IMG/VR virus record: IMGVR_UViG_3300044676_005519
Coordinates: 1 to 49,148 of that record
Direction: 5' to 3' (one strand)
DNA: 49,148 nt
DNA from: a virus
Taxonomy: Duplodnaviria; Caudoviricetes
Position numbers and translations under genes: made by a program. Of the stretch, positions 1 through 49,148 are shown piece after piece (position 1 is the first letter of the stretch; every line of letters begins with the position of its first letter). The notes beneath the pieces are model-generated. The model saw only the letters and a program-made list of their open reading frames with translations, was not told where the DNA came from and did not search any database.

Positions 1-2
1 AT

Positions 3-314
3 GGCAGCAGTGATGTTGAGCTTACTGACACTAGTGAGTCCTTTGGTCTCCCTGCTACTGCTGATCTTATGTTTGCCCTTATTTCAACTGAAGATCTTGA
101 AGGACTCGGGCAAATTATGGTGAAGCAGTTGAAGAATAGATATAACGACCCAACCATTCATAAACGTTTTGTCGTTGGTATTGACCGTGCCAAGATGCGT
201 CTTTATGATTGTGAACAGTCTGCACAAGATGATATTCTTGACAGTGGTAAAGAAGAAGAGTATACTTATGATGAAGCAAAACCAAAGAAATCATTTGAGG
301 GATTCAAGTTTTGA
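3..314 (+). CDS. gp41: T4 gp41-like replicative DNA helicase, C-terminal part (truncated by window start)
   Basis: Frame is open from base 3: ...DTSESFGLPATADLMFAL...QIMVKQLKNRYND...RFVVGIDRAKMRLYD, the gp41 C-terminal motifs. Confidence 0.93.
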   Translation, partial: GSSDVELTDTSESFGLPATADLMFALISTEDLEGLGQIMVKQLKNRYNDPTIHKRFVVGIDRAKMRLYDCEQSAQDDILDSGKEEEYTYDEAKPKKSFEGFKF

Positions 315-625
315 ACGGTCACTACTCTGTCTTTGATCCAACTGGTAATAAAATTGCTGACTGTGGCACTCTCAGAGATGCCGTAACTCTTGTGGGAATG
401 AGAGGAGAAGGACATTACTACCAGTTCAAACCATATCCAGGAGACATCATTGATGTTTCTCCCAATAACCAACTTCCTCCCAATCAAAAATATATTGGGT
501 GGAAAGACGTAACAGAAAAAGAGTTTGATGTTGAGTTTATTGAAGTTGGTGGACAAAAACTACCAACTCAACAAAAACTCCCTCAAAATTGTCAAGAACC
601 ATTTATTCCAAATTTACATGACTAA
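311..625 (+). CDS. hypothetical protein
   Basis: 104-aa ORF, TTG start overlapping the gp41 stop; fills the gap to mazG. Confidence 0.6.
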   Translation: MNGHYSVFDPTGNKIADCGTLRDAVTLVGMRGEGHYYQFKPYPGDIIDVSPNNQLPPNQKYIGWKDVTEKEFDVEFIEVGGQKLPTQQKLPQNCQEPFIPNLHD

Positions 626-1025
626 CGTTGATACCGAAAAGTACCTTGAATTTGTAAAAGGAGTCACTAGTGCTCCTAGTCTTGATTATGCAGTTATGGC
701 AACTCGACTTGCAGAACTTGAAGCTAATGGAGCTAACACCACTCAACTCCTGACTGCTGCACTTGGTTTGACTGCAGAGTCTGGTGAGTTTACTGAAGTT
801 GTAAAAAAGATGGTCTTCCAGGGTAAGCCTTATAGTGAAGAAAATGTCTTTCACATGAAACGTGAACTGGGTGATATCTGTTGGTATCTTGCTCAGGCAT
901 GTATGGCACTTGACACAACCTTTGATGAGGTGTTGGAAATGAACGTTGATAAACTCAAAGCACGTTATCCTGGTGGTGAGTTTGATGTTCACTATTCTGA
1001 AAATCGTAAAGATGGTGATTTATAA
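618..1025 (+). CDS. mazG: MazG-family nucleoside triphosphate pyrophosphohydrolase
   Basis: GLTAESGEFTEVVKK...KRELGDICWYLA...MNVDKLKARYP motifs; start moved to ATG 618. Confidence 0.92.
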   Translation: MTNVDTEKYLEFVKGVTSAPSLDYAVMATRLAELEANGANTTQLLTAALGLTAESGEFTEVVKKMVFQGKPYSEENVFHMKRELGDICWYLAQACMALDTTFDEVLEMNVDKLKARYPGGEFDVHYSENRKDGDL

Positions 1026-1028
1026 ATA
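1021..1028 (+). promoter_or_regulatory. T4-type late promoter TATAAATA
   Basis: Exact consensus about 28 nt upstream of ATG 1056. Confidence 0.8.
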
Positions 1029-1055
1029 CCCATATAAGAGTGTAAAATTTCAGAG

Positions 1056-1778
1056 ATGAATTCCAAACAACTTAGAGACTTGATGGAAGCATACCAACAA
1101 GTTCACTCTCAAGATATTGAGGAACTTTACAAAGGTAAGCACGGTCAGTCTGAGAAAGAGTATGCTGACTCCAGATCCCAAGGTGGTAAGATGGTGTCGG
1201 GTGACTCCAAGATGAGTGGTGCTGAATACACTCATGGACGTAGAGTCAAGGCAGCAAACCCTGGTATGCAACCTGATGTAGGTGGCAAGACCAAACCCAA
1301 GTCTCAGGGTAAGATGGACAAAGGCACTCGTGCCGATCTTGAGTATCGTAAAGCAAACCTTAAGAAAGAAGAGACTTCGGTTGACGAAGCAGTCTACGGT
1401 GGAACTCCTGAGAAGAAAAAAGATACTCGTATGGTAGTCACTGCTGCTGATAAAAAAGGAAATACTCCTGCATATCAAAGATATAAAGCAGGTGACAAAC
1501 GTTACAAGGCTGCTGATCACATGAAGGAAGAAGAGCAGGTTGATGAGAAGTTCTCTATGGCTGCCGATCCTTCAAAACCAGAATCCCCACGTCCTACTCG
1601 TAAAGCAGAGAACAAAAAGGGAATGAGTCTGAGATCCAGAGCAGTTAAGGCTGTTGGTACTCAAACCAGACAAGACAAAGAGACTGGTATTAGAGAAGAG
1701 AAGAGAGAAGAGTTGGAAGCAACTGGTATTTTCTCTGCAGAAGAGATTGAAAGAATCCTTGAAATTATGAACGACTGA
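1056..1778 (+). CDS. Lys-rich putative internal head protein
   Basis: Late promoter; basic modules separated by KEE..VDE linkers resembling prohead-protease sites. Confidence 0.65.
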   Translation: MNSKQLRDLMEAYQQVHSQDIEELYKGKHGQSEKEYADSRSQGGKMVSGDSKMSGAEYTHGRRVKAANPGMQPDVGGKTKPKSQGKMDKGTRADLEYRKANLKKEETSVDEAVYGGTPEKKKDTRMVVTAADKKGNTPAYQRYKAGDKRYKAADHMKEEEQVDEKFSMAADPSKPESPRPTRKAENKKGMSLRSRAVKAVGTQTRQDKETGIREEKREELEATGIFSAEEIERILEIMND

Positions 1779-1795
1779 TATTCATAATAAAACCC

Positions 1796-1830
1796 AACCC
1801 CTTGACTTTTGGGTCAGGGGGTTTTATAAT
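1796..1830 (+). promoter_or_regulatory. sigma70-type promoter TTGACT-17-TATAAT embedded in a terminator-like hairpin
   Basis: -35 at 1802-1807, -10 at 1825-1830; AACCCCTTGAC/GTCAGGGGGTT stem with one G-U pair. Confidence 0.8.
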
Positions 1831-1850
1831 GTTTTCGTTGGGATAACAAA

Positions 1851-2042
1851 ATGACAACATTAATCAATCACTTAACAGTTTTTTGGTCCGTTGTTGTATT
1901 GAATTGTATTCAACCAGCAAATTGGCAATATTGTTATCGTGTTGATCAATGGTTAATTCCAGATCTAGTTCAAGGATATGAGATTTGGTCTGGCAAAGTA
2001 GTTCCTTATCAAAATGAAAAAGATTATCTTGAGGGGTTATAG
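1851..2042 (+). CDS. hypothetical protein
   Basis: 63-aa ORF directly after the promoter; last 10 nt overlap tRNA-Ala. Confidence 0.65.
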   Translation: MTTLINHLTVFWSVVVLNCIQPANWQYCYRVDQWLIPDLVQGYEIWSGKVVPYQNEKDYLEGL

Positions 2043-2105
2043 CTCAATCGGTAGAGCGCCTGCTTTGCAAGCAGGAGGTTTGGGGTTCGATTCCCCATAA
2101 CTCCA
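2033..2105 (+). tRNA. tRNA-Ala(UGC)
   Basis: Acceptor GGGGTTA/TAACTCC with G3:U70; anticodon arm CCTGC-TT-TGC-AA-GCAGG; GTTCGA T loop; no encoded CCA. Confidence 0.96.
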
Positions 2106-2131
2106 TAAATAAAAAATATTCAGAGCAACTA

Positions 2132-3844
2132 ATGGCATCTACAAGTCTGAATGAGTCTTTAGCATGTGTTGCATTGGGGTATGTGACATATAAGAGTGAT
2201 CATAGTCTTGAAGATTTTCATAAAATGATTACTCAGACCAGTGGAAATTTGTGGAATCAAGTAATATCTAGATGTGAACTTTCTGATAGAACAATAAACA
2301 CTTATAGAAGTGCTTTTCCAGATAAGAATGGATCTATGGATCCGTGGATTTCCACATCATATAGAACTGCTGTACAAATAGTAAAGTCACTTAATTTAAG
2401 AAATCTTAGAGATTATAAATTTGCAAAAGTTGAAAAGGATAAAAGTAATAGAGCTTATCTTTTAAAACAAAGAGCAACATCTGCTATCAAAGGATACTCT
2501 AAAGAGGTGATGAAAGCACCTGGAATTCTTGCCACGTTAAATGCCGACAAAGTAAACATCGGTGATATAATGATTATCAAAAATAATTCTCAAATTTTTG
2601 ATACTATTGAAGAGTTAGTAGAAAATACAGATGTCACTGCTTCTAAACTCAAAAGATCAATACTTGAAAATGAAAAAGAGTTTCTTACCATGGAAAGATA
2701 TAGAAACTTGATGGTAGAAGCATGGAAACAAAATGAAATTTATTCTGTTTCTCTGAAACAACTTGATGAAAAATCCGATATTATTCCAGTAAAAATTTCT
2801 AATCTACCATCTTCTCTTTCTAGAACAGTAAAGGAAAGAGAACAAGATGAATTTGCAGCATATGTTTCATATTTGATTCGTATTGCAAAAAAAGGCACCA
2901 CATATAAAGAATTTGAAGATGCTGTTAATGAATTTGTAGATATTAAACCAGTGACGTTTACTGCTCAAGATAGATTGCTTGTTTATTTTGATCTCGTTTA
3001 CAAAAAGGAAGAGAGAAAAAAATATCATATCTTTACTAATTTTGGAACTGGTAATGCGATTCACTTTGTTCCAAAAGGATCTAAGTCTGCAAGTGGTGAG
3101 GGTGGTATCACTGTAAATTATTTTTATACATTGGTCAAAAATTTTCCAAAGTTAAAAGTATTTTTTAAAGAATTAGCAGATGCTAGAATATACCACTTTG
3201 AACAAGCATGTAAAAAAAATAATTTAAACTCCAAAGATATAAACAAAGATCTTGGATCAAATTCTATGTACTCTGGTAAGTACGATTCCTCTTTATATTT
3301 GGCAAAAAATTATGAAGACGTTGCTAATAAGATGTTTAGTGGGAAAAATGCTTATGGATATCTAAGTAAAAATGACGCAGAATTAACTTCAAATGCACAA
3401 GCATTTTCTGATTTTTTTGATAGTTATACTGCATACCTATCTAAAACACCAGGGTCTATGGGAAAGTTTCTTGGCATTGCAAAAAAATCTAAAGTTGCAA
3501 TGCAAGGTAAAATATCTAAAATTAAAAAAGATATAGAGAAGGAAATAAAGAAAAAAGGATTCTTATCAAAAGAAGAAAAAATAAAAGTTCTTGACAAATA
3601 CAAAACACCGTTTGCTACAGAGTATAAAAAATCATATGCTTTGTTATGTAATGCCGAATTTGGATTCTTTTTTGCAGAGCATCAGGCAGATGTAGAAGAG
3701 ATACTTAAAAAGCAAGTGCTACTATCTTTCTATGCTGCAGCAAGTGGAAGAGGATATATTATCTTTGATGGTAAGAGATTCTCTGAAGATGATATCTATG
3801 AAAAGAAAGTAGCACCTCCTCCATTCCTTAAGGTTGGAATGTAA
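2132..3844 (+). CDS. AT-rich 570-aa protein, possible PD-(D/E)XK-like nuclease
   Basis: CATAAATA late promoter at 2104; DKVNIGDIMI...SVSLKQ resembles the D...(D/E/S)xK nuclease core. Confidence 0.6.
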   Translation: MASTSLNESLACVALGYVTYKSDHSLEDFHKMITQTSGNLWNQVISRCELSDRTINTYRSAFPDKNGSMDPWISTSYRTAVQIVKSLNLRNLRDYKFAKVEKDKSNRAYLLKQRATSAIKGYSKEVMKAPGILATLNADKVNIGDIMIIKNNSQIFDTIEELVENTDVTASKLKRSILENEKEFLTMERYRNLMVEAWKQNEIYSVSLKQLDEKSDIIPVKISNLPSSLSRTVKEREQDEFAAYVSYLIRIAKKGTTYKEFEDAVNEFVDIKPVTFTAQDRLLVYFDLVYKKEERKKYHIFTNFGTGNAIHFVPKGSKSASGEGGITVNYFYTLVKNFPKLKVFFKELADARIYHFEQACKKNNLNSKDINKDLGSNSMYSGKYDSSLYLAKNYEDVANKMFSGKNAYGYLSKNDAELTSNAQAFSDFFDSYTAYLSKTPGSMGKFLGIAKKSKVAMQGKISKIKKDIEKEIKKKGFLSKEEKIKVLDKYKTPFATEYKKSYALLCNAEFGFFFAEHQADVEEILKKQVLLSFYAAASGRGYIIFDGKRFSEDDIYEKKVAPPPFLKVGM

Positions 3845-3878
3845 TTTAATAAATAATGTATAAGGATTATCAATATAA

Positions 3879-5111
3879 ATGAAAAGTTTTTTTCAGTTCT
3901 TGAATGAGGCTCAGTCGCAAGCAAGTATGCAGGCGAAAAAACTGAACCTCGTAAGTGATGGTCACGGTGGTTGGTTAGACTCCCGTGGAAATTTTGTGGC
4001 AACTACTGAAGATGGTAAGTTAAAATTTGTTGATAAGAAGAAAAAGAAAGTAGAAGATGAAAAACCTGCACAACCAAGAGCACAAGCAAGACCTGAAACA
4101 GAACCTCAGAAGGCTGCGCCTAAGACTGCAGAAAAGAAGGAACCAAAAGAAATTGAAGGAGATCAAAATCTTGATGGTCCCGCAGATACTCTGACTGTAG
4201 CATTTGGTCGTTTCAATCCTCCTACTGTAGGACATGGTAAGTTACTTGCTGCCGCACAGAAAGCAGCAACAGGTGGAGATTTAAAAATATATCCTTCACG
4301 GTCACAAGATCCGAAGAAGAATCCATTGGATCCTGATATGAAGGTTTCGTTTATGAAAAAAATGTTCCCTGATTATGCAGATTATATTATTAATGATGAT
4401 GAGATGAGATCTATTTTTAATGTTCTCACCACTGCTGGAGAAGAGGGTTATACAAATGTCAATATTATTGTAGGTTCGGATCGTCAGGCAGAGTTTGAGA
4501 ATCTAGCAACAAAGTATAATGGTGATCTTTATAACTTCGATCAGATTCGTGTTATCTCTGCTGGTGTAAGAGATGCGGATGCTGAAGGTGTAGAGGGAAT
4601 GTCTGCATCTAAAATGAGAAAGGCAGTTGCCGATGATGACTTTGATGCTTTCCGTCGTGGCACTCCAAAAGAGTTGAATGATGGTGACACCCAAGCATTG
4701 TTTGATGCAGTTCGTCAGGGTATGAAATCAAAGGCAAAGAAGAAAGAAGTTACTGAGATGTGGGAGATTGCACCTAAGTGTGATCCAAGAGGGTTGAGGG
4801 ACAATTATATTTCAGGAAAGATTTTTAATCTTGGTGACATTATAGAGAACCTGAACACTGGACTAATCGGTGAAATTATTCGTAGAGGGACTAATCACTT
4901 AATCTGTGTCACCCAAGAGAACTACATGTTCAAGTCTTGGATTCGTGATGTCATGGAATACACTGAGGTCAAAATGGATAGTCGTATGAGACTTCCTAAA
5001 AAACCAAATACTTTAGTTGGAACGGGTGGATATTTAAAAAATGCAATGGCAGCAACTGGCACAACTGGTATTAAGAATTTCATAAATAAGTATAAGAAAA
5101 AGAAGCAGTAG
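3879..5111 (+). CDS. cytidyltransferase-like (HIGH-motif) nucleotidyltransferase, probably virion-associated
   Basis: FGRFNPPTVGHGKL, IVGSDR and GMSASKMR motifs; AATAAATA at 3848; N-terminus MKSFFQFLNEA. Confidence 0.85.
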   Translation: MKSFFQFLNEAQSQASMQAKKLNLVSDGHGGWLDSRGNFVATTEDGKLKFVDKKKKKVEDEKPAQPRAQARPETEPQKAAPKTAEKKEPKEIEGDQNLDGPADTLTVAFGRFNPPTVGHGKLLAAAQKAATGGDLKIYPSRSQDPKKNPLDPDMKVSFMKKMFPDYADYIINDDEMRSIFNVLTTAGEEGYTNVNIIVGSDRQAEFENLATKYNGDLYNFDQIRVISAGVRDADAEGVEGMSASKMRKAVADDDFDAFRRGTPKELNDGDTQALFDAVRQGMKSKAKKKEVTEMWEIAPKCDPRGLRDNYISGKIFNLGDIIENLNTGLIGEIIRRGTNHLICVTQENYMFKSWIRDVMEYTEVKMDSRMRLPKKPNTLVGTGGYLKNAMAATGTTGIKNFINKYKKKKQ

Positions 5112-5118
5112 TATTCTC

Positions 5119-7503
5119 ATGTCTAATGGTATCGGTCCTAACCCTTTGAATGACATTTCAAGGGTATATCTTGATCAGATTGTTGAAAAGAAAAAGGACG
5201 ATACGTATCTGGAACCAGATATGAAGAAACGTCAGGCTAACAATGAGAAGGCACGCAAAGAACTTGCTAAGGGTCCTCAAATGAAGAACCCTCACTTTGA
5301 AGAGAAGCAGCAAGGATGGGATGCTGTCAATTCTCTTGCTGATGCTTTTAAAGAAATGCATCAAGATACTGTTGATGAGGAAAAGAAAAAACTTCCTTAT
5401 GTAAAGATGTACCGCAAAGCAGGTAATCTTGGACGTGACGGAAGTCCTGAAGCAATGGAACGTTCCAAGAAAATCACTGGTGTGATGAATAAGAATGCTG
5501 AAAGAGTTGCTGCTCATCGTGAAAGAGATGATGCTGCTAAAGAAGCAAAGAGATTGAGAAAGGAAGCACTTGACCCTGTAGGTCAAGAAGACAAAGATAT
5601 TGATAATGACGGTGATCATGATAAGACCGACAAGTACCTTCACAAGCGTCGTAAGGCAATCGGCAAGGCAATCAAGAAGAGAATGAAGGAGGAAAAAGAA
5701 CTTACTGAAATTCATGGTCAAGCTCATAAACCTCATGAAGTTCCTGATAAAAATTTAAAGGGACTTGTAAAGAAAGCAGTTAAGAGAATTGATACTGATG
5801 TTGACGGTGATACAGATCATAATGATAAAGCAAAAGGAGAACTCGGTGAGTTCATTCCAGGTGTAGGTAACAAGAGACTTTATTCATCTACAGGAACAAA
5901 AACCGCAAAAGAATCATATTCTTGGAGACAAGATCTCTCTGAGATTATGACTGATGATATTGACTCAAAACCAATCAAAGAGAAAAAAGTAAATAATAAA
6001 GTCAAAATCAACCCAAAACTTGGTGAATCTGTAGAGAACCTGGGTGGTGAACTCATTGAGATGGTTGAGATTGTTGATATTCTTGCAGAGATTACTGATC
6101 AAGAATTGAAATTTGTTTCGGACAAAATGATTGATCAGGTTGTTGAAGAGTTCTTTGCTGAAGCACTTGAAGACGGTGATGATATCGATCTTCTCCAAGA
6201 CACTCTTTGTGAGTCAATTGATATGACTCTCAATCTTCTTAGTGAAGGTTATTATGATTCTGCAGTAGCAACTTCAAAGGCAAATGCTGCTAAGAACAGA
6301 GCATCTGTTTTAGATAGAGTAAAGTCCTCCGTTAAGAAAGGTGCTAAGGTTGCACGTAAGGCAGTAGTTAAAGGTGCTGAGTATGTTGGTAAAGCAGCAG
6401 GACATGCTAAGAATCTTGCAAAAGATGTAGGTAGTGCTGCTAAGAAAGGGTATCAATCAACTCAATCAGATTCTTCATCAGAGGGTGAAACCAGAAAACC
6501 ACAAACATATAGAAATCAAGGAGTAACCAAGAAGAGTTCTGGACTGCTCAGCAAAATTGGTTCAAAACTGAAGAGTGGTCTCAAGAGTGCAGTCGGCAAA
6601 GGTGCAAGAGCAGTATCTAGAGGTGCTAGAAATTTAGCACGTCGTATGGATGAGGATGCATCGATGAGTCCTCAAGAACTGTCTCTTCAAAAGAAGAAGG
6701 CAAATGTTGATAAAATGATTGCCAATAAGAGAAAGCAAGAGTTGGGAAAGCAAACCATTGAACAACCTGCAAAGGCAATGGGTGAAGAAACTGAAATTGA
6801 AGAAGGCATTGGAATGACAATGGTAAGGGCAATGGGAACTCCTCCTGCTATGAGTAGAAGATATAGTCTTCAACAAGCACTTCTGAATAGAGAGGTTGAT
6901 AAAACTGCAGCAAAAAATAAGAAAAGAAGATTTAGTGGAAAGGCTGTTAATCCAAAAGCATCAAAAGCAGAGAAAATGTCTTCTCCTGCTGCTAAAACAA
7001 CAGCAAAAGAAGAAGTTGAGCAGGTTGATGAAAAACTCAACATGAAGAAAGAAAAGATGGGTAGTGTCATCAAAGACTTTTATAAGTCTGATGCTCCTCA
7101 GTTCAAGGGTAAGTCAAAAGAAAAACGTCGTGAGATGGCAATTGCTGCCAAATTGACTGCCGAACGTGGTGGACGTAAACTGGGTGAAGAAACAATTGAT
7201 GAACGTACACGTTATGCTAAGGAGACTGGTAAGGATCCCCAGACTGGCAAACCCTCTGAGAAAGGTGGAACCCTTGGTGGTGATGACCGTCACTCTAAAG
7301 TGATGCGTCACATGCAGAAAAATTTGAGAAAGACTGGTGGACTGATGTCTTCTAGAAAGAAAGCAATCCAACCTCAAGGTAAGAAAAAAGAGAAAGGTGC
7401 TAAGCCCAAGTTCAAGACTGAACCTACTCCAGTCGATAAGATCAGGGCAAAACTTGCTCGCAAGAGAGCACCTAAACCTGACATTGGATCGAGATTTGAC
7501 TGA
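5119..7503 (+). CDS. 794-aa modular, highly charged putative internal head polyprotein
   Basis: CATAAATA at 5081; repeated EE..(V/I)(D/E)E linkers; DxDxDGD motifs. Confidence 0.7.
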   Translation: MSNGIGPNPLNDISRVYLDQIVEKKKDDTYLEPDMKKRQANNEKARKELAKGPQMKNPHFEEKQQGWDAVNSLADAFKEMHQDTVDEEKKKLPYVKMYRKAGNLGRDGSPEAMERSKKITGVMNKNAERVAAHRERDDAAKEAKRLRKEALDPVGQEDKDIDNDGDHDKTDKYLHKRRKAIGKAIKKRMKEEKELTEIHGQAHKPHEVPDKNLKGLVKKAVKRIDTDVDGDTDHNDKAKGELGEFIPGVGNKRLYSSTGTKTAKESYSWRQDLSEIMTDDIDSKPIKEKKVNNKVKINPKLGESVENLGGELIEMVEIVDILAEITDQELKFVSDKMIDQVVEEFFAEALEDGDDIDLLQDTLCESIDMTLNLLSEGYYDSAVATSKANAAKNRASVLDRVKSSVKKGAKVARKAVVKGAEYVGKAAGHAKNLAKDVGSAAKKGYQSTQSDSSSEGETRKPQTYRNQGVTKKSSGLLSKIGSKLKSGLKSAVGKGARAVSRGARNLARRMDEDASMSPQELSLQKKKANVDKMIANKRKQELGKQTIEQPAKAMGEETEIEEGIGMTMVRAMGTPPAMSRRYSLQQALLNREVDKTAAKNKKRRFSGKAVNPKASKAEKMSSPAAKTTAKEEVEQVDEKLNMKKEKMGSVIKDFYKSDAPQFKGKSKEKRREMAIAAKLTAERGGRKLGEETIDERTRYAKETGKDPQTGKPSEKGGTLGGDDRHSKVMRHMQKNLRKTGGLMSSRKKAIQPQGKKKEKGAKPKFKTEPTPVDKIRAKLARKRAPKPDIGSRFD

Positions 7504-7685
7504 TGGATTTTACCATTGATCCTAGGGTACATAGACAACAACAACGTGCCCAAAAGATAAGAACCCTTGCTCAAAAGGGTTCTACAGAGGGTGAAAGAAA
7601 AGCAGCAGAGAGAAAAACCAAAGGTCCTAAGATGTTTGGTGAGTATACTTTTGATGCATATGCTGCAAAAAATCGTTTATCTTGA
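7503..7685 (+). CDS. hypothetical basic protein
   Basis: TGATG coupling to the upstream gene. Confidence 0.55.
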   Translation: MDFTIDPRVHRQQQRAQKIRTLAQKGSTEGERKAAERKTKGPKMFGEYTFDAYAAKNRLS

Positions 7686-7716
7686 TATATAGAATATACC
7701 CACACCGAGGTTCATC

Positions 7717-7926
7717 ATGCTTTCATTTTTACTTCCATTAGCATCAAAAATTATTTCTGATGCAGTTTCCAAGATTCCCGAAAATGAGGAACTTGGTGAG
7801 AAACTTATCGATATTTGTTTAGTTATTCTTGGTAAAGCAGTCAAATTGACTAAAACTGATATGGATGATCAACTGTTAGAAGTAGTTGCAAAAGCAATTA
7901 AAACAAGAGAAGAAGTAGCAGAATGA
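7717..7926 (+). CDS. hypothetical protein
   Basis: GAGG RBS; 69 aa; followed by a terminator. Confidence 0.7.
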   Translation: MLSFLLPLASKIISDAVSKIPENEELGEKLIDICLVILGKAVKLTKTDMDDQLLEVVAKAIKTREEVAE

Positions 7927-7930
7927 TCTC

Positions 7931-7968
7931 AAGGAGACCGATTTACAAGGTCTCCTTTTTTATAAATA
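7931..7968 (+). terminator. intrinsic terminator abutting a late promoter
   Basis: AAGGAGACC/GGTCTCCTT stem plus T run, then TATAAATA at 7961-7968. Confidence 0.85.
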
Positions 7969-8001
7969 TCTTATAGCAAATAAATTTATCGAGAGTAAGA
8001 C

Positions 8002-8559
8002 ATGGCACTCTGGGGCAAGAATGATAACGTAATCGTTGCTGGTGATGGTACAGTAACTCTGGATTATGATACCAAAGAAGTAATTGGAACTGGCACGACT
8101 TTTGGTGACGCCACTGTTGGTTCTGCCAAAACTGGTGATATAATTAGATTTGGTTTTAGAGATGCCGCAGCAGGTGTCGGTACATATTTCGGTGATGCTG
8201 TAATTGTTGGCATTGCCAGCACTACTTCTTTGACTATTGGATCTACTGCTGGTCTCAGTGGTGTCGCTATTGCAGATACATCATTTACTATTGCAGAACT
8301 TCCTAAGTCGAGCATAGTTGATGCATCGTACAGTGAGAACACTGGTGTTGGTGGAACCACTGATAAGTTCATCTATGGTATTTCAACTGCAGGTGTAGGT
8401 GCAGCACAGTCAACTGCATTTGATGTTGCTCATGCTGGTTGGGTTGGTATTCAAACCTACATGGATCAGCACGGAACATTGAGAGTTAAGAGTGAAGTTC
8501 TTGTTGCTATGTCTGGTATTGAGACAGGTAACCGTCCTACCTTCCCTGGTCAAAAATAA
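8002..8559 (+). CDS. putative virion structural protein (Gly/Thr/Ala-rich)
   Basis: Late promoter; MALWG N-terminus and HAGWVG...RVKSEVLVAM C-terminus seen in T4-like structural proteins. Confidence 0.7.
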   Translation: MALWGKNDNVIVAGDGTVTLDYDTKEVIGTGTTFGDATVGSAKTGDIIRFGFRDAAAGVGTYFGDAVIVGIASTTSLTIGSTAGLSGVAIADTSFTIAELPKSSIVDASYSENTGVGGTTDKFIYGISTAGVGAAQSTAFDVAHAGWVGIQTYMDQHGTLRVKSEVLVAMSGIETGNRPTFPGQK

Positions 8560-8569
8560 TAAATGATTT

Positions 8570-8962
8570 ATGATTTTTAATGAGTTGAATGAGGATAATT
8601 TCTTATTATTCGCTATAAAGAACTATCAAAATCCTCAGGCGGTAACAAAAGAGGATTTTGATAGAGACTTGAACCACTTCAAGTATATTAAAAGATTACT
8701 GAAACGATATAAGAATACAGGTCAACTTAAGACTCATCTTCTTTTAAATCATTTTATTATTCTTTATAACATTTTTGGTGAAGCAACAACACCTATGTTG
8801 TTTTTTAAGATTGAGAATGATCTCTGGTCTGCTATGAAAAGTTTTATTATTTTTCTAGGAAAATTACCAGAGTATCCACACTCATCTATACATGATATTC
8901 AAGTAGATATGCAATGTTTGTCAGAACTTTATAGGATCTATAATGAAAAAGGAAGCAATTGA
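8570..8962 (+). CDS. conserved T4-like hypothetical protein
   Basis: FAIKNYQNP...DLNHFKYIKRLL...HLLLNH motif; usual position upstream of primase. Confidence 0.75.
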   Translation: MIFNELNEDNFLLFAIKNYQNPQAVTKEDFDRDLNHFKYIKRLLKRYKNTGQLKTHLLLNHFIILYNIFGEATTPMLFFKIENDLWSAMKSFIIFLGKLPEYPHSSIHDIQVDMQCLSELYRIYNEKGSN

Positions 8963-9143
8963 TAAAGTTTTAGACATTGTTCGTTCGCATTTGTACGAAC
9001 AACCAACAAATAATGTTGGATCAGGAAACATTGCCGGTACAGTAGAAGCAGGAGATGATCCTCCAGTCAGAAAAAGAAAGAAATATATTTACCAAAAAGG
9101 AGTAAGAAAACTCTGGAAACCCGAAAATGGCGGAGCAAGTTAA
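8943..9143 (+). CDS. hypothetical protein
   Basis: Overlaps both neighbours in operon fashion. Confidence 0.6.
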   Translation: MKKEAIDKVLDIVRSHLYEQPTNNVGSGNIAGTVEAGDDPPVRKRKKYIYQKGVRKLWKPENGGAS

Positions 9144-9528
9144 GGTAGCAGTCTTAGAAGAAAGACTTCAGAACTTTGAGACACTGGTCACAAGGTTAGA
9201 TTCTGCAATAGAGAAACTTGCAGAGGTAAATAATAATGTGTCTAGGATGCTTGCTGTCCATGAAGAAAGAATCAGCAAACAAGAAACAATCGACGAAATT
9301 TTGTTTGATAAAATCGACAAACTCCGTGATAAAATGGACATCGATCATGACATCGTTAGTAAACGACTATCAGTATTGGAACGAAAACTTTGGATTGGTC
9401 TCGGAGCATTGGGAGCAATTGTAGCACTTACTAATCCTCAAGCAATTAAACTCGTTTCTCCCTTGTTATCTTCTGCAGAAAGTGCTATAGTAGCACCAGC
9501 AGTGGCTTTTGTGAATGGATCACGTTGA
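9127..9528 (+). CDS. coiled-coil protein with C-terminal transmembrane helix
   Basis: Heptad-rich N-terminus; LWIGLGALGAIVAL hydrophobic segment. Confidence 0.7.
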   Translation: MAEQVKVAVLEERLQNFETLVTRLDSAIEKLAEVNNNVSRMLAVHEERISKQETIDEILFDKIDKLRDKMDIDHDIVSKRLSVLERKLWIGLGALGAIVALTNPQAIKLVSPLLSSAESAIVAPAVAFVNGSR

Positions 9529-10483
9529 TTCCAAGTTTATCGGACTGGTATCATCTAAACTTGAAAAGTTTAAGAGAGTAAAGCCAAACCTATATAATTT
9601 TAGGTGCCCAATTTGTGGAGATTCAAAGAAGAACAAGAGCAAAACCAGGGGATATCTCTACGTAGTTAAGGCAAATACTAACTTTAAGTGCCATAATTGT
9701 GGTGCTTCGATGTCTTTTAACAACTTTTTGAAGCAAGTTGACCCTATAATCCATAAACAGTACACTATGGAGAAGTTTAAGGAGGGTCACACTGGACGCA
9801 ATTTTGTTGTTGAAGAACCAGTTTTAAAGTTTGAAGCACCTAAGTTCAAGAGAAAACTTAAACTTCCAAAGGCATCAGAACATCCTAAACCAGAGGGATA
9901 TCTGACGGCAAGGAAACTCAACCCTGATGATTTTTATTATGCCGAACAGTTTAAGAAGTTTGCTAACAGTCTAAAACCAACCTTTGCTAGTGAAGAGAAT
10001 GATGAAGAACGTATCATTATTCCCCTTTATTATGAAAAGAACTTAATTGGGTTTCAGGGAAGATCCATAGGTTTCAGCAAGGTTAAATACATTACCGTGA
10101 TGCTTGACGATGATGCACCAAAAATCTACGGATTGGATAACATCAGAAGAGATGCTCCAGTCTATGTTACAGAGGGACCTTTCGACAGCACGTTCATTTC
10201 AAACTCGATTGCTATGTGCGGAGCTGACGCTGATATTAGTAAGTGGGGGATTAGCAATGCTGTGTGGATTTATGATAACGAACCACGCAATCGAGAAATC
10301 CTATCAAGGATTGAACGCACAATCGATGCTGGTGAAAAAGTGGTCATCTGGCCATCAGGCATAGATGATAAAGATATAAATGATATGGTGATGTCTGGAC
10401 TGGATGTGCAGTCTGTGATAGAATCAAACACATACTCTGGATTAGAAGCAAAACTTAAGTTTACCACCTGGAAGAAAATATGA
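9515..10483 (+). CDS. gp61: T4 gp61-like DNA primase
   Basis: Zn ribbon RCPICGDS...KCHNCG; FQGR; TOPRIM VTEGPFDS and YDNEPRN. Confidence 0.96.
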   Translation: MDHVDSKFIGLVSSKLEKFKRVKPNLYNFRCPICGDSKKNKSKTRGYLYVVKANTNFKCHNCGASMSFNNFLKQVDPIIHKQYTMEKFKEGHTGRNFVVEEPVLKFEAPKFKRKLKLPKASEHPKPEGYLTARKLNPDDFYYAEQFKKFANSLKPTFASEENDEERIIIPLYYEKNLIGFQGRSIGFSKVKYITVMLDDDAPKIYGLDNIRRDAPVYVTEGPFDSTFISNSIAMCGADADISKWGISNAVWIYDNEPRNREILSRIERTIDAGEKVVIWPSGIDDKDINDMVMSGLDVQSVIESNTYSGLEAKLKFTTWKKI

Positions 10484-12777
10484 GTAACGGCACCAAGGTT
10501 AAAAAAAGAGATGGTCGAATTGAACCTCTTGACCTAGATAAGATGCATCTGATGGTTGAAGAGGCAACCAAGGGTCTTGCAGGGGTGTCTGCGAGTCAGG
10601 TTGAGATGAAATCGGGCATCCAATTTTATGACGGAATCACCACCGCAGAGATTCAAGAAATTCTGATTCGTGCTGCTTCTGACTTGATTGATTTGGATCA
10701 TCCTAACTATCAATTTGTAGCAGCAAGACTTCTTCTCTTTTCTTTGAGAAAAAGTTTATATGGAAAGATGAGGGAACTTCCTCATCTTGAAGCACATGTT
10801 ATGAGTTGCACTAACATTGATGTGTATGATAAGGATATTTTCCTCAAGTACTCTAAAGAAGAGATTGATAAGGCAAACGGATTCATCGATCATGATCGTG
10901 ATTTCTTGTTTACTTATGCTGGTCTTCGACAAGTTGTAGATAAATATCTAGTGCAGGACAGAAGCAGTGGGGGAGTCTACGAGACCCCACAATTCATGTA
11001 TATCATGATTGCTCTGACCATCTTTAGAGATTATCCAAAGGAGACTCGTCTCTCCTACGTCAAGAGGTACTATGACGCAATCTCCAGACACCGACTCAAC
11101 ATTCCCACACCTATCATGGCGGGAGTGCGAACTCCACTTCGACAATTTGCTAGCTGTGTTCTTGTTGATGTTGATGACACCCTCGATAGTATCTTTAGCT
11201 CTGATATGGCAATTGGCAAATACGTTGCACAAAGGGCGGGAATCGGTATCAACGCAGGCAGAATCCGTGGCATCAACAGTAAGATCCGAGGTGGAGAAGT
11301 ACAACACACAGGTGTTGTACCATTCCTTAAAAAGTTTGAATCGACTGTCAGGTGTTGTACACAAAATGGAATACGAGGTGGCTCAGCGACTGTCCACTTC
11401 CCAATCTGGCACCAAGAAATAGAAGACATCATTGTTCTGAAGAACAACAAAGGCACAGAAGACAACCGTGTAAGAAAACTTGACTACTCAATCCAGATTT
11501 CAAAACTTTTCTACGAACGTTTCATTAAGGATGGAGAGATTAGCCTCTTCTCACCGCATGACGTACCAGGTCTATATGACGCTTTTGGTACTGATAGGTT
11601 CGATGATCTATATGTTAGTTTTGAACGAGATGAGTCTGTTCCAAGAAAGACTATCGGGGCACAGAAACTGATCCTGGACCTCTTGAAGGAGAGAGCAGAG
11701 ACAGGTCGTATTTACATCATGAATATCGACCACTGTAACTCTCACTCTTCCTTCAAAGACAAGGTGAACATGTCTAATCTGTGTCAGGAGATTACTCTTC
11801 CCACAGATCCTATCAACCATATTGATGATGATTATGGTGAGATTGCCTTGTGCATTCTTTCTGCTATCAATGTTGGTAAGGTCAAATCTGATGAAGAACT
11901 TGAAGATCTTTGTGATCTTTCTGTTCGTGGTCTGGAGGAACTGATTGACTATCAAGAGTACCCTGTAAAGGCAGCAGAACGTGCTACAAAGGCACGTAGA
12001 TCTCTTGGAATAGGTTTTATTGGTCTTGCTCATTATTTGGCAAAACTTGGGTATGCGTATGATTCTCAAGAAGCATGGGATGCTGTTCATGGTCTCTCTG
12101 AGTCCTTCCAGTATTACCTCCTGAAATCTTCCAACCAGATTGCTAAGGAAAAGGGTTGGTGTACTGACTTTGGTCGCACTAAGTATGCTGATGGAATCCT
12201 GCCAATTGATACATACAAGAAGGATGTAGACGAGATTACTAATATCAAGTATGAGCATGATTGGGAGGGTCTTAGAGCATCTATCCTGGAACACGGATTA
12301 CGGCACTCAACACTGTCGGCACAAATGCCTTCAGAGAGCAGTTCCGTTGTGTCAAACGCAACAAATGGAATTGAACCACCTAGAGACTACCTGTCCATTA
12401 AGAAGAGCAAAAAGGGACCACTCAAGCAGATTGTCCCTCAATATGGATCTCTTAAGAACAGTTATACGATTCTGTGGGATATGGGGTCCAATCGTGGTTA
12501 CATTAATGTTGTTGCTGTAATGCAAAAATTCTTTGACCAGGCAATCTCTGGTAACTGGAGTTACAATCCTGAGCAGTATCCTGACAATGAAGTCCCAGTG
12601 TCCACTATGGCACAAGACTTTTTAACTACATATAAGTACGGTTGGAAGACCTCCTACTATCAAAACACTCATGACATGAAGAATGATGAGGTAGTAGAAG
12701 AAAAACCAAATTTAGATAACCTGTTAAACGAATTAGAACAATCCGAGGAGGGAGAGTGTGAATCCTGTGCAGTTTAA
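10480..12777 (+). CDS. nrdA: class Ia ribonucleotide reductase alpha subunit
   Basis: N-terminal ATP cone; QFASCVL; SNLCQEI; C-terminal CESC. Confidence 0.98.
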   Translation: MSNGTKVKKRDGRIEPLDLDKMHLMVEEATKGLAGVSASQVEMKSGIQFYDGITTAEIQEILIRAASDLIDLDHPNYQFVAARLLLFSLRKSLYGKMRELPHLEAHVMSCTNIDVYDKDIFLKYSKEEIDKANGFIDHDRDFLFTYAGLRQVVDKYLVQDRSSGGVYETPQFMYIMIALTIFRDYPKETRLSYVKRYYDAISRHRLNIPTPIMAGVRTPLRQFASCVLVDVDDTLDSIFSSDMAIGKYVAQRAGIGINAGRIRGINSKIRGGEVQHTGVVPFLKKFESTVRCCTQNGIRGGSATVHFPIWHQEIEDIIVLKNNKGTEDNRVRKLDYSIQISKLFYERFIKDGEISLFSPHDVPGLYDAFGTDRFDDLYVSFERDESVPRKTIGAQKLILDLLKERAETGRIYIMNIDHCNSHSSFKDKVNMSNLCQEITLPTDPINHIDDDYGEIALCILSAINVGKVKSDEELEDLCDLSVRGLEELIDYQEYPVKAAERATKARRSLGIGFIGLAHYLAKLGYAYDSQEAWDAVHGLSESFQYYLLKSSNQIAKEKGWCTDFGRTKYADGILPIDTYKKDVDEITNIKYEHDWEGLRASILEHGLRHSTLSAQMPSESSSVVSNATNGIEPPRDYLSIKKSKKGPLKQIVPQYGSLKNSYTILWDMGSNRGYINVVAVMQKFFDQAISGNWSYNPEQYPDNEVPVSTMAQDFLTTYKYGWKTSYYQNTHDMKNDEVVEEKPNLDNLLNELEQSEEGECESCAV

Positions 12778-13951
12778 GATTTCATCCGTAGAGGACAACA
12801 ACATGACTAAAGTTAAGGGCATGACGGTCTTTAACACTGAACAAGTAAATACCAAAAAGCAACCGATGTTTTTCGGTCAACCTCTTGGAATTCAAAGATA
12901 TGATTCATACAAGTATCCAGTTTTTGATAAACTAACAACTCAACAACTTGGATACTTTTGGAGACCAGAAGAAGTTTCACTGCAAAAGGACCGTGGAGAT
13001 TATCACACACTTCGTCCAGAACAAAAGCATATCTATACCTCTAACCTCAAGTATCAGATTATGCTTGACTCCATTCAAGGGCGTGGTCCTGGGATGGCTT
13101 TTATTCCTTACTGCAGTCTACCTGAACTAGAGGCATGTATGGAGGTCTGGGGATTCATGGAGATGATCCACAGTCGCTCTTACACCTATATCATCAAGAA
13201 CATCTATTCAGATCCTTCTGAAGTGTTTGATAAGATTGTTACTGATCAACGCATTCTAGAACGTGCTAGTAGTGTTACAGAAGCATATGATGACTTTATC
13301 TCTAATGCTCATTCATATGATAACAGCACCATGTGGGAACTTGCCACAGAGGGACACATTGCTGGTAAAATTGATCGGTATGAATTGAAACGCAAACTTT
13401 ATAGGGCAGTCGCCAATGTCAACATTCTTGAGGGAATTCGTTTCTATGTTAGTTTTGCTTGTTCTTTTGCTTTTGGTGAGCTCAAACTTATGGAGGGAAG
13501 TGCCAAGATTATTTCCCTTATTGCAAGAGATGAAAACCAACACCTTGCCATCACCCAAAACATCTTAAACAAGTGGGCTGCTGGTGATGATCCTGAAATG
13601 AAGAGGATCATGAAGGAAGAAGAAGAGTGGACTTACAAAGCATTTGATCGTGCCGTAAATGAAGAGAAACGTTGGGCAGATTATCTGTTCAAGGATGGAT
13701 CTATGATTGGTCTTAACGATAAACTTCTTCAACAGTATGTTGAATGGATTGCAAACCGTCGTCTCAAGGCAATCAATCTCAAACCACAGTATGACATTGC
13801 TGCTAAGAACAATCCACTGCCGTGGACACAGCACTGGATCTCCTCCAAGGGTCTTCAGGTTGCTCCACAAGAGACAGAAGTAGAGTCCTATGTTGTTGGT
13901 GGTATTAAGCAAGATGTGAAAAAGGACACATTCAGTGGTTTCCAACTCTGA
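12758..13951 (+). CDS. nrdB: ribonucleotide reductase beta subunit
   Basis: FWRPEEV, EMIHSRSY, LEGIRFYVSF, IARDENQH, VAPQETE; start could be ATG 12803. Confidence 0.97.
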   Translation: MNPVQFKISSVEDNNMTKVKGMTVFNTEQVNTKKQPMFFGQPLGIQRYDSYKYPVFDKLTTQQLGYFWRPEEVSLQKDRGDYHTLRPEQKHIYTSNLKYQIMLDSIQGRGPGMAFIPYCSLPELEACMEVWGFMEMIHSRSYTYIIKNIYSDPSEVFDKIVTDQRILERASSVTEAYDDFISNAHSYDNSTMWELATEGHIAGKIDRYELKRKLYRAVANVNILEGIRFYVSFACSFAFGELKLMEGSAKIISLIARDENQHLAITQNILNKWAAGDDPEMKRIMKEEEEWTYKAFDRAVNEEKRWADYLFKDGSMIGLNDKLLQQYVEWIANRRLKAINLKPQYDIAAKNNPLPWTQHWISSKGLQVAPQETEVESYVVGGIKQDVKKDTFSGFQL

Positions 13952-13965
13952 TTGTTGCTATACAT

Positions 13966-13988
13966 AGGGGGAGTAACATCCCCCCTTT
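13966..13988 (+). terminator. probable terminator after nrdB
   Basis: GGGGGA/TCCCCC stem followed by TTT. Confidence 0.55.
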
Positions 13989-14150
13989 ATGCCTAGAAAT
14001 CAAATTTCACTCCCAGAACTCAAATCTAAGTTAGAAAAACTTAAGAATGATCTTTATTGGGAAGAGCACAAGTATGGATCAGAAGCAAGAGGATTAGCGC
14101 ATAAATATGTGAACAGAGTTTTTGACATACTTGACGAATATCGATTATGA
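13989..14150 (+). CDS. hypothetical 53-aa protein (not in ORF track)
   Basis: MPRNQISLPELKSKLEKLKNDLYWEEHKYGSEARGLAHKYVNRVFDILDEYRL fills the gap. Confidence 0.65.
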   Translation: MPRNQISLPELKSKLEKLKNDLYWEEHKYGSEARGLAHKYVNRVFDILDEYRL

Positions 14151-14568
14151 AAACCCCTGGTTATTTGAAGGAACCCCTTTTCTATCTGAGAATATTGACG
14201 ATTTCTTCGGTTTTGTCTATCTCATTACAAATCTCCAAAACGGTCGCAGGTATATCGGTAGAAAATACTTCTGGTCCTTCAGAAAACCACCTGGTAAAAA
14301 ACGCAAAGTAAAAAAAGAATCCGACTGGAAAAAATACTATGGGTCTTGTCCGGAACTTAAAGAAGACATTGAACGACTGGGTAGACAAAATTTTAGTCGA
14401 ACTATCCTGTCATTACATAAAACACCTGGCAAAACAAACTTTGAAGAAACCAGACAACTCTTCCTCAACGGAGTCCTTACCGAATCCCTTGACACAGGAG
14501 GACCTGCCTACTACAATAGCAACATCCTCAGCAGGTACTTCCGAAAAGACTATTATGATGGAGACTGA
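14122..14568 (+). CDS. GIY-YIG endonuclease (denA/endonuclease II-like position after nrdB)
   Basis: GFVYLITN...RRYIGRK and YYGS motifs; CATAAATA at 14100; exact TTG start uncertain. Confidence 0.8.
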   Translation: MTYLTNIDYENPWLFEGTPFLSENIDDFFGFVYLITNLQNGRRYIGRKYFWSFRKPPGKKRKVKKESDWKKYYGSCPELKEDIERLGRQNFSRTILSLHKTPGKTNFEETRQLFLNGVLTESLDTGGPAYYNSNILSRYFRKDYYDGD

Positions 14569-14785
14569 AGAAATCGTTGCCGACGTTCGACAGTGGGCAA
14601 TCGACAAAGTTGAAGAGTACAACGGCAAAGGTATTGATCGAATCTATGATCAAATGGCAATCATGGCAGAGTTTGACGAATGGTTCGATCCCAAAGAAGA
14701 TTTAGAGGTTGTATCACTTGACGAAATTACTCAAGACCAGTATGATGACTTTGTTGATTACTCAGACGGTATCGAAAGAGCATAA
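14555..14785 (+). CDS. acidic hypothetical protein
   Basis: Start trimmed to ATG 14555 (MMETEEIVADVRQW). Confidence 0.65.
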   Translation: MMETEEIVADVRQWAIDKVEEYNGKGIDRIYDQMAIMAEFDEWFDPKEDLEVVSLDEITQDQYDDFVDYSDGIERA

Positions 14786-14789
14786 TCAA

Positions 14790-14840
14790 CTGCTGTAACC
14801 TCCTTGGTAGTTCAGGGTTAGAGGCGATAGGAACTACCAC
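14790..14840 (+). ncRNA. candidate pseudoknotted RNA in the tRNA-Arg leader
   Basis: GGTAGTTC/GAACTACC 8-bp stem crossing a TAACCT/GGGTTA stem. Confidence 0.4.
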
Positions 14841-14843
14841 CTT

Positions 14844-14917
14844 GACTCAATAGCTCAGCTGGATAGAGCAACTGCCTTCTAAGCAGTCGGTCGTAGGTTC
14901 AAATCCTACTTGAGTCG
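14844..14917 (+). tRNA. tRNA-Arg(UCU)
   Basis: GACTCAA/TTGAGTC acceptor; ACTGC-CT-TCT-AA-GCAGT anticodon arm. Confidence 0.96.
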
Positions 14918-14947
14918 TTGACAATTATACATCCACCATGTTATAAT
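14918..14947 (+). promoter_or_regulatory. sigma70 promoter TTGACA-18-TATAAT with extended -10 (TG)
   Basis: -35 at 14918-14923; TG at 14939-14940; -10 at 14942-14947. Confidence 0.8.
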
Positions 14948-14954
14948 TATCACT

Positions 14955-15002
14955 TGGGCATTGAGAGAGACCACCACCACCTCCTCTCTCATGTAAGTCC
15001 CG
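14955..15002 (+). ncRNA. candidate small RNA: stem-loop with ACCACCACCACCTC loop
   Basis: TGAGAGAG/CTCTCTCA stem starting near the predicted TSS. Confidence 0.5.
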
Positions 15003-15006
15003 CACT

Positions 15007-15077
15007 GCGGGTGTGGTGTAGCGGTAACATGCGAGCCTTCCAAGCTCTTGTCACGGGTTCGATCCCCGTCACTCGCT
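15007..15077 (+). tRNA. tRNA-Gly(UCC)
   Basis: GCGGGTG/CACTCGC acceptor; GAGC-CT-TCC-AA-GCTC; U73. Confidence 0.95.
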
Positions 15078-15096
15078 TCCCCTTCTGGGGACTCAT

Positions 15097-15170
15097 TCCT
15101 GCTTAGCTCAGTTGGTAGTAGCATTTGACTGTTAATCAAAGGGTCGCTGGTTCGAGCCCAGCAGCAGGAG
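15097..15170 (+). tRNA. tRNA-Asn(GUU)
   Basis: TCCTGCT/AGCAGGA acceptor; TTTGA-CT-GTT-AA-TCAAA. Confidence 0.95.
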
Positions 15171-15173
15171 TCT

Positions 15174-15249
<76 letters not shown>

Positions 15250-15272
15250 TAATTCACGGAGGACCATGAGTC

Positions 15273-15521
15273 ATGATCACTATCAGATGCAAAGAATGTA
15301 GAAAAGAACTGACAAGCACTAGCAAAATTCAGTTCTGTGGTTGTCCCAATCAGATGAGTGTTGTGGACAACAAAATTGGTGCCAAAGATTTAGATAAAGT
15401 CGTAATGGTATCTAACAATATAGAGAATAAGATTGATAGTCATTTCTCTAGATCCGAACTTCTCTATCAAGAGGAGAGACGTAGACGTAAGGTCCGCAGA
15501 TTGGACTTTGATGTCCGTTGA
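15273..15521 (+). CDS. small Cys-motif (Zn-binding?) hypothetical protein
   Basis: GGAGG RBS; RCKEC...FCGCPN. Confidence 0.75.
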   Translation: MITIRCKECRKELTSTSKIQFCGCPNQMSVVDNKIGAKDLDKVVMVSNNIENKIDSHFSRSELLYQEERRRRKVRRLDFDVR

Positions 15522-15523
15522 AA

Positions 15524-15550
15524 GTTCAAATCTTCTAAATAGATTTGAAC
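15524..15550 (+). promoter_or_regulatory. 10-bp hairpin with late promoter CTAAATA in its loop
   Basis: GTTCAAATCT-TCTAAAT-AGATTTGAAC upstream of the HNH gene. Confidence 0.6.
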
Positions 15551-15563
15551 CCTTGTATTAATC

Positions 15564-15917
15564 ATGCCATATAAAGATCCTGCAAAACAACGTGAAGCTG
15601 CAAGACGTTGGGCACATACCAGTAAAGGTGTTGCCGAACGAAAGAAGCAGAGAGATAGTAGAAAGGATCTTGTAGAAGAATTGAAGACAGGTCCATGTTA
15701 TCACTGTGGACAGACACATCCTCCAGTCTGTATGGATTTACATCATGTAGATCCTTCCACCAAGTCTTTTACGATTAATGCTAATGGGAAAGGTCTCGCT
15801 GCCCTAAAAGAAGAGGCAAAGAAGTGTATTAGATTGTGTGCAATCTGTCATAGAAAGCATCATGCTGGTCTCATTACACTAAACTTGGAAGCGTGGCAGA
15901 GCGGTTTATTGCGGTAG
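15564..15917 (+). CDS. HNH endonuclease (putative homing endonuclease)
   Basis: CYHCG...MDLHHVDP...KCIRLCAICHRKHH; 3' end overlaps tRNA-Ser. Confidence 0.85.
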   Translation: MPYKDPAKQREAARRWAHTSKGVAERKKQRDSRKDLVEELKTGPCYHCGQTHPPVCMDLHHVDPSTKSFTINANGKGLAALKEEAKKCIRLCAICHRKHHAGLITLNLEAWQSGLLR

Positions 15918-15973
15918 TCTTGAAAACTACTGTGTCTTCACGGGCACCACTGGTTCAAATCCAGTCGCTTCCG
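15887..15973 (+). tRNA. tRNA-Ser(UGA)
   Basis: GGAAGCG/CGCTTCC acceptor; GTAGT-CT-TGA-AA-ACTAC; long variable arm; G73. Confidence 0.95.
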
Positions 15974-16035
15974 TTTTCTTTAGAAAGTATTGAGACTTTG
16001 TGTATCATCTATATACAATTATATGGAGATTATAA

Positions 16036-16257
16036 ATGACTCTCTTTTATCTTCTAATGCTGACAATTGTCGTATTAGTTGCTTATGCTGGATATGATGC
16101 TACTATGAGATTGGTCCAATTTATAGATCTCCAAGTCAGATATGCTGGAATAAGGATTCAAATGAAGTGGATGGAGCAGAAACTTAGAAGGAGACTTCTC
16201 AAGGATACTGCGAACTACCAACAACTACTCAAGGAGCACAAAGAGAATGACCTCTGA
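16036..16257 (+). CDS. small membrane protein
   Basis: GGAG RBS; N-terminal hydrophobic helix. Confidence 0.65.
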   Translation: MTLFYLLMLTIVVLVAYAGYDATMRLVQFIDLQVRYAGIRIQMKWMEQKLRRRLLKDTANYQQLLKEHKENDL

Positions 16258-16483
16258 TACTAAAGAGTGTCCAAAGTGTGGAGCAACGTGGATAGGGGGA
16301 CAGCATTACTGGTCTGGAACTGGTAAATTGGGAAATGAATTGGATCTTGCTGGACTAGTTTGTAATAATTATAGTGATGAAACCTGCATAAACCCTTGCA
16401 TGGGACTTGAAGGTGGAGTAACCTGGAAAGATAGAATGACGCAATTGGAATCTTTAGATGAGTCATCGAATGGACGAGATTAA
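16247..16483 (+). CDS. small Cys-rich hypothetical protein
   Basis: ECPKCGATW...LAGLVCN...CINPC. Confidence 0.7.
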   Translation: MTSDTKECPKCGATWIGGQHYWSGTGKLGNELDLAGLVCNNYSDETCINPCMGLEGGVTWKDRMTQLESLDESSNGRD

Positions 16484-16640
16484 ACCTGAGCACTACATCA
16501 CGAAAGAAGAGTGTCAGAAACTCATTGATAAAGCAATCGATAATCATAATAAAACTGCTACAGTTATAAGTGCGATTCTTGGTGGAATACTTTTGGCATT
16601 CTATTGTCACGGAGTCCTGTCATTAGTTGGTCGTGCTTGA
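16458..16640 (+). CDS. small membrane protein, picocyanobacterial-type
   Basis: IDKAIDNHNKTATVIS followed by a TM helix. Confidence 0.65.
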   Translation: MSHRMDEIKPEHYITKEECQKLIDKAIDNHNKTATVISAILGGILLAFYCHGVLSLVGRA

Positions 16641-16665
16641 TATATAAAGCAATGGAGATGGTCAA

Positions 16666-16749
16666 ATGAGCACAATGTTTGTATTTGCTTTTATTTTATT
16701 GCTAATTTCTGGTATGCAACTAACATGGCCAGGGAGGTACAGAGGTTAA
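16666..16749 (+). CDS. 27-aa membrane micropeptide (not in ORF track)
   Basis: MSTMFVFAFILLLISGMQLTWPGRYRG; GGAG RBS; TAATG coupling to the next gene. Confidence 0.55.
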   Translation: MSTMFVFAFILLLISGMQLTWPGRYRG

Positions 16750-16961
16750 TGAAACAATTCATCATTCTAATAGCATGTTTCTTGCCGTTGGGTATAATCT
16801 ACATAGTGATGAAACTATCAGTATGGATTGCGGCAGTAAATTCTGAAAAAGAATATGTCAGAGAAGAATCACTCAAACCACACGGACCTTATGTGGCAGA
16901 TGCATATGCAGACGTTGATGAAGAGGAAGAGGAGTATGGAGACCGCACAGATTATCGATGA
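16749..16961 (+). CDS. small membrane protein
   Basis: MKQFIILIACFLPLGIIYIVMKLSVW...; acidic tail. Confidence 0.65.
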   Translation: MKQFIILIACFLPLGIIYIVMKLSVWIAAVNSEKEYVREESLKPHGPYVADAYADVDEEEEEYGDRTDYR

Positions 16962-17082
16962 ATCGATTAATGAGTGGTACTCGTCTCAAGGTCAATCAGT
17001 TCCGAAATGGAAATTAAAAAAAGATCCACAGTGGTGGATCGATTATCTCACAGAGTTAAACATAGACCCAAGGAATCCATGA
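16936..17082 (+). CDS. hypothetical protein
   Basis: GAGGAG RBS before ATG 16936; ATGA overlap with gnd. Confidence 0.6.
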   Translation: METAQIIDESINEWYSSQGQSVPKWKLKKDPQWWIDYLTELNIDPRNP

Positions 17083-18113
17083 AAGTAGGCATTATTGGTT
17101 TAGGTAGAATGGGCGAGGGTATGTCTCGTCGTATGATGAAAGTAGGTATTGAAACCTGGGGATACAGAAGAAATTATGCCAAAGCCGAAGAGGCATATGA
17201 AAAAGGTTATGTTAGTGGAGTCACTACTGACTTAGAAAATCTTGTTAAAGTTGTAAAGGATGGTGGAAGTGCTGGAGAGTGTCCTGGTATTTTTCAACTT
17301 GTTATCCCCGCAGAACTAGTAGAGGACACGATCAATGAGTTACTACCATTACTTAGCGACGGGGATATTATTATTGATCATGGCAATTCCAATTTTAAGG
17401 ACTCGCGCCGCAGAGCCGAGTCCCTGGAAAAACTGGGCATCCAATATATTGATTGCGGTACTAGTGGTGGAGTTTATGGTCTGGAGCGTGGATACTGTCT
17501 TATGGTTGGTGGTTCAAATAGCGCAGTATCTGTCTGTGCCCCCATTTTCAGGGCACTCGCACCTGGCATTGGATCTGCCCATCGCACTGATCCTCTAAGT
17601 TATGAGACTTCTGCTGAGCATGGTTGGTTACATTGTGGTGGACCTGGAGCAGGTCACTTTGTAAAAATGGTTCATAACGGTGTCGAATATGGAATCATGC
17701 AAGCATACGCAGAAGGATTTAATATCCTGCATGAAGCTAATGCTGGGTCACAGTACGTTAAGGAAGGTGATGCTGAGGTGGCTCCGATGGAGAATCCGAG
17801 GGATTATCAATATGATATTGACGTTGCTGAAGTGGCTGAGTTATGGCGTCGTGGTTCTGTTGTTGGCAGTTGGTTACTTGATCTTACCGCTGATGTACTA
17901 CGGGGCGATAGAGAACTTAGCAAGTTCGGTGGGGGAGTTAGCGATAGTGGTGAGGGTCGTTGGACTGTTCATGCCGCTGTCGATTTGGGTGTCCCCGCTC
18001 CTGTCATTACTACAGCGTTGTATGAGCGTTTTAACTCTCGTTCATTGGGTGTATTTGGAAGAAAGGTATTGAATGGAATGCGGTATATGTTCGGAGGACA
18101 CAACGTAAGATGA
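17079..18113 (+). CDS. gnd: 6-phosphogluconate dehydrogenase (short, phage type)
   Basis: GIIGLGRMG, IIDHGNS, GTSGG, GAGHFVKMVHNGVEYG, DSGEGRWT. Confidence 0.96.
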   Translation: MKVGIIGLGRMGEGMSRRMMKVGIETWGYRRNYAKAEEAYEKGYVSGVTTDLENLVKVVKDGGSAGECPGIFQLVIPAELVEDTINELLPLLSDGDIIIDHGNSNFKDSRRRAESLEKLGIQYIDCGTSGGVYGLERGYCLMVGGSNSAVSVCAPIFRALAPGIGSAHRTDPLSYETSAEHGWLHCGGPGAGHFVKMVHNGVEYGIMQAYAEGFNILHEANAGSQYVKEGDAEVAPMENPRDYQYDIDVAEVAELWRRGSVVGSWLLDLTADVLRGDRELSKFGGGVSDSGEGRWTVHAAVDLGVPAPVITTALYERFNSRSLGVFGRKVLNGMRYMFGGHNVR

Positions 18114-18241
18114 CTTTAGCACATGTCCTACTTTTCGGATCACTACCCTTTATATGTGCCACCGCATATTTCGGGCACAGAAAGGGTGAGAATAACTATT
18201 ATGAAACCGACGCCTACTCAGGAAATGGAACAGCGCATTAG
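18110..18241 (+). CDS. ndhP: NdhP-like subunit of NDH-1L (43 aa, not in ORF track)
   Basis: MTLAHVLLFGSLPFICATAYFGHRKGENNYYETDAYSGNGTAH: TM helix plus FG...YxTDxYxGNG(S/T)AH signature; ATGA coupled to gnd. Confidence 0.8.
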   Translation: MTLAHVLLFGSLPFICATAYFGHRKGENNYYETDAYSGNGTAH

Positions 18242-18428
18242 AATGAGATTTGCGTTTGCCATGTCATCATTTGGTAGGATGTTTAGACCTGATCATATCA
18301 CTATTGAAATGAGAGCACTCTGTAATGAATGGTCTCAGATTGAAGATCAACCACCTCAAGGTGATTTGTATAATGTAGATCGTTACTTCTTAGAACTTTG
18401 GAAAAAAAGAAATGAAACCAGTAACTAG
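18225..18428 (+). CDS. hypothetical protein
   Basis: MEQRIRMRFAFAMSSFGRMF...DLYNVDRYFLELW; start trimmed from 18123. Confidence 0.65.
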   Translation: MEQRIRMRFAFAMSSFGRMFRPDHITIEMRALCNEWSQIEDQPPQGDLYNVDRYFLELWKKRNETSN

Positions 18429-18504
18429 TATTTCAGCAACAATTATACTTTCTTCAGTTGCATGTTTTGTTGTCTGGGGGTTGTACCATGCATATCCTAG
18501 CTAA
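18412..18504 (+). CDS. ndhQ: NdhQ-like micropeptide (30 aa, not in ORF track)
   Basis: MKPVTSISATIILSSVACFVVWGLYHAYPS resembles the NdhQ TM/C-terminus ISAxxIL...WxLxxAY. Confidence 0.55.
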   Translation: MKPVTSISATIILSSVACFVVWGLYHAYPS

Positions 18505-18583
18505 TTATATTCCTTTTATTTTAATTGGATTAGTTTGTTTCTTCGGATTATTTCTATTCATCTTATCGGTTTTTCAAGAATGA
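18488..18583 (+). CDS. 31-aa membrane micropeptide (not in ORF track)
   Basis: MHILANYIPFILIGLVCFFGLFLFILSVFQE; ATGA coupled to the next gene. Confidence 0.5.
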   Translation: MHILANYIPFILIGLVCFFGLFLFILSVFQE

Positions 18584-18741
18584 TGTTACAGTTTGCTAGA
18601 TTCTGTGGTGTTGTATTAAACAACCCATACGGATTAGGATTCCTCTCAACCATTTTAGTCTTTGTCCCCATCATAGGAATGTGGGCAGTTCATAAGTATG
18701 GATGGGAACACTGGGAACCATTTGACAGAGGACACAAGTAG
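18580..18741 (+). CDS. small membrane protein
   Basis: TM helix followed by WAVHKYGWEHWEPF. Confidence 0.65.
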   Translation: MMLQFARFCGVVLNNPYGLGFLSTILVFVPIIGMWAVHKYGWEHWEPFDRGHK

Positions 18742-18750
18742 GGTTATAAT
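18722..18750 (+). promoter_or_regulatory. consensus sigma70 promoter TTGACA-17-TATAAT for tRNA-Pro
   Basis: -35 at 18722-18727; -10 at 18745-18750. Confidence 0.85.
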
Positions 18751-18760
18751 AAACACATAA

Positions 18761-18834
18761 CGGGGTGTAGCTCAGTTTGGTAGAGCACTCGCTTTGGGAG
18801 CGAGTGGCCGAAGGTTCAAATCCTTTCACCCCGA
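18761..18834 (+). tRNA. tRNA-Pro(UGG)
   Basis: CGGGGTG/CACCCCG acceptor; CTCGC-TT-TGG-GA-GCGAG. Confidence 0.96.
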
Positions 18835-18853
18835 TTGCATACATATTACAACG

Positions 18854-19024
18854 ATGCATTTTTATTCTGTGGAATACTGGCAAGAGAACTGGGAAACTCT
18901 TTTTGAAAGAGTGGAGAACGGAGAGACGATAGGTATAGAGAACGAGAACGGAGATAAAGCAGTGATGGTTCCAGCGGATGATGAACTCATACGCATGTAT
19001 ACTGATCACTCAGAAGCATCCTGA
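18854..19024 (+). CDS. small protein, Phd/YefM-like pattern
   Basis: YSVEYWQENWETLFERVENGETIGIENENGDKAVMVP resembles the Phd N-terminal fold. Confidence 0.55.
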   Translation: MHFYSVEYWQENWETLFERVENGETIGIENENGDKAVMVPADDELIRMYTDHSEAS

Positions 19025-19099
19025 GGGACTGTCGCATATTGGTTAATGCTCTCTGCTTATAACGGGGTAAACTGGGTTCAATTCCCAGCAGTCCTACCA
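19025..19099 (+). tRNA. tRNA-Ile(UAU), with encoded CCA
   Basis: GGGACTG/CAGTCCT-A-CCA; CTCTG-CT-TAT-AA-CGGGG. Confidence 0.88.
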
Positions 19100-19172
19100 G
19101 GGGGATTAGCAATCTGGTGAATGCACCGAACTCATAATTCGGCTGAGGTGGGTTCGATCCCCACATCCCCCA
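19100..19172 (+). tRNA. tRNA(CAU), elongator Met or Ile2
   Basis: GGGGGAT/ATCCCCC; CCGAA-CT-CAT-AA-TTCGG; lacks initiator features. Confidence 0.9.
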
Positions 19173-19201
19173 TTGACGGATCTCCGTCAAACCCTTATAA
19201 T
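19173..19201 (+). promoter_or_regulatory. sigma70 promoter TTGACG-17-TATAAT with -35 inside an inverted repeat
   Basis: TTGACGGA-TC-TCCGTCAA at 19173-19190; TATAAT at 19196-19201. Confidence 0.8.
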
Positions 19202-19223
19202 ACTAAGGTCAACATTCAAAACA

Positions 19224-19439
19224 ATGGCACTTACAACTAAGTTCAAGAAAGACGTTCAGACCCTTCGTGGTGCAGCAAACGGTGAATTTTTCCTTGATGT
19301 AAAGAATCCGAAACTTTTCAAAAGGGTTCGTCGGTATTATGAAGGTGAAGGTGTAGTTTTCTCTGGAGATCCTCTGGACGATTACGAAATTCTTATGGAA
19401 TACATTGCGTCTGATCTTGAAACTGTGGAGGTTGCGTGA
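19224..19439 (+). CDS. conserved cyanophage hypothetical protein
   Basis: MALTTKFKKD...LDVKNPKLFKRVRRYY. Confidence 0.7.
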   Translation: MALTTKFKKDVQTLRGAANGEFFLDVKNPKLFKRVRRYYEGEGVVFSGDPLDDYEILMEYIASDLETVEVA

Positions 19440-19675
19440 AAATTCTCTTAGAGCGTTTTCCCTATCGTTATGTTGAGTGTGGCACCTTGGAAATCAATGG
19501 TATGCCAGACTATCGTATTCAAAAAGCAAATGAATACACTAAACGATACAGTGACATGTATCTTCTAGACAATCAGATGCAACTTCTGACTGCTATGGAA
19601 GATTTTGAATACACGAAATGGTTAGATCCAGAACGTGTTCCTTGTTATGTAAGAGATGATGTAGTCGCGGAGTGA
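19436..19675 (+). CDS. conserved cyanophage hypothetical protein
   Basis: GGAGG RBS, GTG start; LERFPYRYVECG. Confidence 0.7.
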   Translation: MKILLERFPYRYVECGTLEINGMPDYRIQKANEYTKRYSDMYLLDNQMQLLTAMEDFEYTKWLDPERVPCYVRDDVVAE

Positions 19676-20132
19676 CTTAAAAAATGCCCTGGTCGGGACG
19701 GTTCCCTAAGTCACGGATGGACTATAACAGAACTGGTGGAGTCATTAGACCCTTCTAAAAAACTAAATAAACAGAGAAGTTATTAATTGTACAAATGGCA
19801 ATTCAAGGAAAATCAGGAAAATCTGCAACTGGAGCATCGATGTCTAAGTATGATATCGAAGTCGAAGGAAGACTTAATGTCATCGAGGGGAGATTGGCAG
19901 AGATTGAAGTTAAACTTCATCAACTCTCTGAAAAATTAAATGCCCCTGCTGCCCCTGCAGCTCCAAGTGCTGGTTGGCCAGATGGTCTCGCAGCAGCACT
20001 GAAAGAAGCATTCCCTGGCAAATTCAAACACCTCTGAATGGTTTCTTGCTTATCCTAAAAGCAAGTGGTGCGGATGGGGTTTAACTCCCGCCCTGTTTCT
20101 TGCTTCAGGATAAAGAGCAAGTGGCGTGCATG
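19664..20132 (+). ncRNA. manA-like structured RNA motif, two tandem module pairs interrupted by an ORF
   Basis: GTCRCGGA..GAC...CTGGT.GG twice (19664-19752); GTTTCTTGCTT...AGCAAGTGG twice around GGTGCGGATGGG...CCCGCC (20041-20130); upstream of sugar genes; family recalled from memory. Confidence 0.55.
19795..20037 (+). CDS. small coiled-coil hypothetical protein
   Basis: CTAAATA late promoter at 19763; MSKYDIEVEGRL heptads. Confidence 0.7.
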   Translation: MAIQGKSGKSATGASMSKYDIEVEGRLNVIEGRLAEIEVKLHQLSEKLNAPAAPAAPSAGWPDGLAAALKEAFPGKFKHL

Positions 20133-20143
20133 AAAGACCTTAC

Positions 20144-20180
20144 AAAGACGGTTGACATCAACCGTCTTTTTTATTATCAT
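20144..20180 (+). promoter_or_regulatory. terminator/promoter hybrid opening the glycan island
   Basis: AAAGACGGTTGA/TCAACCGTCTTT hairpin plus T run; TTGACA at 20152-20157, 17 nt, TATCAT at 20175-20180. Confidence 0.8.
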
Positions 20181-20207
20181 ATATACTAACACAATTATCA
20201 AAATTTT

Positions 20208-21302
20208 ATGACTGAACGTAAGAAGACAGCACTGGTGTTGGGTGCTGGTGGTTTTATTGGTAGTCACATGGTGAGAAGGCTGCGTAGTGAGGGATATTGG
20301 GTTCGTGGGGTAGACCTTAAGTATCCAGAGTATTCTGCTACTGTTGCCGATGAATTTATTCAAGGTGACCTTACTGATGCTAGTCTGGTTGAACGTGTTG
20401 TAGAGTTCAAAGGATATGCTGCAAACTTCTACAAGTTTGTTCCCTCTGAATATACTGATACTTTTGATGAAATCTATCAGTATGCTGCTGACATGGGTGG
20501 TGCAGGATTTGTTTTCAGTGGAGATAATGACTCTGAAATCATGAGTAACTCTGCATCTATCAATATCAACCTTCTTGAAGCACAAAGAAAGTTGAATGAT
20601 AACAAGGGTGTAAACAAGACCAAGATCTTCTACAGCAGCAGTGCTTGCATGTATCCTGAGTATGCTCAGATGGATGTTAACAATCCTGGTCTGAAAGAGA
20701 CCGATGCATATCCTGCAGGTCCTGACTCTGAGTATGGTTGGGAAAAACTGTTCTCAGAACGTCTCTTCCTTGCATACAACCGCAATCACAACATCGAAGT
20801 TCACATCGGTCGTTTCCACAACATCTTTGGTCCTGAGGGCACCTGGACTGGTGGTAGAGAGAAGTCTCCTGCAGCAATGTGTCGCAAGGTTGCAATGGCA
20901 GCAGATGGTGGAGAAGTTGAAATCTGGGGTGATGGTGAGCAAACTCGTTCATTCCTTTTCGTTGAGGAGTGTGTTGAAGCAACTCGTCGTCTGATGGAAT
21001 CCGACTTCTCTGGTCCTGTGAACATTGGATCTGAGGAGATGGTCACCATTAATCAACTGGCAGACATTGCTGCCAAGGTTGCTGGTAAGACCATTGTCAA
21101 GAAGCACATTGACGGTCCTCTGGGTGTTCGTGGTCGTAACTCCAACAACGATCTTGTTCGTGAGAAACTTGGTTGGGACTACACTATGACTCTGGAAGAA
21201 GGTATGGCTAAGACATATGCCTGGGTTGAAGAGCAAGTCAAGCAGAGTGAAGAACCCACCTACTACGAAGATAGTTTTGGACTAGTCGCGGGGACTGTTT
21301 GA
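20208..21302 (+). CDS. NAD-dependent epimerase, GDP-mannose 3,5-epimerase-like
   Basis: GAGGFIG; AADMGGAGF; SSACMYP; YGWEK; GRFHNIFGP..GGREKSPAA.CRK; WGDGEQTRSF. Confidence 0.88.
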   Translation: MTERKKTALVLGAGGFIGSHMVRRLRSEGYWVRGVDLKYPEYSATVADEFIQGDLTDASLVERVVEFKGYAANFYKFVPSEYTDTFDEIYQYAADMGGAGFVFSGDNDSEIMSNSASININLLEAQRKLNDNKGVNKTKIFYSSSACMYPEYAQMDVNNPGLKETDAYPAGPDSEYGWEKLFSERLFLAYNRNHNIEVHIGRFHNIFGPEGTWTGGREKSPAAMCRKVAMAADGGEVEIWGDGEQTRSFLFVEECVEATRRLMESDFSGPVNIGSEEMVTINQLADIAAKVAGKTIVKKHIDGPLGVRGRNSNNDLVREKLGWDYTMTLEEGMAKTYAWVEEQVKQSEEPTYYEDSFGLVAGTV

Positions 21303-21303
21303 G

Positions 21304-22227
21304 ATGAACGTTGTTTCAGGTAATTGTGCTGGGACCTTTAGTGGGTTCCTAGCACAATTGGCATGGATGGAAACTGCAGAGAAGAATCCAGAGATCAATC
21401 TTGCTTTGCATACTAGAAACAAAACCCACTACCCTGGTAGCAGTTACTCCAACTATCGTTGGTTTAGTTCTGCAGATTGTAATAATATTGATGAAGTTGT
21501 AGGAGAAAATATTCTATTTGACTTCTTTGAACCAAATGAGTACATGACAAAGGAGTATCCTGAGGAGTTTACTTATTTTGAAACCTACCCTGCTGATATC
21601 AAAGATCAGTTTTCTAATTATCCGGAAGACACTTTGAAGTATGATGGTAGAGGAAGTAAGAAGGAACAGTATACCGATACTGAATTCTTCAACAATACCA
21701 GAGTTGCTTTGAATCGACAGTGGAATAAGTTTACTTTCACTGATCGTATGAAGAAACTGATCGCAGAAGAGGAAAAACTGATTGAAGGTAAGAAGGTTAT
21801 GACCCTTATGCTTCGTCACTCTGAGCACTATGCTGGAGCAACCAAGGGATATAAACTTGGTGGTCCTGCAGTCATGGAGAATTCTATTCGTTGTGTGAAA
21901 GAACGCATTGATGATTATGATGCGATTCTCCTTACTACACTGATTCAACCTTTCGTGGATCAATTCCGTGATATGTTTGGTGATAGGTTGATCACTACTA
22001 ATAGAGATCGTTTCCCGATTGATATTGACTGGAAAGGTGGTCGTTATACTCAAGAACCAATGACTGATGTTGAGTATGATACTGAGTATCAGAATGCATT
22101 TCTTGATGTTGCTCTGACCTCCAAGACTGATCTGGCTATTGGAAGCAGCAGCAATATGTTCCTTGCCTCTATGTGCATGAATCCAGAACTAAAATACGAA
22201 ATGTTTGTTATCGCAGATGGGTGTTGA
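21304..22227 (+). CDS. putative fucosyltransferase-fold (GT23/NodZ-like) protein
   Basis: LMLRHSE and DVALTSKTDLAIGSSSNMF resemble alpha-6/O-FucT motifs. Confidence 0.5.
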   Translation: MNVVSGNCAGTFSGFLAQLAWMETAEKNPEINLALHTRNKTHYPGSSYSNYRWFSSADCNNIDEVVGENILFDFFEPNEYMTKEYPEEFTYFETYPADIKDQFSNYPEDTLKYDGRGSKKEQYTDTEFFNNTRVALNRQWNKFTFTDRMKKLIAEEEKLIEGKKVMTLMLRHSEHYAGATKGYKLGGPAVMENSIRCVKERIDDYDAILLTTLIQPFVDQFRDMFGDRLITTNRDRFPIDIDWKGGRYTQEPMTDVEYDTEYQNAFLDVALTSKTDLAIGSSSNMFLASMCMNPELKYEMFVIADGC

Positions 22228-22228
22228 T

Positions 22229-23083
22229 ATGAAAAAACAATTTAAACTACTGAATGACAGTTGGATTCATTTGAGTAATGGAAACAAAGGTCACATGATT
22301 CATGGAAAAGAATCCAAGTATCTTGATTGGATTCACTGTGGTGAGGGAAAACAACAAGATACTTTTAATTCTCTTGTATCAACAGATGAAACCTTCTATG
22401 TTGATAAGTTTCTCCCTGTTGGTCTTCAAGACTCAAAGAGTGCTGTCAAATATGGCATCATTTTTGAGTGTGGCTGGATCATGCAACCAGTTATTGATCA
22501 AGTAAAAGAAAATCTTGATGCATATATGAATTGCTATGAGAAGATTTTTACTTGGTCTGAGGAACTTTGTGAACTGCATGACAGAATTTGCTGGATTCCT
22601 GGGTACGGATCTTACATTGAAGAACCTCAAATCTATCCTAAGACCAAACTAGTATCGATTATTTGTTCCATGCAATCTTGGTTGCCTGGGCATCGTGATC
22701 GTCTTGCAATGGTTGAACAACTGGCTCCATATGCCCCCTGGTTTGGTAAGGGACGTGGTGATATGGAGATTGAACGGAAGGAAGAGGGTCTTGCTGACTA
22801 CATGTTCTCTGTTGCCATTGAGAATATGGACAACTGGTTCACCGAAAAGATCATTGATTGCTTCCTCTGCGGTACTGTACCCATCTTTTACGGTACTCCA
22901 AACATTGGTAAGTGGTTCAACACTGATGGAATCATCATTCTTGAGGATGGATTTGACATTGAAGAACTGACAGAGGAGATGTATTATTCCAGAATGGATG
23001 CTATCAAGGACAACTTTGAGAGAGCACTGAAGATGGAAAACGTTGAAGACTTTATGTGGGAGAATTATTTTGAACAACGATAA
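22229..23083 (+). CDS. GT10-like glycosyltransferase (alpha-1,3-fucosyltransferase motif)
   Basis: YMFSVAIEN...WFTEKIIDCFLCGTVPIFYG. Confidence 0.75.
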   Translation: MKKQFKLLNDSWIHLSNGNKGHMIHGKESKYLDWIHCGEGKQQDTFNSLVSTDETFYVDKFLPVGLQDSKSAVKYGIIFECGWIMQPVIDQVKENLDAYMNCYEKIFTWSEELCELHDRICWIPGYGSYIEEPQIYPKTKLVSIICSMQSWLPGHRDRLAMVEQLAPYAPWFGKGRGDMEIERKEEGLADYMFSVAIENMDNWFTEKIIDCFLCGTVPIFYGTPNIGKWFNTDGIIILEDGFDIEELTEEMYYSRMDAIKDNFERALKMENVEDFMWENYFEQR

Positions 23084-23804
23084 AATTTGTCTTATCCACC
23101 ACTTTGCTGGAGTTGGTGATGTTTTCTTCCTCCAATACGTGGCAAGAAAGTATCTTGCTATGGGTTATCGAGTCATTTGGCCACTGAGAGATAAGATTAT
23201 CTGGATCAAAGACTATATTCCAGACATTGAATTCTGTTCAATGAACGATGATTTTCCTGGAAAACAGTACTATGGTCAGGATGTGATCATCGTATCTCCC
23301 AATTTTGTCTATCTTGGTATCATGAAAGCACATCTCTGGGGCAATGACTACGGTGTATCTGATGAGGATACCTGTGCTTGCATGTCTGCTAAGTATGATC
23401 TCATGCATCTTGATTGGCATGACTGGTCTAAAGGATTCAAGTTCAATCGCAACATTGACAAGGAAAATGAACTCTATTATGATGTCCTTGGTTTGAAAGA
23501 TGACTCAGAATATACCTTTGTAAACCGTTATTCAAACACAGATAATCGTAAAAATGATGTATTGGTGATGCAGGACTTCAAATATCCTGCAGTAAACCTA
23601 GATATTGTTGGTGGATTCTCCCTCTTTGACTGGTGTAAGGTCATTGAGAATGCTAAAGAAATCCATACAGTACATACATCTGTGCCCTATCTGATTGATA
23701 TGCTAGATATCAAGGCAGAAAAATACATCATGTATCAGGGGAACCACAATGATGATGTGAAGCACATCCCCTTCTCCAAAAATCCTGTCTACATTCCAAA
23801 CTAA
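23070..23804 (+). CDS. putative glycosyltransferase-like protein
   Basis: AGVGDVFF N-terminal motif; IENAKEIHTVHTS; TTG start uncertain. Confidence 0.5.
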   Translation: MNNDKICLIHHFAGVGDVFFLQYVARKYLAMGYRVIWPLRDKIIWIKDYIPDIEFCSMNDDFPGKQYYGQDVIIVSPNFVYLGIMKAHLWGNDYGVSDEDTCACMSAKYDLMHLDWHDWSKGFKFNRNIDKENELYYDVLGLKDDSEYTFVNRYSNTDNRKNDVLVMQDFKYPAVNLDIVGGFSLFDWCKVIENAKEIHTVHTSVPYLIDMLDIKAEKYIMYQGNHNDDVKHIPFSKNPVYIPN

Positions 23805-23816
23805 CGAGGTGCTACT

Positions 23817-24251
23817 ATGAAAATGCCTATTTCTGAAATCATTGACCGATATACAATTTCTAAACTCAAGTCCGAACGTACTAGTGAAGATGTTTCTCAT
23901 GAAGTGAACTCATATTCTGAGGAAATTAGTCAGTATAATGCTGAAGAAGTTACTCCATACGTTGAAAAGATGTATGAAATCAACGGAACTCTCTGGGATT
24001 ATGAAACCAGAATGCGTAAACTGATGGACAGTCGCAATGGAACTGGTCCTGTAGTTGATGCAAATGATCTTCCACTCGCAGAAATCGGCAAACTTGCTCT
24101 TCTGGTACGTGATCTCAACGGCACTCGTAATGGTGTTAAATCTGAAATTGTTGAGAAGTTCAGTGAAGGATTCAAGGACATCAAGATCAATTATGTGAAG
24201 ACAGATTATCCTGTTCTTTCTAATCTTGGTCTCAAGTTTGAAGATGAATGA
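23817..24251 (+). CDS. hypothetical coiled-coil protein
   Basis: GAGG RBS; SEIIDRYTI..LK...INGTLWDYE...N..R..K pattern. Confidence 0.7.
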   Translation: MKMPISEIIDRYTISKLKSERTSEDVSHEVNSYSEEISQYNAEEVTPYVEKMYEINGTLWDYETRMRKLMDSRNGTGPVVDANDLPLAEIGKLALLVRDLNGTRNGVKSEIVEKFSEGFKDIKINYVKTDYPVLSNLGLKFEDE

Positions 24252-24580
24252 GGTATGTTGTAGATATTGATGGTACTATCTGCGATCCTGGACCGGACAG
24301 GGAGACAAGATATACTCTTGCTACTCCCCGACAGGGTAGGATTGACTTCATAAATAAGTTATATGATGAAGGACACACCATCATATATCTGACAGCTAGA
24401 GGTATGGGTCAGTTTGATAACTGCCGAAAGATCGCAGAGGAAACATTCTACGATTTTACCTGGAAACAATTAGAGTCATGGGGTTGCAAATTCCATGACT
24501 TATTTTTAGGTAAACCTGCTGCAGATTTGTATATTGACGATAGAGGCATCAATGATCATGACTTCTTCATTCCAAACTGA
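24248..24580 (+). CDS. HAD-family (capsule biosynthesis) phosphatase
   Basis: VDIDGTI; LTARG; GKPAADLYIDD. Confidence 0.85.
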   Translation: MRYVVDIDGTICDPGPDRETRYTLATPRQGRIDFINKLYDEGHTIIYLTARGMGQFDNCRKIAEETFYDFTWKQLESWGCKFHDLFLGKPAADLYIDDRGINDHDFFIPN

Positions 24581-24908
24581 AGAAAGACCTTGGGGTATGT
24601 TTGAGACTTTATATGATGCTGAATCGTATAAAGTAAAAAGAATTTACGTAAACCCAAACCAATCTTTCTCACTTCAATATCACAATCACCGTTGGGAAGA
24701 TTGGATTATTGTTGAGGGAAGTGGTATAATTAATGATGGGTTTGAAGTAAGAAATTGTCTAGTTGGTGATAGATTTCACATTCCACCAAAAAATATTCAC
24801 AGAGCAACTGCTGGTCCAGATGGGATAACCTTTATTGAAGTTCAACGTGGTATTTGTGATGAGAGTGACATCGTTAGATTGGAAGATAACTACGGAAGAG
24901 TTGTCTAA
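24552..24908 (+). CDS. cupin, mannose-6-phosphate isomerase type II C-terminal-like
   Basis: ERPWG; SLQYHNHRWEDW; IEVQRG; DIVRLEDNYGR. Confidence 0.85.
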   Translation: MIMTSSFQTEERPWGMFETLYDAESYKVKRIYVNPNQSFSLQYHNHRWEDWIIVEGSGIINDGFEVRNCLVGDRFHIPPKNIHRATAGPDGITFIEVQRGICDESDIVRLEDNYGRVV

Positions 24909-24953
24909 AGCATCCTTGTATGCTATTATCTTGTTAAATCGTTAAGAAATTCA

Positions 24954-25697
24954 ATGAATCGTTTTACTGATTATTCTGAACTAAAAGGACGTATTGTTGA
25001 GTGGTTACATAACTACTGTTCCATTAACAACATCAAATCATTGGTAATTGGTGTCTCTGGTGGTATTGATTCTGCAGTGAGTTCTACTCTTGCAGCATCA
25101 ACTGGTCTGCCAACCTATGCTATTGGTATGCCGATCAACCAGATCGAAGGTCAAAAAGATCTCTCAGAAGCACACCTTAATTGGTTGGATGAAAAGTTTG
25201 ATAATGTAACTGTTCTGAGATTTGATCACTCAGAAACTTTTGAAACCTTCAAGGGTATCATGGGTGAAGATTATGGATCTGATAAGATGGCACTTGCCAA
25301 TACCAGGTCTCGCATTCGCATGGTCACTCTCTATCAGGTTGCTGCAACTGTTGGTGGTATCGTTGTTGGTACTGGAAACAAAGTTGAAGATTATGGTGTT
25401 GGTTTCTATACTAAGTATGGTGATGGTGGTGTAGATATTGCACCCATTGCAGACCTCTACAAAACTGAGGTATGGGAATTTGGTAAGTTCTTTGGTATCG
25501 ATGAGAGAATCATTGAAGCACAACCAACTGATGGTCTGTGGGACGATGGTAGAACTGATGAGGATCAACTTGGTGCATCTTATGCTGATCTGGAGTATGC
25601 TATGGAACATGGCACTGGACCTGCTGTTAGAGTTCTGCATAAGTTCAACACCCAGAACAAGCACAAGATGATTCCCATTCCTACCTTTACAGTATGA
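24954..25697 (+). CDS. nadE: NH3-dependent NAD+ synthetase
   Basis: GVSGGIDS; NTRSRIRM; GTGNKVE; GFYTKYGDGG; DLYKTEV; PTDGLW. Confidence 0.93.
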   Translation: MNRFTDYSELKGRIVEWLHNYCSINNIKSLVIGVSGGIDSAVSSTLAASTGLPTYAIGMPINQIEGQKDLSEAHLNWLDEKFDNVTVLRFDHSETFETFKGIMGEDYGSDKMALANTRSRIRMVTLYQVAATVGGIVVGTGNKVEDYGVGFYTKYGDGGVDIAPIADLYKTEVWEFGKFFGIDERIIEAQPTDGLWDDGRTDEDQLGASYADLEYAMEHGTGPAVRVLHKFNTQNKHKMIPIPTFTV

Positions 25698-26653
25698 GCG
25701 TCTGTCTAATTGTTAGTGATGAAGTGTCTGATGACACTTGGAAGAAAGAGATCCCACCATATAGTGGATTGGGAACTGAAGGCATAGGATCTGTGTTCCA
25801 ATACCAGATCCTACTGGCCTTCTTTGCCGATTTTATGGGTGTTGATTACACCTTCTCTGGTACAACAAAAATCTCTCATCACTCTTATACAAACAAGTCT
25901 GAAAAAGACTTTTGTGGATCCCTAGATGAGTTCTTTAATCTGTCCAACATCAAAAAAGAGTGGGATAGAGTGCATATGTTTGCACAACTTTCTGGAACTC
26001 AAGATCCTAGAGGTGCTCAAATATTCAATGGTGAATTGCAAGCATTTATTGAAGAGCACAGGGACAGTGAAGAAAATATATTAGTCAATCTCCACTGGTG
26101 TCACCTTTACCTGGCACATTTCTGCAAGGCAAATGTCTCTCAAATCTTTACAAAAGAAAGGATTGACAAAATGAGAGCAAATTTGGTATACAATGGTGAG
26201 AAATATTTTGATGATAAGATTAATATTTCTTGGCATGTTAGAACACCAAACCCAAATGATGTTCCAGCAGAGATTGTCTCCCCTCTGAGAGAACTATACT
26301 TTTATGAGAAAGACTATCAAAGATATCTGAATTTAATTACTGTTCTGAAAAATACTTTTGACGGTCAAGATGTGAATCTGCACATTCACTCGCAAGGATT
26401 TACATCTGATTTCAGTGAGTTTACTAAGTTAAAGAATAAAAACTTTAACATTATTGCTCACCTGGATGAAGATGCCATCACTGACTTATATCATATGTCA
26501 CATGCAGATCTATTTGTTATGTCAAATAGTTCTTTTTCTTGGATCGCATCACTTCTCAATAGCAATCAGAAGATTGTGAGAGATAACTTTACTAATGGAC
26601 CATTCACCGTTAATTCTACTAGAGCAAACTACGACTTTACCAGTTACACATGA
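25694..26653 (+). CDS. putative fucosyltransferase-fold glycosyltransferase
   Basis: WHVRT and DLYHMSHADLFVMSNSSFSW motifs. Confidence 0.55.
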   Translation: MSVCLIVSDEVSDDTWKKEIPPYSGLGTEGIGSVFQYQILLAFFADFMGVDYTFSGTTKISHHSYTNKSEKDFCGSLDEFFNLSNIKKEWDRVHMFAQLSGTQDPRGAQIFNGELQAFIEEHRDSEENILVNLHWCHLYLAHFCKANVSQIFTKERIDKMRANLVYNGEKYFDDKINISWHVRTPNPNDVPAEIVSPLRELYFYEKDYQRYLNLITVLKNTFDGQDVNLHIHSQGFTSDFSEFTKLKNKNFNIIAHLDEDAITDLYHMSHADLFVMSNSSFSWIASLLNSNQKIVRDNFTNGPFTVNSTRANYDFTSYT

Positions 26654-27429
26654 AAAACACTATTAAAGATGTGCAGGATTTTTGGAATACAAGACCCTGT
26701 AATGTTCGACATTCTAAGAAAGAAGTTGGATCGAAAGAATATTTTGATGAAGTAGAGAAGAAGAAATTCTTTGTCGAACCTCACATCAAGTCATTCTCAA
26801 AGTTCAATGAGTGGAATGGTAAGAAGGTATTGGAAATTGGTTGTGGACTTGCTACCGCAGGCATTAACTTTGCAAGGTATGGTGCTGAGTACACTGGGGT
26901 CGAACTTTCTTCTGAGAGTCTTGAATTGGCTAAGAAAAGGTTTGAAGTTTATGGTCAAACAGGTGATTTTTACGAAGGCAATGCTGAGGAACTTTCATCA
27001 TTTCTTCCTCCTGAGAAGTATCATCTGATCTATTCATGGGGTGTTCTGCACCATACTCCTCACCCTGAGAGAGCTATGGCAGAGATCAGTAAGTATCTTG
27101 CGAAGGATGGTATGTTCAAACTGATGCTGTATTCTTCTGAATCTTGGAAGAACTACATGATCAGTATTGGTCTTGATCAACCTGAGGCACAGTACGGATG
27201 TCCAGTTGCTTACACTTATACTGAGGAAGAGATTCATGATCTTCTAGGTGATTACTTTGACGTAGTTTCGATTGAGAGAGATCACATTTTTCCTTATCAG
27301 ATTGAACCATACAAGAAGGGAGAGTATGTTAAACAACCATGGTTTGAGGCAATGCCCCAAGAAATGTTTGATGTGCTTGAAAAGAAAATTGGTTGGCATC
27401 TGCTGATCACTGCAAAACCAAAATCGTAG
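26650..27429 (+). CDS. class I SAM-dependent methyltransferase
   Basis: VLEIGCGL; IYSWGVLHHTP. Confidence 0.9.
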   Translation: MKNTIKDVQDFWNTRPCNVRHSKKEVGSKEYFDEVEKKKFFVEPHIKSFSKFNEWNGKKVLEIGCGLATAGINFARYGAEYTGVELSSESLELAKKRFEVYGQTGDFYEGNAEELSSFLPPEKYHLIYSWGVLHHTPHPERAMAEISKYLAKDGMFKLMLYSSESWKNYMISIGLDQPEAQYGCPVAYTYTEEEIHDLLGDYFDVVSIERDHIFPYQIEPYKKGEYVKQPWFEAMPQEMFDVLEKKIGWHLLITAKPKS

Positions 27430-27439
27430 GAGTCGTAAA

Positions 27440-28597
27440 ATGAAAATTGGAGTTATTGGGGCTGGTAGACTTGGTATCTGTTTTGCACTCCTTTGTGATG
27501 AAGCAGGATATGATGTTCTTGTCTCTGACATTAGAGAGGACTATGTAAACAGTCTGAACAATAGAGAAATTATTACTAATGAACCAGAGGTCTCTAATCT
27601 TCTGAAGAGAGCAAAGAATTTTAGAGCAACAACTGACAATAGAGAGGTTATTGAAGAGTGTGATTTAATCTACACACTCGTAGCAACTCCTTCTCTACCT
27701 GATGGATCGTACAATGTTTCTTCTGTGTGGGACGTTGTGAAGTGTTTTGAGGGTGTAGAGAAGAAGAAATACTTCGTTGTTGGATGTACAACAAACCCTG
27801 GGGACTGTGATAAGTTTGCGGCAGAACTTCCTAGCAATGTCAAGGTATTTTATAACCCAGAGTTTATTGCTCAGGGATCTATCATCAATGATTTGAGAAC
27901 GGCAGACATGGTTCTGTTGGGTCATGATCTGCAAGATGAAACAATCAATGACATAGTTGCTGACATCAAAAAACTGTATATCAAGATTCAAACAACCAGA
28001 GCAATTGTTTGTACAATGTCAAACACTGCTGCTGAGGTAACTAAGATCGCAACGAATTGTTTCCTGACAACTAAAATCAGTTATGCTAACATGTTGGGTG
28101 ATGTGTTGCGTCAATCTGGATGTGGAGATGAGATTACTTCTGTTCTTGGTGCCATCGGTGCAGACAGTCGGGTTGGTAAGAAATATCTGAACTATGGATA
28201 TGGATATGGTGGTCCTTGTTTGCCAAGGGATAATAGAGCATTTGCTGCCTTTGCAAAAGAATCTGGATTAGAATATAATTTAGGATTTGTTACTGATGAA
28301 ATTAACACACAACATGCAGTGTTCCTTTGTGAGTATTATGAATCTGTAAACACTAGCAACAATCCTTTCTATTTTGACTCGATTGCATATAAGAAAGGAA
28401 CTGATATCCTAACGGAAAGTCAACAACTTAAACTATGCACTGACTTCCTTGATCGTGGTCATAGAGTTTATGTCCGTAATGATCACAAAGCAGTACCACA
28501 AGTTCAAGAAGAACTCTATGTAAAGTATGGAGATAGAGTGAGATTTGTTGACAGTCCAGAGAACATCAAAGAACCCGTATTTATTGTTGAATTATGA
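27440..28597 (+). CDS. UDP-glucose/GDP-mannose 6-dehydrogenase family
   Basis: GAGRLG; VATPS; YNPEF; AEVTKIATN; GYGGPCLPRD; YKKGT. Confidence 0.9.
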   Translation: MKIGVIGAGRLGICFALLCDEAGYDVLVSDIREDYVNSLNNREIITNEPEVSNLLKRAKNFRATTDNREVIEECDLIYTLVATPSLPDGSYNVSSVWDVVKCFEGVEKKKYFVVGCTTNPGDCDKFAAELPSNVKVFYNPEFIAQGSIINDLRTADMVLLGHDLQDETINDIVADIKKLYIKIQTTRAIVCTMSNTAAEVTKIATNCFLTTKISYANMLGDVLRQSGCGDEITSVLGAIGADSRVGKKYLNYGYGYGGPCLPRDNRAFAAFAKESGLEYNLGFVTDEINTQHAVFLCEYYESVNTSNNPFYFDSIAYKKGTDILTESQQLKLCTDFLDRGHRVYVRNDHKAVPQVQEELYVKYGDRVRFVDSPENIKEPVFIVEL

Positions 28598-29697
28598 CTA
28601 GAGAAACAAAAAATCTTTCAATCAAATCTGTTGATGAGATCAAGGGAATCCTTGATACTATTGATACTGAAGAATATTCATTGGTCAACTATGTCTGGAC
28701 AGAGTATGGATTCTATCCAACATACTTCAATGAATTGTTCAGAGAATTTTTTGAGGACGTAAAAGGTCCGATCCTGGGATTTTGTTTTCCTGGTCAAGAA
28801 GTTTTTTATGAAGGTAAAGTAGATATTCTTGTAAGTCTTGAGGGTTTTCTTGATACCACAAAGGCATACTCGGACAATCAAGAAACAGAACTTCTCCTCA
28901 ACAATTTCAAAACAATTGATGATCGTGGAGTTGCATTCTGGTTTACTGTTCGCAACTTTGATGAAGATGCATATGAAGATGCATTCTCTGGATACACCTT
29001 CAGAAACATTATCTTCCCCATTGGTAAGAGACTTCCTTGGGAACTTGGTTGGCCTCCTGGTCCTGGTCATCAATATGCTGATGGTGAAGATGGACCATGG
29101 CGTTTTCCAAGTTGCAAATACTACATCGATAAAGTTCAGTCATATGATTTGAATCTGTGGGATCCTTCTTTCAAACGTGGAGAGGGTTTGGGTATTGGAG
29201 AGTACAATACTTTCTTTGTTAAGAATAGTTTTAAGACTAGAAACTATGGATCTGCTAACATCGATGATTATCTTGTAGGAAAAGATGGAACCTCAGGTGA
29301 TCTTGGATTTGGAAGTGTAGAGTTTGATTTCTATGCCAAAGTAGTTGATTATCATATCAATAACAAAAAAAATCTTGTGGTGATTCATGATCTTGTTAGG
29401 TTCCCTGAAATTGAAAGTGAGTATATTCACTACGTTGACATGAGGGGTAACTTGGATGTAAGATTATTCCTAACGATTGTAGATGACTCTAATAGTTTTA
29501 TTAACACTGGCACAAGTCCTGGTGATCTTGCTGCATATTACTGCAAGACTAACCAAGTTATCATCGGAGATCAAGTGATTCAGAACAGAACTCAGTTTGC
29601 TGATATCATTCTTGGTCGCAATGATAGAAAGGTGTGTCGATTCCGCAAGGAAGATCAGAATTATGATGAGTTGTTTGCATTCCTTTCAGAGAATTGA
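28594..29697 (+). CDS. hypothetical protein in the glycan island
   Basis: 367-aa ORF coupled to its neighbours. Confidence 0.7.
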   Translation: MTRETKNLSIKSVDEIKGILDTIDTEEYSLVNYVWTEYGFYPTYFNELFREFFEDVKGPILGFCFPGQEVFYEGKVDILVSLEGFLDTTKAYSDNQETELLLNNFKTIDDRGVAFWFTVRNFDEDAYEDAFSGYTFRNIIFPIGKRLPWELGWPPGPGHQYADGEDGPWRFPSCKYYIDKVQSYDLNLWDPSFKRGEGLGIGEYNTFFVKNSFKTRNYGSANIDDYLVGKDGTSGDLGFGSVEFDFYAKVVDYHINNKKNLVVIHDLVRFPEIESEYIHYVDMRGNLDVRLFLTIVDDSNSFINTGTSPGDLAAYYCKTNQVIIGDQVIQNRTQFADIILGRNDRKVCRFRKEDQNYDELFAFLSEN

Positions 29698-29700
29698 TTT

Positions 29701-30702
29701 ATGAAGACAGCACTTATTACAGGTATCACAGGTCAAGATGGTTCATATCTTGCTGAGTTTCTCTTAGAGAAGGGATATGAAGTTCACGGAATCATCAGAA
29801 GATCTTCCATGATTAACACTCATAGGATTGACCATATCTTTGGTAAAATCATACTTCACTATGGTGATCTGACCGACTCCACTAACATGGTGAGAGTGAT
29901 TCAGAAAGTTCAACCAGATGAAATCTATAATCTGGGTGCTCAAAGTCATGTAAAAGTGTCTTTTGAAACCCCCGAATACACTGGTATGGTGGATGGTCTT
30001 GGGACACTTCGTGTCCTTGAGGCTGTCCGTCTTTTGGGTCTTGAGCATAAGACCAGAATCTATCAGGCATCTACGTCAGAGATGTTTGGTAAGGTTAGAG
30101 AGATCCCTCAGAAGGAGACTACACCATTTCACCCCAGATCTCCTTATGGTTGTGCTAAAGTATATGCATATTGGACAACAAAGAACTATAGAGAAGCATA
30201 TGGAATGTATGCTTGTAGTGGCATCTTGTTTAATCATGAGTCGCCAAGACGTGGTGAAACTTTTGTGACAAGAAAAATCACCCGTGGTTTGAAGGCAATC
30301 TCTGAAGGAAAGCAAGAAGTTCTGGCACTTGGAAATTTAAATGCAAAACGTGACTGGGGACATGCTAAAGACTTTGTTGAGGCGATGTGGTTGATGCTTC
30401 AGCAGGAGCAGGCAGACGACTATGTAATCGCAACAGAAGAACAGCATACAGTTCGTAAGTTTGTCGAACATGCTGCTCCTTATTTCGGCATGGACATTGT
30501 GTGGGAAGGTGAGGGTGATAATGAAGTTGGTATCGATAACAATACTGGAAAAATTATTGTCAAAGTAAATCCAAAATACTATCGTCCATCTGAAGTTGAT
30601 ACTTTGTTGGGTGATTGTTCAAAGGCAAAGAATGATCTTGGATGGAGTCCAAAGATTACCTTCGATGAGTTAGTTTATGACATGTGTAAAAATGAATCTT
30701 GA
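29701..30702 (+). CDS. gmd: GDP-mannose 4,6-dehydratase
   Basis: [11 protein letters not shown]; [12 protein letters not shown]; QASTSE; SPYGCAK; [17 protein letters not shown]. Confidence 0.97.
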
Positions 30703-31624
30703 CAGCAAAATTTATGTGGCAGGTCATAATGGTCTGGTTGGATCTGCTCTCGTCCGTGTTCTTCGTGAGAATGGATATCGAAACTTAATATATGCCAAGC
30801 ACAAAGATGTTGATCTCTGCGATGAGCATCAAACTAAGCAGTTTTTTGAACATACAAAACCAGATTATGTTTTTCTTGCTGCTGCTAAATGTGGTGGGAT
30901 AGGTGATACTAAAAATAATCCAGTTCAGTATCTAGAAGATAATCTGAAGATTCAAACAAATGTCATTTCTTCTTGTCATAGTGTCAAGGTAAAGAAAATG
31001 ATTATGTTGGGATCAGCAAGTGTATATCCTGCACAATCTATTCAACCAATCAAAGAAGAATACTTGCTGACTGGTAAATTGGAACCAGTGAATGAGTCCT
31101 ATGGTATGGCAAAAATTCTTGGAACTAAGTTGTGTCAAGCATATAATAAGCAGTATGGCACCAACTTTATCACTGTTAATCCTTGTAATGTCTACGGACC
31201 CAAAGATAATTTTAATCCAACTTCAAGTCATGTTGTTGCAGCATTGCTTCGTAGATTTCATGAAGCAAAAGTATCTGAAAAGGAATTTGTTGAGTGTTGG
31301 GGAACAGGAAATGCAAGAAGAGAACTCATCTATGTTGAAGATCTTGCAAATGCTTTGATTCATCTTATGTCAATTGATGAGACCCCTGATGTTATTAATA
31401 TTGGACCAGGAAAGGACGTTTCGATTAGAGAACTTGTCGCTCACATTGTTGATGTGGTAGGATATGAGGGTGAGATTAGATGGGATGAAACCAAACCAGA
31501 AGGAGTAAAGCAACGTCTTCTTGATGTTTCAAAAATAAATGACCTTGGGTGGTCTGATCAAACCTCTTTGGACCAAGGTCTTTTCCACACATATGAATAC
31601 TTTAAATTAGGAGACAAAAAGTAA
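30692..31624 (+). CDS. fcl: GDP-L-fucose synthase / ColC-like epimerase-reductase
   Basis: AGHNGLVGS; AAAKCGGI; [11 protein letters not shown]; NVYGP.DNF; SHV; WGTGNARRE. Confidence 0.9.
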
Positions 31625-32781
31625 TGTATTGGCCTTTGATGGAGGAGACGATCACTCTGACAGATCGTCTCAAGATGGCAAAGTTTATTTTGACAGCTGG
31701 TCGTCTTACTAATGGACCTAGAGTTCGTAGGTTTGAGAAGGAATGGTCGGAGTGGCTTGGCACAAAAAACTCTCTCTATGTTGGTAACGGAAGTCTTGCA
31801 AACTTTCTTCTGGTTGCTGCAGTAAAAGAATATTACGATCTCAAAGATGGTGATAAAGTTCTTGTTCCTGCAACCACTTGGATGACAAATGTTGCTCCAA
31901 TCATTCAGAATAATCTTGAACCAATCTTTTGCGATATCAATCTGAATAACTATTCCTTCGATAAGGATGAGTTGAAGTATGTTGCAGAACAGCATCCTGA
32001 TATCAAAATGGTGTTCATTACACACCTGATTGGATTGTCATCTGATGTTGAGTATGTGAAAGAGATCTTCCCCGATGCTCTGATTCTAGAAGACGTGTGT
32101 GAATCTCATGGTGTAGAAGGTCCAGATGGTAAGAAACGAGGAACTCATAGCATTGGATCCACCTTTAGTTTCTACTTCGGGCATCACATCACGACCATTG
32201 AAGGTGGAATGATCTGCACTGACAATGAAGAACTTCATGACCTGATGAGAATCAAACGATCTCATGGAATGGCAAGAGAGTCTGATCTTTATTTCCCTCA
32301 GTATGCATCTCAGAACCCTAACATTGATCCTGCTTTCTTGTTTGTAACTGATGGTTATAACTTCCGTAACCATGAAGTATGTGCAGTTCTTGGTTCATCT
32401 CAACTTAAGAAACTGGATAGGAATGTAAAACTCCGTCGAGAGAACTATGATTGGTGGTTAAAAAAAGCACAGGATCACATCTTTAAATACTATCTTCCAG
32501 AATTTCAAAAAGGTAATAGTAGTTTCTCTTTTCCTTTGATTTGTAGGGAAAAGGAGAATGCTCAAAAACTGAAGCAAGTATTCAAAGATGAAGGCATTGA
32601 GTATCGACCAGTGATTAGTGGTAATCTTCTGTATCACCCTGCATTTAAAAAGTACAGTCTCTGCACTCAAAGAGAAACTCCCAATGTCAACATTCTTCAT
32701 GACCATGGACTTTATGTTGGGAACAGTCAGTTTGTCTGCTTTGATAAACTGCAGCACCTTATCCAATTGATGGATATATAA
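31624..32781 (+). CDS. colD: ColD-like PLP-dependent GDP-4-keto-6-deoxymannose 3-dehydratase (DegT fold)
   Basis: EDVCESHG; FSFYFGHHITTIEGG with His at the usual Schiff-base Lys; RSHG; GYNFR. Confidence 0.75.
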   Translation: MYWPLMEETITLTDRLKMAKFILTAGRLTNGPRVRRFEKEWSEWLGTKNSLYVGNGSLANFLLVAAVKEYYDLKDGDKVLVPATTWMTNVAPIIQNNLEPIFCDINLNNYSFDKDELKYVAEQHPDIKMVFITHLIGLSSDVEYVKEIFPDALILEDVCESHGVEGPDGKKRGTHSIGSTFSFYFGHHITTIEGGMICTDNEELHDLMRIKRSHGMARESDLYFPQYASQNPNIDPAFLFVTDGYNFRNHEVCAVLGSSQLKKLDRNVKLRRENYDWWLKKAQDHIFKYYLPEFQKGNSSFSFPLICREKENAQKLKQVFKDEGIEYRPVISGNLLYHPAFKKYSLCTQRETPNVNILHDHGLYVGNSQFVCFDKLQHLIQLMDI

Positions 32782-32799
32782 TTTACTTTTAATGGAATT

Positions 32800-33726
32800 A
32801 TGATTGGATATAATAGACTTGGTATCAATGGTAGATTGGGTAACCAGATGTTTCAGTATGCCTCTCTAAGGGGCATTGCTGCCAAACATGGGTATCAGTG
32901 GTGTATTCCTTCTAGAGATGCTGAGACAAACCATATGGCAGAGTATGTGCTAATGGATGGTTTCAAACTACCACACCTCAAGGAGGAGAACATAGGATAC
33001 GTCCCTGCTGATTGGCAAACGCATGATGAACCTTCACATGATTTCGATCCTGTGTTTTTTGAAAACTGTCCTGATAATATAAACATCGATGGATACAGGC
33101 AATCCACCAAATATTTTCAGCACATTGAAAATGAGATTAGAGAGGACTTTGAATTTGTTGATGAGGTTTACAATCCATGTAAAGAGTTTATCAGTCAATT
33201 TGATAACAATGTAATCGCACTTCATGTGCGTAGAACTGATGCTACTGGTAGACCTGATATGTATCCTGTAGCATCAGTTGGATGGTATGAAAGGATATTA
33301 AAGGAAAACTTTCCTGATGATGTACCAGTCCTTGTGTTTACTGATCAACTCAATTGGGTTCAGGAGCAGCCACTTTTCAAGCAAGATAGATTCCTTATCT
33401 CTGAACAGAGAGAGTATTCTAATTACAAAGTTTTGAATGGTCGTGGTGAAATGGAATATAGTTTGTTGCCTTGGATTGATCTTTGTATGATTAGTTTGTG
33501 CAACGGTTCTATCATTCCAAATAGCACTTTTGGATGGTGGGGATCCTGGTTACAGAAAGATAAGAAGTATGATACTGTCTATCAGTTCCCATACTTTGGC
33601 CCATTCTTTTACAAGATCAATCCTTGCTATAAAGACCTGAAAGATTTTTATCCTGAGCAATGGATAAAAGGACAACTGCCCGATGAACTTGTTGACCCTG
33701 AGTTTAATGCTGTAGAGAAATCATAA
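32800..33726 (+). CDS. GT11 alpha-1,2-fucosyltransferase-like
   Basis: GRLGNQMFQYA; LHVRRTD; NSTFGWWG. Confidence 0.88.
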   Translation: MIGYNRLGINGRLGNQMFQYASLRGIAAKHGYQWCIPSRDAETNHMAEYVLMDGFKLPHLKEENIGYVPADWQTHDEPSHDFDPVFFENCPDNINIDGYRQSTKYFQHIENEIREDFEFVDEVYNPCKEFISQFDNNVIALHVRRTDATGRPDMYPVASVGWYERILKENFPDDVPVLVFTDQLNWVQEQPLFKQDRFLISEQREYSNYKVLNGRGEMEYSLLPWIDLCMISLCNGSIIPNSTFGWWGSWLQKDKKYDTVYQFPYFGPFFYKINPCYKDLKDFYPEQWIKGQLPDELVDPEFNAVEKS

Positions 33727-34532
33727 TGGATCTTACTTTCCTGATTCCAACTAGAATTGAAACAGAAGACCGATTGAGAAATATCATCTCATCGGTCTCT
33801 TATTTGTTGCGACATGTACATGCAAAGGTTATTGTCAAAGAAGTATCTGGCAGGAACACTTTTAAGTTCAGAGCACTTCCTGAGATTAAAAAGTATGCTG
33901 ATACTGAAAACTTAACTTGCCTGTATGAAGAGAGCAATGATCCACTCTTCTGTAAGAGTAAAGTTCTGAATGACTTAATTGTTGCTGCCGATACCAGGGT
34001 TGTTGCTAACTATGATGCAGATTGTATTCTTCCAATTTCATCATACACAGAAGCCTATGAGATGATTAGAGATAATCACTTTGATGTTGTCTATCCTTAT
34101 GGGTGTGGCATTTATCAGTGGAAGGCAGAATATAATATGCAGATCTTCAGTGAATTTGTTCAATCTTGGAGTGGAACTGCTGTCCTAGATAAGAATAAGA
34201 CCATATCTAATTCAACTATTGGATGGTCACAATTTATCGATCGTCAAAAATATATTGACTGTTACATGATGAATGAGAACTTTGTGTCATGGGGATGTGA
34301 GGATGATGAGTTTTACTTCCGTATGAGCACACTGGGTAATCGTATCGGAAGAGTCGATAACTATGTCTATCATCTTGAGCATGGTAGAACACACAACTCC
34401 TGGTTTAGTAATCCAAACTTCAATAACAATTGGCAACTCTGGAATACAATCAAAACGTTTGACAGAGATCAGTTAGTGAACTATTATGAGAACCAGGACT
34501 ATCTTAAAACACGTAGAGAACAACTGAAATGA
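33726..34532 (+). CDS. GT-A glycosyltransferase (GT2/GT7-like)
   Basis: YDADC DxD; NENFVSWGCEDDE. Confidence 0.8.
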   Translation: MDLTFLIPTRIETEDRLRNIISSVSYLLRHVHAKVIVKEVSGRNTFKFRALPEIKKYADTENLTCLYEESNDPLFCKSKVLNDLIVAADTRVVANYDADCILPISSYTEAYEMIRDNHFDVVYPYGCGIYQWKAEYNMQIFSEFVQSWSGTAVLDKNKTISNSTIGWSQFIDRQKYIDCYMMNENFVSWGCEDDEFYFRMSTLGNRIGRVDNYVYHLEHGRTHNSWFSNPNFNNNWQLWNTIKTFDRDQLVNYYENQDYLKTRREQLK

Positions 34533-35329
34533 TTGGATTTAATGCCCTTGGAAGGATGGGTAGACTTGCCAACCAGATGTTCCAGTATGCCTCTCTAAAG
34601 GGCATTGCACGGAACACTGGTGTGGACTTCTGCATTCCCTATTATGAACATGCAGTTGATGATGGCATCGGAAACATGCTGCGTACTGAACTGTTCGACT
34701 CTTTTGATCTTCAAGTTAATGTTGGACTGTTAAATAGGGGACATGCTCCTGTTGTCAATGAAAGGTTCTTTCACTTTGATGAAGAACTTTTTCGTATGTG
34801 TCCAGATCATGTGAGTTTGCAAGGATATTTTCAGACAGAGAAATATTTCAAACATATTGAAGACGAGATTCGTAATGACTTTACGTTCAAGGATGGAATC
34901 CTTGATCCCTGTAAAGAGATGATTGCTGGTGTTGATAATCCAATCGCACTTCATGTTCGTCGTGGTGATTATGTAAAGAACAGTGCTAATCATCCTCCTT
35001 GTTCTCTTGAGTATTATCAAAAAGGACTGGAACAGTTTGATAGTGATCGCAATGTGATTGTCTTCTCTGATGATCCTGAATGGTGCAATGAAAACTTTAC
35101 TGATGACAGGTTCCTGATCTCTGAGAACACTGATAACAGAGTTGATCTTTGTTTGATGTCTCTCTGCAATGACTTTGTTATTGCTAACTCAACTTTCTCT
35201 TGGTGGGGTGCATGGCTCTCTACCAATAAAGATAAGAAAGTTATTGCCCCTCTCCAGTGGTTTGGAACTGGATACACTAAAGACCACAATACTTCAGACT
35301 TGATTCCCGATGGATGGACACGAATTTAG
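34529..35329 (+). CDS. GT11 alpha-1,2-fucosyltransferase-like
   Basis: GRLANQMFQYA; GYFQTEKYF; LHVRRGDY; FSDD; ANSTFSWWGAWL. Confidence 0.92.
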   Translation: MIGFNALGRMGRLANQMFQYASLKGIARNTGVDFCIPYYEHAVDDGIGNMLRTELFDSFDLQVNVGLLNRGHAPVVNERFFHFDEELFRMCPDHVSLQGYFQTEKYFKHIEDEIRNDFTFKDGILDPCKEMIAGVDNPIALHVRRGDYVKNSANHPPCSLEYYQKGLEQFDSDRNVIVFSDDPEWCNENFTDDRFLISENTDNRVDLCLMSLCNDFVIANSTFSWWGAWLSTNKDKKVIAPLQWFGTGYTKDHNTSDLIPDGWTRI

Positions 35330-36149
35330 TAAGATGGACCGTAACAAGTCCGTACACAAACTGAAAGGTCTCCCTGCAATTTATTGGCTCAATTTAGATG
35401 CTGATGAAAATAGACGGTTCTATATGGAGGAACAGTTTAAGCATTGGCAGGTTGAGAACCATATTCGCATTGTTGGATATGATGCAAGAGAGGACGATGT
35501 ATCTGAACATCTGAAAGGAAGGATTCCTGACAACGTAAGTCAGGCAGAATTGGGATGTTGTATGTCTCATATCAAGGCAATTAAACATTTCTATGAACAA
35601 ACTGAAGATGAATATTGCATGATCCTTGAGGATGATGTAGATTTTTCTACCGTTAGATATTGGAATTTTACTTGGCAGGAATTTGTAGGACTGCTTCCTT
35701 ATGATTGGGATTGTATCCAGATGGCTACAATCACAACGGGAGATATTCATGTCAAGTTACATCTAAAATTCATTAATGATTTCTCTGCTGCTGCCTATTT
35801 GATTTCTAGGCATCATGCAGCAAAAATTATTAAGCATCATGTTCGTGGTGATAAGTACAAACTTGATAATGGTGTTCAACCTAGAGCTGTATCTGAAGAT
35901 GTTGTTCTTGAATCTGGTAAGACCTATTCAATCCCACTCTTTTTATACAACTTGCAGTTTGGGTCTACGATACACCAGGAGCACATTGGAGTGTTCCACC
36001 AGGGTCCTCATGCTGCTCTGACCAACTACTGGCAACAGCAAGGTGCTGCAGTTGACATTCGTGAGTGGATGAGTTATGATCCTTATCTTGGTCGGATTGC
36101 CCACAATTCTGCTGCACAACAACAGAGTACGGAAAACCAACCAGGTTGA
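35310..36149 (+). CDS. GT25 glycosyltransferase
   Basis: IYWLNL...RR; ELGCCMSH; ILEDD; AYLIS. Confidence 0.85.
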   Translation: MDGHEFSKMDRNKSVHKLKGLPAIYWLNLDADENRRFYMEEQFKHWQVENHIRIVGYDAREDDVSEHLKGRIPDNVSQAELGCCMSHIKAIKHFYEQTEDEYCMILEDDVDFSTVRYWNFTWQEFVGLLPYDWDCIQMATITTGDIHVKLHLKFINDFSAAAYLISRHHAAKIIKHHVRGDKYKLDNGVQPRAVSEDVVLESGKTYSIPLFLYNLQFGSTIHQEHIGVFHQGPHAALTNYWQQQGAAVDIREWMSYDPYLGRIAHNSAAQQQSTENQPG

Positions 36150-36179
36150 CAGACTTTAAAAAATCTGTTAGTATAAATA
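36146..36179 (+). promoter_or_regulatory. overlapping sigma70 (TTGACA-17-TAGTAT) and late (TATAAATA) promoters
   Basis: -35 at 36146-36151; -10 at 36169-36174; late box at 36172-36179. Confidence 0.7.
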
Positions 36180-36242
36180 CTCAAACGCAACAATGTTACG
36201 TTTTACAACAAACGAAAGCCTCAACTACTCGCAGACGTTTTG

Positions 36243-36271
36243 TTGACACCGCCACCAAAAAGTGGTATTCT
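36243..36271 (+). promoter_or_regulatory. sigma70 promoter TTGACA-17-TATTCT, extended -10
   Basis: -35 at 36243-36248; TG at 36263-36264; -10 at 36266-36271. Confidence 0.75.
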
Positions 36272-36348
36272 ATTCATGCGGTCGATGTCGAACCGACCCA
36301 TCATCTGCGGGTAACCATTCCGCAAGAAAAAATTACGAGGTATCTAAA

Positions 36349-36711
36349 ATGATCAAATCTGTTCTCGCAGCTGCCGCTGCTGCTCCCCTTTTCGCTGGTG
36401 CTGCTTTTGCAGGTCCTTACGTTAATGTAGAGGCAAACTCTGGATTCGTTGGTTCTGACTATGCTGGAACCAACACCGACGCTCACGTAGGTTACGAAGG
36501 TGCTCTGGGCGATGCTGGTTGGTACGTCCAAGCAGGTCCTAGCCTGGTTGCTCCTGACGGTGCTGACACTGAGGTTGAGTTCTCTGGTAAGGCTGGTATC
36601 GGTGCTCCTCTGACCGATGCACTGTCTGTCTACGGTGAAATCTCCTTCCTGACTGCTGACGGTTCTGACACTAACTACGGAACCAAGGCTGGTCTGAAGT
36701 ACAGCTTCTGA
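36349..36711 (+). CDS. small outer-membrane beta-barrel (porin-like) protein, host-like
   Basis: Signal peptide ending AAFA; amphipathic strands; C-terminal GLKYSF; GAGG RBS. Confidence 0.8.
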   Translation: MIKSVLAAAAAAPLFAGAAFAGPYVNVEANSGFVGSDYAGTNTDAHVGYEGALGDAGWYVQAGPSLVAPDGADTEVEFSGKAGIGAPLTDALSVYGEISFLTADGSDTNYGTKAGLKYSF

Positions 36712-36728
36712 TAATCTGTGCTAGAATT

Positions 36729-36755
36729 GAGGGGTCTTAGGACCCCTCTTTTTTT
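36729..36755 (+). terminator. intrinsic terminator
   Basis: GAGGGGTC-TTAG-GACCCCTC-T7. Confidence 0.9.
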
Positions 36756-36941
36756 ATGAAAAGAATTTTTCTTTCACCGATTACTCACTTCAATCTCATG
36801 CTTGTGGGTATTTTGATTCTTATTCAGTCTATGCATCTTCATGCCCATAAAACTATGAGTATAGATGTTGACTCATATGTTCGTAATTTTTGTAGGAAAA
36901 ATATAGAGAAATGTCAGAGTTTCCTAGACAATGAGTATTAA
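36756..36941 (+). CDS. small membrane protein
   Basis: TM helix and FCRKNIEKC. Confidence 0.6.
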   Translation: MKRIFLSPITHFNLMLVGILILIQSMHLHAHKTMSIDVDSYVRNFCRKNIEKCQSFLDNEY

Positions 36942-36950
36942 TCACTACAC

Positions 36951-37004
36951 AGGACCCCTTGACATGGGTCCTTTTTTACTATATAATATGTAAAGATTTG
37001 CAAC
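36951..37004 (+). promoter_or_regulatory. terminator/promoter hybrid for hli, with HLR1-like box
   Basis: AGGACCC/GGGTCCT hairpin plus T run with TTGACA (36959-36964) in the loop; TATAAT at 36982-36987; minus-strand GTTGCAAA-TC-TTTACATA at 36987-37004. Confidence 0.8.
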
Positions 37005-37014
37005 ATATTGTAAA

Positions 37015-37218
37015 ATGACTGTAACAACAAACGAACTTGGGCAACAAAATCTGTTCGCTAAAGAACCCCAAATGGTAGTCGAAGACTACAACCGTAAGGG
37101 TCTTGATTCTCCTCAGCAATACATTGAGCGTTACAATGGACGTTGGGCAATGATGGGAATCGTTTCTGGATTCTTGTCCTATGCAATCACTGGTAAGTTC
37201 TTCTTCGGTATCTTCTGA
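37015..37218 (+). CDS. hli: high-light inducible protein
   Basis: ERYNGRWAMMG chlorophyll-binding motif plus TGKFFFGIF. Confidence 0.9.
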   Translation: MTVTTNELGQQNLFAKEPQMVVEDYNRKGLDSPQQYIERYNGRWAMMGIVSGFLSYAITGKFFFGIF

Positions 37219-37304
37219 TGACCGAATTTATTTGGACGGTTACCAGTGTTGCCTTTTTCGTTCTTTTAGGTTATTCTGTAGAAAAACTTTCTGAGACATA
37301 CTGA
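37218..37304 (+). CDS. 28-aa membrane micropeptide (not in ORF track)
   Basis: MTEFIWTVTSVAFFVLLGYSVEKLSETY; TGATG-coupled on both sides. Confidence 0.6.
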   Translation: MTEFIWTVTSVAFFVLLGYSVEKLSETY

Positions 37305-37594
37305 TGAACAAGTTTTATCTTTTTTCAAAACAGTCATGCGGACCTTGTGCCCTTGTAGATAAATACATGAACTCTATCAAGGACCAACGCACCTCTCTCT
37401 TGGAGAAAGTAGACCTTGAAGACTTCAGTGATACTCCCATCCCTCAGGAGAACCTTGACCTTGCATCCAAGTATGGTGTAACGGCAACTCCTGTCCTCAT
37501 TATCACCGATGCTGATGGCATTAAACTTGAGGAAAAGGTTGGGGGTATGCAAATCACTCAGAATATTCGCAGTTTATTTGACCAGTATGCCTAA
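37304..37594 (+). CDS. thioredoxin-like protein
   Basis: SCGPC active site; YGVTATP. Confidence 0.85.
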   Translation: MNKFYLFSKQSCGPCALVDKYMNSIKDQRTSLLEKVDLEDFSDTPIPQENLDLASKYGVTATPVLIITDADGIKLEEKVGGMQITQNIRSLFDQYA

Positions 37595-37742
37595 TCCAAA
37601 TGCTCTCTATGAAGACATGGAGAAACTCAACGCACTTTATGAAGAACTCTGTTGGGATTCAGATGATGAATTAGAGTTTGGTCACGACGGAGATAAAGTT
37701 ATTATTAAAAACAAAACACAAAATGGAACACAGTCTGATTGA
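37587..37742 (+). CDS. hypothetical protein
   Basis: MPNPNALYEDMEKLNALYEELCW. Confidence 0.6.
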   Translation: MPNPNALYEDMEKLNALYEELCWDSDDELEFGHDGDKVIIKNKTQNGTQSD

Positions 37743-37908
37743 ACTCCTCACTTACTATGTGATTGCAGGAGCACTTATTATTGGAGCACCAGCGGTGTTC
37801 TTTATTGTTGCCTTCATGCCTGCACTAATGAATACTAAAGGTGCAGTCGTTGGTTACAAAGTTCACCGAGATTATGGTGACACATCTATCTACTCAAACC
37901 TCAAATAG
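37723..37908 (+). CDS. small membrane protein, picocyanobacterial-type
   Basis: TM helix, then MPALMNTKG..VGYK.H.DYG. Confidence 0.65.
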   Translation: MEHSLIELLTYYVIAGALIIGAPAVFFIVAFMPALMNTKGAVVGYKVHRDYGDTSIYSNLK

Positions 37909-37918
37909 GAGAAACACA

Positions 37919-38029
37919 ATGTTTACTGACAAAGCAGAAAAACTGAATGGTCGTGCAGCAATGATCGGTTTCGTTGCAGCAGTGGCTTCCTACTTCACTA
38001 CTGGACAGGTCATCCCAGGTGTATGGTGA
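37919..38029 (+). CDS. hli: high-light inducible protein
   Basis: AEKLNGRAAMIGF...TGQVIPG; AGGAG RBS. Confidence 0.93.
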   Translation: MFTDKAEKLNGRAAMIGFVAAVASYFTTGQVIPGVW

Positions 38030-38166
38030 ACGACATGTTAGTCATAGCAGCTTCCATGATAGGAGGGTTCATCTTTGCTGCCCTGTTGACTGATGGAAAC
38101 GTTGATGATGATGACAATGGTCCAGGTGGTGGCATGATGATTCCAGCAACAGTCCCCACCTCTTGA
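38023..38166 (+). CDS. 47-aa membrane micropeptide with DDDD..GGGMM.P tail (not in ORF track)
   Basis: MVNDMLVIAASMIGGFIFAALLTDGNVDDDDNGPGGGMMIPATVPTS. Confidence 0.6.
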   Translation: MVNDMLVIAASMIGGFIFAALLTDGNVDDDDNGPGGGMMIPATVPTS

Positions 38167-38215
38167 CAAGCAAAACTGAATAGTCTATAATTCGGGGGTA
38201 CTATGCCCCCTTTTT
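38163..38215 (+). promoter_or_regulatory. consensus sigma70 promoter whose TSS falls inside a terminator hairpin
   Basis: TTGACA 38163-38168, 17 nt, TATAAT 38186-38191; GGGGGT/GCCCCC stem plus T5 at 38194-38215. Confidence 0.8.
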
Positions 38216-38216
38216 A

Positions 38217-38792
38217 ATGTTCGGACGGATTGCTGCCCTTGCTTCTGTAACACTCATCAGTGCTTCTTGTGCCACAAGTGCTGTAGAAGTTGAGAGTGAA
38301 GTTATAAGTATTCCTGTGGAGCCTTATCTTCCCACCTGGAAGTGTATTGACTGTACTCCTGAAGAGCAGTATGTTCTTAAACAACTCCAAGACAAAACTA
38401 GAATCACGGATAAAAATGCCCTGGCAACGATATTGGGAAACATTAAGTCTGAAAGCAACTTCACTCCCAATATTTGTGAGGGAGGTGCTAGAGTTCCTTA
38501 CAATCGTTGCCTTCGCGGTGGTTACGGGCTCATTCAGTGGACCACTGAGAACCGTTATTTGGGGTTAGGTAGGTTCTGTGAAAAGTTCAACTGTGACCCC
38601 AGTAGTCTGGAGGGTCAGACTCATTACATGATTAACGAAATTCACTTCCAAAAAGTTCTTCCAGAATTTGAGGGCAGTGGTAAAACTGTCCAACAATACA
38701 TGGTTCCCGCCTACTATTGGTTAGGATGGGGCATCAAGGGTAATCGAGAGATCTACTCTTATAACTACTCAAAGAAACTTGTTCTCGCATGA
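38217..38792 (+). CDS. lysozyme-like protein with lipoprotein signal
   Basis: LISASC lipobox-like; ILGNIKSES and GYGLIQWT phage tail-lysozyme-like motifs. Confidence 0.7.
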   Translation: MFGRIAALASVTLISASCATSAVEVESEVISIPVEPYLPTWKCIDCTPEEQYVLKQLQDKTRITDKNALATILGNIKSESNFTPNICEGGARVPYNRCLRGGYGLIQWTTENRYLGLGRFCEKFNCDPSSLEGQTHYMINEIHFQKVLPEFEGSGKTVQQYMVPAYYWLGWGIKGNREIYSYNYSKKLVLA

Positions 38793-39190
38793 TCATCAAA
38801 GCAATTAAAGAGTTGATTGAAACTCAAACATCTCTCCTTCAGAAAAAAGCAGGTACTTTCAATGTTGAATGTGCAGTTGATGAAGAAGTTGTGGACTGCG
38901 GCGAAATGGACAGTCCTTCTTATATCGGTGTGCCTGCTCCTGCTTACCTAGAGGATGATCCTTGGTTTGGACCTGCTATTGTCTCTGATAAGGGTCAAGA
39001 CTATATGGAGAAAGAAGCAGAGATCAAGCAACAAGAAGAAGAGAATCGTCAGTATTGGACGAATGAATCTGATAACATTCATCAGGTAATGTACGAGATG
39101 GCAACCCAGAGTGCTGCCACTACATTGCAACTTGATCCCATCGGTGGATCTGAGAACTTCCAAGGGGGTTCAGAAAATGTCCATCGATGA
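38789..39190 (+). CDS. hypothetical protein
   Basis: ATGA coupled; 133 aa. Confidence 0.65.
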   Translation: MIIKAIKELIETQTSLLQKKAGTFNVECAVDEEVVDCGEMDSPSYIGVPAPAYLEDDPWFGPAIVSDKGQDYMEKEAEIKQQEEENRQYWTNESDNIHQVMYEMATQSAATTLQLDPIGGSENFQGGSENVHR

Positions 39191-39398
39191 TTGGCGATAC
39201 AGTGACCAAAAAATGAAGGTCAGGGAACAGGCACTTAAAGTTTTACTTGCAAAGTTTGGTGCCCCATTGGAAGGAGGATCTCCTAAATATTCCAGTCAAT
39301 CAATCTATGAGTGTGCTCAAGACTGGGTGTCTCAAGGCAACATGCACACTGCAGGGATTGTAAAATATTACGAGGCATATTATGCAAAAGGTAATTAA
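39177..39398 (+). CDS. hypothetical protein
   Basis: MSIDDWRYSD...SIYECAQDWVSQG. Confidence 0.65.
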   Translation: MSIDDWRYSDQKMKVREQALKVLLAKFGAPLEGGSPKYSSQSIYECAQDWVSQGNMHTAGIVKYYEAYYAKGN

Positions 39399-39633
39399 TC
39401 TTTTAGCAGTTCTATCATTTGTAGGAACTGCTGGTATCATTGGTGGAGGAACATACATTTTCCTCCAAAGAGATGCTATCATTGAAGATGTCAAGAAACA
39501 AGTCACTAAACATGCCACTGAAGCAATCACAAATGATCTTCCTGGCATGTTAGATGCAGCAATGCCTGAGTTGCCTGAGGTAACTGGTCCTGCTGTTCCT
39601 TCTACAACTGGTCCTACTATTCCCTCTCTCTAA
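39382..39633 (+). CDS. membrane-anchored hypothetical protein
   Basis: GAGG RBS; N-terminal TM helix; Pro-rich tail. Confidence 0.7.
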   Translation: MQKVINLLAVLSFVGTAGIIGGGTYIFLQRDAIIEDVKKQVTKHATEAITNDLPGMLDAAMPELPEVTGPAVPSTTGPTIPSL

Positions 39634-39634
39634 T

Positions 39635-40315
39635 ATGAAAAAAATTATCATGAGTTTGCTGGCAGCAGCATCCTTTGCTGCACCAGCATTTGCTGAAAAC
39701 TCTAAAATCACCAAGGGTTACTATACTATGGATGCCATGGGGTGCATGTTGTTACGAGAATGCACCGATGGAGTCAAACAAGTCCATAGTCTTCTGGATA
39801 TTTCTAGTGAGTATTCTAGTGTTGATGCCTTTACTCCAGTTACTCTTGAATTCAACAGAATGCTCACTGCCCTTAATCAAGTCGGAGTTGGGGTGTTTTT
39901 AGCAGATGAAAAATATTTCCCACCTGGACACCGTGGTGTTTACCACACTGTAAGTAATAATTTCTTTCTTAATAGAGCATTCATGCATCGTCCCAGCACT
40001 TTAATGAGTGTGATGAGGCATGAAGGATGGCACGCTGCTCAAGATTGCATGGCAGGTAGCATTGAGAATAGTATGATTGCCATCATTCATAATGAAGAAA
40101 ATGTTCCTAAGATTTGGCAAGACATCGCAACTAAAACCTATGCACTCATGCCTGGTGCTATTCCCTGGGAAAAAGAGGCAACTTGGGCAGGGAAGACTGA
40201 AGGCATGACTATGAAAGCATTGGAGTCCTGTGCTGCAGGAACCATGTGGTCTGATTATGAACCTACTCCCCTAACCCGTAAATGGTTGGTGGAAAACGGG
40301 CACCTTCCTAAATAG
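39635..40315 (+). CDS. exported HExxH metallopeptidase-like protein
   Basis: Signal peptide ending PAFA; MRHEGWHAAQ; downstream EKEA. Confidence 0.7.
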   Translation: MKKIIMSLLAAASFAAPAFAENSKITKGYYTMDAMGCMLLRECTDGVKQVHSLLDISSEYSSVDAFTPVTLEFNRMLTALNQVGVGVFLADEKYFPPGHRGVYHTVSNNFFLNRAFMHRPSTLMSVMRHEGWHAAQDCMAGSIENSMIAIIHNEENVPKIWQDIATKTYALMPGAIPWEKEATWAGKTEGMTMKALESCAAGTMWSDYEPTPLTRKWLVENGHLPK

Positions 40316-40336
40316 AGTTGCCTTGCTACTCTACTA

Positions 40337-40639
40337 ATGGCAGATACCAAGCCTAAGGTAGAGAAGGAAGACCGCGATGAAGATAAAAGTGAAGTTCTTG
40401 GTAATTTGGTGAAAGTCGTAGTACTTATTTGGTCTGCCTCTCTCCTCACATTCAGTTACGTTAGACTTCCAAACGGTCAAAAGATTTTAGATTTTGATCC
40501 CACATTCATCGCATCGGTGTTCTCCGGATCTTTAGCTGCGTTCGGTCTCAGTCCTGCTAAGTCAGGTGGTGCCGCACCAGCAAAGAAAAAGAAAGAAGAA
40601 GAACCACCTGTTGTATCTGCTGTCGAACCTAAGAGGTAA
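40337..40639 (+). CDS. two-TM membrane protein
   Basis: CTAAATA late promoter upstream; DPTFIASVFSGSLAAFG. Confidence 0.7.
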   Translation: MADTKPKVEKEDRDEDKSEVLGNLVKVVVLIWSASLLTFSYVRLPNGQKILDFDPTFIASVFSGSLAAFGLSPAKSGGAAPAKKKKEEEPPVVSAVEPKR

Positions 40640-40641
40640 TC

Positions 40642-41220
40642 ATGTCACGTACCAAGTGGGTTGCTATTAGTATCAGTGGTGTAATTGCTGTCGCACATAT
40701 AGGTGTCTTAGGACATCTGATTAGACGACCACCTGAACCGAAAGTTGCTGAGGTTCCTACTATTAACATCCCACATGGTCCGTATACTTCTTACAAGATC
40801 ACAGCAGGAAGAGAAGGATATACTATAGAATATAAAGCAAATGACCCTGCCATCTTAGAGTCACAGAGATCATCAGATCTTGATAAAGAAAAGAGAGGTC
40901 TCTTTGGTGGTGGTAGAGAACAAAGAACTGAGTATCGTAGAGATCAATACACCATGGAAGGCACCCGCAATATGGGAGGAGGTGCCGTCGCGGACGGTGA
41001 GGGAAAGAGTGCAAAAGACATCGAATGTATAGTGGCGGACGCTGGAGCACGATCACAAGGTGCGATGGCAGGAACCGCAATTAGCACTGGAGTTCTTGTC
41101 CCTGCAGTAATCAATATTCCATATGTTGGATGGTTGGCAGCAGGTTGGGCAGCTCTTCTTGGTAAGCAAGTTGGAGAATCTATTGGGTCTGAAGTTGGAA
41201 CTGTGTTTAATGACTGCTAA
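40642..41220 (+). CDS. membrane protein with glycine-zipper-like C-terminus
   Basis: GAGG RBS; GAMAG...IPYVGWLAAG...G..IG..VG. Confidence 0.7.
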   Translation: MSRTKWVAISISGVIAVAHIGVLGHLIRRPPEPKVAEVPTINIPHGPYTSYKITAGREGYTIEYKANDPAILESQRSSDLDKEKRGLFGGGREQRTEYRRDQYTMEGTRNMGGGAVADGEGKSAKDIECIVADAGARSQGAMAGTAISTGVLVPAVINIPYVGWLAAGWAALLGKQVGESIGSEVGTVFNDC

Positions 41221-41396
41221 TGAACTTTGAATTGACAATGGAGGATTTTACAATCATCCAAAACGCATTGCATTATTATAAAAAAGTAGAGAAGTATCCA
41301 AACTTTGCTCACTTTGATGAAAAAAGAATCAATAAGTTACGGGATAAGTTGGCGTATCAAATGATCCCTAGCAAAAATTCTAAACCAAAAGAATGA
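41220..41396 (+). CDS. 58-aa hypothetical protein (not in ORF track)
   Basis: MNFELTMEDFTIIQNALHYYKK...; coupled on both sides. Confidence 0.6.
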   Translation: MNFELTMEDFTIIQNALHYYKKVEKYPNFAHFDEKRINKLRDKLAYQMIPSKNSKPKE

Positions 41397-41596
41397 ACTT
41401 ATTTCTTAGACCATTAGACGATCCTAATGGTGTGACCTGGAGTATTATCTGGTGTCTTGTTATCCTATTGATGGGAGTTGCTTATTACATATATACAATT
41501 ATGAAATTAGCATACCAGGAGTTAGAAGACGATGGGCAAGATGACACCACCGAGTCGCAAGAGTTGTTACAACTTCCGAGTGACGAGCATAGATAG
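41393..41596 (+). CDS. small membrane protein
   Basis: TWSIIWCLVILLMGVAYYIYTI TM helix. Confidence 0.6.
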   Translation: MNLFLRPLDDPNGVTWSIIWCLVILLMGVAYYIYTIMKLAYQELEDDGQDDTTESQELLQLPSDEHR

Positions 41597-41990
41597 AGTT
41601 TTGGATGGCGATACTATTGATGTGACTATTGACTTGGGTTTTGATCTCTATAAAAAAGAGAGAGTTAGAATTGCTGGTGTGGACACGCCAGAAAAAAGAA
41701 CCAAAGATCTAGAAGAGAAAGCATTGGGCATTGACGCAACCAACTGGATGAAAGAAAAACTAGAAGGTGCTATCGATGGAGATGACGAACTCACTATTAG
41801 GACTGAACTGGTTGGTGGTATGGGTAAGTACGGTCGCCTTCTTGGTTGGTTATATATTGGAGATGCAGAACTATCATTAAACGAGCAGATGATTACCGAA
41901 GGGTATGCTTGGGAATATGATGGTGGCACTAAACAGAAAGACTTTGTGGAGTTAAGAGAAATTCGTAGAGCACACGGTACATTAGTTTAA
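41532..41990 (+). CDS. thermonuclease (SNase-like) family nuclease
   Basis: VLDGDTIDV; RVRIAGVDTPE; KYGRLLG; LNEQMITEGYA. Confidence 0.88.
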   Translation: MGKMTPPSRKSCYNFRVTSIDRVLDGDTIDVTIDLGFDLYKKERVRIAGVDTPEKRTKDLEEKALGIDATNWMKEKLEGAIDGDDELTIRTELVGGMGKYGRLLGWLYIGDAELSLNEQMITEGYAWEYDGGTKQKDFVELREIRRAHGTLV

Positions 41991-42035
41991 AATTTGCTGA
42001 GAATTGTTAAATAGTAAAAGTTATTTGATTAGACT

Positions 42036-42149
42036 ATGGCACAATCCGCGTATAAAAATAGAGTGAAGAAAGAAGCAACTGAAACTTTCTTTCTTTATGT
42101 GTTCTTTCATTCTATTTGGACTGGTATTTTTAAATTCTTTGAAGACTGA
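42036..42149 (+). CDS. 37-aa hypothetical peptide (not in ORF track)
   Basis: MAQSAYKNRVKKEATETFFLYVFFHSIWTGIFKFFED; TGATG coupled. Confidence 0.5.
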   Translation: MAQSAYKNRVKKEATETFFLYVFFHSIWTGIFKFFED

Positions 42150-42955
42150 TGCCTGAAATACCTCTTATCACTTCTCCCAATATTCAAATTAGGGAGATTG
42201 AAATACCTGAAGTTATTACTACTACAGAATATTACACATCAACACCACTTGCTCCACCTGTTGTAGTAAATATTGGTGTACCTATTGTTGATGTTCCTGG
42301 ATGTGTTGAAGCTCATGAGAGTAACAACAAATCTAAGAAGGTTGGTATTGATGATCCGAAAGGAGTAGTTACTTATTGTGATGCTGGTGTCCCTAGTTAC
42401 GATCCAATCAACTATGAACCTGAAAAGATACTTCCTACCACTTCTGCCGGTATTCCCAAAACAGATTCACCAGAAAAACCAGAAACACCCGAAGTAGAAC
42501 CATCAGTAACAAAAACACCCCCAGTTAATACTGCCAAGGTAGATTGTCCTACACCAGCACAGGAAGCAAAGGAACCTGTAGGAACACTGGTAGAAGGATT
42601 TAGAAAGAAGGTAGTTGAATATAAACTGATGGGCAACGAGTGTGTCCAGATAACAGAAGCAGTCCCACTCCCACAGCAAATCGTCGATGGACTTCCTAGC
42701 GGTGGGCAGGTAGTACAAGTGGGTGGTGTTGCTGTCATTGCTACAACATCAGCACTATTAGCAAAACCGTTAGCAGACATACTTTTGAAAGCAGTTAAAC
42801 CAACGGTTAAGAAAGTTATGAAAAAGATTGCAGCGATTAGGAAGAAACCTATTCCCGTCCTGTCTGCAGGGGAGCGCCGAGCTGAGCAGCGTCAGATGAA
42901 TCACGCAGTGAAGGCATTGCGGTCTGTGTTTCCGAGACAGAAGAAGAAACGTTAG
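42149..42955 (+). CDS. Pro-rich hypothetical protein with C-terminal hydrophobic/basic region
   Basis: PPV..IG.PIVDVPGCVEAH; converges on the minus-strand module. Confidence 0.75.
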   Translation: MPEIPLITSPNIQIREIEIPEVITTTEYYTSTPLAPPVVVNIGVPIVDVPGCVEAHESNNKSKKVGIDDPKGVVTYCDAGVPSYDPINYEPEKILPTTSAGIPKTDSPEKPETPEVEPSVTKTPPVNTAKVDCPTPAQEAKEPVGTLVEGFRKKVVEYKLMGNECVQITEAVPLPQQIVDGLPSGGQVVQVGGVAVIATTSALLAKPLADILLKAVKPTVKKVMKKIAAIRKKPIPVLSAGERRAEQRQMNHAVKALRSVFPRQKKKR

Positions 42956-43600
42956 GAATATTGTGATAGTGAGGATGCTTATGTCCTGGTGGATTGTTTA
43001 CCACCACATCCGCACAAATTTTATAATAAGGACTCTTGGGGTGGAATTGAATACCTTTGAGCATCAAATCTCCACAGTTCTTTAGTCTGGCAATTTCAAA
43101 ATCCAATCTTTTGTTGGCAGTAAGTTGTTGCATCATATCGATACTTGCTTGTGCTGCTTGCTTACATTGATCTTGTAGTTCTTTATCAATTGGTGTACTC
43201 CATGTCATAGAGAAACCAACTCCGAGACTATAGTTATTTTTTTGTCCTGTTCTTGTTTTTTTATGAAACAGGATATCTCCTGGATTATCAATCAATCCAT
43301 CTTCATTTAAATCACTGACATCATAAACTGGATCCCAATAATAGGGTTCATATGGTTTGGATGCAGATGCAGTTCCAGTTACATATGGAGTAAAGTTTCT
43401 GGTGGGACCTTGACACTGGATTCCGTTTCCATATGTGTTGGTGATGTAGGGTCCTTGTAAAACCTGAATTGCTTGGTTTGTGACAGAACCAGAAGAGTTA
43501 GCAACAGGAGAAGCTGTGGCACTAACGCCACCCACAGTTTCTGCATTTACAGGTGCGGCAAAGAGTAAAGAGATTATTGCGAGAAAATACTTGTTGTATC
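42849..43600 (-). CDS. exported hypothetical protein, start undefined
   Basis: FLAIISLLFAAPVNA-ETVGGVSATASPVANSSGSVTNQAIQ...CQGP; no ATG/GTG/TTG near the signal-like stretch; nearest starts are ATG 43739 and GTG 43535. Confidence 0.7.
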
Positions 43601-44008
43601 TGTGACGCTTGTAATGTCTGTGGTTCTGTTTATAATCGTCTGATTGCTTAAACCCGGTCCCTGATACGTTTCTGTGAACTGAAACGCTGCTCCGGGAGTC
43701 GTCTGTGTGAATTGTGGTTTGCTTGTTACACCTGTCCATGTTGATGTCACTCCATCAATAGTTACATTTGTTGCCCCTGTTCCTGGGGATAAATTTCCAT
43801 TAATCGAAATACCAGATCCAGTTGCGGAGTATTGATATCCAGTGTTGTAGTCCATCGAATTGATGGTTTCTGTTATTTTCTGTGTCGTCTCTGTATGGCT
43901 GGTCATGGAGCCCTGTGTGAAGTTCGGAACCACGGGGACTGCTTGAGCAGCCCCATGCAAGGCACCAAGAACCAATCCGAGACCGATTGCTTCTTGTAAT
44001 CTAGTCAT
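43574..44008 (-). CDS. exported Thr-rich protein
   Basis: Signal peptide ending AAQA; VPNF, YSATG, TTPGAAFQFTETY. Confidence 0.8.
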   Translation of the reverse strand: MTRLQEAIGLGLVLGALHGAAQAVPVVPNFTQGSMTSHTETTQKITETINSMDYNTGYQYSATGSGISINGNLSPGTGATNVTIDGVTSTWTGVTSKPQFTQTTPGAAFQFTETYQGPGLSNQTIINRTTDITSVTDTTSIFSQ

Positions 44009-44466
44009 CAGTCGATAACCGTGATTTCTGTAACGAACTGTCCTACTGCAGATGAACCAGCACCGCCAGCAGTCATCGTGATAGCATGAGTTCTGTCAAT
44101 CGTGCCTGCAAGTGTGCTAGCAGAACCAGCAGTATAAGAGGTAAGGTTACCGAAGTTGGGAACAGCACCTGTGCTAACAGCAGATGCAGGAACACTATCT
44201 GCTGCGTTATATGTTTCACTCAACGACCAATCTTGTCCAGATGTGGTGACAGTATATGTACCAGCACCAGAGGTAGCACCACCCATCGTGCCTGCTGTGA
44301 TGTTAGAACCAGAGGCAGAATAACTACCACCGATTCTTACAGCAGTAGAGCGAGCAGCATCAACAGTCAGTTGGACTGAAGAAGCATGTTTAGTAACAAG
44401 TCCGCCAGCATTTGCTGCACCTGCGGTCATCAGTAACATTCCAAAAGCTATTAACGCTTTCTTCAT
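44008..44466 (-). CDS. exported Gly/Ser/Thr-rich protein
   Basis: Signal peptide ending AANA; minus-strand CTAAATA late promoter at about 44492-44498. Confidence 0.8.
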   Translation of the reverse strand: MKKALIAFGMLLMTAGAANAGGLVTKHASSVQLTVDAARSTAVRIGGSYSASGSNITAGTMGGATSGAGTYTVTTSGQDWSLSETYNAADSVPASAVSTGAVPNFGNLTSYTAGSASTLAGTIDRTHAITMTAGGAGSSAVGQFVTEITVID

Positions 44467-44559
44467 TAACCTAGAGTATTAACACTGGAAGTATTTAGGA
44501 AATGGTATGTTAGAATAAATATCTAAAAACCTATAAGGTAAAGAAACCCAAGTAGGGGC

Positions 44560-44617
44560 TTGACGGGGACGGAAAACCGTAGTATCATAAATACATCAAC
44601 ACGTTAAGGAATGTAAC
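44560..44617 (+). promoter_or_regulatory. psbA promoter: TTGACG-17-TATCAT plus late CATAAATA plus HLR1-like box
   Basis: -35 at 44560-44565; -10 at 44583-44588; late box at 44586-44593; minus-strand GTTACATT-CC-TTAACGTG at 44600-44617. Confidence 0.75.
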
Positions 44618-44635
44618 GTTTCTTAGACCGTTGTA

Positions 44636-44740
44636 ACACCCCAAACCGAGACCTATAGGGTGTATAAAGCACGTCTCTCATACCCACACTGGAGGGTGGT
44701 GTGGGAATACTAATATCGGTTCGTTCCCCCGAACTCATAC
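44636..44740 (+). ncRNA. structured psbA leader RNA (PhotoRC-II-like)
   Basis: GAGAC/GTCTC and CCCACAC/GTGTGGG stems with a GAGGG loop upstream of phage psbA. Confidence 0.65.
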
Positions 44741-44757
44741 GTAACCCTTTTTCAAAA

Positions 44758-45840
44758 ATGGCTCAATCTATTCTTTCAAAACAACAATCGCAATCCACTT
44801 GGGAAAACTTCTGCGAGTGGGTAACTTCAACTAACAATCGTCTGTATGTCGGTTGGTTCGGTGTGCTGATGATCCCAACTCTGTTGGCAGCAACCATTTG
44901 CTTCATCGTTGCCTTCGTGGCAGCACCTCCCGTCGATATTGACGGTATCCGTGAACCCGTTGCTGGTTCACTCATGTATGGTAACAACATCATTTCTGGT
45001 GCTGTTGTTCCTTCTTCTAACGCAATTGGACTTCACTTCTACCCAATCTGGGAAGCTGCATCTCTGGATGAGTGGCTTTACAACGGTGGTCCTTTCCAGC
45101 TGGTGATCTTCCACTTTCTGATTGGCATCTATGCCTACATGGGTCGTGAGTGGGAACTTTCTTATCGTCTTGGTATGCGTCCATGGATCTGTGTTGCATA
45201 CTCTGCACCTGTTGCAGCAGCATCCGCAGTATTCCTGGTCTATCCTTTCGGTCAAGGTTCTTTCTCTGATGCGATGCCCTTGGGTATCTCTGGTACGTTC
45301 AACTACATGCTTGTTTTCCAGGCAGAGCACAACATCCTGATGCACCCCTTCCACATGCTGGGTGTCGCAGGTGTTTTCGGTGGTTCACTGTTCAGTGCAA
45401 TGCATGGTTCTCTGGTTACTTCCTCACTGGTTCGTGAAACCACTGAGAACGAGTCCCAGAACTATGGTTACAAGTTCGGTCAAGAAGAAGAGACCTACAA
45501 CATCGTTGCAGCACATGGCTACTTCGGTCGTTTGATCTTCCAATACGCATCATTCAACAACTCACGTTCATTGCACTTCTTCCTTGCTGCATGGCCTGTT
45601 GTTGGCATCTGGTTCACCGCACTTGGTGTCTCCACGATGGCATTCAACCTGAACGGTTTCAACTTCAACCAGTCCATCATGGACAGTCAGGGCAAAGTCC
45701 TGAACACCTGGGCTGACGTTCTCAACCGTGCTGGTCTGGGTATGGAAGTCATGCACGAGCGCAATGCTCACAACTTCCCCCTTGACCTTGCTGCTGCTGA
45801 GTCCACTCCTGTGGCACTCACCGCACCTAGCATCGGTTGA
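44758..45840 (+). CDS. psbA: photosystem II D1 protein (Glu130 form), no intron
   Basis: Full D1 sequence; MGREWEL; [24 protein letters not shown]-terminal extension. Confidence 0.99.
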
Positions 45841-45862
45841 TCTAAAAATTAAATAATCAAAG

Positions 45863-45889
45863 AAGGGGACTTCGGTCCCCTTTCTTTTT
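45863..45889 (+). terminator. intrinsic terminator with cUUCGg loop
   Basis: AAGGGGAC-TTCG-GTCCCCTT plus T-rich tail. Confidence 0.92.
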
Positions 45890-45923
45890 CTTCAGAATTG
45901 TTAAGTTTTTTGTACTTATTCTA

Positions 45924-46184
45924 ATGATTGGAAAACTTGATCCAGAAGAAAGGGTGTTGTCTGCAGGTCCACCACAACTACCAAAGTGGTTTGCACAAAC
46001 CTCTGATGAACCCTACGACAGACATCAATACGAATTACAATTCAATGGTCAGTCACTTATCTTTGATGACTATGATCAACTGAGAGCATATTGGTTTGAA
46101 TGTGCTCGCAATTGGGATGATTGTAAGGTAAATGTCTTGGATAAAAAACACGAAAAGAAAAAATCTAAAGGAGGTTTTAAATAG
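45924..46184 (+). CDS. hypothetical protein between psbA and psbD
   Basis: [13 protein letters not shown]...KGGF; stop overlaps the psbD GTG. Confidence 0.75.
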
Positions 46185-47239
46185 TGGTAGCATCAACATT
46201 ACAACAACAACGGAGGGGATGGTTCGATGTCCTGGATGACTGGCTTAAACGAGATCGCTTTGTCTTTGTGGGTTGGTCTGGATTACTTCTTTTTCCCACT
46301 GCTTATCTTGCAATTGGTGGCTGGCTTACTGGCACGACGTTTGTTACAAGCTGGTATACCCACGGATTGGCGTCTTCCTACCTTGAAGGTGCTAATTTTC
46401 TTACGGCAGCAGTGTCAACTCCTGCTGACGCTATGGGTCATTCTCTTCTTCTACTTTGGGGTCCTGAGTCTCAGGGAGACTTTCAACGGTGGCTCCAACT
46501 GGGCGGACTCTGGAATTTTGTGGCGCTCCACGGAGCCTTCAGTCTTATAGGTTTCATGCTCAGGCAGTTTGAGATTAGTCGTTTAGTAGGTATTCGTCCG
46601 TACAATGCGATTGCTTTTTCGGGTCCTATTGCCGTATTTGTTAGTGTATTCCTCTTGTATCCTCTTGGACAGTCCAGTTGGTTCTTTGCGCCGTCATTTG
46701 GTGTTGCAGCGATCTTCCGCTTCCTTCTATTCCTCCAGGGATTCCACAATTGGACGCTTAATCCATTCCACATGATGGGTGTTGCAGGTATTTTGGGAGG
46801 AGCCTTGCTTTCTGCAATTCATGGTGTTACAGTAGAGAATACCTTGTATGAAGACGGTGAGCAAGCAAACACGTTTAAGGCGTTCGATTCGACACAAGAG
46901 GAAGAAACCTACTCAATGGTTACGGCAAACCGATTCTGGTCACAGATCTTCGGTATCGCCTTTAGTAACAAGAGGTGGCTTCATTTCTTTATGTTATTTG
47001 TTCCTGTTATGGGTCTTTGGACCAGTAGTATCGGGATTATTGGCCTTGCTCTTAATCTACGTGCTTATGATTTTGTAAGTCAAGAGATTCGTGCAGCAGA
47101 AGATCCGGAATTTGAGACTTTTTATACAAAGAACATACTTTTAAATGAAGGATTGAGAGCATGGTTAGCACCAGTTGATCAGCCTCATGAACAGTTTGTA
47201 TTTCCAGAGGAAGTATTACCCCGAGGTAATGCACTTTGA
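46184..47239 (+). CDS. psbD: photosystem II D2 protein
   Basis: [16 protein letters not shown]...[10 protein letters not shown]; GGAGG RBS, GTG start. Confidence 0.99.
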
Positions 47240-47250
47240 TATCCTGACAG

Positions 47251-47275
47251 AGACTCTCTTCGGAGAGTCTTTTTT
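47251..47275 (+). terminator. intrinsic terminator with cUUCGg loop
   Basis: AGACTCTC-TTCG-GAGAGTCT-T5. Confidence 0.92.
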
Positions 47276-47305
47276 ATGCTATATAAAAAAGTTGCATAAA
47301 CTTAG

Positions 47306-47629
47306 ATGAAGTTTATCTTCGCGTTCTTAGCTACACTTTTTCTTGCTGCTCCAGCATGGGCAGTAGACGTTCAAATGGGATCAAACGGAAACTTGATTTT
47401 TGATCCCGCAGAGGTTACAATATCGGCAGGAGAATCAGTTCACTTTGTGAACAACATGCTTCCTCCACATAATGTCATCGTTGAAGATCATCCAGAACTC
47501 GGTCATGAGGCACTTGCCATGTTGCCTGGTGAAGAGTTTGATGTTACATTCCCTGATGCAGGCGACTACACCTATTGGTGTGGTCCTCATAAGGGTGCTG
47601 GAATGATTGGGACGGTACACGTTGAATGA
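47306..47629 (+). CDS. petE: plastocyanin
   Basis: Signal peptide; PHNV; YWCGPHKGAGM copper ligands. Confidence 0.96.
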   Translation: MKFIFAFLATLFLAAPAWAVDVQMGSNGNLIFDPAEVTISAGESVHFVNNMLPPHNVIVEDHPELGHEALAMLPGEEFDVTFPDAGDYTYWCGPHKGAGMIGTVHVE

Positions 47630-47646
47630 AGTACACACACAATTAC

Positions 47647-48294
47647 ATGAAAATCTTTCTTGATACTGCTGATACATTATTAATTGAAAAATATTTTGAT
47701 ACTGGTCTGATTGATGGGGTTACCACTAACCCCACCTTGATTATGAAAGCTGGTAAGAAACCAGAAGATGTTTATCAACAAATTAAAGATATTGGTGTCA
47801 AAGATATCAGTATGGAAGTTGTTGGTAACTTTGATGAGATGTATGTCGAGGGGTATCGTCTTGCTGAAAAGTTTGGAGACGTTGCTACTATCAAACTTCC
47901 TATGACTAGAGAAGGGTTGATGGTATGTAAAGCACTTTCTAATGATAACATTCGGACTAACGTCACATTGATCTTCAGTGCCCCTCAGGCAGTCCTTGCA
48001 GCAAAGGCAGGGGCAACTTATGTCTCACCCTTTGTGGGACGGTTAGACGACCAGCAGGTAGCAGGTCTGGAGGTGGTAAGAGCCATCTCTGATCTATATC
48101 GAATCCATGGTGTCAGAACTCAAGTTCTGTCTGCATCTATTCGCAGTGTTCAACGTGCTGTTAGGTCATGGTATAATGGTGCTCAAGTTTGCACAATGCC
48201 ACCTAAGGTGTTTGAACAAATGTATGACCATATCCTTACCGATAAAGGTCTTGAGATTTTCGATCAAGACTGGGCATCGGTGAAGAGTGATTAG
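47647..48294 (+). CDS. talC: transaldolase (TalC)
   Basis: KIFLDTAD; GVTTNPT; TIKLP; TNVTLIFS; YVSPFVGR. Confidence 0.95.
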   Translation: MKIFLDTADTLLIEKYFDTGLIDGVTTNPTLIMKAGKKPEDVYQQIKDIGVKDISMEVVGNFDEMYVEGYRLAEKFGDVATIKLPMTREGLMVCKALSNDNIRTNVTLIFSAPQAVLAAKAGATYVSPFVGRLDDQQVAGLEVVRAISDLYRIHGVRTQVLSASIRSVQRAVRSWYNGAQVCTMPPKVFEQMYDHILTDKGLEIFDQDWASVKSD

Positions 48295-48376
48295 CAGCAC
48301 TACCCCTTATAAACTGGTTGAGATTATTCAAGATACTTGGCCTAACCTTTTTTACTTGAAAGACATTAAAAAACCC

Positions 48377-48613
48377 ATGACATTTACAGTATATTCTAAA
48401 GACGGTTGCCCATATTGCACCAAAGTTCAGCAGGTATTAGAGCTTGCAGAAATTAAGCATGTGATATATAAACTTAATAGGGACTACACCCGTCAGGAGT
48501 TTTATGCTAAGTTTGGAGAAAGTGCTACCTTTCCCAGAGTTGTCAAAGACGATGAACTGATTGGTGGATGTACCGAAACTGTTAAGTATTTGCGGGAGCA
48601 AAATCTAGTCTAA
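48377..48613 (+). CDS. glutaredoxin
   Basis: YSKDGCPYC; TFPRV; IGGC; in-frame upstream extension from GTG 48287. Confidence 0.9.
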   Translation: MTFTVYSKDGCPYCTKVQQVLELAEIKHVIYKLNRDYTRQEFYAKFGESATFPRVVKDDELIGGCTETVKYLREQNLV

Positions 48614-48972
48614 TGGAACAACACCTCATCGACATCTATGATCTTGTTGAACATGCTATCGATAATGCCTTTGAGGGACAGATGAATCTCAAGTTTTATG
48701 ATTTCCTCAAAGAATCAAAAGTTAAAAAACATGAGATAGATTCTTTTATTGAAAGCACCACTGCGAATGAACTCAGTGAATTGACCATGGATCTTGATGA
48801 GTACATCGCAGGTGGGTCAGACAGTATCCACAAACAACTACGTGAAGGTTACGGTCACATTCCCAAACCCCAAGCAAGAAAAATTAAAAATTATTTGTAT
48901 GGCATCTTAGAAGATGCATGGAAGTATAGTCATGACCGAAGACCAGGACGTAGGAAAAAGCAAACTAAATAA
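48613..48972 (+). CDS. conserved cyanophage hypothetical protein
   Basis: QLREGYGHIPKPQARKI. Confidence 0.75.
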   Translation: MEQHLIDIYDLVEHAIDNAFEGQMNLKFYDFLKESKVKKHEIDSFIESTTANELSELTMDLDEYIAGGSDSIHKQLREGYGHIPKPQARKIKNYLYGILEDAWKYSHDRRPGRRKKQTK

Positions 48973-49138
48973 TGCTGATACCCACATAAATCGTGGGTTT
49001 GAGTTACTAATACGCAATAGAAGGAGGAAGCCAGATCCGCCCAAAACTTTTCAGATAAAGTTCGGTAAGATGGTTTCTCTCTTTCGTAGAGAAATTGTTT
49101 TCCATCTTAACTTCTATCTGGACATCAGAAAGAAATAG
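48914..49138 (+). CDS. hypothetical protein, start uncertain
   Basis: INRGFELLIR...FGKMVSLFRREI. Confidence 0.5.
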   Translation: MHGSIVMTEDQDVGKSKLNNADTHINRGFELLIRNRRRKPDPPKTFQIKFGKMVSLFRREIVFHLNFYLDIRKK

Positions 49139-49148
49139 TCTCTGGAGG

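Follow-up and report, generated by a model that had tools for sequence, protein, structure and literature searches.

Cyanophage micro-ORFs in a gene chain with gnd as viral NdhP and a probable N-terminally shortened NdhQ

Two micro-ORFs, which follow gnd in an overlapping chain of small genes in the DNA of a cyanophage, resemble the single-helix subunits NdhP and NdhQ of the host NDH-1L complex. ORF1 is almost certainly homologous to host NdhP, and ORF2, as judged from profile comparisons, is very probably homologous to host NdhQ. What is already known is a viral ndhP; what is unreported in the literature searched is a shortened viral ndhQ. As to their role, we favour, with a probability of roughly 60%, the reading that both phage peptides are produced, take up the positions of the host subunits, keep the host NDH-1L assembled and sustain the supply of ATP.

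Results

Gene organisation downstream of gnd

The window, i.e. the whole stretch of DNA analysed, is a linear virus record of 49,148 bases, 26% complete according to CheckV. Its gene content, which includes primase, nrdA and nrdB, two photosystem II reaction-centre genes, petE and transaldolase, identifies the source as a T4-like cyanophage; nine tRNAs are also present. The micro-ORF pair sits within a run of small genes, with nrdB on one side and a sugar-modification island on the other.

Specifically, gnd (17079..18113, plus strand), with its ATG at 17079 and its stop codon at 18111-18113, encodes a short-type 6-phosphogluconate dehydrogenase of 344 amino acids, which scores above the cut-off of two NCBIfam models, PRK09599 (E 1.7e-112) and TIGR00872 (gnd_rel), and also matches phrog_1319. 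Its end overlaps, in an ATGA arrangement, the start of ORF1 (ndhP, 18110..18241, plus strand), which in turn shares 17 nt with a middle gene (18225..18428, plus strand; phrog_593, E 1e-30), coding for a predicted soluble three-helix protein of 67 residues. A second overlap of 17 nt joins the middle gene to ORF2 (ndhQ, 18412..18504, plus strand), whose 30-residue product has one predicted membrane helix ending in W-x-L-x-x-A-Y-P; the gap between ndhP and the ndhQ start is 171 nt. The overlapping chain carries on past ORF2 through two more small ORFs: a hydrophobic micro-ORF of 31 residues (18488..18583, plus strand; weak match to phrog_32454, E 0.02), overlapping the end of ndhQ by 17 nt, and a hydrophobic ORF of 53 residues (18580..18741, plus strand; phrog_1184, E 1e-31), the last one before the promoter of tRNA-Pro (18761-18834). 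Both micro-ORFs recorded in the first-pass annotation are present at these positions with the residues described there, and the chain in which it placed them, one gene apart after gnd, was likewise recovered.

No promoter was found for the overlapping chain, sigma-70-like sites numbering 10 against 8.5 expected. Three matches to the octamer that we take to be the T4 late promoter occur within the window, none of them close to the micro-ORF genes. Small shares of the region were recovered in 18 runs; contigs from four RNA runs covered gnd-like DNA, little or nothing of 18129-18583 and nothing of ORF2, and are uninformative on expression either way.

ORF1 as a viral NdhP

A single-sequence phmmer search of the PDB with ORF1 returned 6khi_P at E 3.8e-4, both top hits being NdhP, and a profile built from 23 phage sequences again gave NdhP as the best match, at E 8.1e-6. 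These matches bear out the earlier assignment of 18110-18241 to NdhP. ORF1 belongs to phrog_2173 (E 1e-26); in Pfam and NCBIfam no family was found for either ORF1 or ORF2. Size and topology are those of NdhP, with 43 amino acids (about 40-44 are expected), one predicted membrane helix and a conserved polar C-terminal tail, and the only hydrophobic stretch peaks at residues 3-21 (best 19-residue Kyte-Doolittle mean 1.69). In common with host NdhP (Sml0013; chain P of 6KHI and 6HUM), the phage protein shows a single helix, an F-G pair and a tail ending in Y-x-T-D-x-Y-x-G-N-G-x-A-H; unlike 6khi_P, it carries a 3-residue insertion after the helix. A G-E-N stretch of phage NdhP is invariant among the closest 23 sequences aligned.

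ORF1 matches were found in 395 of 50,697 phage records, all bearing cyanophage or marine-virus names and many being near-identical isolates. Among the 60 listed of these 395, the matching region is annotated as hypothetical or lies under the edge of gnd. In addition, of 18 cultured phages selected through psbA alone, 14 carry ndhP. Phage ndhP is thus common and widespread, though mostly unnamed. Previous studies reported it for 'some cyanophages' (PMC6596454, which cites Schwarz 2013) and described further copies (PMC10452541), in agreement with the first-pass statement that the gene had been noted in such phages; a third report also mentions the gene, describing it as 'uncommon' and known before only from P-TIM68 (PMC12801897). 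Our counts (395 records; 14/18) disagree with this last statement and indicate a gene far more common than stated there.

ORF2 as a shortened NdhQ

When ORF2 was compared with the PDB as a single sequence, NdhQ ranked first with a weak score (E 0.33). A phage-only profile of 26 sequences, run against 177,635 PDB chains, placed two NdhQ chains at ranks 1 and 2 (E 0.0094 and 0.024), followed by unrelated membrane helices at E 0.11-0.15; this profile, with its E of 0.009, is the unbiased test of the NdhQ likeness. It also reached the database protein P0068, a clear NdhQ (6khi_Q, E 5e-15), whose homologues (the best 120 of 925 listed, from which two short forms were dropped) were used to build a host-only HMM of 118 proteins. 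ORF2 scored 27.8 bits on this HMM (E 1.4e-7), the runner-up among 1,835 six-frame segments of the window reaching 10.1 bits and seven other small window ORFs 3 bits or less; host-HMM scores are inflated, since it was the phage profile that initially led to the seed proteins and only the top 118 of 925 hits entered the model. With 2000 shuffles for each scheme, the score of ORF2 was never reached by shuffling the whole sequence, its core or its helix only, and was reached three times by shuffling the tail only. Profile-profile alignment of the phage family with host NdhQ by hhalign gave a probability of 95.8 (E 7.6e-9), and an HMM made exclusively of picocyanobacterial proteins (37 distinct sequences) recognised ORF2 at E 4.4e-7, the next match being at 1.3. 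The proposed search of six-frame micro-ORFs with host NdhQ HMMs, carried out on the window, therefore returned a significant match with both models. The ESM Atlas, queried with ORF2, listed only unrelated small membrane proteins, under 0.9.

The best 19-residue Kyte-Doolittle mean of ORF2 is 1.97. In 52 phage-type rows W is kept in 98%, L in 94%, A in 96%, Y in 100% and I in 75%, and the W-x-L-x-x-A-Y positions are kept at 96-100% in both host sets. While I, W, L, A and Y are thus retained in all three groups (phage, picocyanobacteria and long host forms), F, G, N and P are common to phage and picocyanobacteria only. The phage protein has the helix register of T. elongatus NdhQ (6KHI_Q, 6L7O_Q, 6HUM_Q; 45 aa), with the same small residue, Ile, Trp, Leu and Ala-Tyr near the C-terminus. 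The segment of about 16 residues preceding the helix, 92-100% conserved at most positions in the 118 host proteins, is absent from ORF2, which is for this reason classified as a shortened NdhQ and not as a full-length form. Only 2-5 residues precede the helix in phage NdhQ, and 46 of 52 members are 27-32 aa long. The phage form thus differs from host NdhQ in being virus-encoded, as a rule shorter, devoid of the N-terminal segment and much more variable, as well as in lacking annotation in the phage records listed and any place in PHROGs. In conclusion, the PDB profile, the host HMMs, the shuffles and the host bridge described below support the reading of 18412-18504 as NdhQ, with the qualification that the form is a shortened one.

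A tblastn search with ORF2 at E <= 10 matched 73 phage records, namely 71 cyanophages and two Erwinia phages, the latter being probably chance matches. No annotated feature lies under the matches in the 60 listed, and none of the 52 family members matches a PHROGs family. In IMG/VR loci (the best 80 of 242), which were retrieved with the middle gene and not with ORF2, a relative of ORF2 lies downstream of the middle gene in 41 of 80; in 22 of these it directly abuts that gene, and in the other 19 over 100 nt separate the two. Frame conservation in related phages, proposed as a check on ORF2, was observed: in 30 members, chosen by protein similarity, which favours this result, the ATG start and the stop position are kept, and each of the other five frames is interrupted by stops in between 11 and 30 of these members. 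The second codon position of the family varies half as much as the others, with a pN/pS of 0.52 (n = 30). The family diverges fast, its members sharing 24-97% identity with ORF2. When the phage profile was run on a library of 1.84 billion proteins, 28 proteins were retrieved at E <= 0.001, mostly 29-37 aa long and without genomic context, with no full-length host NdhQ among them.

As a side observation, in two database proteins (P0065 and P0206) the end of a protein like the middle gene product is joined to an NdhQ-like helix. These fusions probably reflect homopolymer errors in sequencing; an A-run (18402-18408) lies just before the ndhQ start of the window.

A picocyanobacterial bridge to the phage form

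A metagenome scan with the protein P0122 yielded 65 loci, 52 of which (L173-L224) contain a short NdhQ-like ORF in a host-like setting. The host evidence consists of database proteins and metagenome contigs, the loci being assigned to picocyanobacteria from gene order and GC content; a scan of genome contigs with gnd listed at least 80 loci, those listed being non-cyanobacterial. The NdhQ ORF is flanked by thiE and ribF in L223, L173, L188 and L218, and L201 was tested for the thiE side only. The NdhQ of locus L223 (E 1e-12 to NdhQ in the PDB) is full-length, having the canonical N-terminus, and ends in the C-terminal pattern seen in the short forms; since it shares with them both the thiE-ribF locus and this pattern, the short picocyanobacterial protein is identified as NdhQ. 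It measures about 36-40 aa, most forms being devoid of the canonical N-terminal motif, so that NdhQ lengths form a series from about 45 aa in the long host forms, through the picocyanobacterial proteins, to 27-32 aa in phages.

The phage proteins share with the picocyanobacterial ones the C-terminal pattern F-x-x-W-G-L-x-N-A-Y-P, and the residue pattern of phage NdhQ favours a picocyanobacterial origin. In a tree of 126 NdhQ cores the long host forms lie behind a 99/80 branch and the phage rows fall on the picocyanobacterial side; with its 26 columns, and with a bootstrap that is not settled, this tree cannot fix the donor. In terms of identity, ORF2 resembles the long host forms (44%) marginally more than the picocyanobacterial ones (40%). 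Phage ndhP and ndhQ were likely taken from picocyanobacterial hosts.

Association of ndhP and ndhQ with gnd

The first-pass annotation had described ndhP and ndhQ as translationally linked to gnd. In the window the ATGA overlap agrees with such a link, and co-expression with gnd is likely in this phage; it is not a conserved feature. The region upstream of ndhP was classified in the 63 loci whose contigs, which are redundant and not independent, extend 1.3 kb or more beyond the gene on that side: a full gnd was found in 12 (abutting ndhP in 7), only the Gnd N-terminal domain in 34 (abutting in 12) and neither in 17. Fixed coupling to gnd was rejected, as full gnd abuts ndhP in only 7 of the 63. 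ndhQ is present in 10 of 12 loci with full gnd, in 18 of 34 with the N-terminal domain and in 1 of 17 without either, that is, in 28 of 46 redundant contigs with a gnd-type gene versus 1 of 17 without; a full gnd abutting ndhP, with ndhQ as well, occurs in 5 of 63. The stand-alone Gnd N-terminal (dinucleotide-binding) domain that replaces full gnd in 34 of 63 loci (L005-L084) is about 155-195 aa long and was also seen in cultured phages of the ACG-2014a and ACG-2014b types.

A similar picture emerged from 22 cultured records, 4 picked by ORF2 and 18 by psbA, the latter hand-chosen, one per phage type, from the 60 listed of 512 records. In this set ndhP was found in 16, ndhQ in 7 and a gnd-type gene in 10. 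Four phages carry ndhP and ndhQ together (S-SSM2, S-CAM9, ACG-2014h and ACG-2014f), and three carry ndhQ without ndhP (ACG-2014i, S-RIM12 RW_01_0310 and S-CAM4), no ndhP having been found beside an ndhQ located near petE and the middle gene. Phages with ndhP only include S-RIM2 and S-SM1. Among the psbA-picked phages, ndhQ was found in 3 of 18 versus 14 of 18 for ndhP, and its absence from the matches in 12 of 14 ndhP carriers indicates that it is dispensable; a full HMM scan of 1.5 kb on each side of ndhP in the 16 cultured records revealed no further ndhQ. Therefore, ndhP and ndhQ are not an obligate pair. In each of the 10 cultured phages that matched gnd, ndhP lies no more than about 1.2 kb away, in support of a shared island, and a gnd match was lacking in 4 of 7 ndhQ phages and 6 of 16 ndhP phages in a loose first-look search, whose misses are not proof of absence. 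Other island neighbours are zwf, ferredoxin genes and petE. In conclusion, these genes form a variable, shuffled island of electron-flow and pentose-phosphate genes and not a fixed module.

The constant neighbour of ndhP, and the usual upstream neighbour of ndhQ, is the middle gene and not gnd. In loci selected on the middle gene, it overlaps ndhP in 78 of 80, and its start Met is invariant in 35 of 35 aligned sequences. A model of the protein shows three helices (pLDDT 89.9). It gave no PDB sequence match and no Foldseek match at E <= 0.001, the ESM Atlas was uninformative, and the best VIA Z of 5.8 (rmsd 2.9, 61 aligned) is background for a small helical bundle. A 101-aa reading of this ORF from 18123 was rejected, as loci without ndhP (L003, L004, L067) start at the shorter form. 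The phrog_593 model extends about 33 residues upstream, into a stretch shared with ndhP in a different frame, and ndhP may often be missed for this reason.

Discussion

In the host complex, NdhD is held between NdhP on one side and NdhQ on the other, the two subunits contacting NdhD, NdhF, lipids and carotenoids (PMC6992706, PMC7021789). Both are exclusive to NDH-1L: deletion of either leads about half of the complex to break down to NDH-1M, and deletion of both leads almost all of it to do so (PMC11794437, PMC4131877). In a published infection model, cyclic flow is routed through NDH (PMC5082946). In our preferred reading, the single-helix phage products would enter the thylakoid membrane and settle next to NdhD1, topping up or replacing the host copies while host expression fades; NDH-1L would be kept assembled through infection, and the flow from ferredoxin to plastoquinone, which serves cyclic flow and respiration, would be sustained and would yield ATP for phage replication. 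Homology of both genes rests on the comparisons reported above, and from it we infer expression, binding and the sign of the effect.

The complex modelling proposed as a check was carried out for the NdhQ peptide with NdhD. The ORF2 alignment combined with NdhD of Synechococcus WH7803 scored 0.52, compared with 0.00 for the best of three controls, with runs agreeing in 100% of contacts and a partner pLDDT of at least 77, no interface being given. Of the pairs used for calibration, 116 of 157 solved ones and 2 of 215 mismatched ones attained the mark, but only 18 of the 157, and both mismatches, did so with a score of 0.60 or under. As a like complex has already been solved, the predictor may simply have reproduced it, and the pass shows likeness, not binding. 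The outcome weakly suggests that ORF2 may dock on NdhD.

The phage peptides might instead bind the NdhP and NdhQ sites and re-tune or weaken the complex, in that a headless NdhQ would displace the host subunit, lose N-terminal contacts or regulation and tilt the balance of NDH-1L against other NDH-1 forms. We regard this as unlikely. The N-terminal segment is indeed missing from nearly all phage NdhQ (27-32 aa in 46/52), and the insertion that distinguishes phage NdhP from 6khi_P, together with its invariant G-E-N stretch, would fit an altered function. However, marine picocyanobacterial NdhQ, at about 36-40 aa, has already lost the canonical N-terminal motif, which makes the phage protein the continuation of a host trend, and phage photosynthesis genes generally sustain electron flow (PMC5082946). 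It is more doubtful still that an NdhQ-derived gene was re-used for another membrane job, for example in another thylakoid complex or in superinfection exclusion, the NDH-1L role being gone. Such a re-use would agree with the fast divergence of the family, with the three phages that gave no ndhP and have their ndhQ close to petE and the middle gene, and with the other unassigned membrane micro-ORFs surrounding ndhQ; yet the positions kept in the phage family (W, L, A, Y, I) are those kept in host NdhQ, and the weak predicted docking on NdhD also points away from it.

A fixed gnd-ndhP-ndhQ module, translationally coupled and feeding pentose-phosphate NADPH to NDH-1L, is likewise quite improbable. 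The ATGA overlap, the proximity of ndhP in 10 of 10 gnd-match cultured phages (of 22) and the higher share of ndhQ on redundant contigs bearing a gnd-type gene (28 of 46) than on those lacking one (1 of 17) would favour it, but a full gnd lies directly against ndhP in only 7 of 63 loci, 6 of 16 ndhP and 4 of 7 ndhQ cultured phages gave no gnd match, and the neighbours vary (zwf, ferredoxin genes, petE). Moreover, NDH-1L takes its electrons from ferredoxin and not from NADPH (PMC6992706), so that any link with Gnd would be indirect; with 17 of 63 loci lacking a gnd-type gene, the coupling to Gnd-derived NADPH put forward at first pass appears weaker than proposed. The least probable reading, to which we give very little credence, takes ORF2 for a generic hydrophobic micro-protein that resembles NdhQ through convergence or chance. 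About 24 columns only are aligned, the single-sequence E is 0.33, unrelated membrane helices follow at E 0.11-0.15 and the ESM Atlas matches, under 0.9, are unrelated small membrane proteins; against this stand the reciprocal profile hits, the shuffle controls, the picocyanobacterial bridge and the position of ORF2 171 nt after a clear ndhP. Chance likeness appears largely refuted by the host HMMs and shuffles.

Maintenance of host NDH-1L by phage NdhP and NdhQ, our preferred reading, would place these genes beside cyanophage ndhI, ndhD, petE, petF, gnd, zwf and talC, which are also host-derived genes in variable islands. Cyanophage electron-transport and pentose-phosphate genes are thought to sustain the ATP and NADPH supply (PMC10452541, PMC12801897, PMC5082946). 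NdhP and NdhQ differ from these auxiliary genes in being structural, non-redox subunits of one NDH-1 form, and for this reason would act on assembly and not on electron transfer. A further and rather speculative extension, which we consider unlikely, is that phages steer the NDH-1 form built by the host through NDH-1L-exclusive subunits, drawing the shared NDH-1M core into the complex used for cyclic flow and respiration at the expense of the CO2-uptake forms, with the middle three-helix protein as a partner.

No report of a phage NdhQ was found in the full-text literature searched. In PMC10452541 the single mention of ndhQ is a reference title, and the NdhQ passages of PMC12038448 deal with host evolution. 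The photosynthesis gene set of cyanophages would thus gain an overlooked host-derived ndhQ, and ndhP emerges as widespread in cyanophages and not rare. The involvement of NDH-1L-exclusive structural subunits points to viral control of complex assembly and not only of redox parts, and the 30-residue form suggests what may be the minimal working core of NdhQ. In addition, the long-standing infection model of cyclic flow through NDH becomes testable with peptides of 30 and 43 residues in deletion strains that already exist, and cultured phages with both genes, with only ndhP or with only ndhQ exist for this purpose.

Other features of the region

A further family of conserved single-helix proteins of 25-33 aa, usually ending in M-E-L-T-W-P, is represented in the window at 16666-16749 (plus strand) and was seen in 66 of 107 loci scanned. 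It gave no match in the PDB, often lies beside gnd, ndhP or ndhQ, and in P-SSM5 (L278) starts at the ndhP stop; it constitutes a third membrane micro-protein of the island.

At 16247-16483 (plus strand) a 78-aa four-cysteine protein (phrog_484) aligns weakly with the NCBIfam model for NblD along almost its full length (E 0.0022, well under the cut-off). Six of 12 relatives scanned match NblD at E <= 0.11, and the others match zinc-ribbon families. The NblD protein, which carries a CPxCG motif, acts in phycobilisome degradation, and the word 'phage' does not occur in the paper that describes it (PMC7865187). On sequence grounds, the phrog_484 protein is a possible viral NblD homologue.

A 16-kb island at 20208-36146 (plus strand) encodes nucleotide-sugar epimerases, a UDP-glucose dehydrogenase, an aminotransferase, a methyltransferase and glycosyltransferases, together with several ORFs without a PHROG family. 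Finally, a 12-of-12 sigma-70 consensus at 18722-18750 lies upstream of tRNA-Pro; in the region 18722-19201 (plus strand), tRNA-Pro is followed by a Phd-like antitoxin ORF (18854-19024), tRNA-Ile(TAT) and tRNA-Met, and then by a second sigma-70 site matching 11 of 12 positions.
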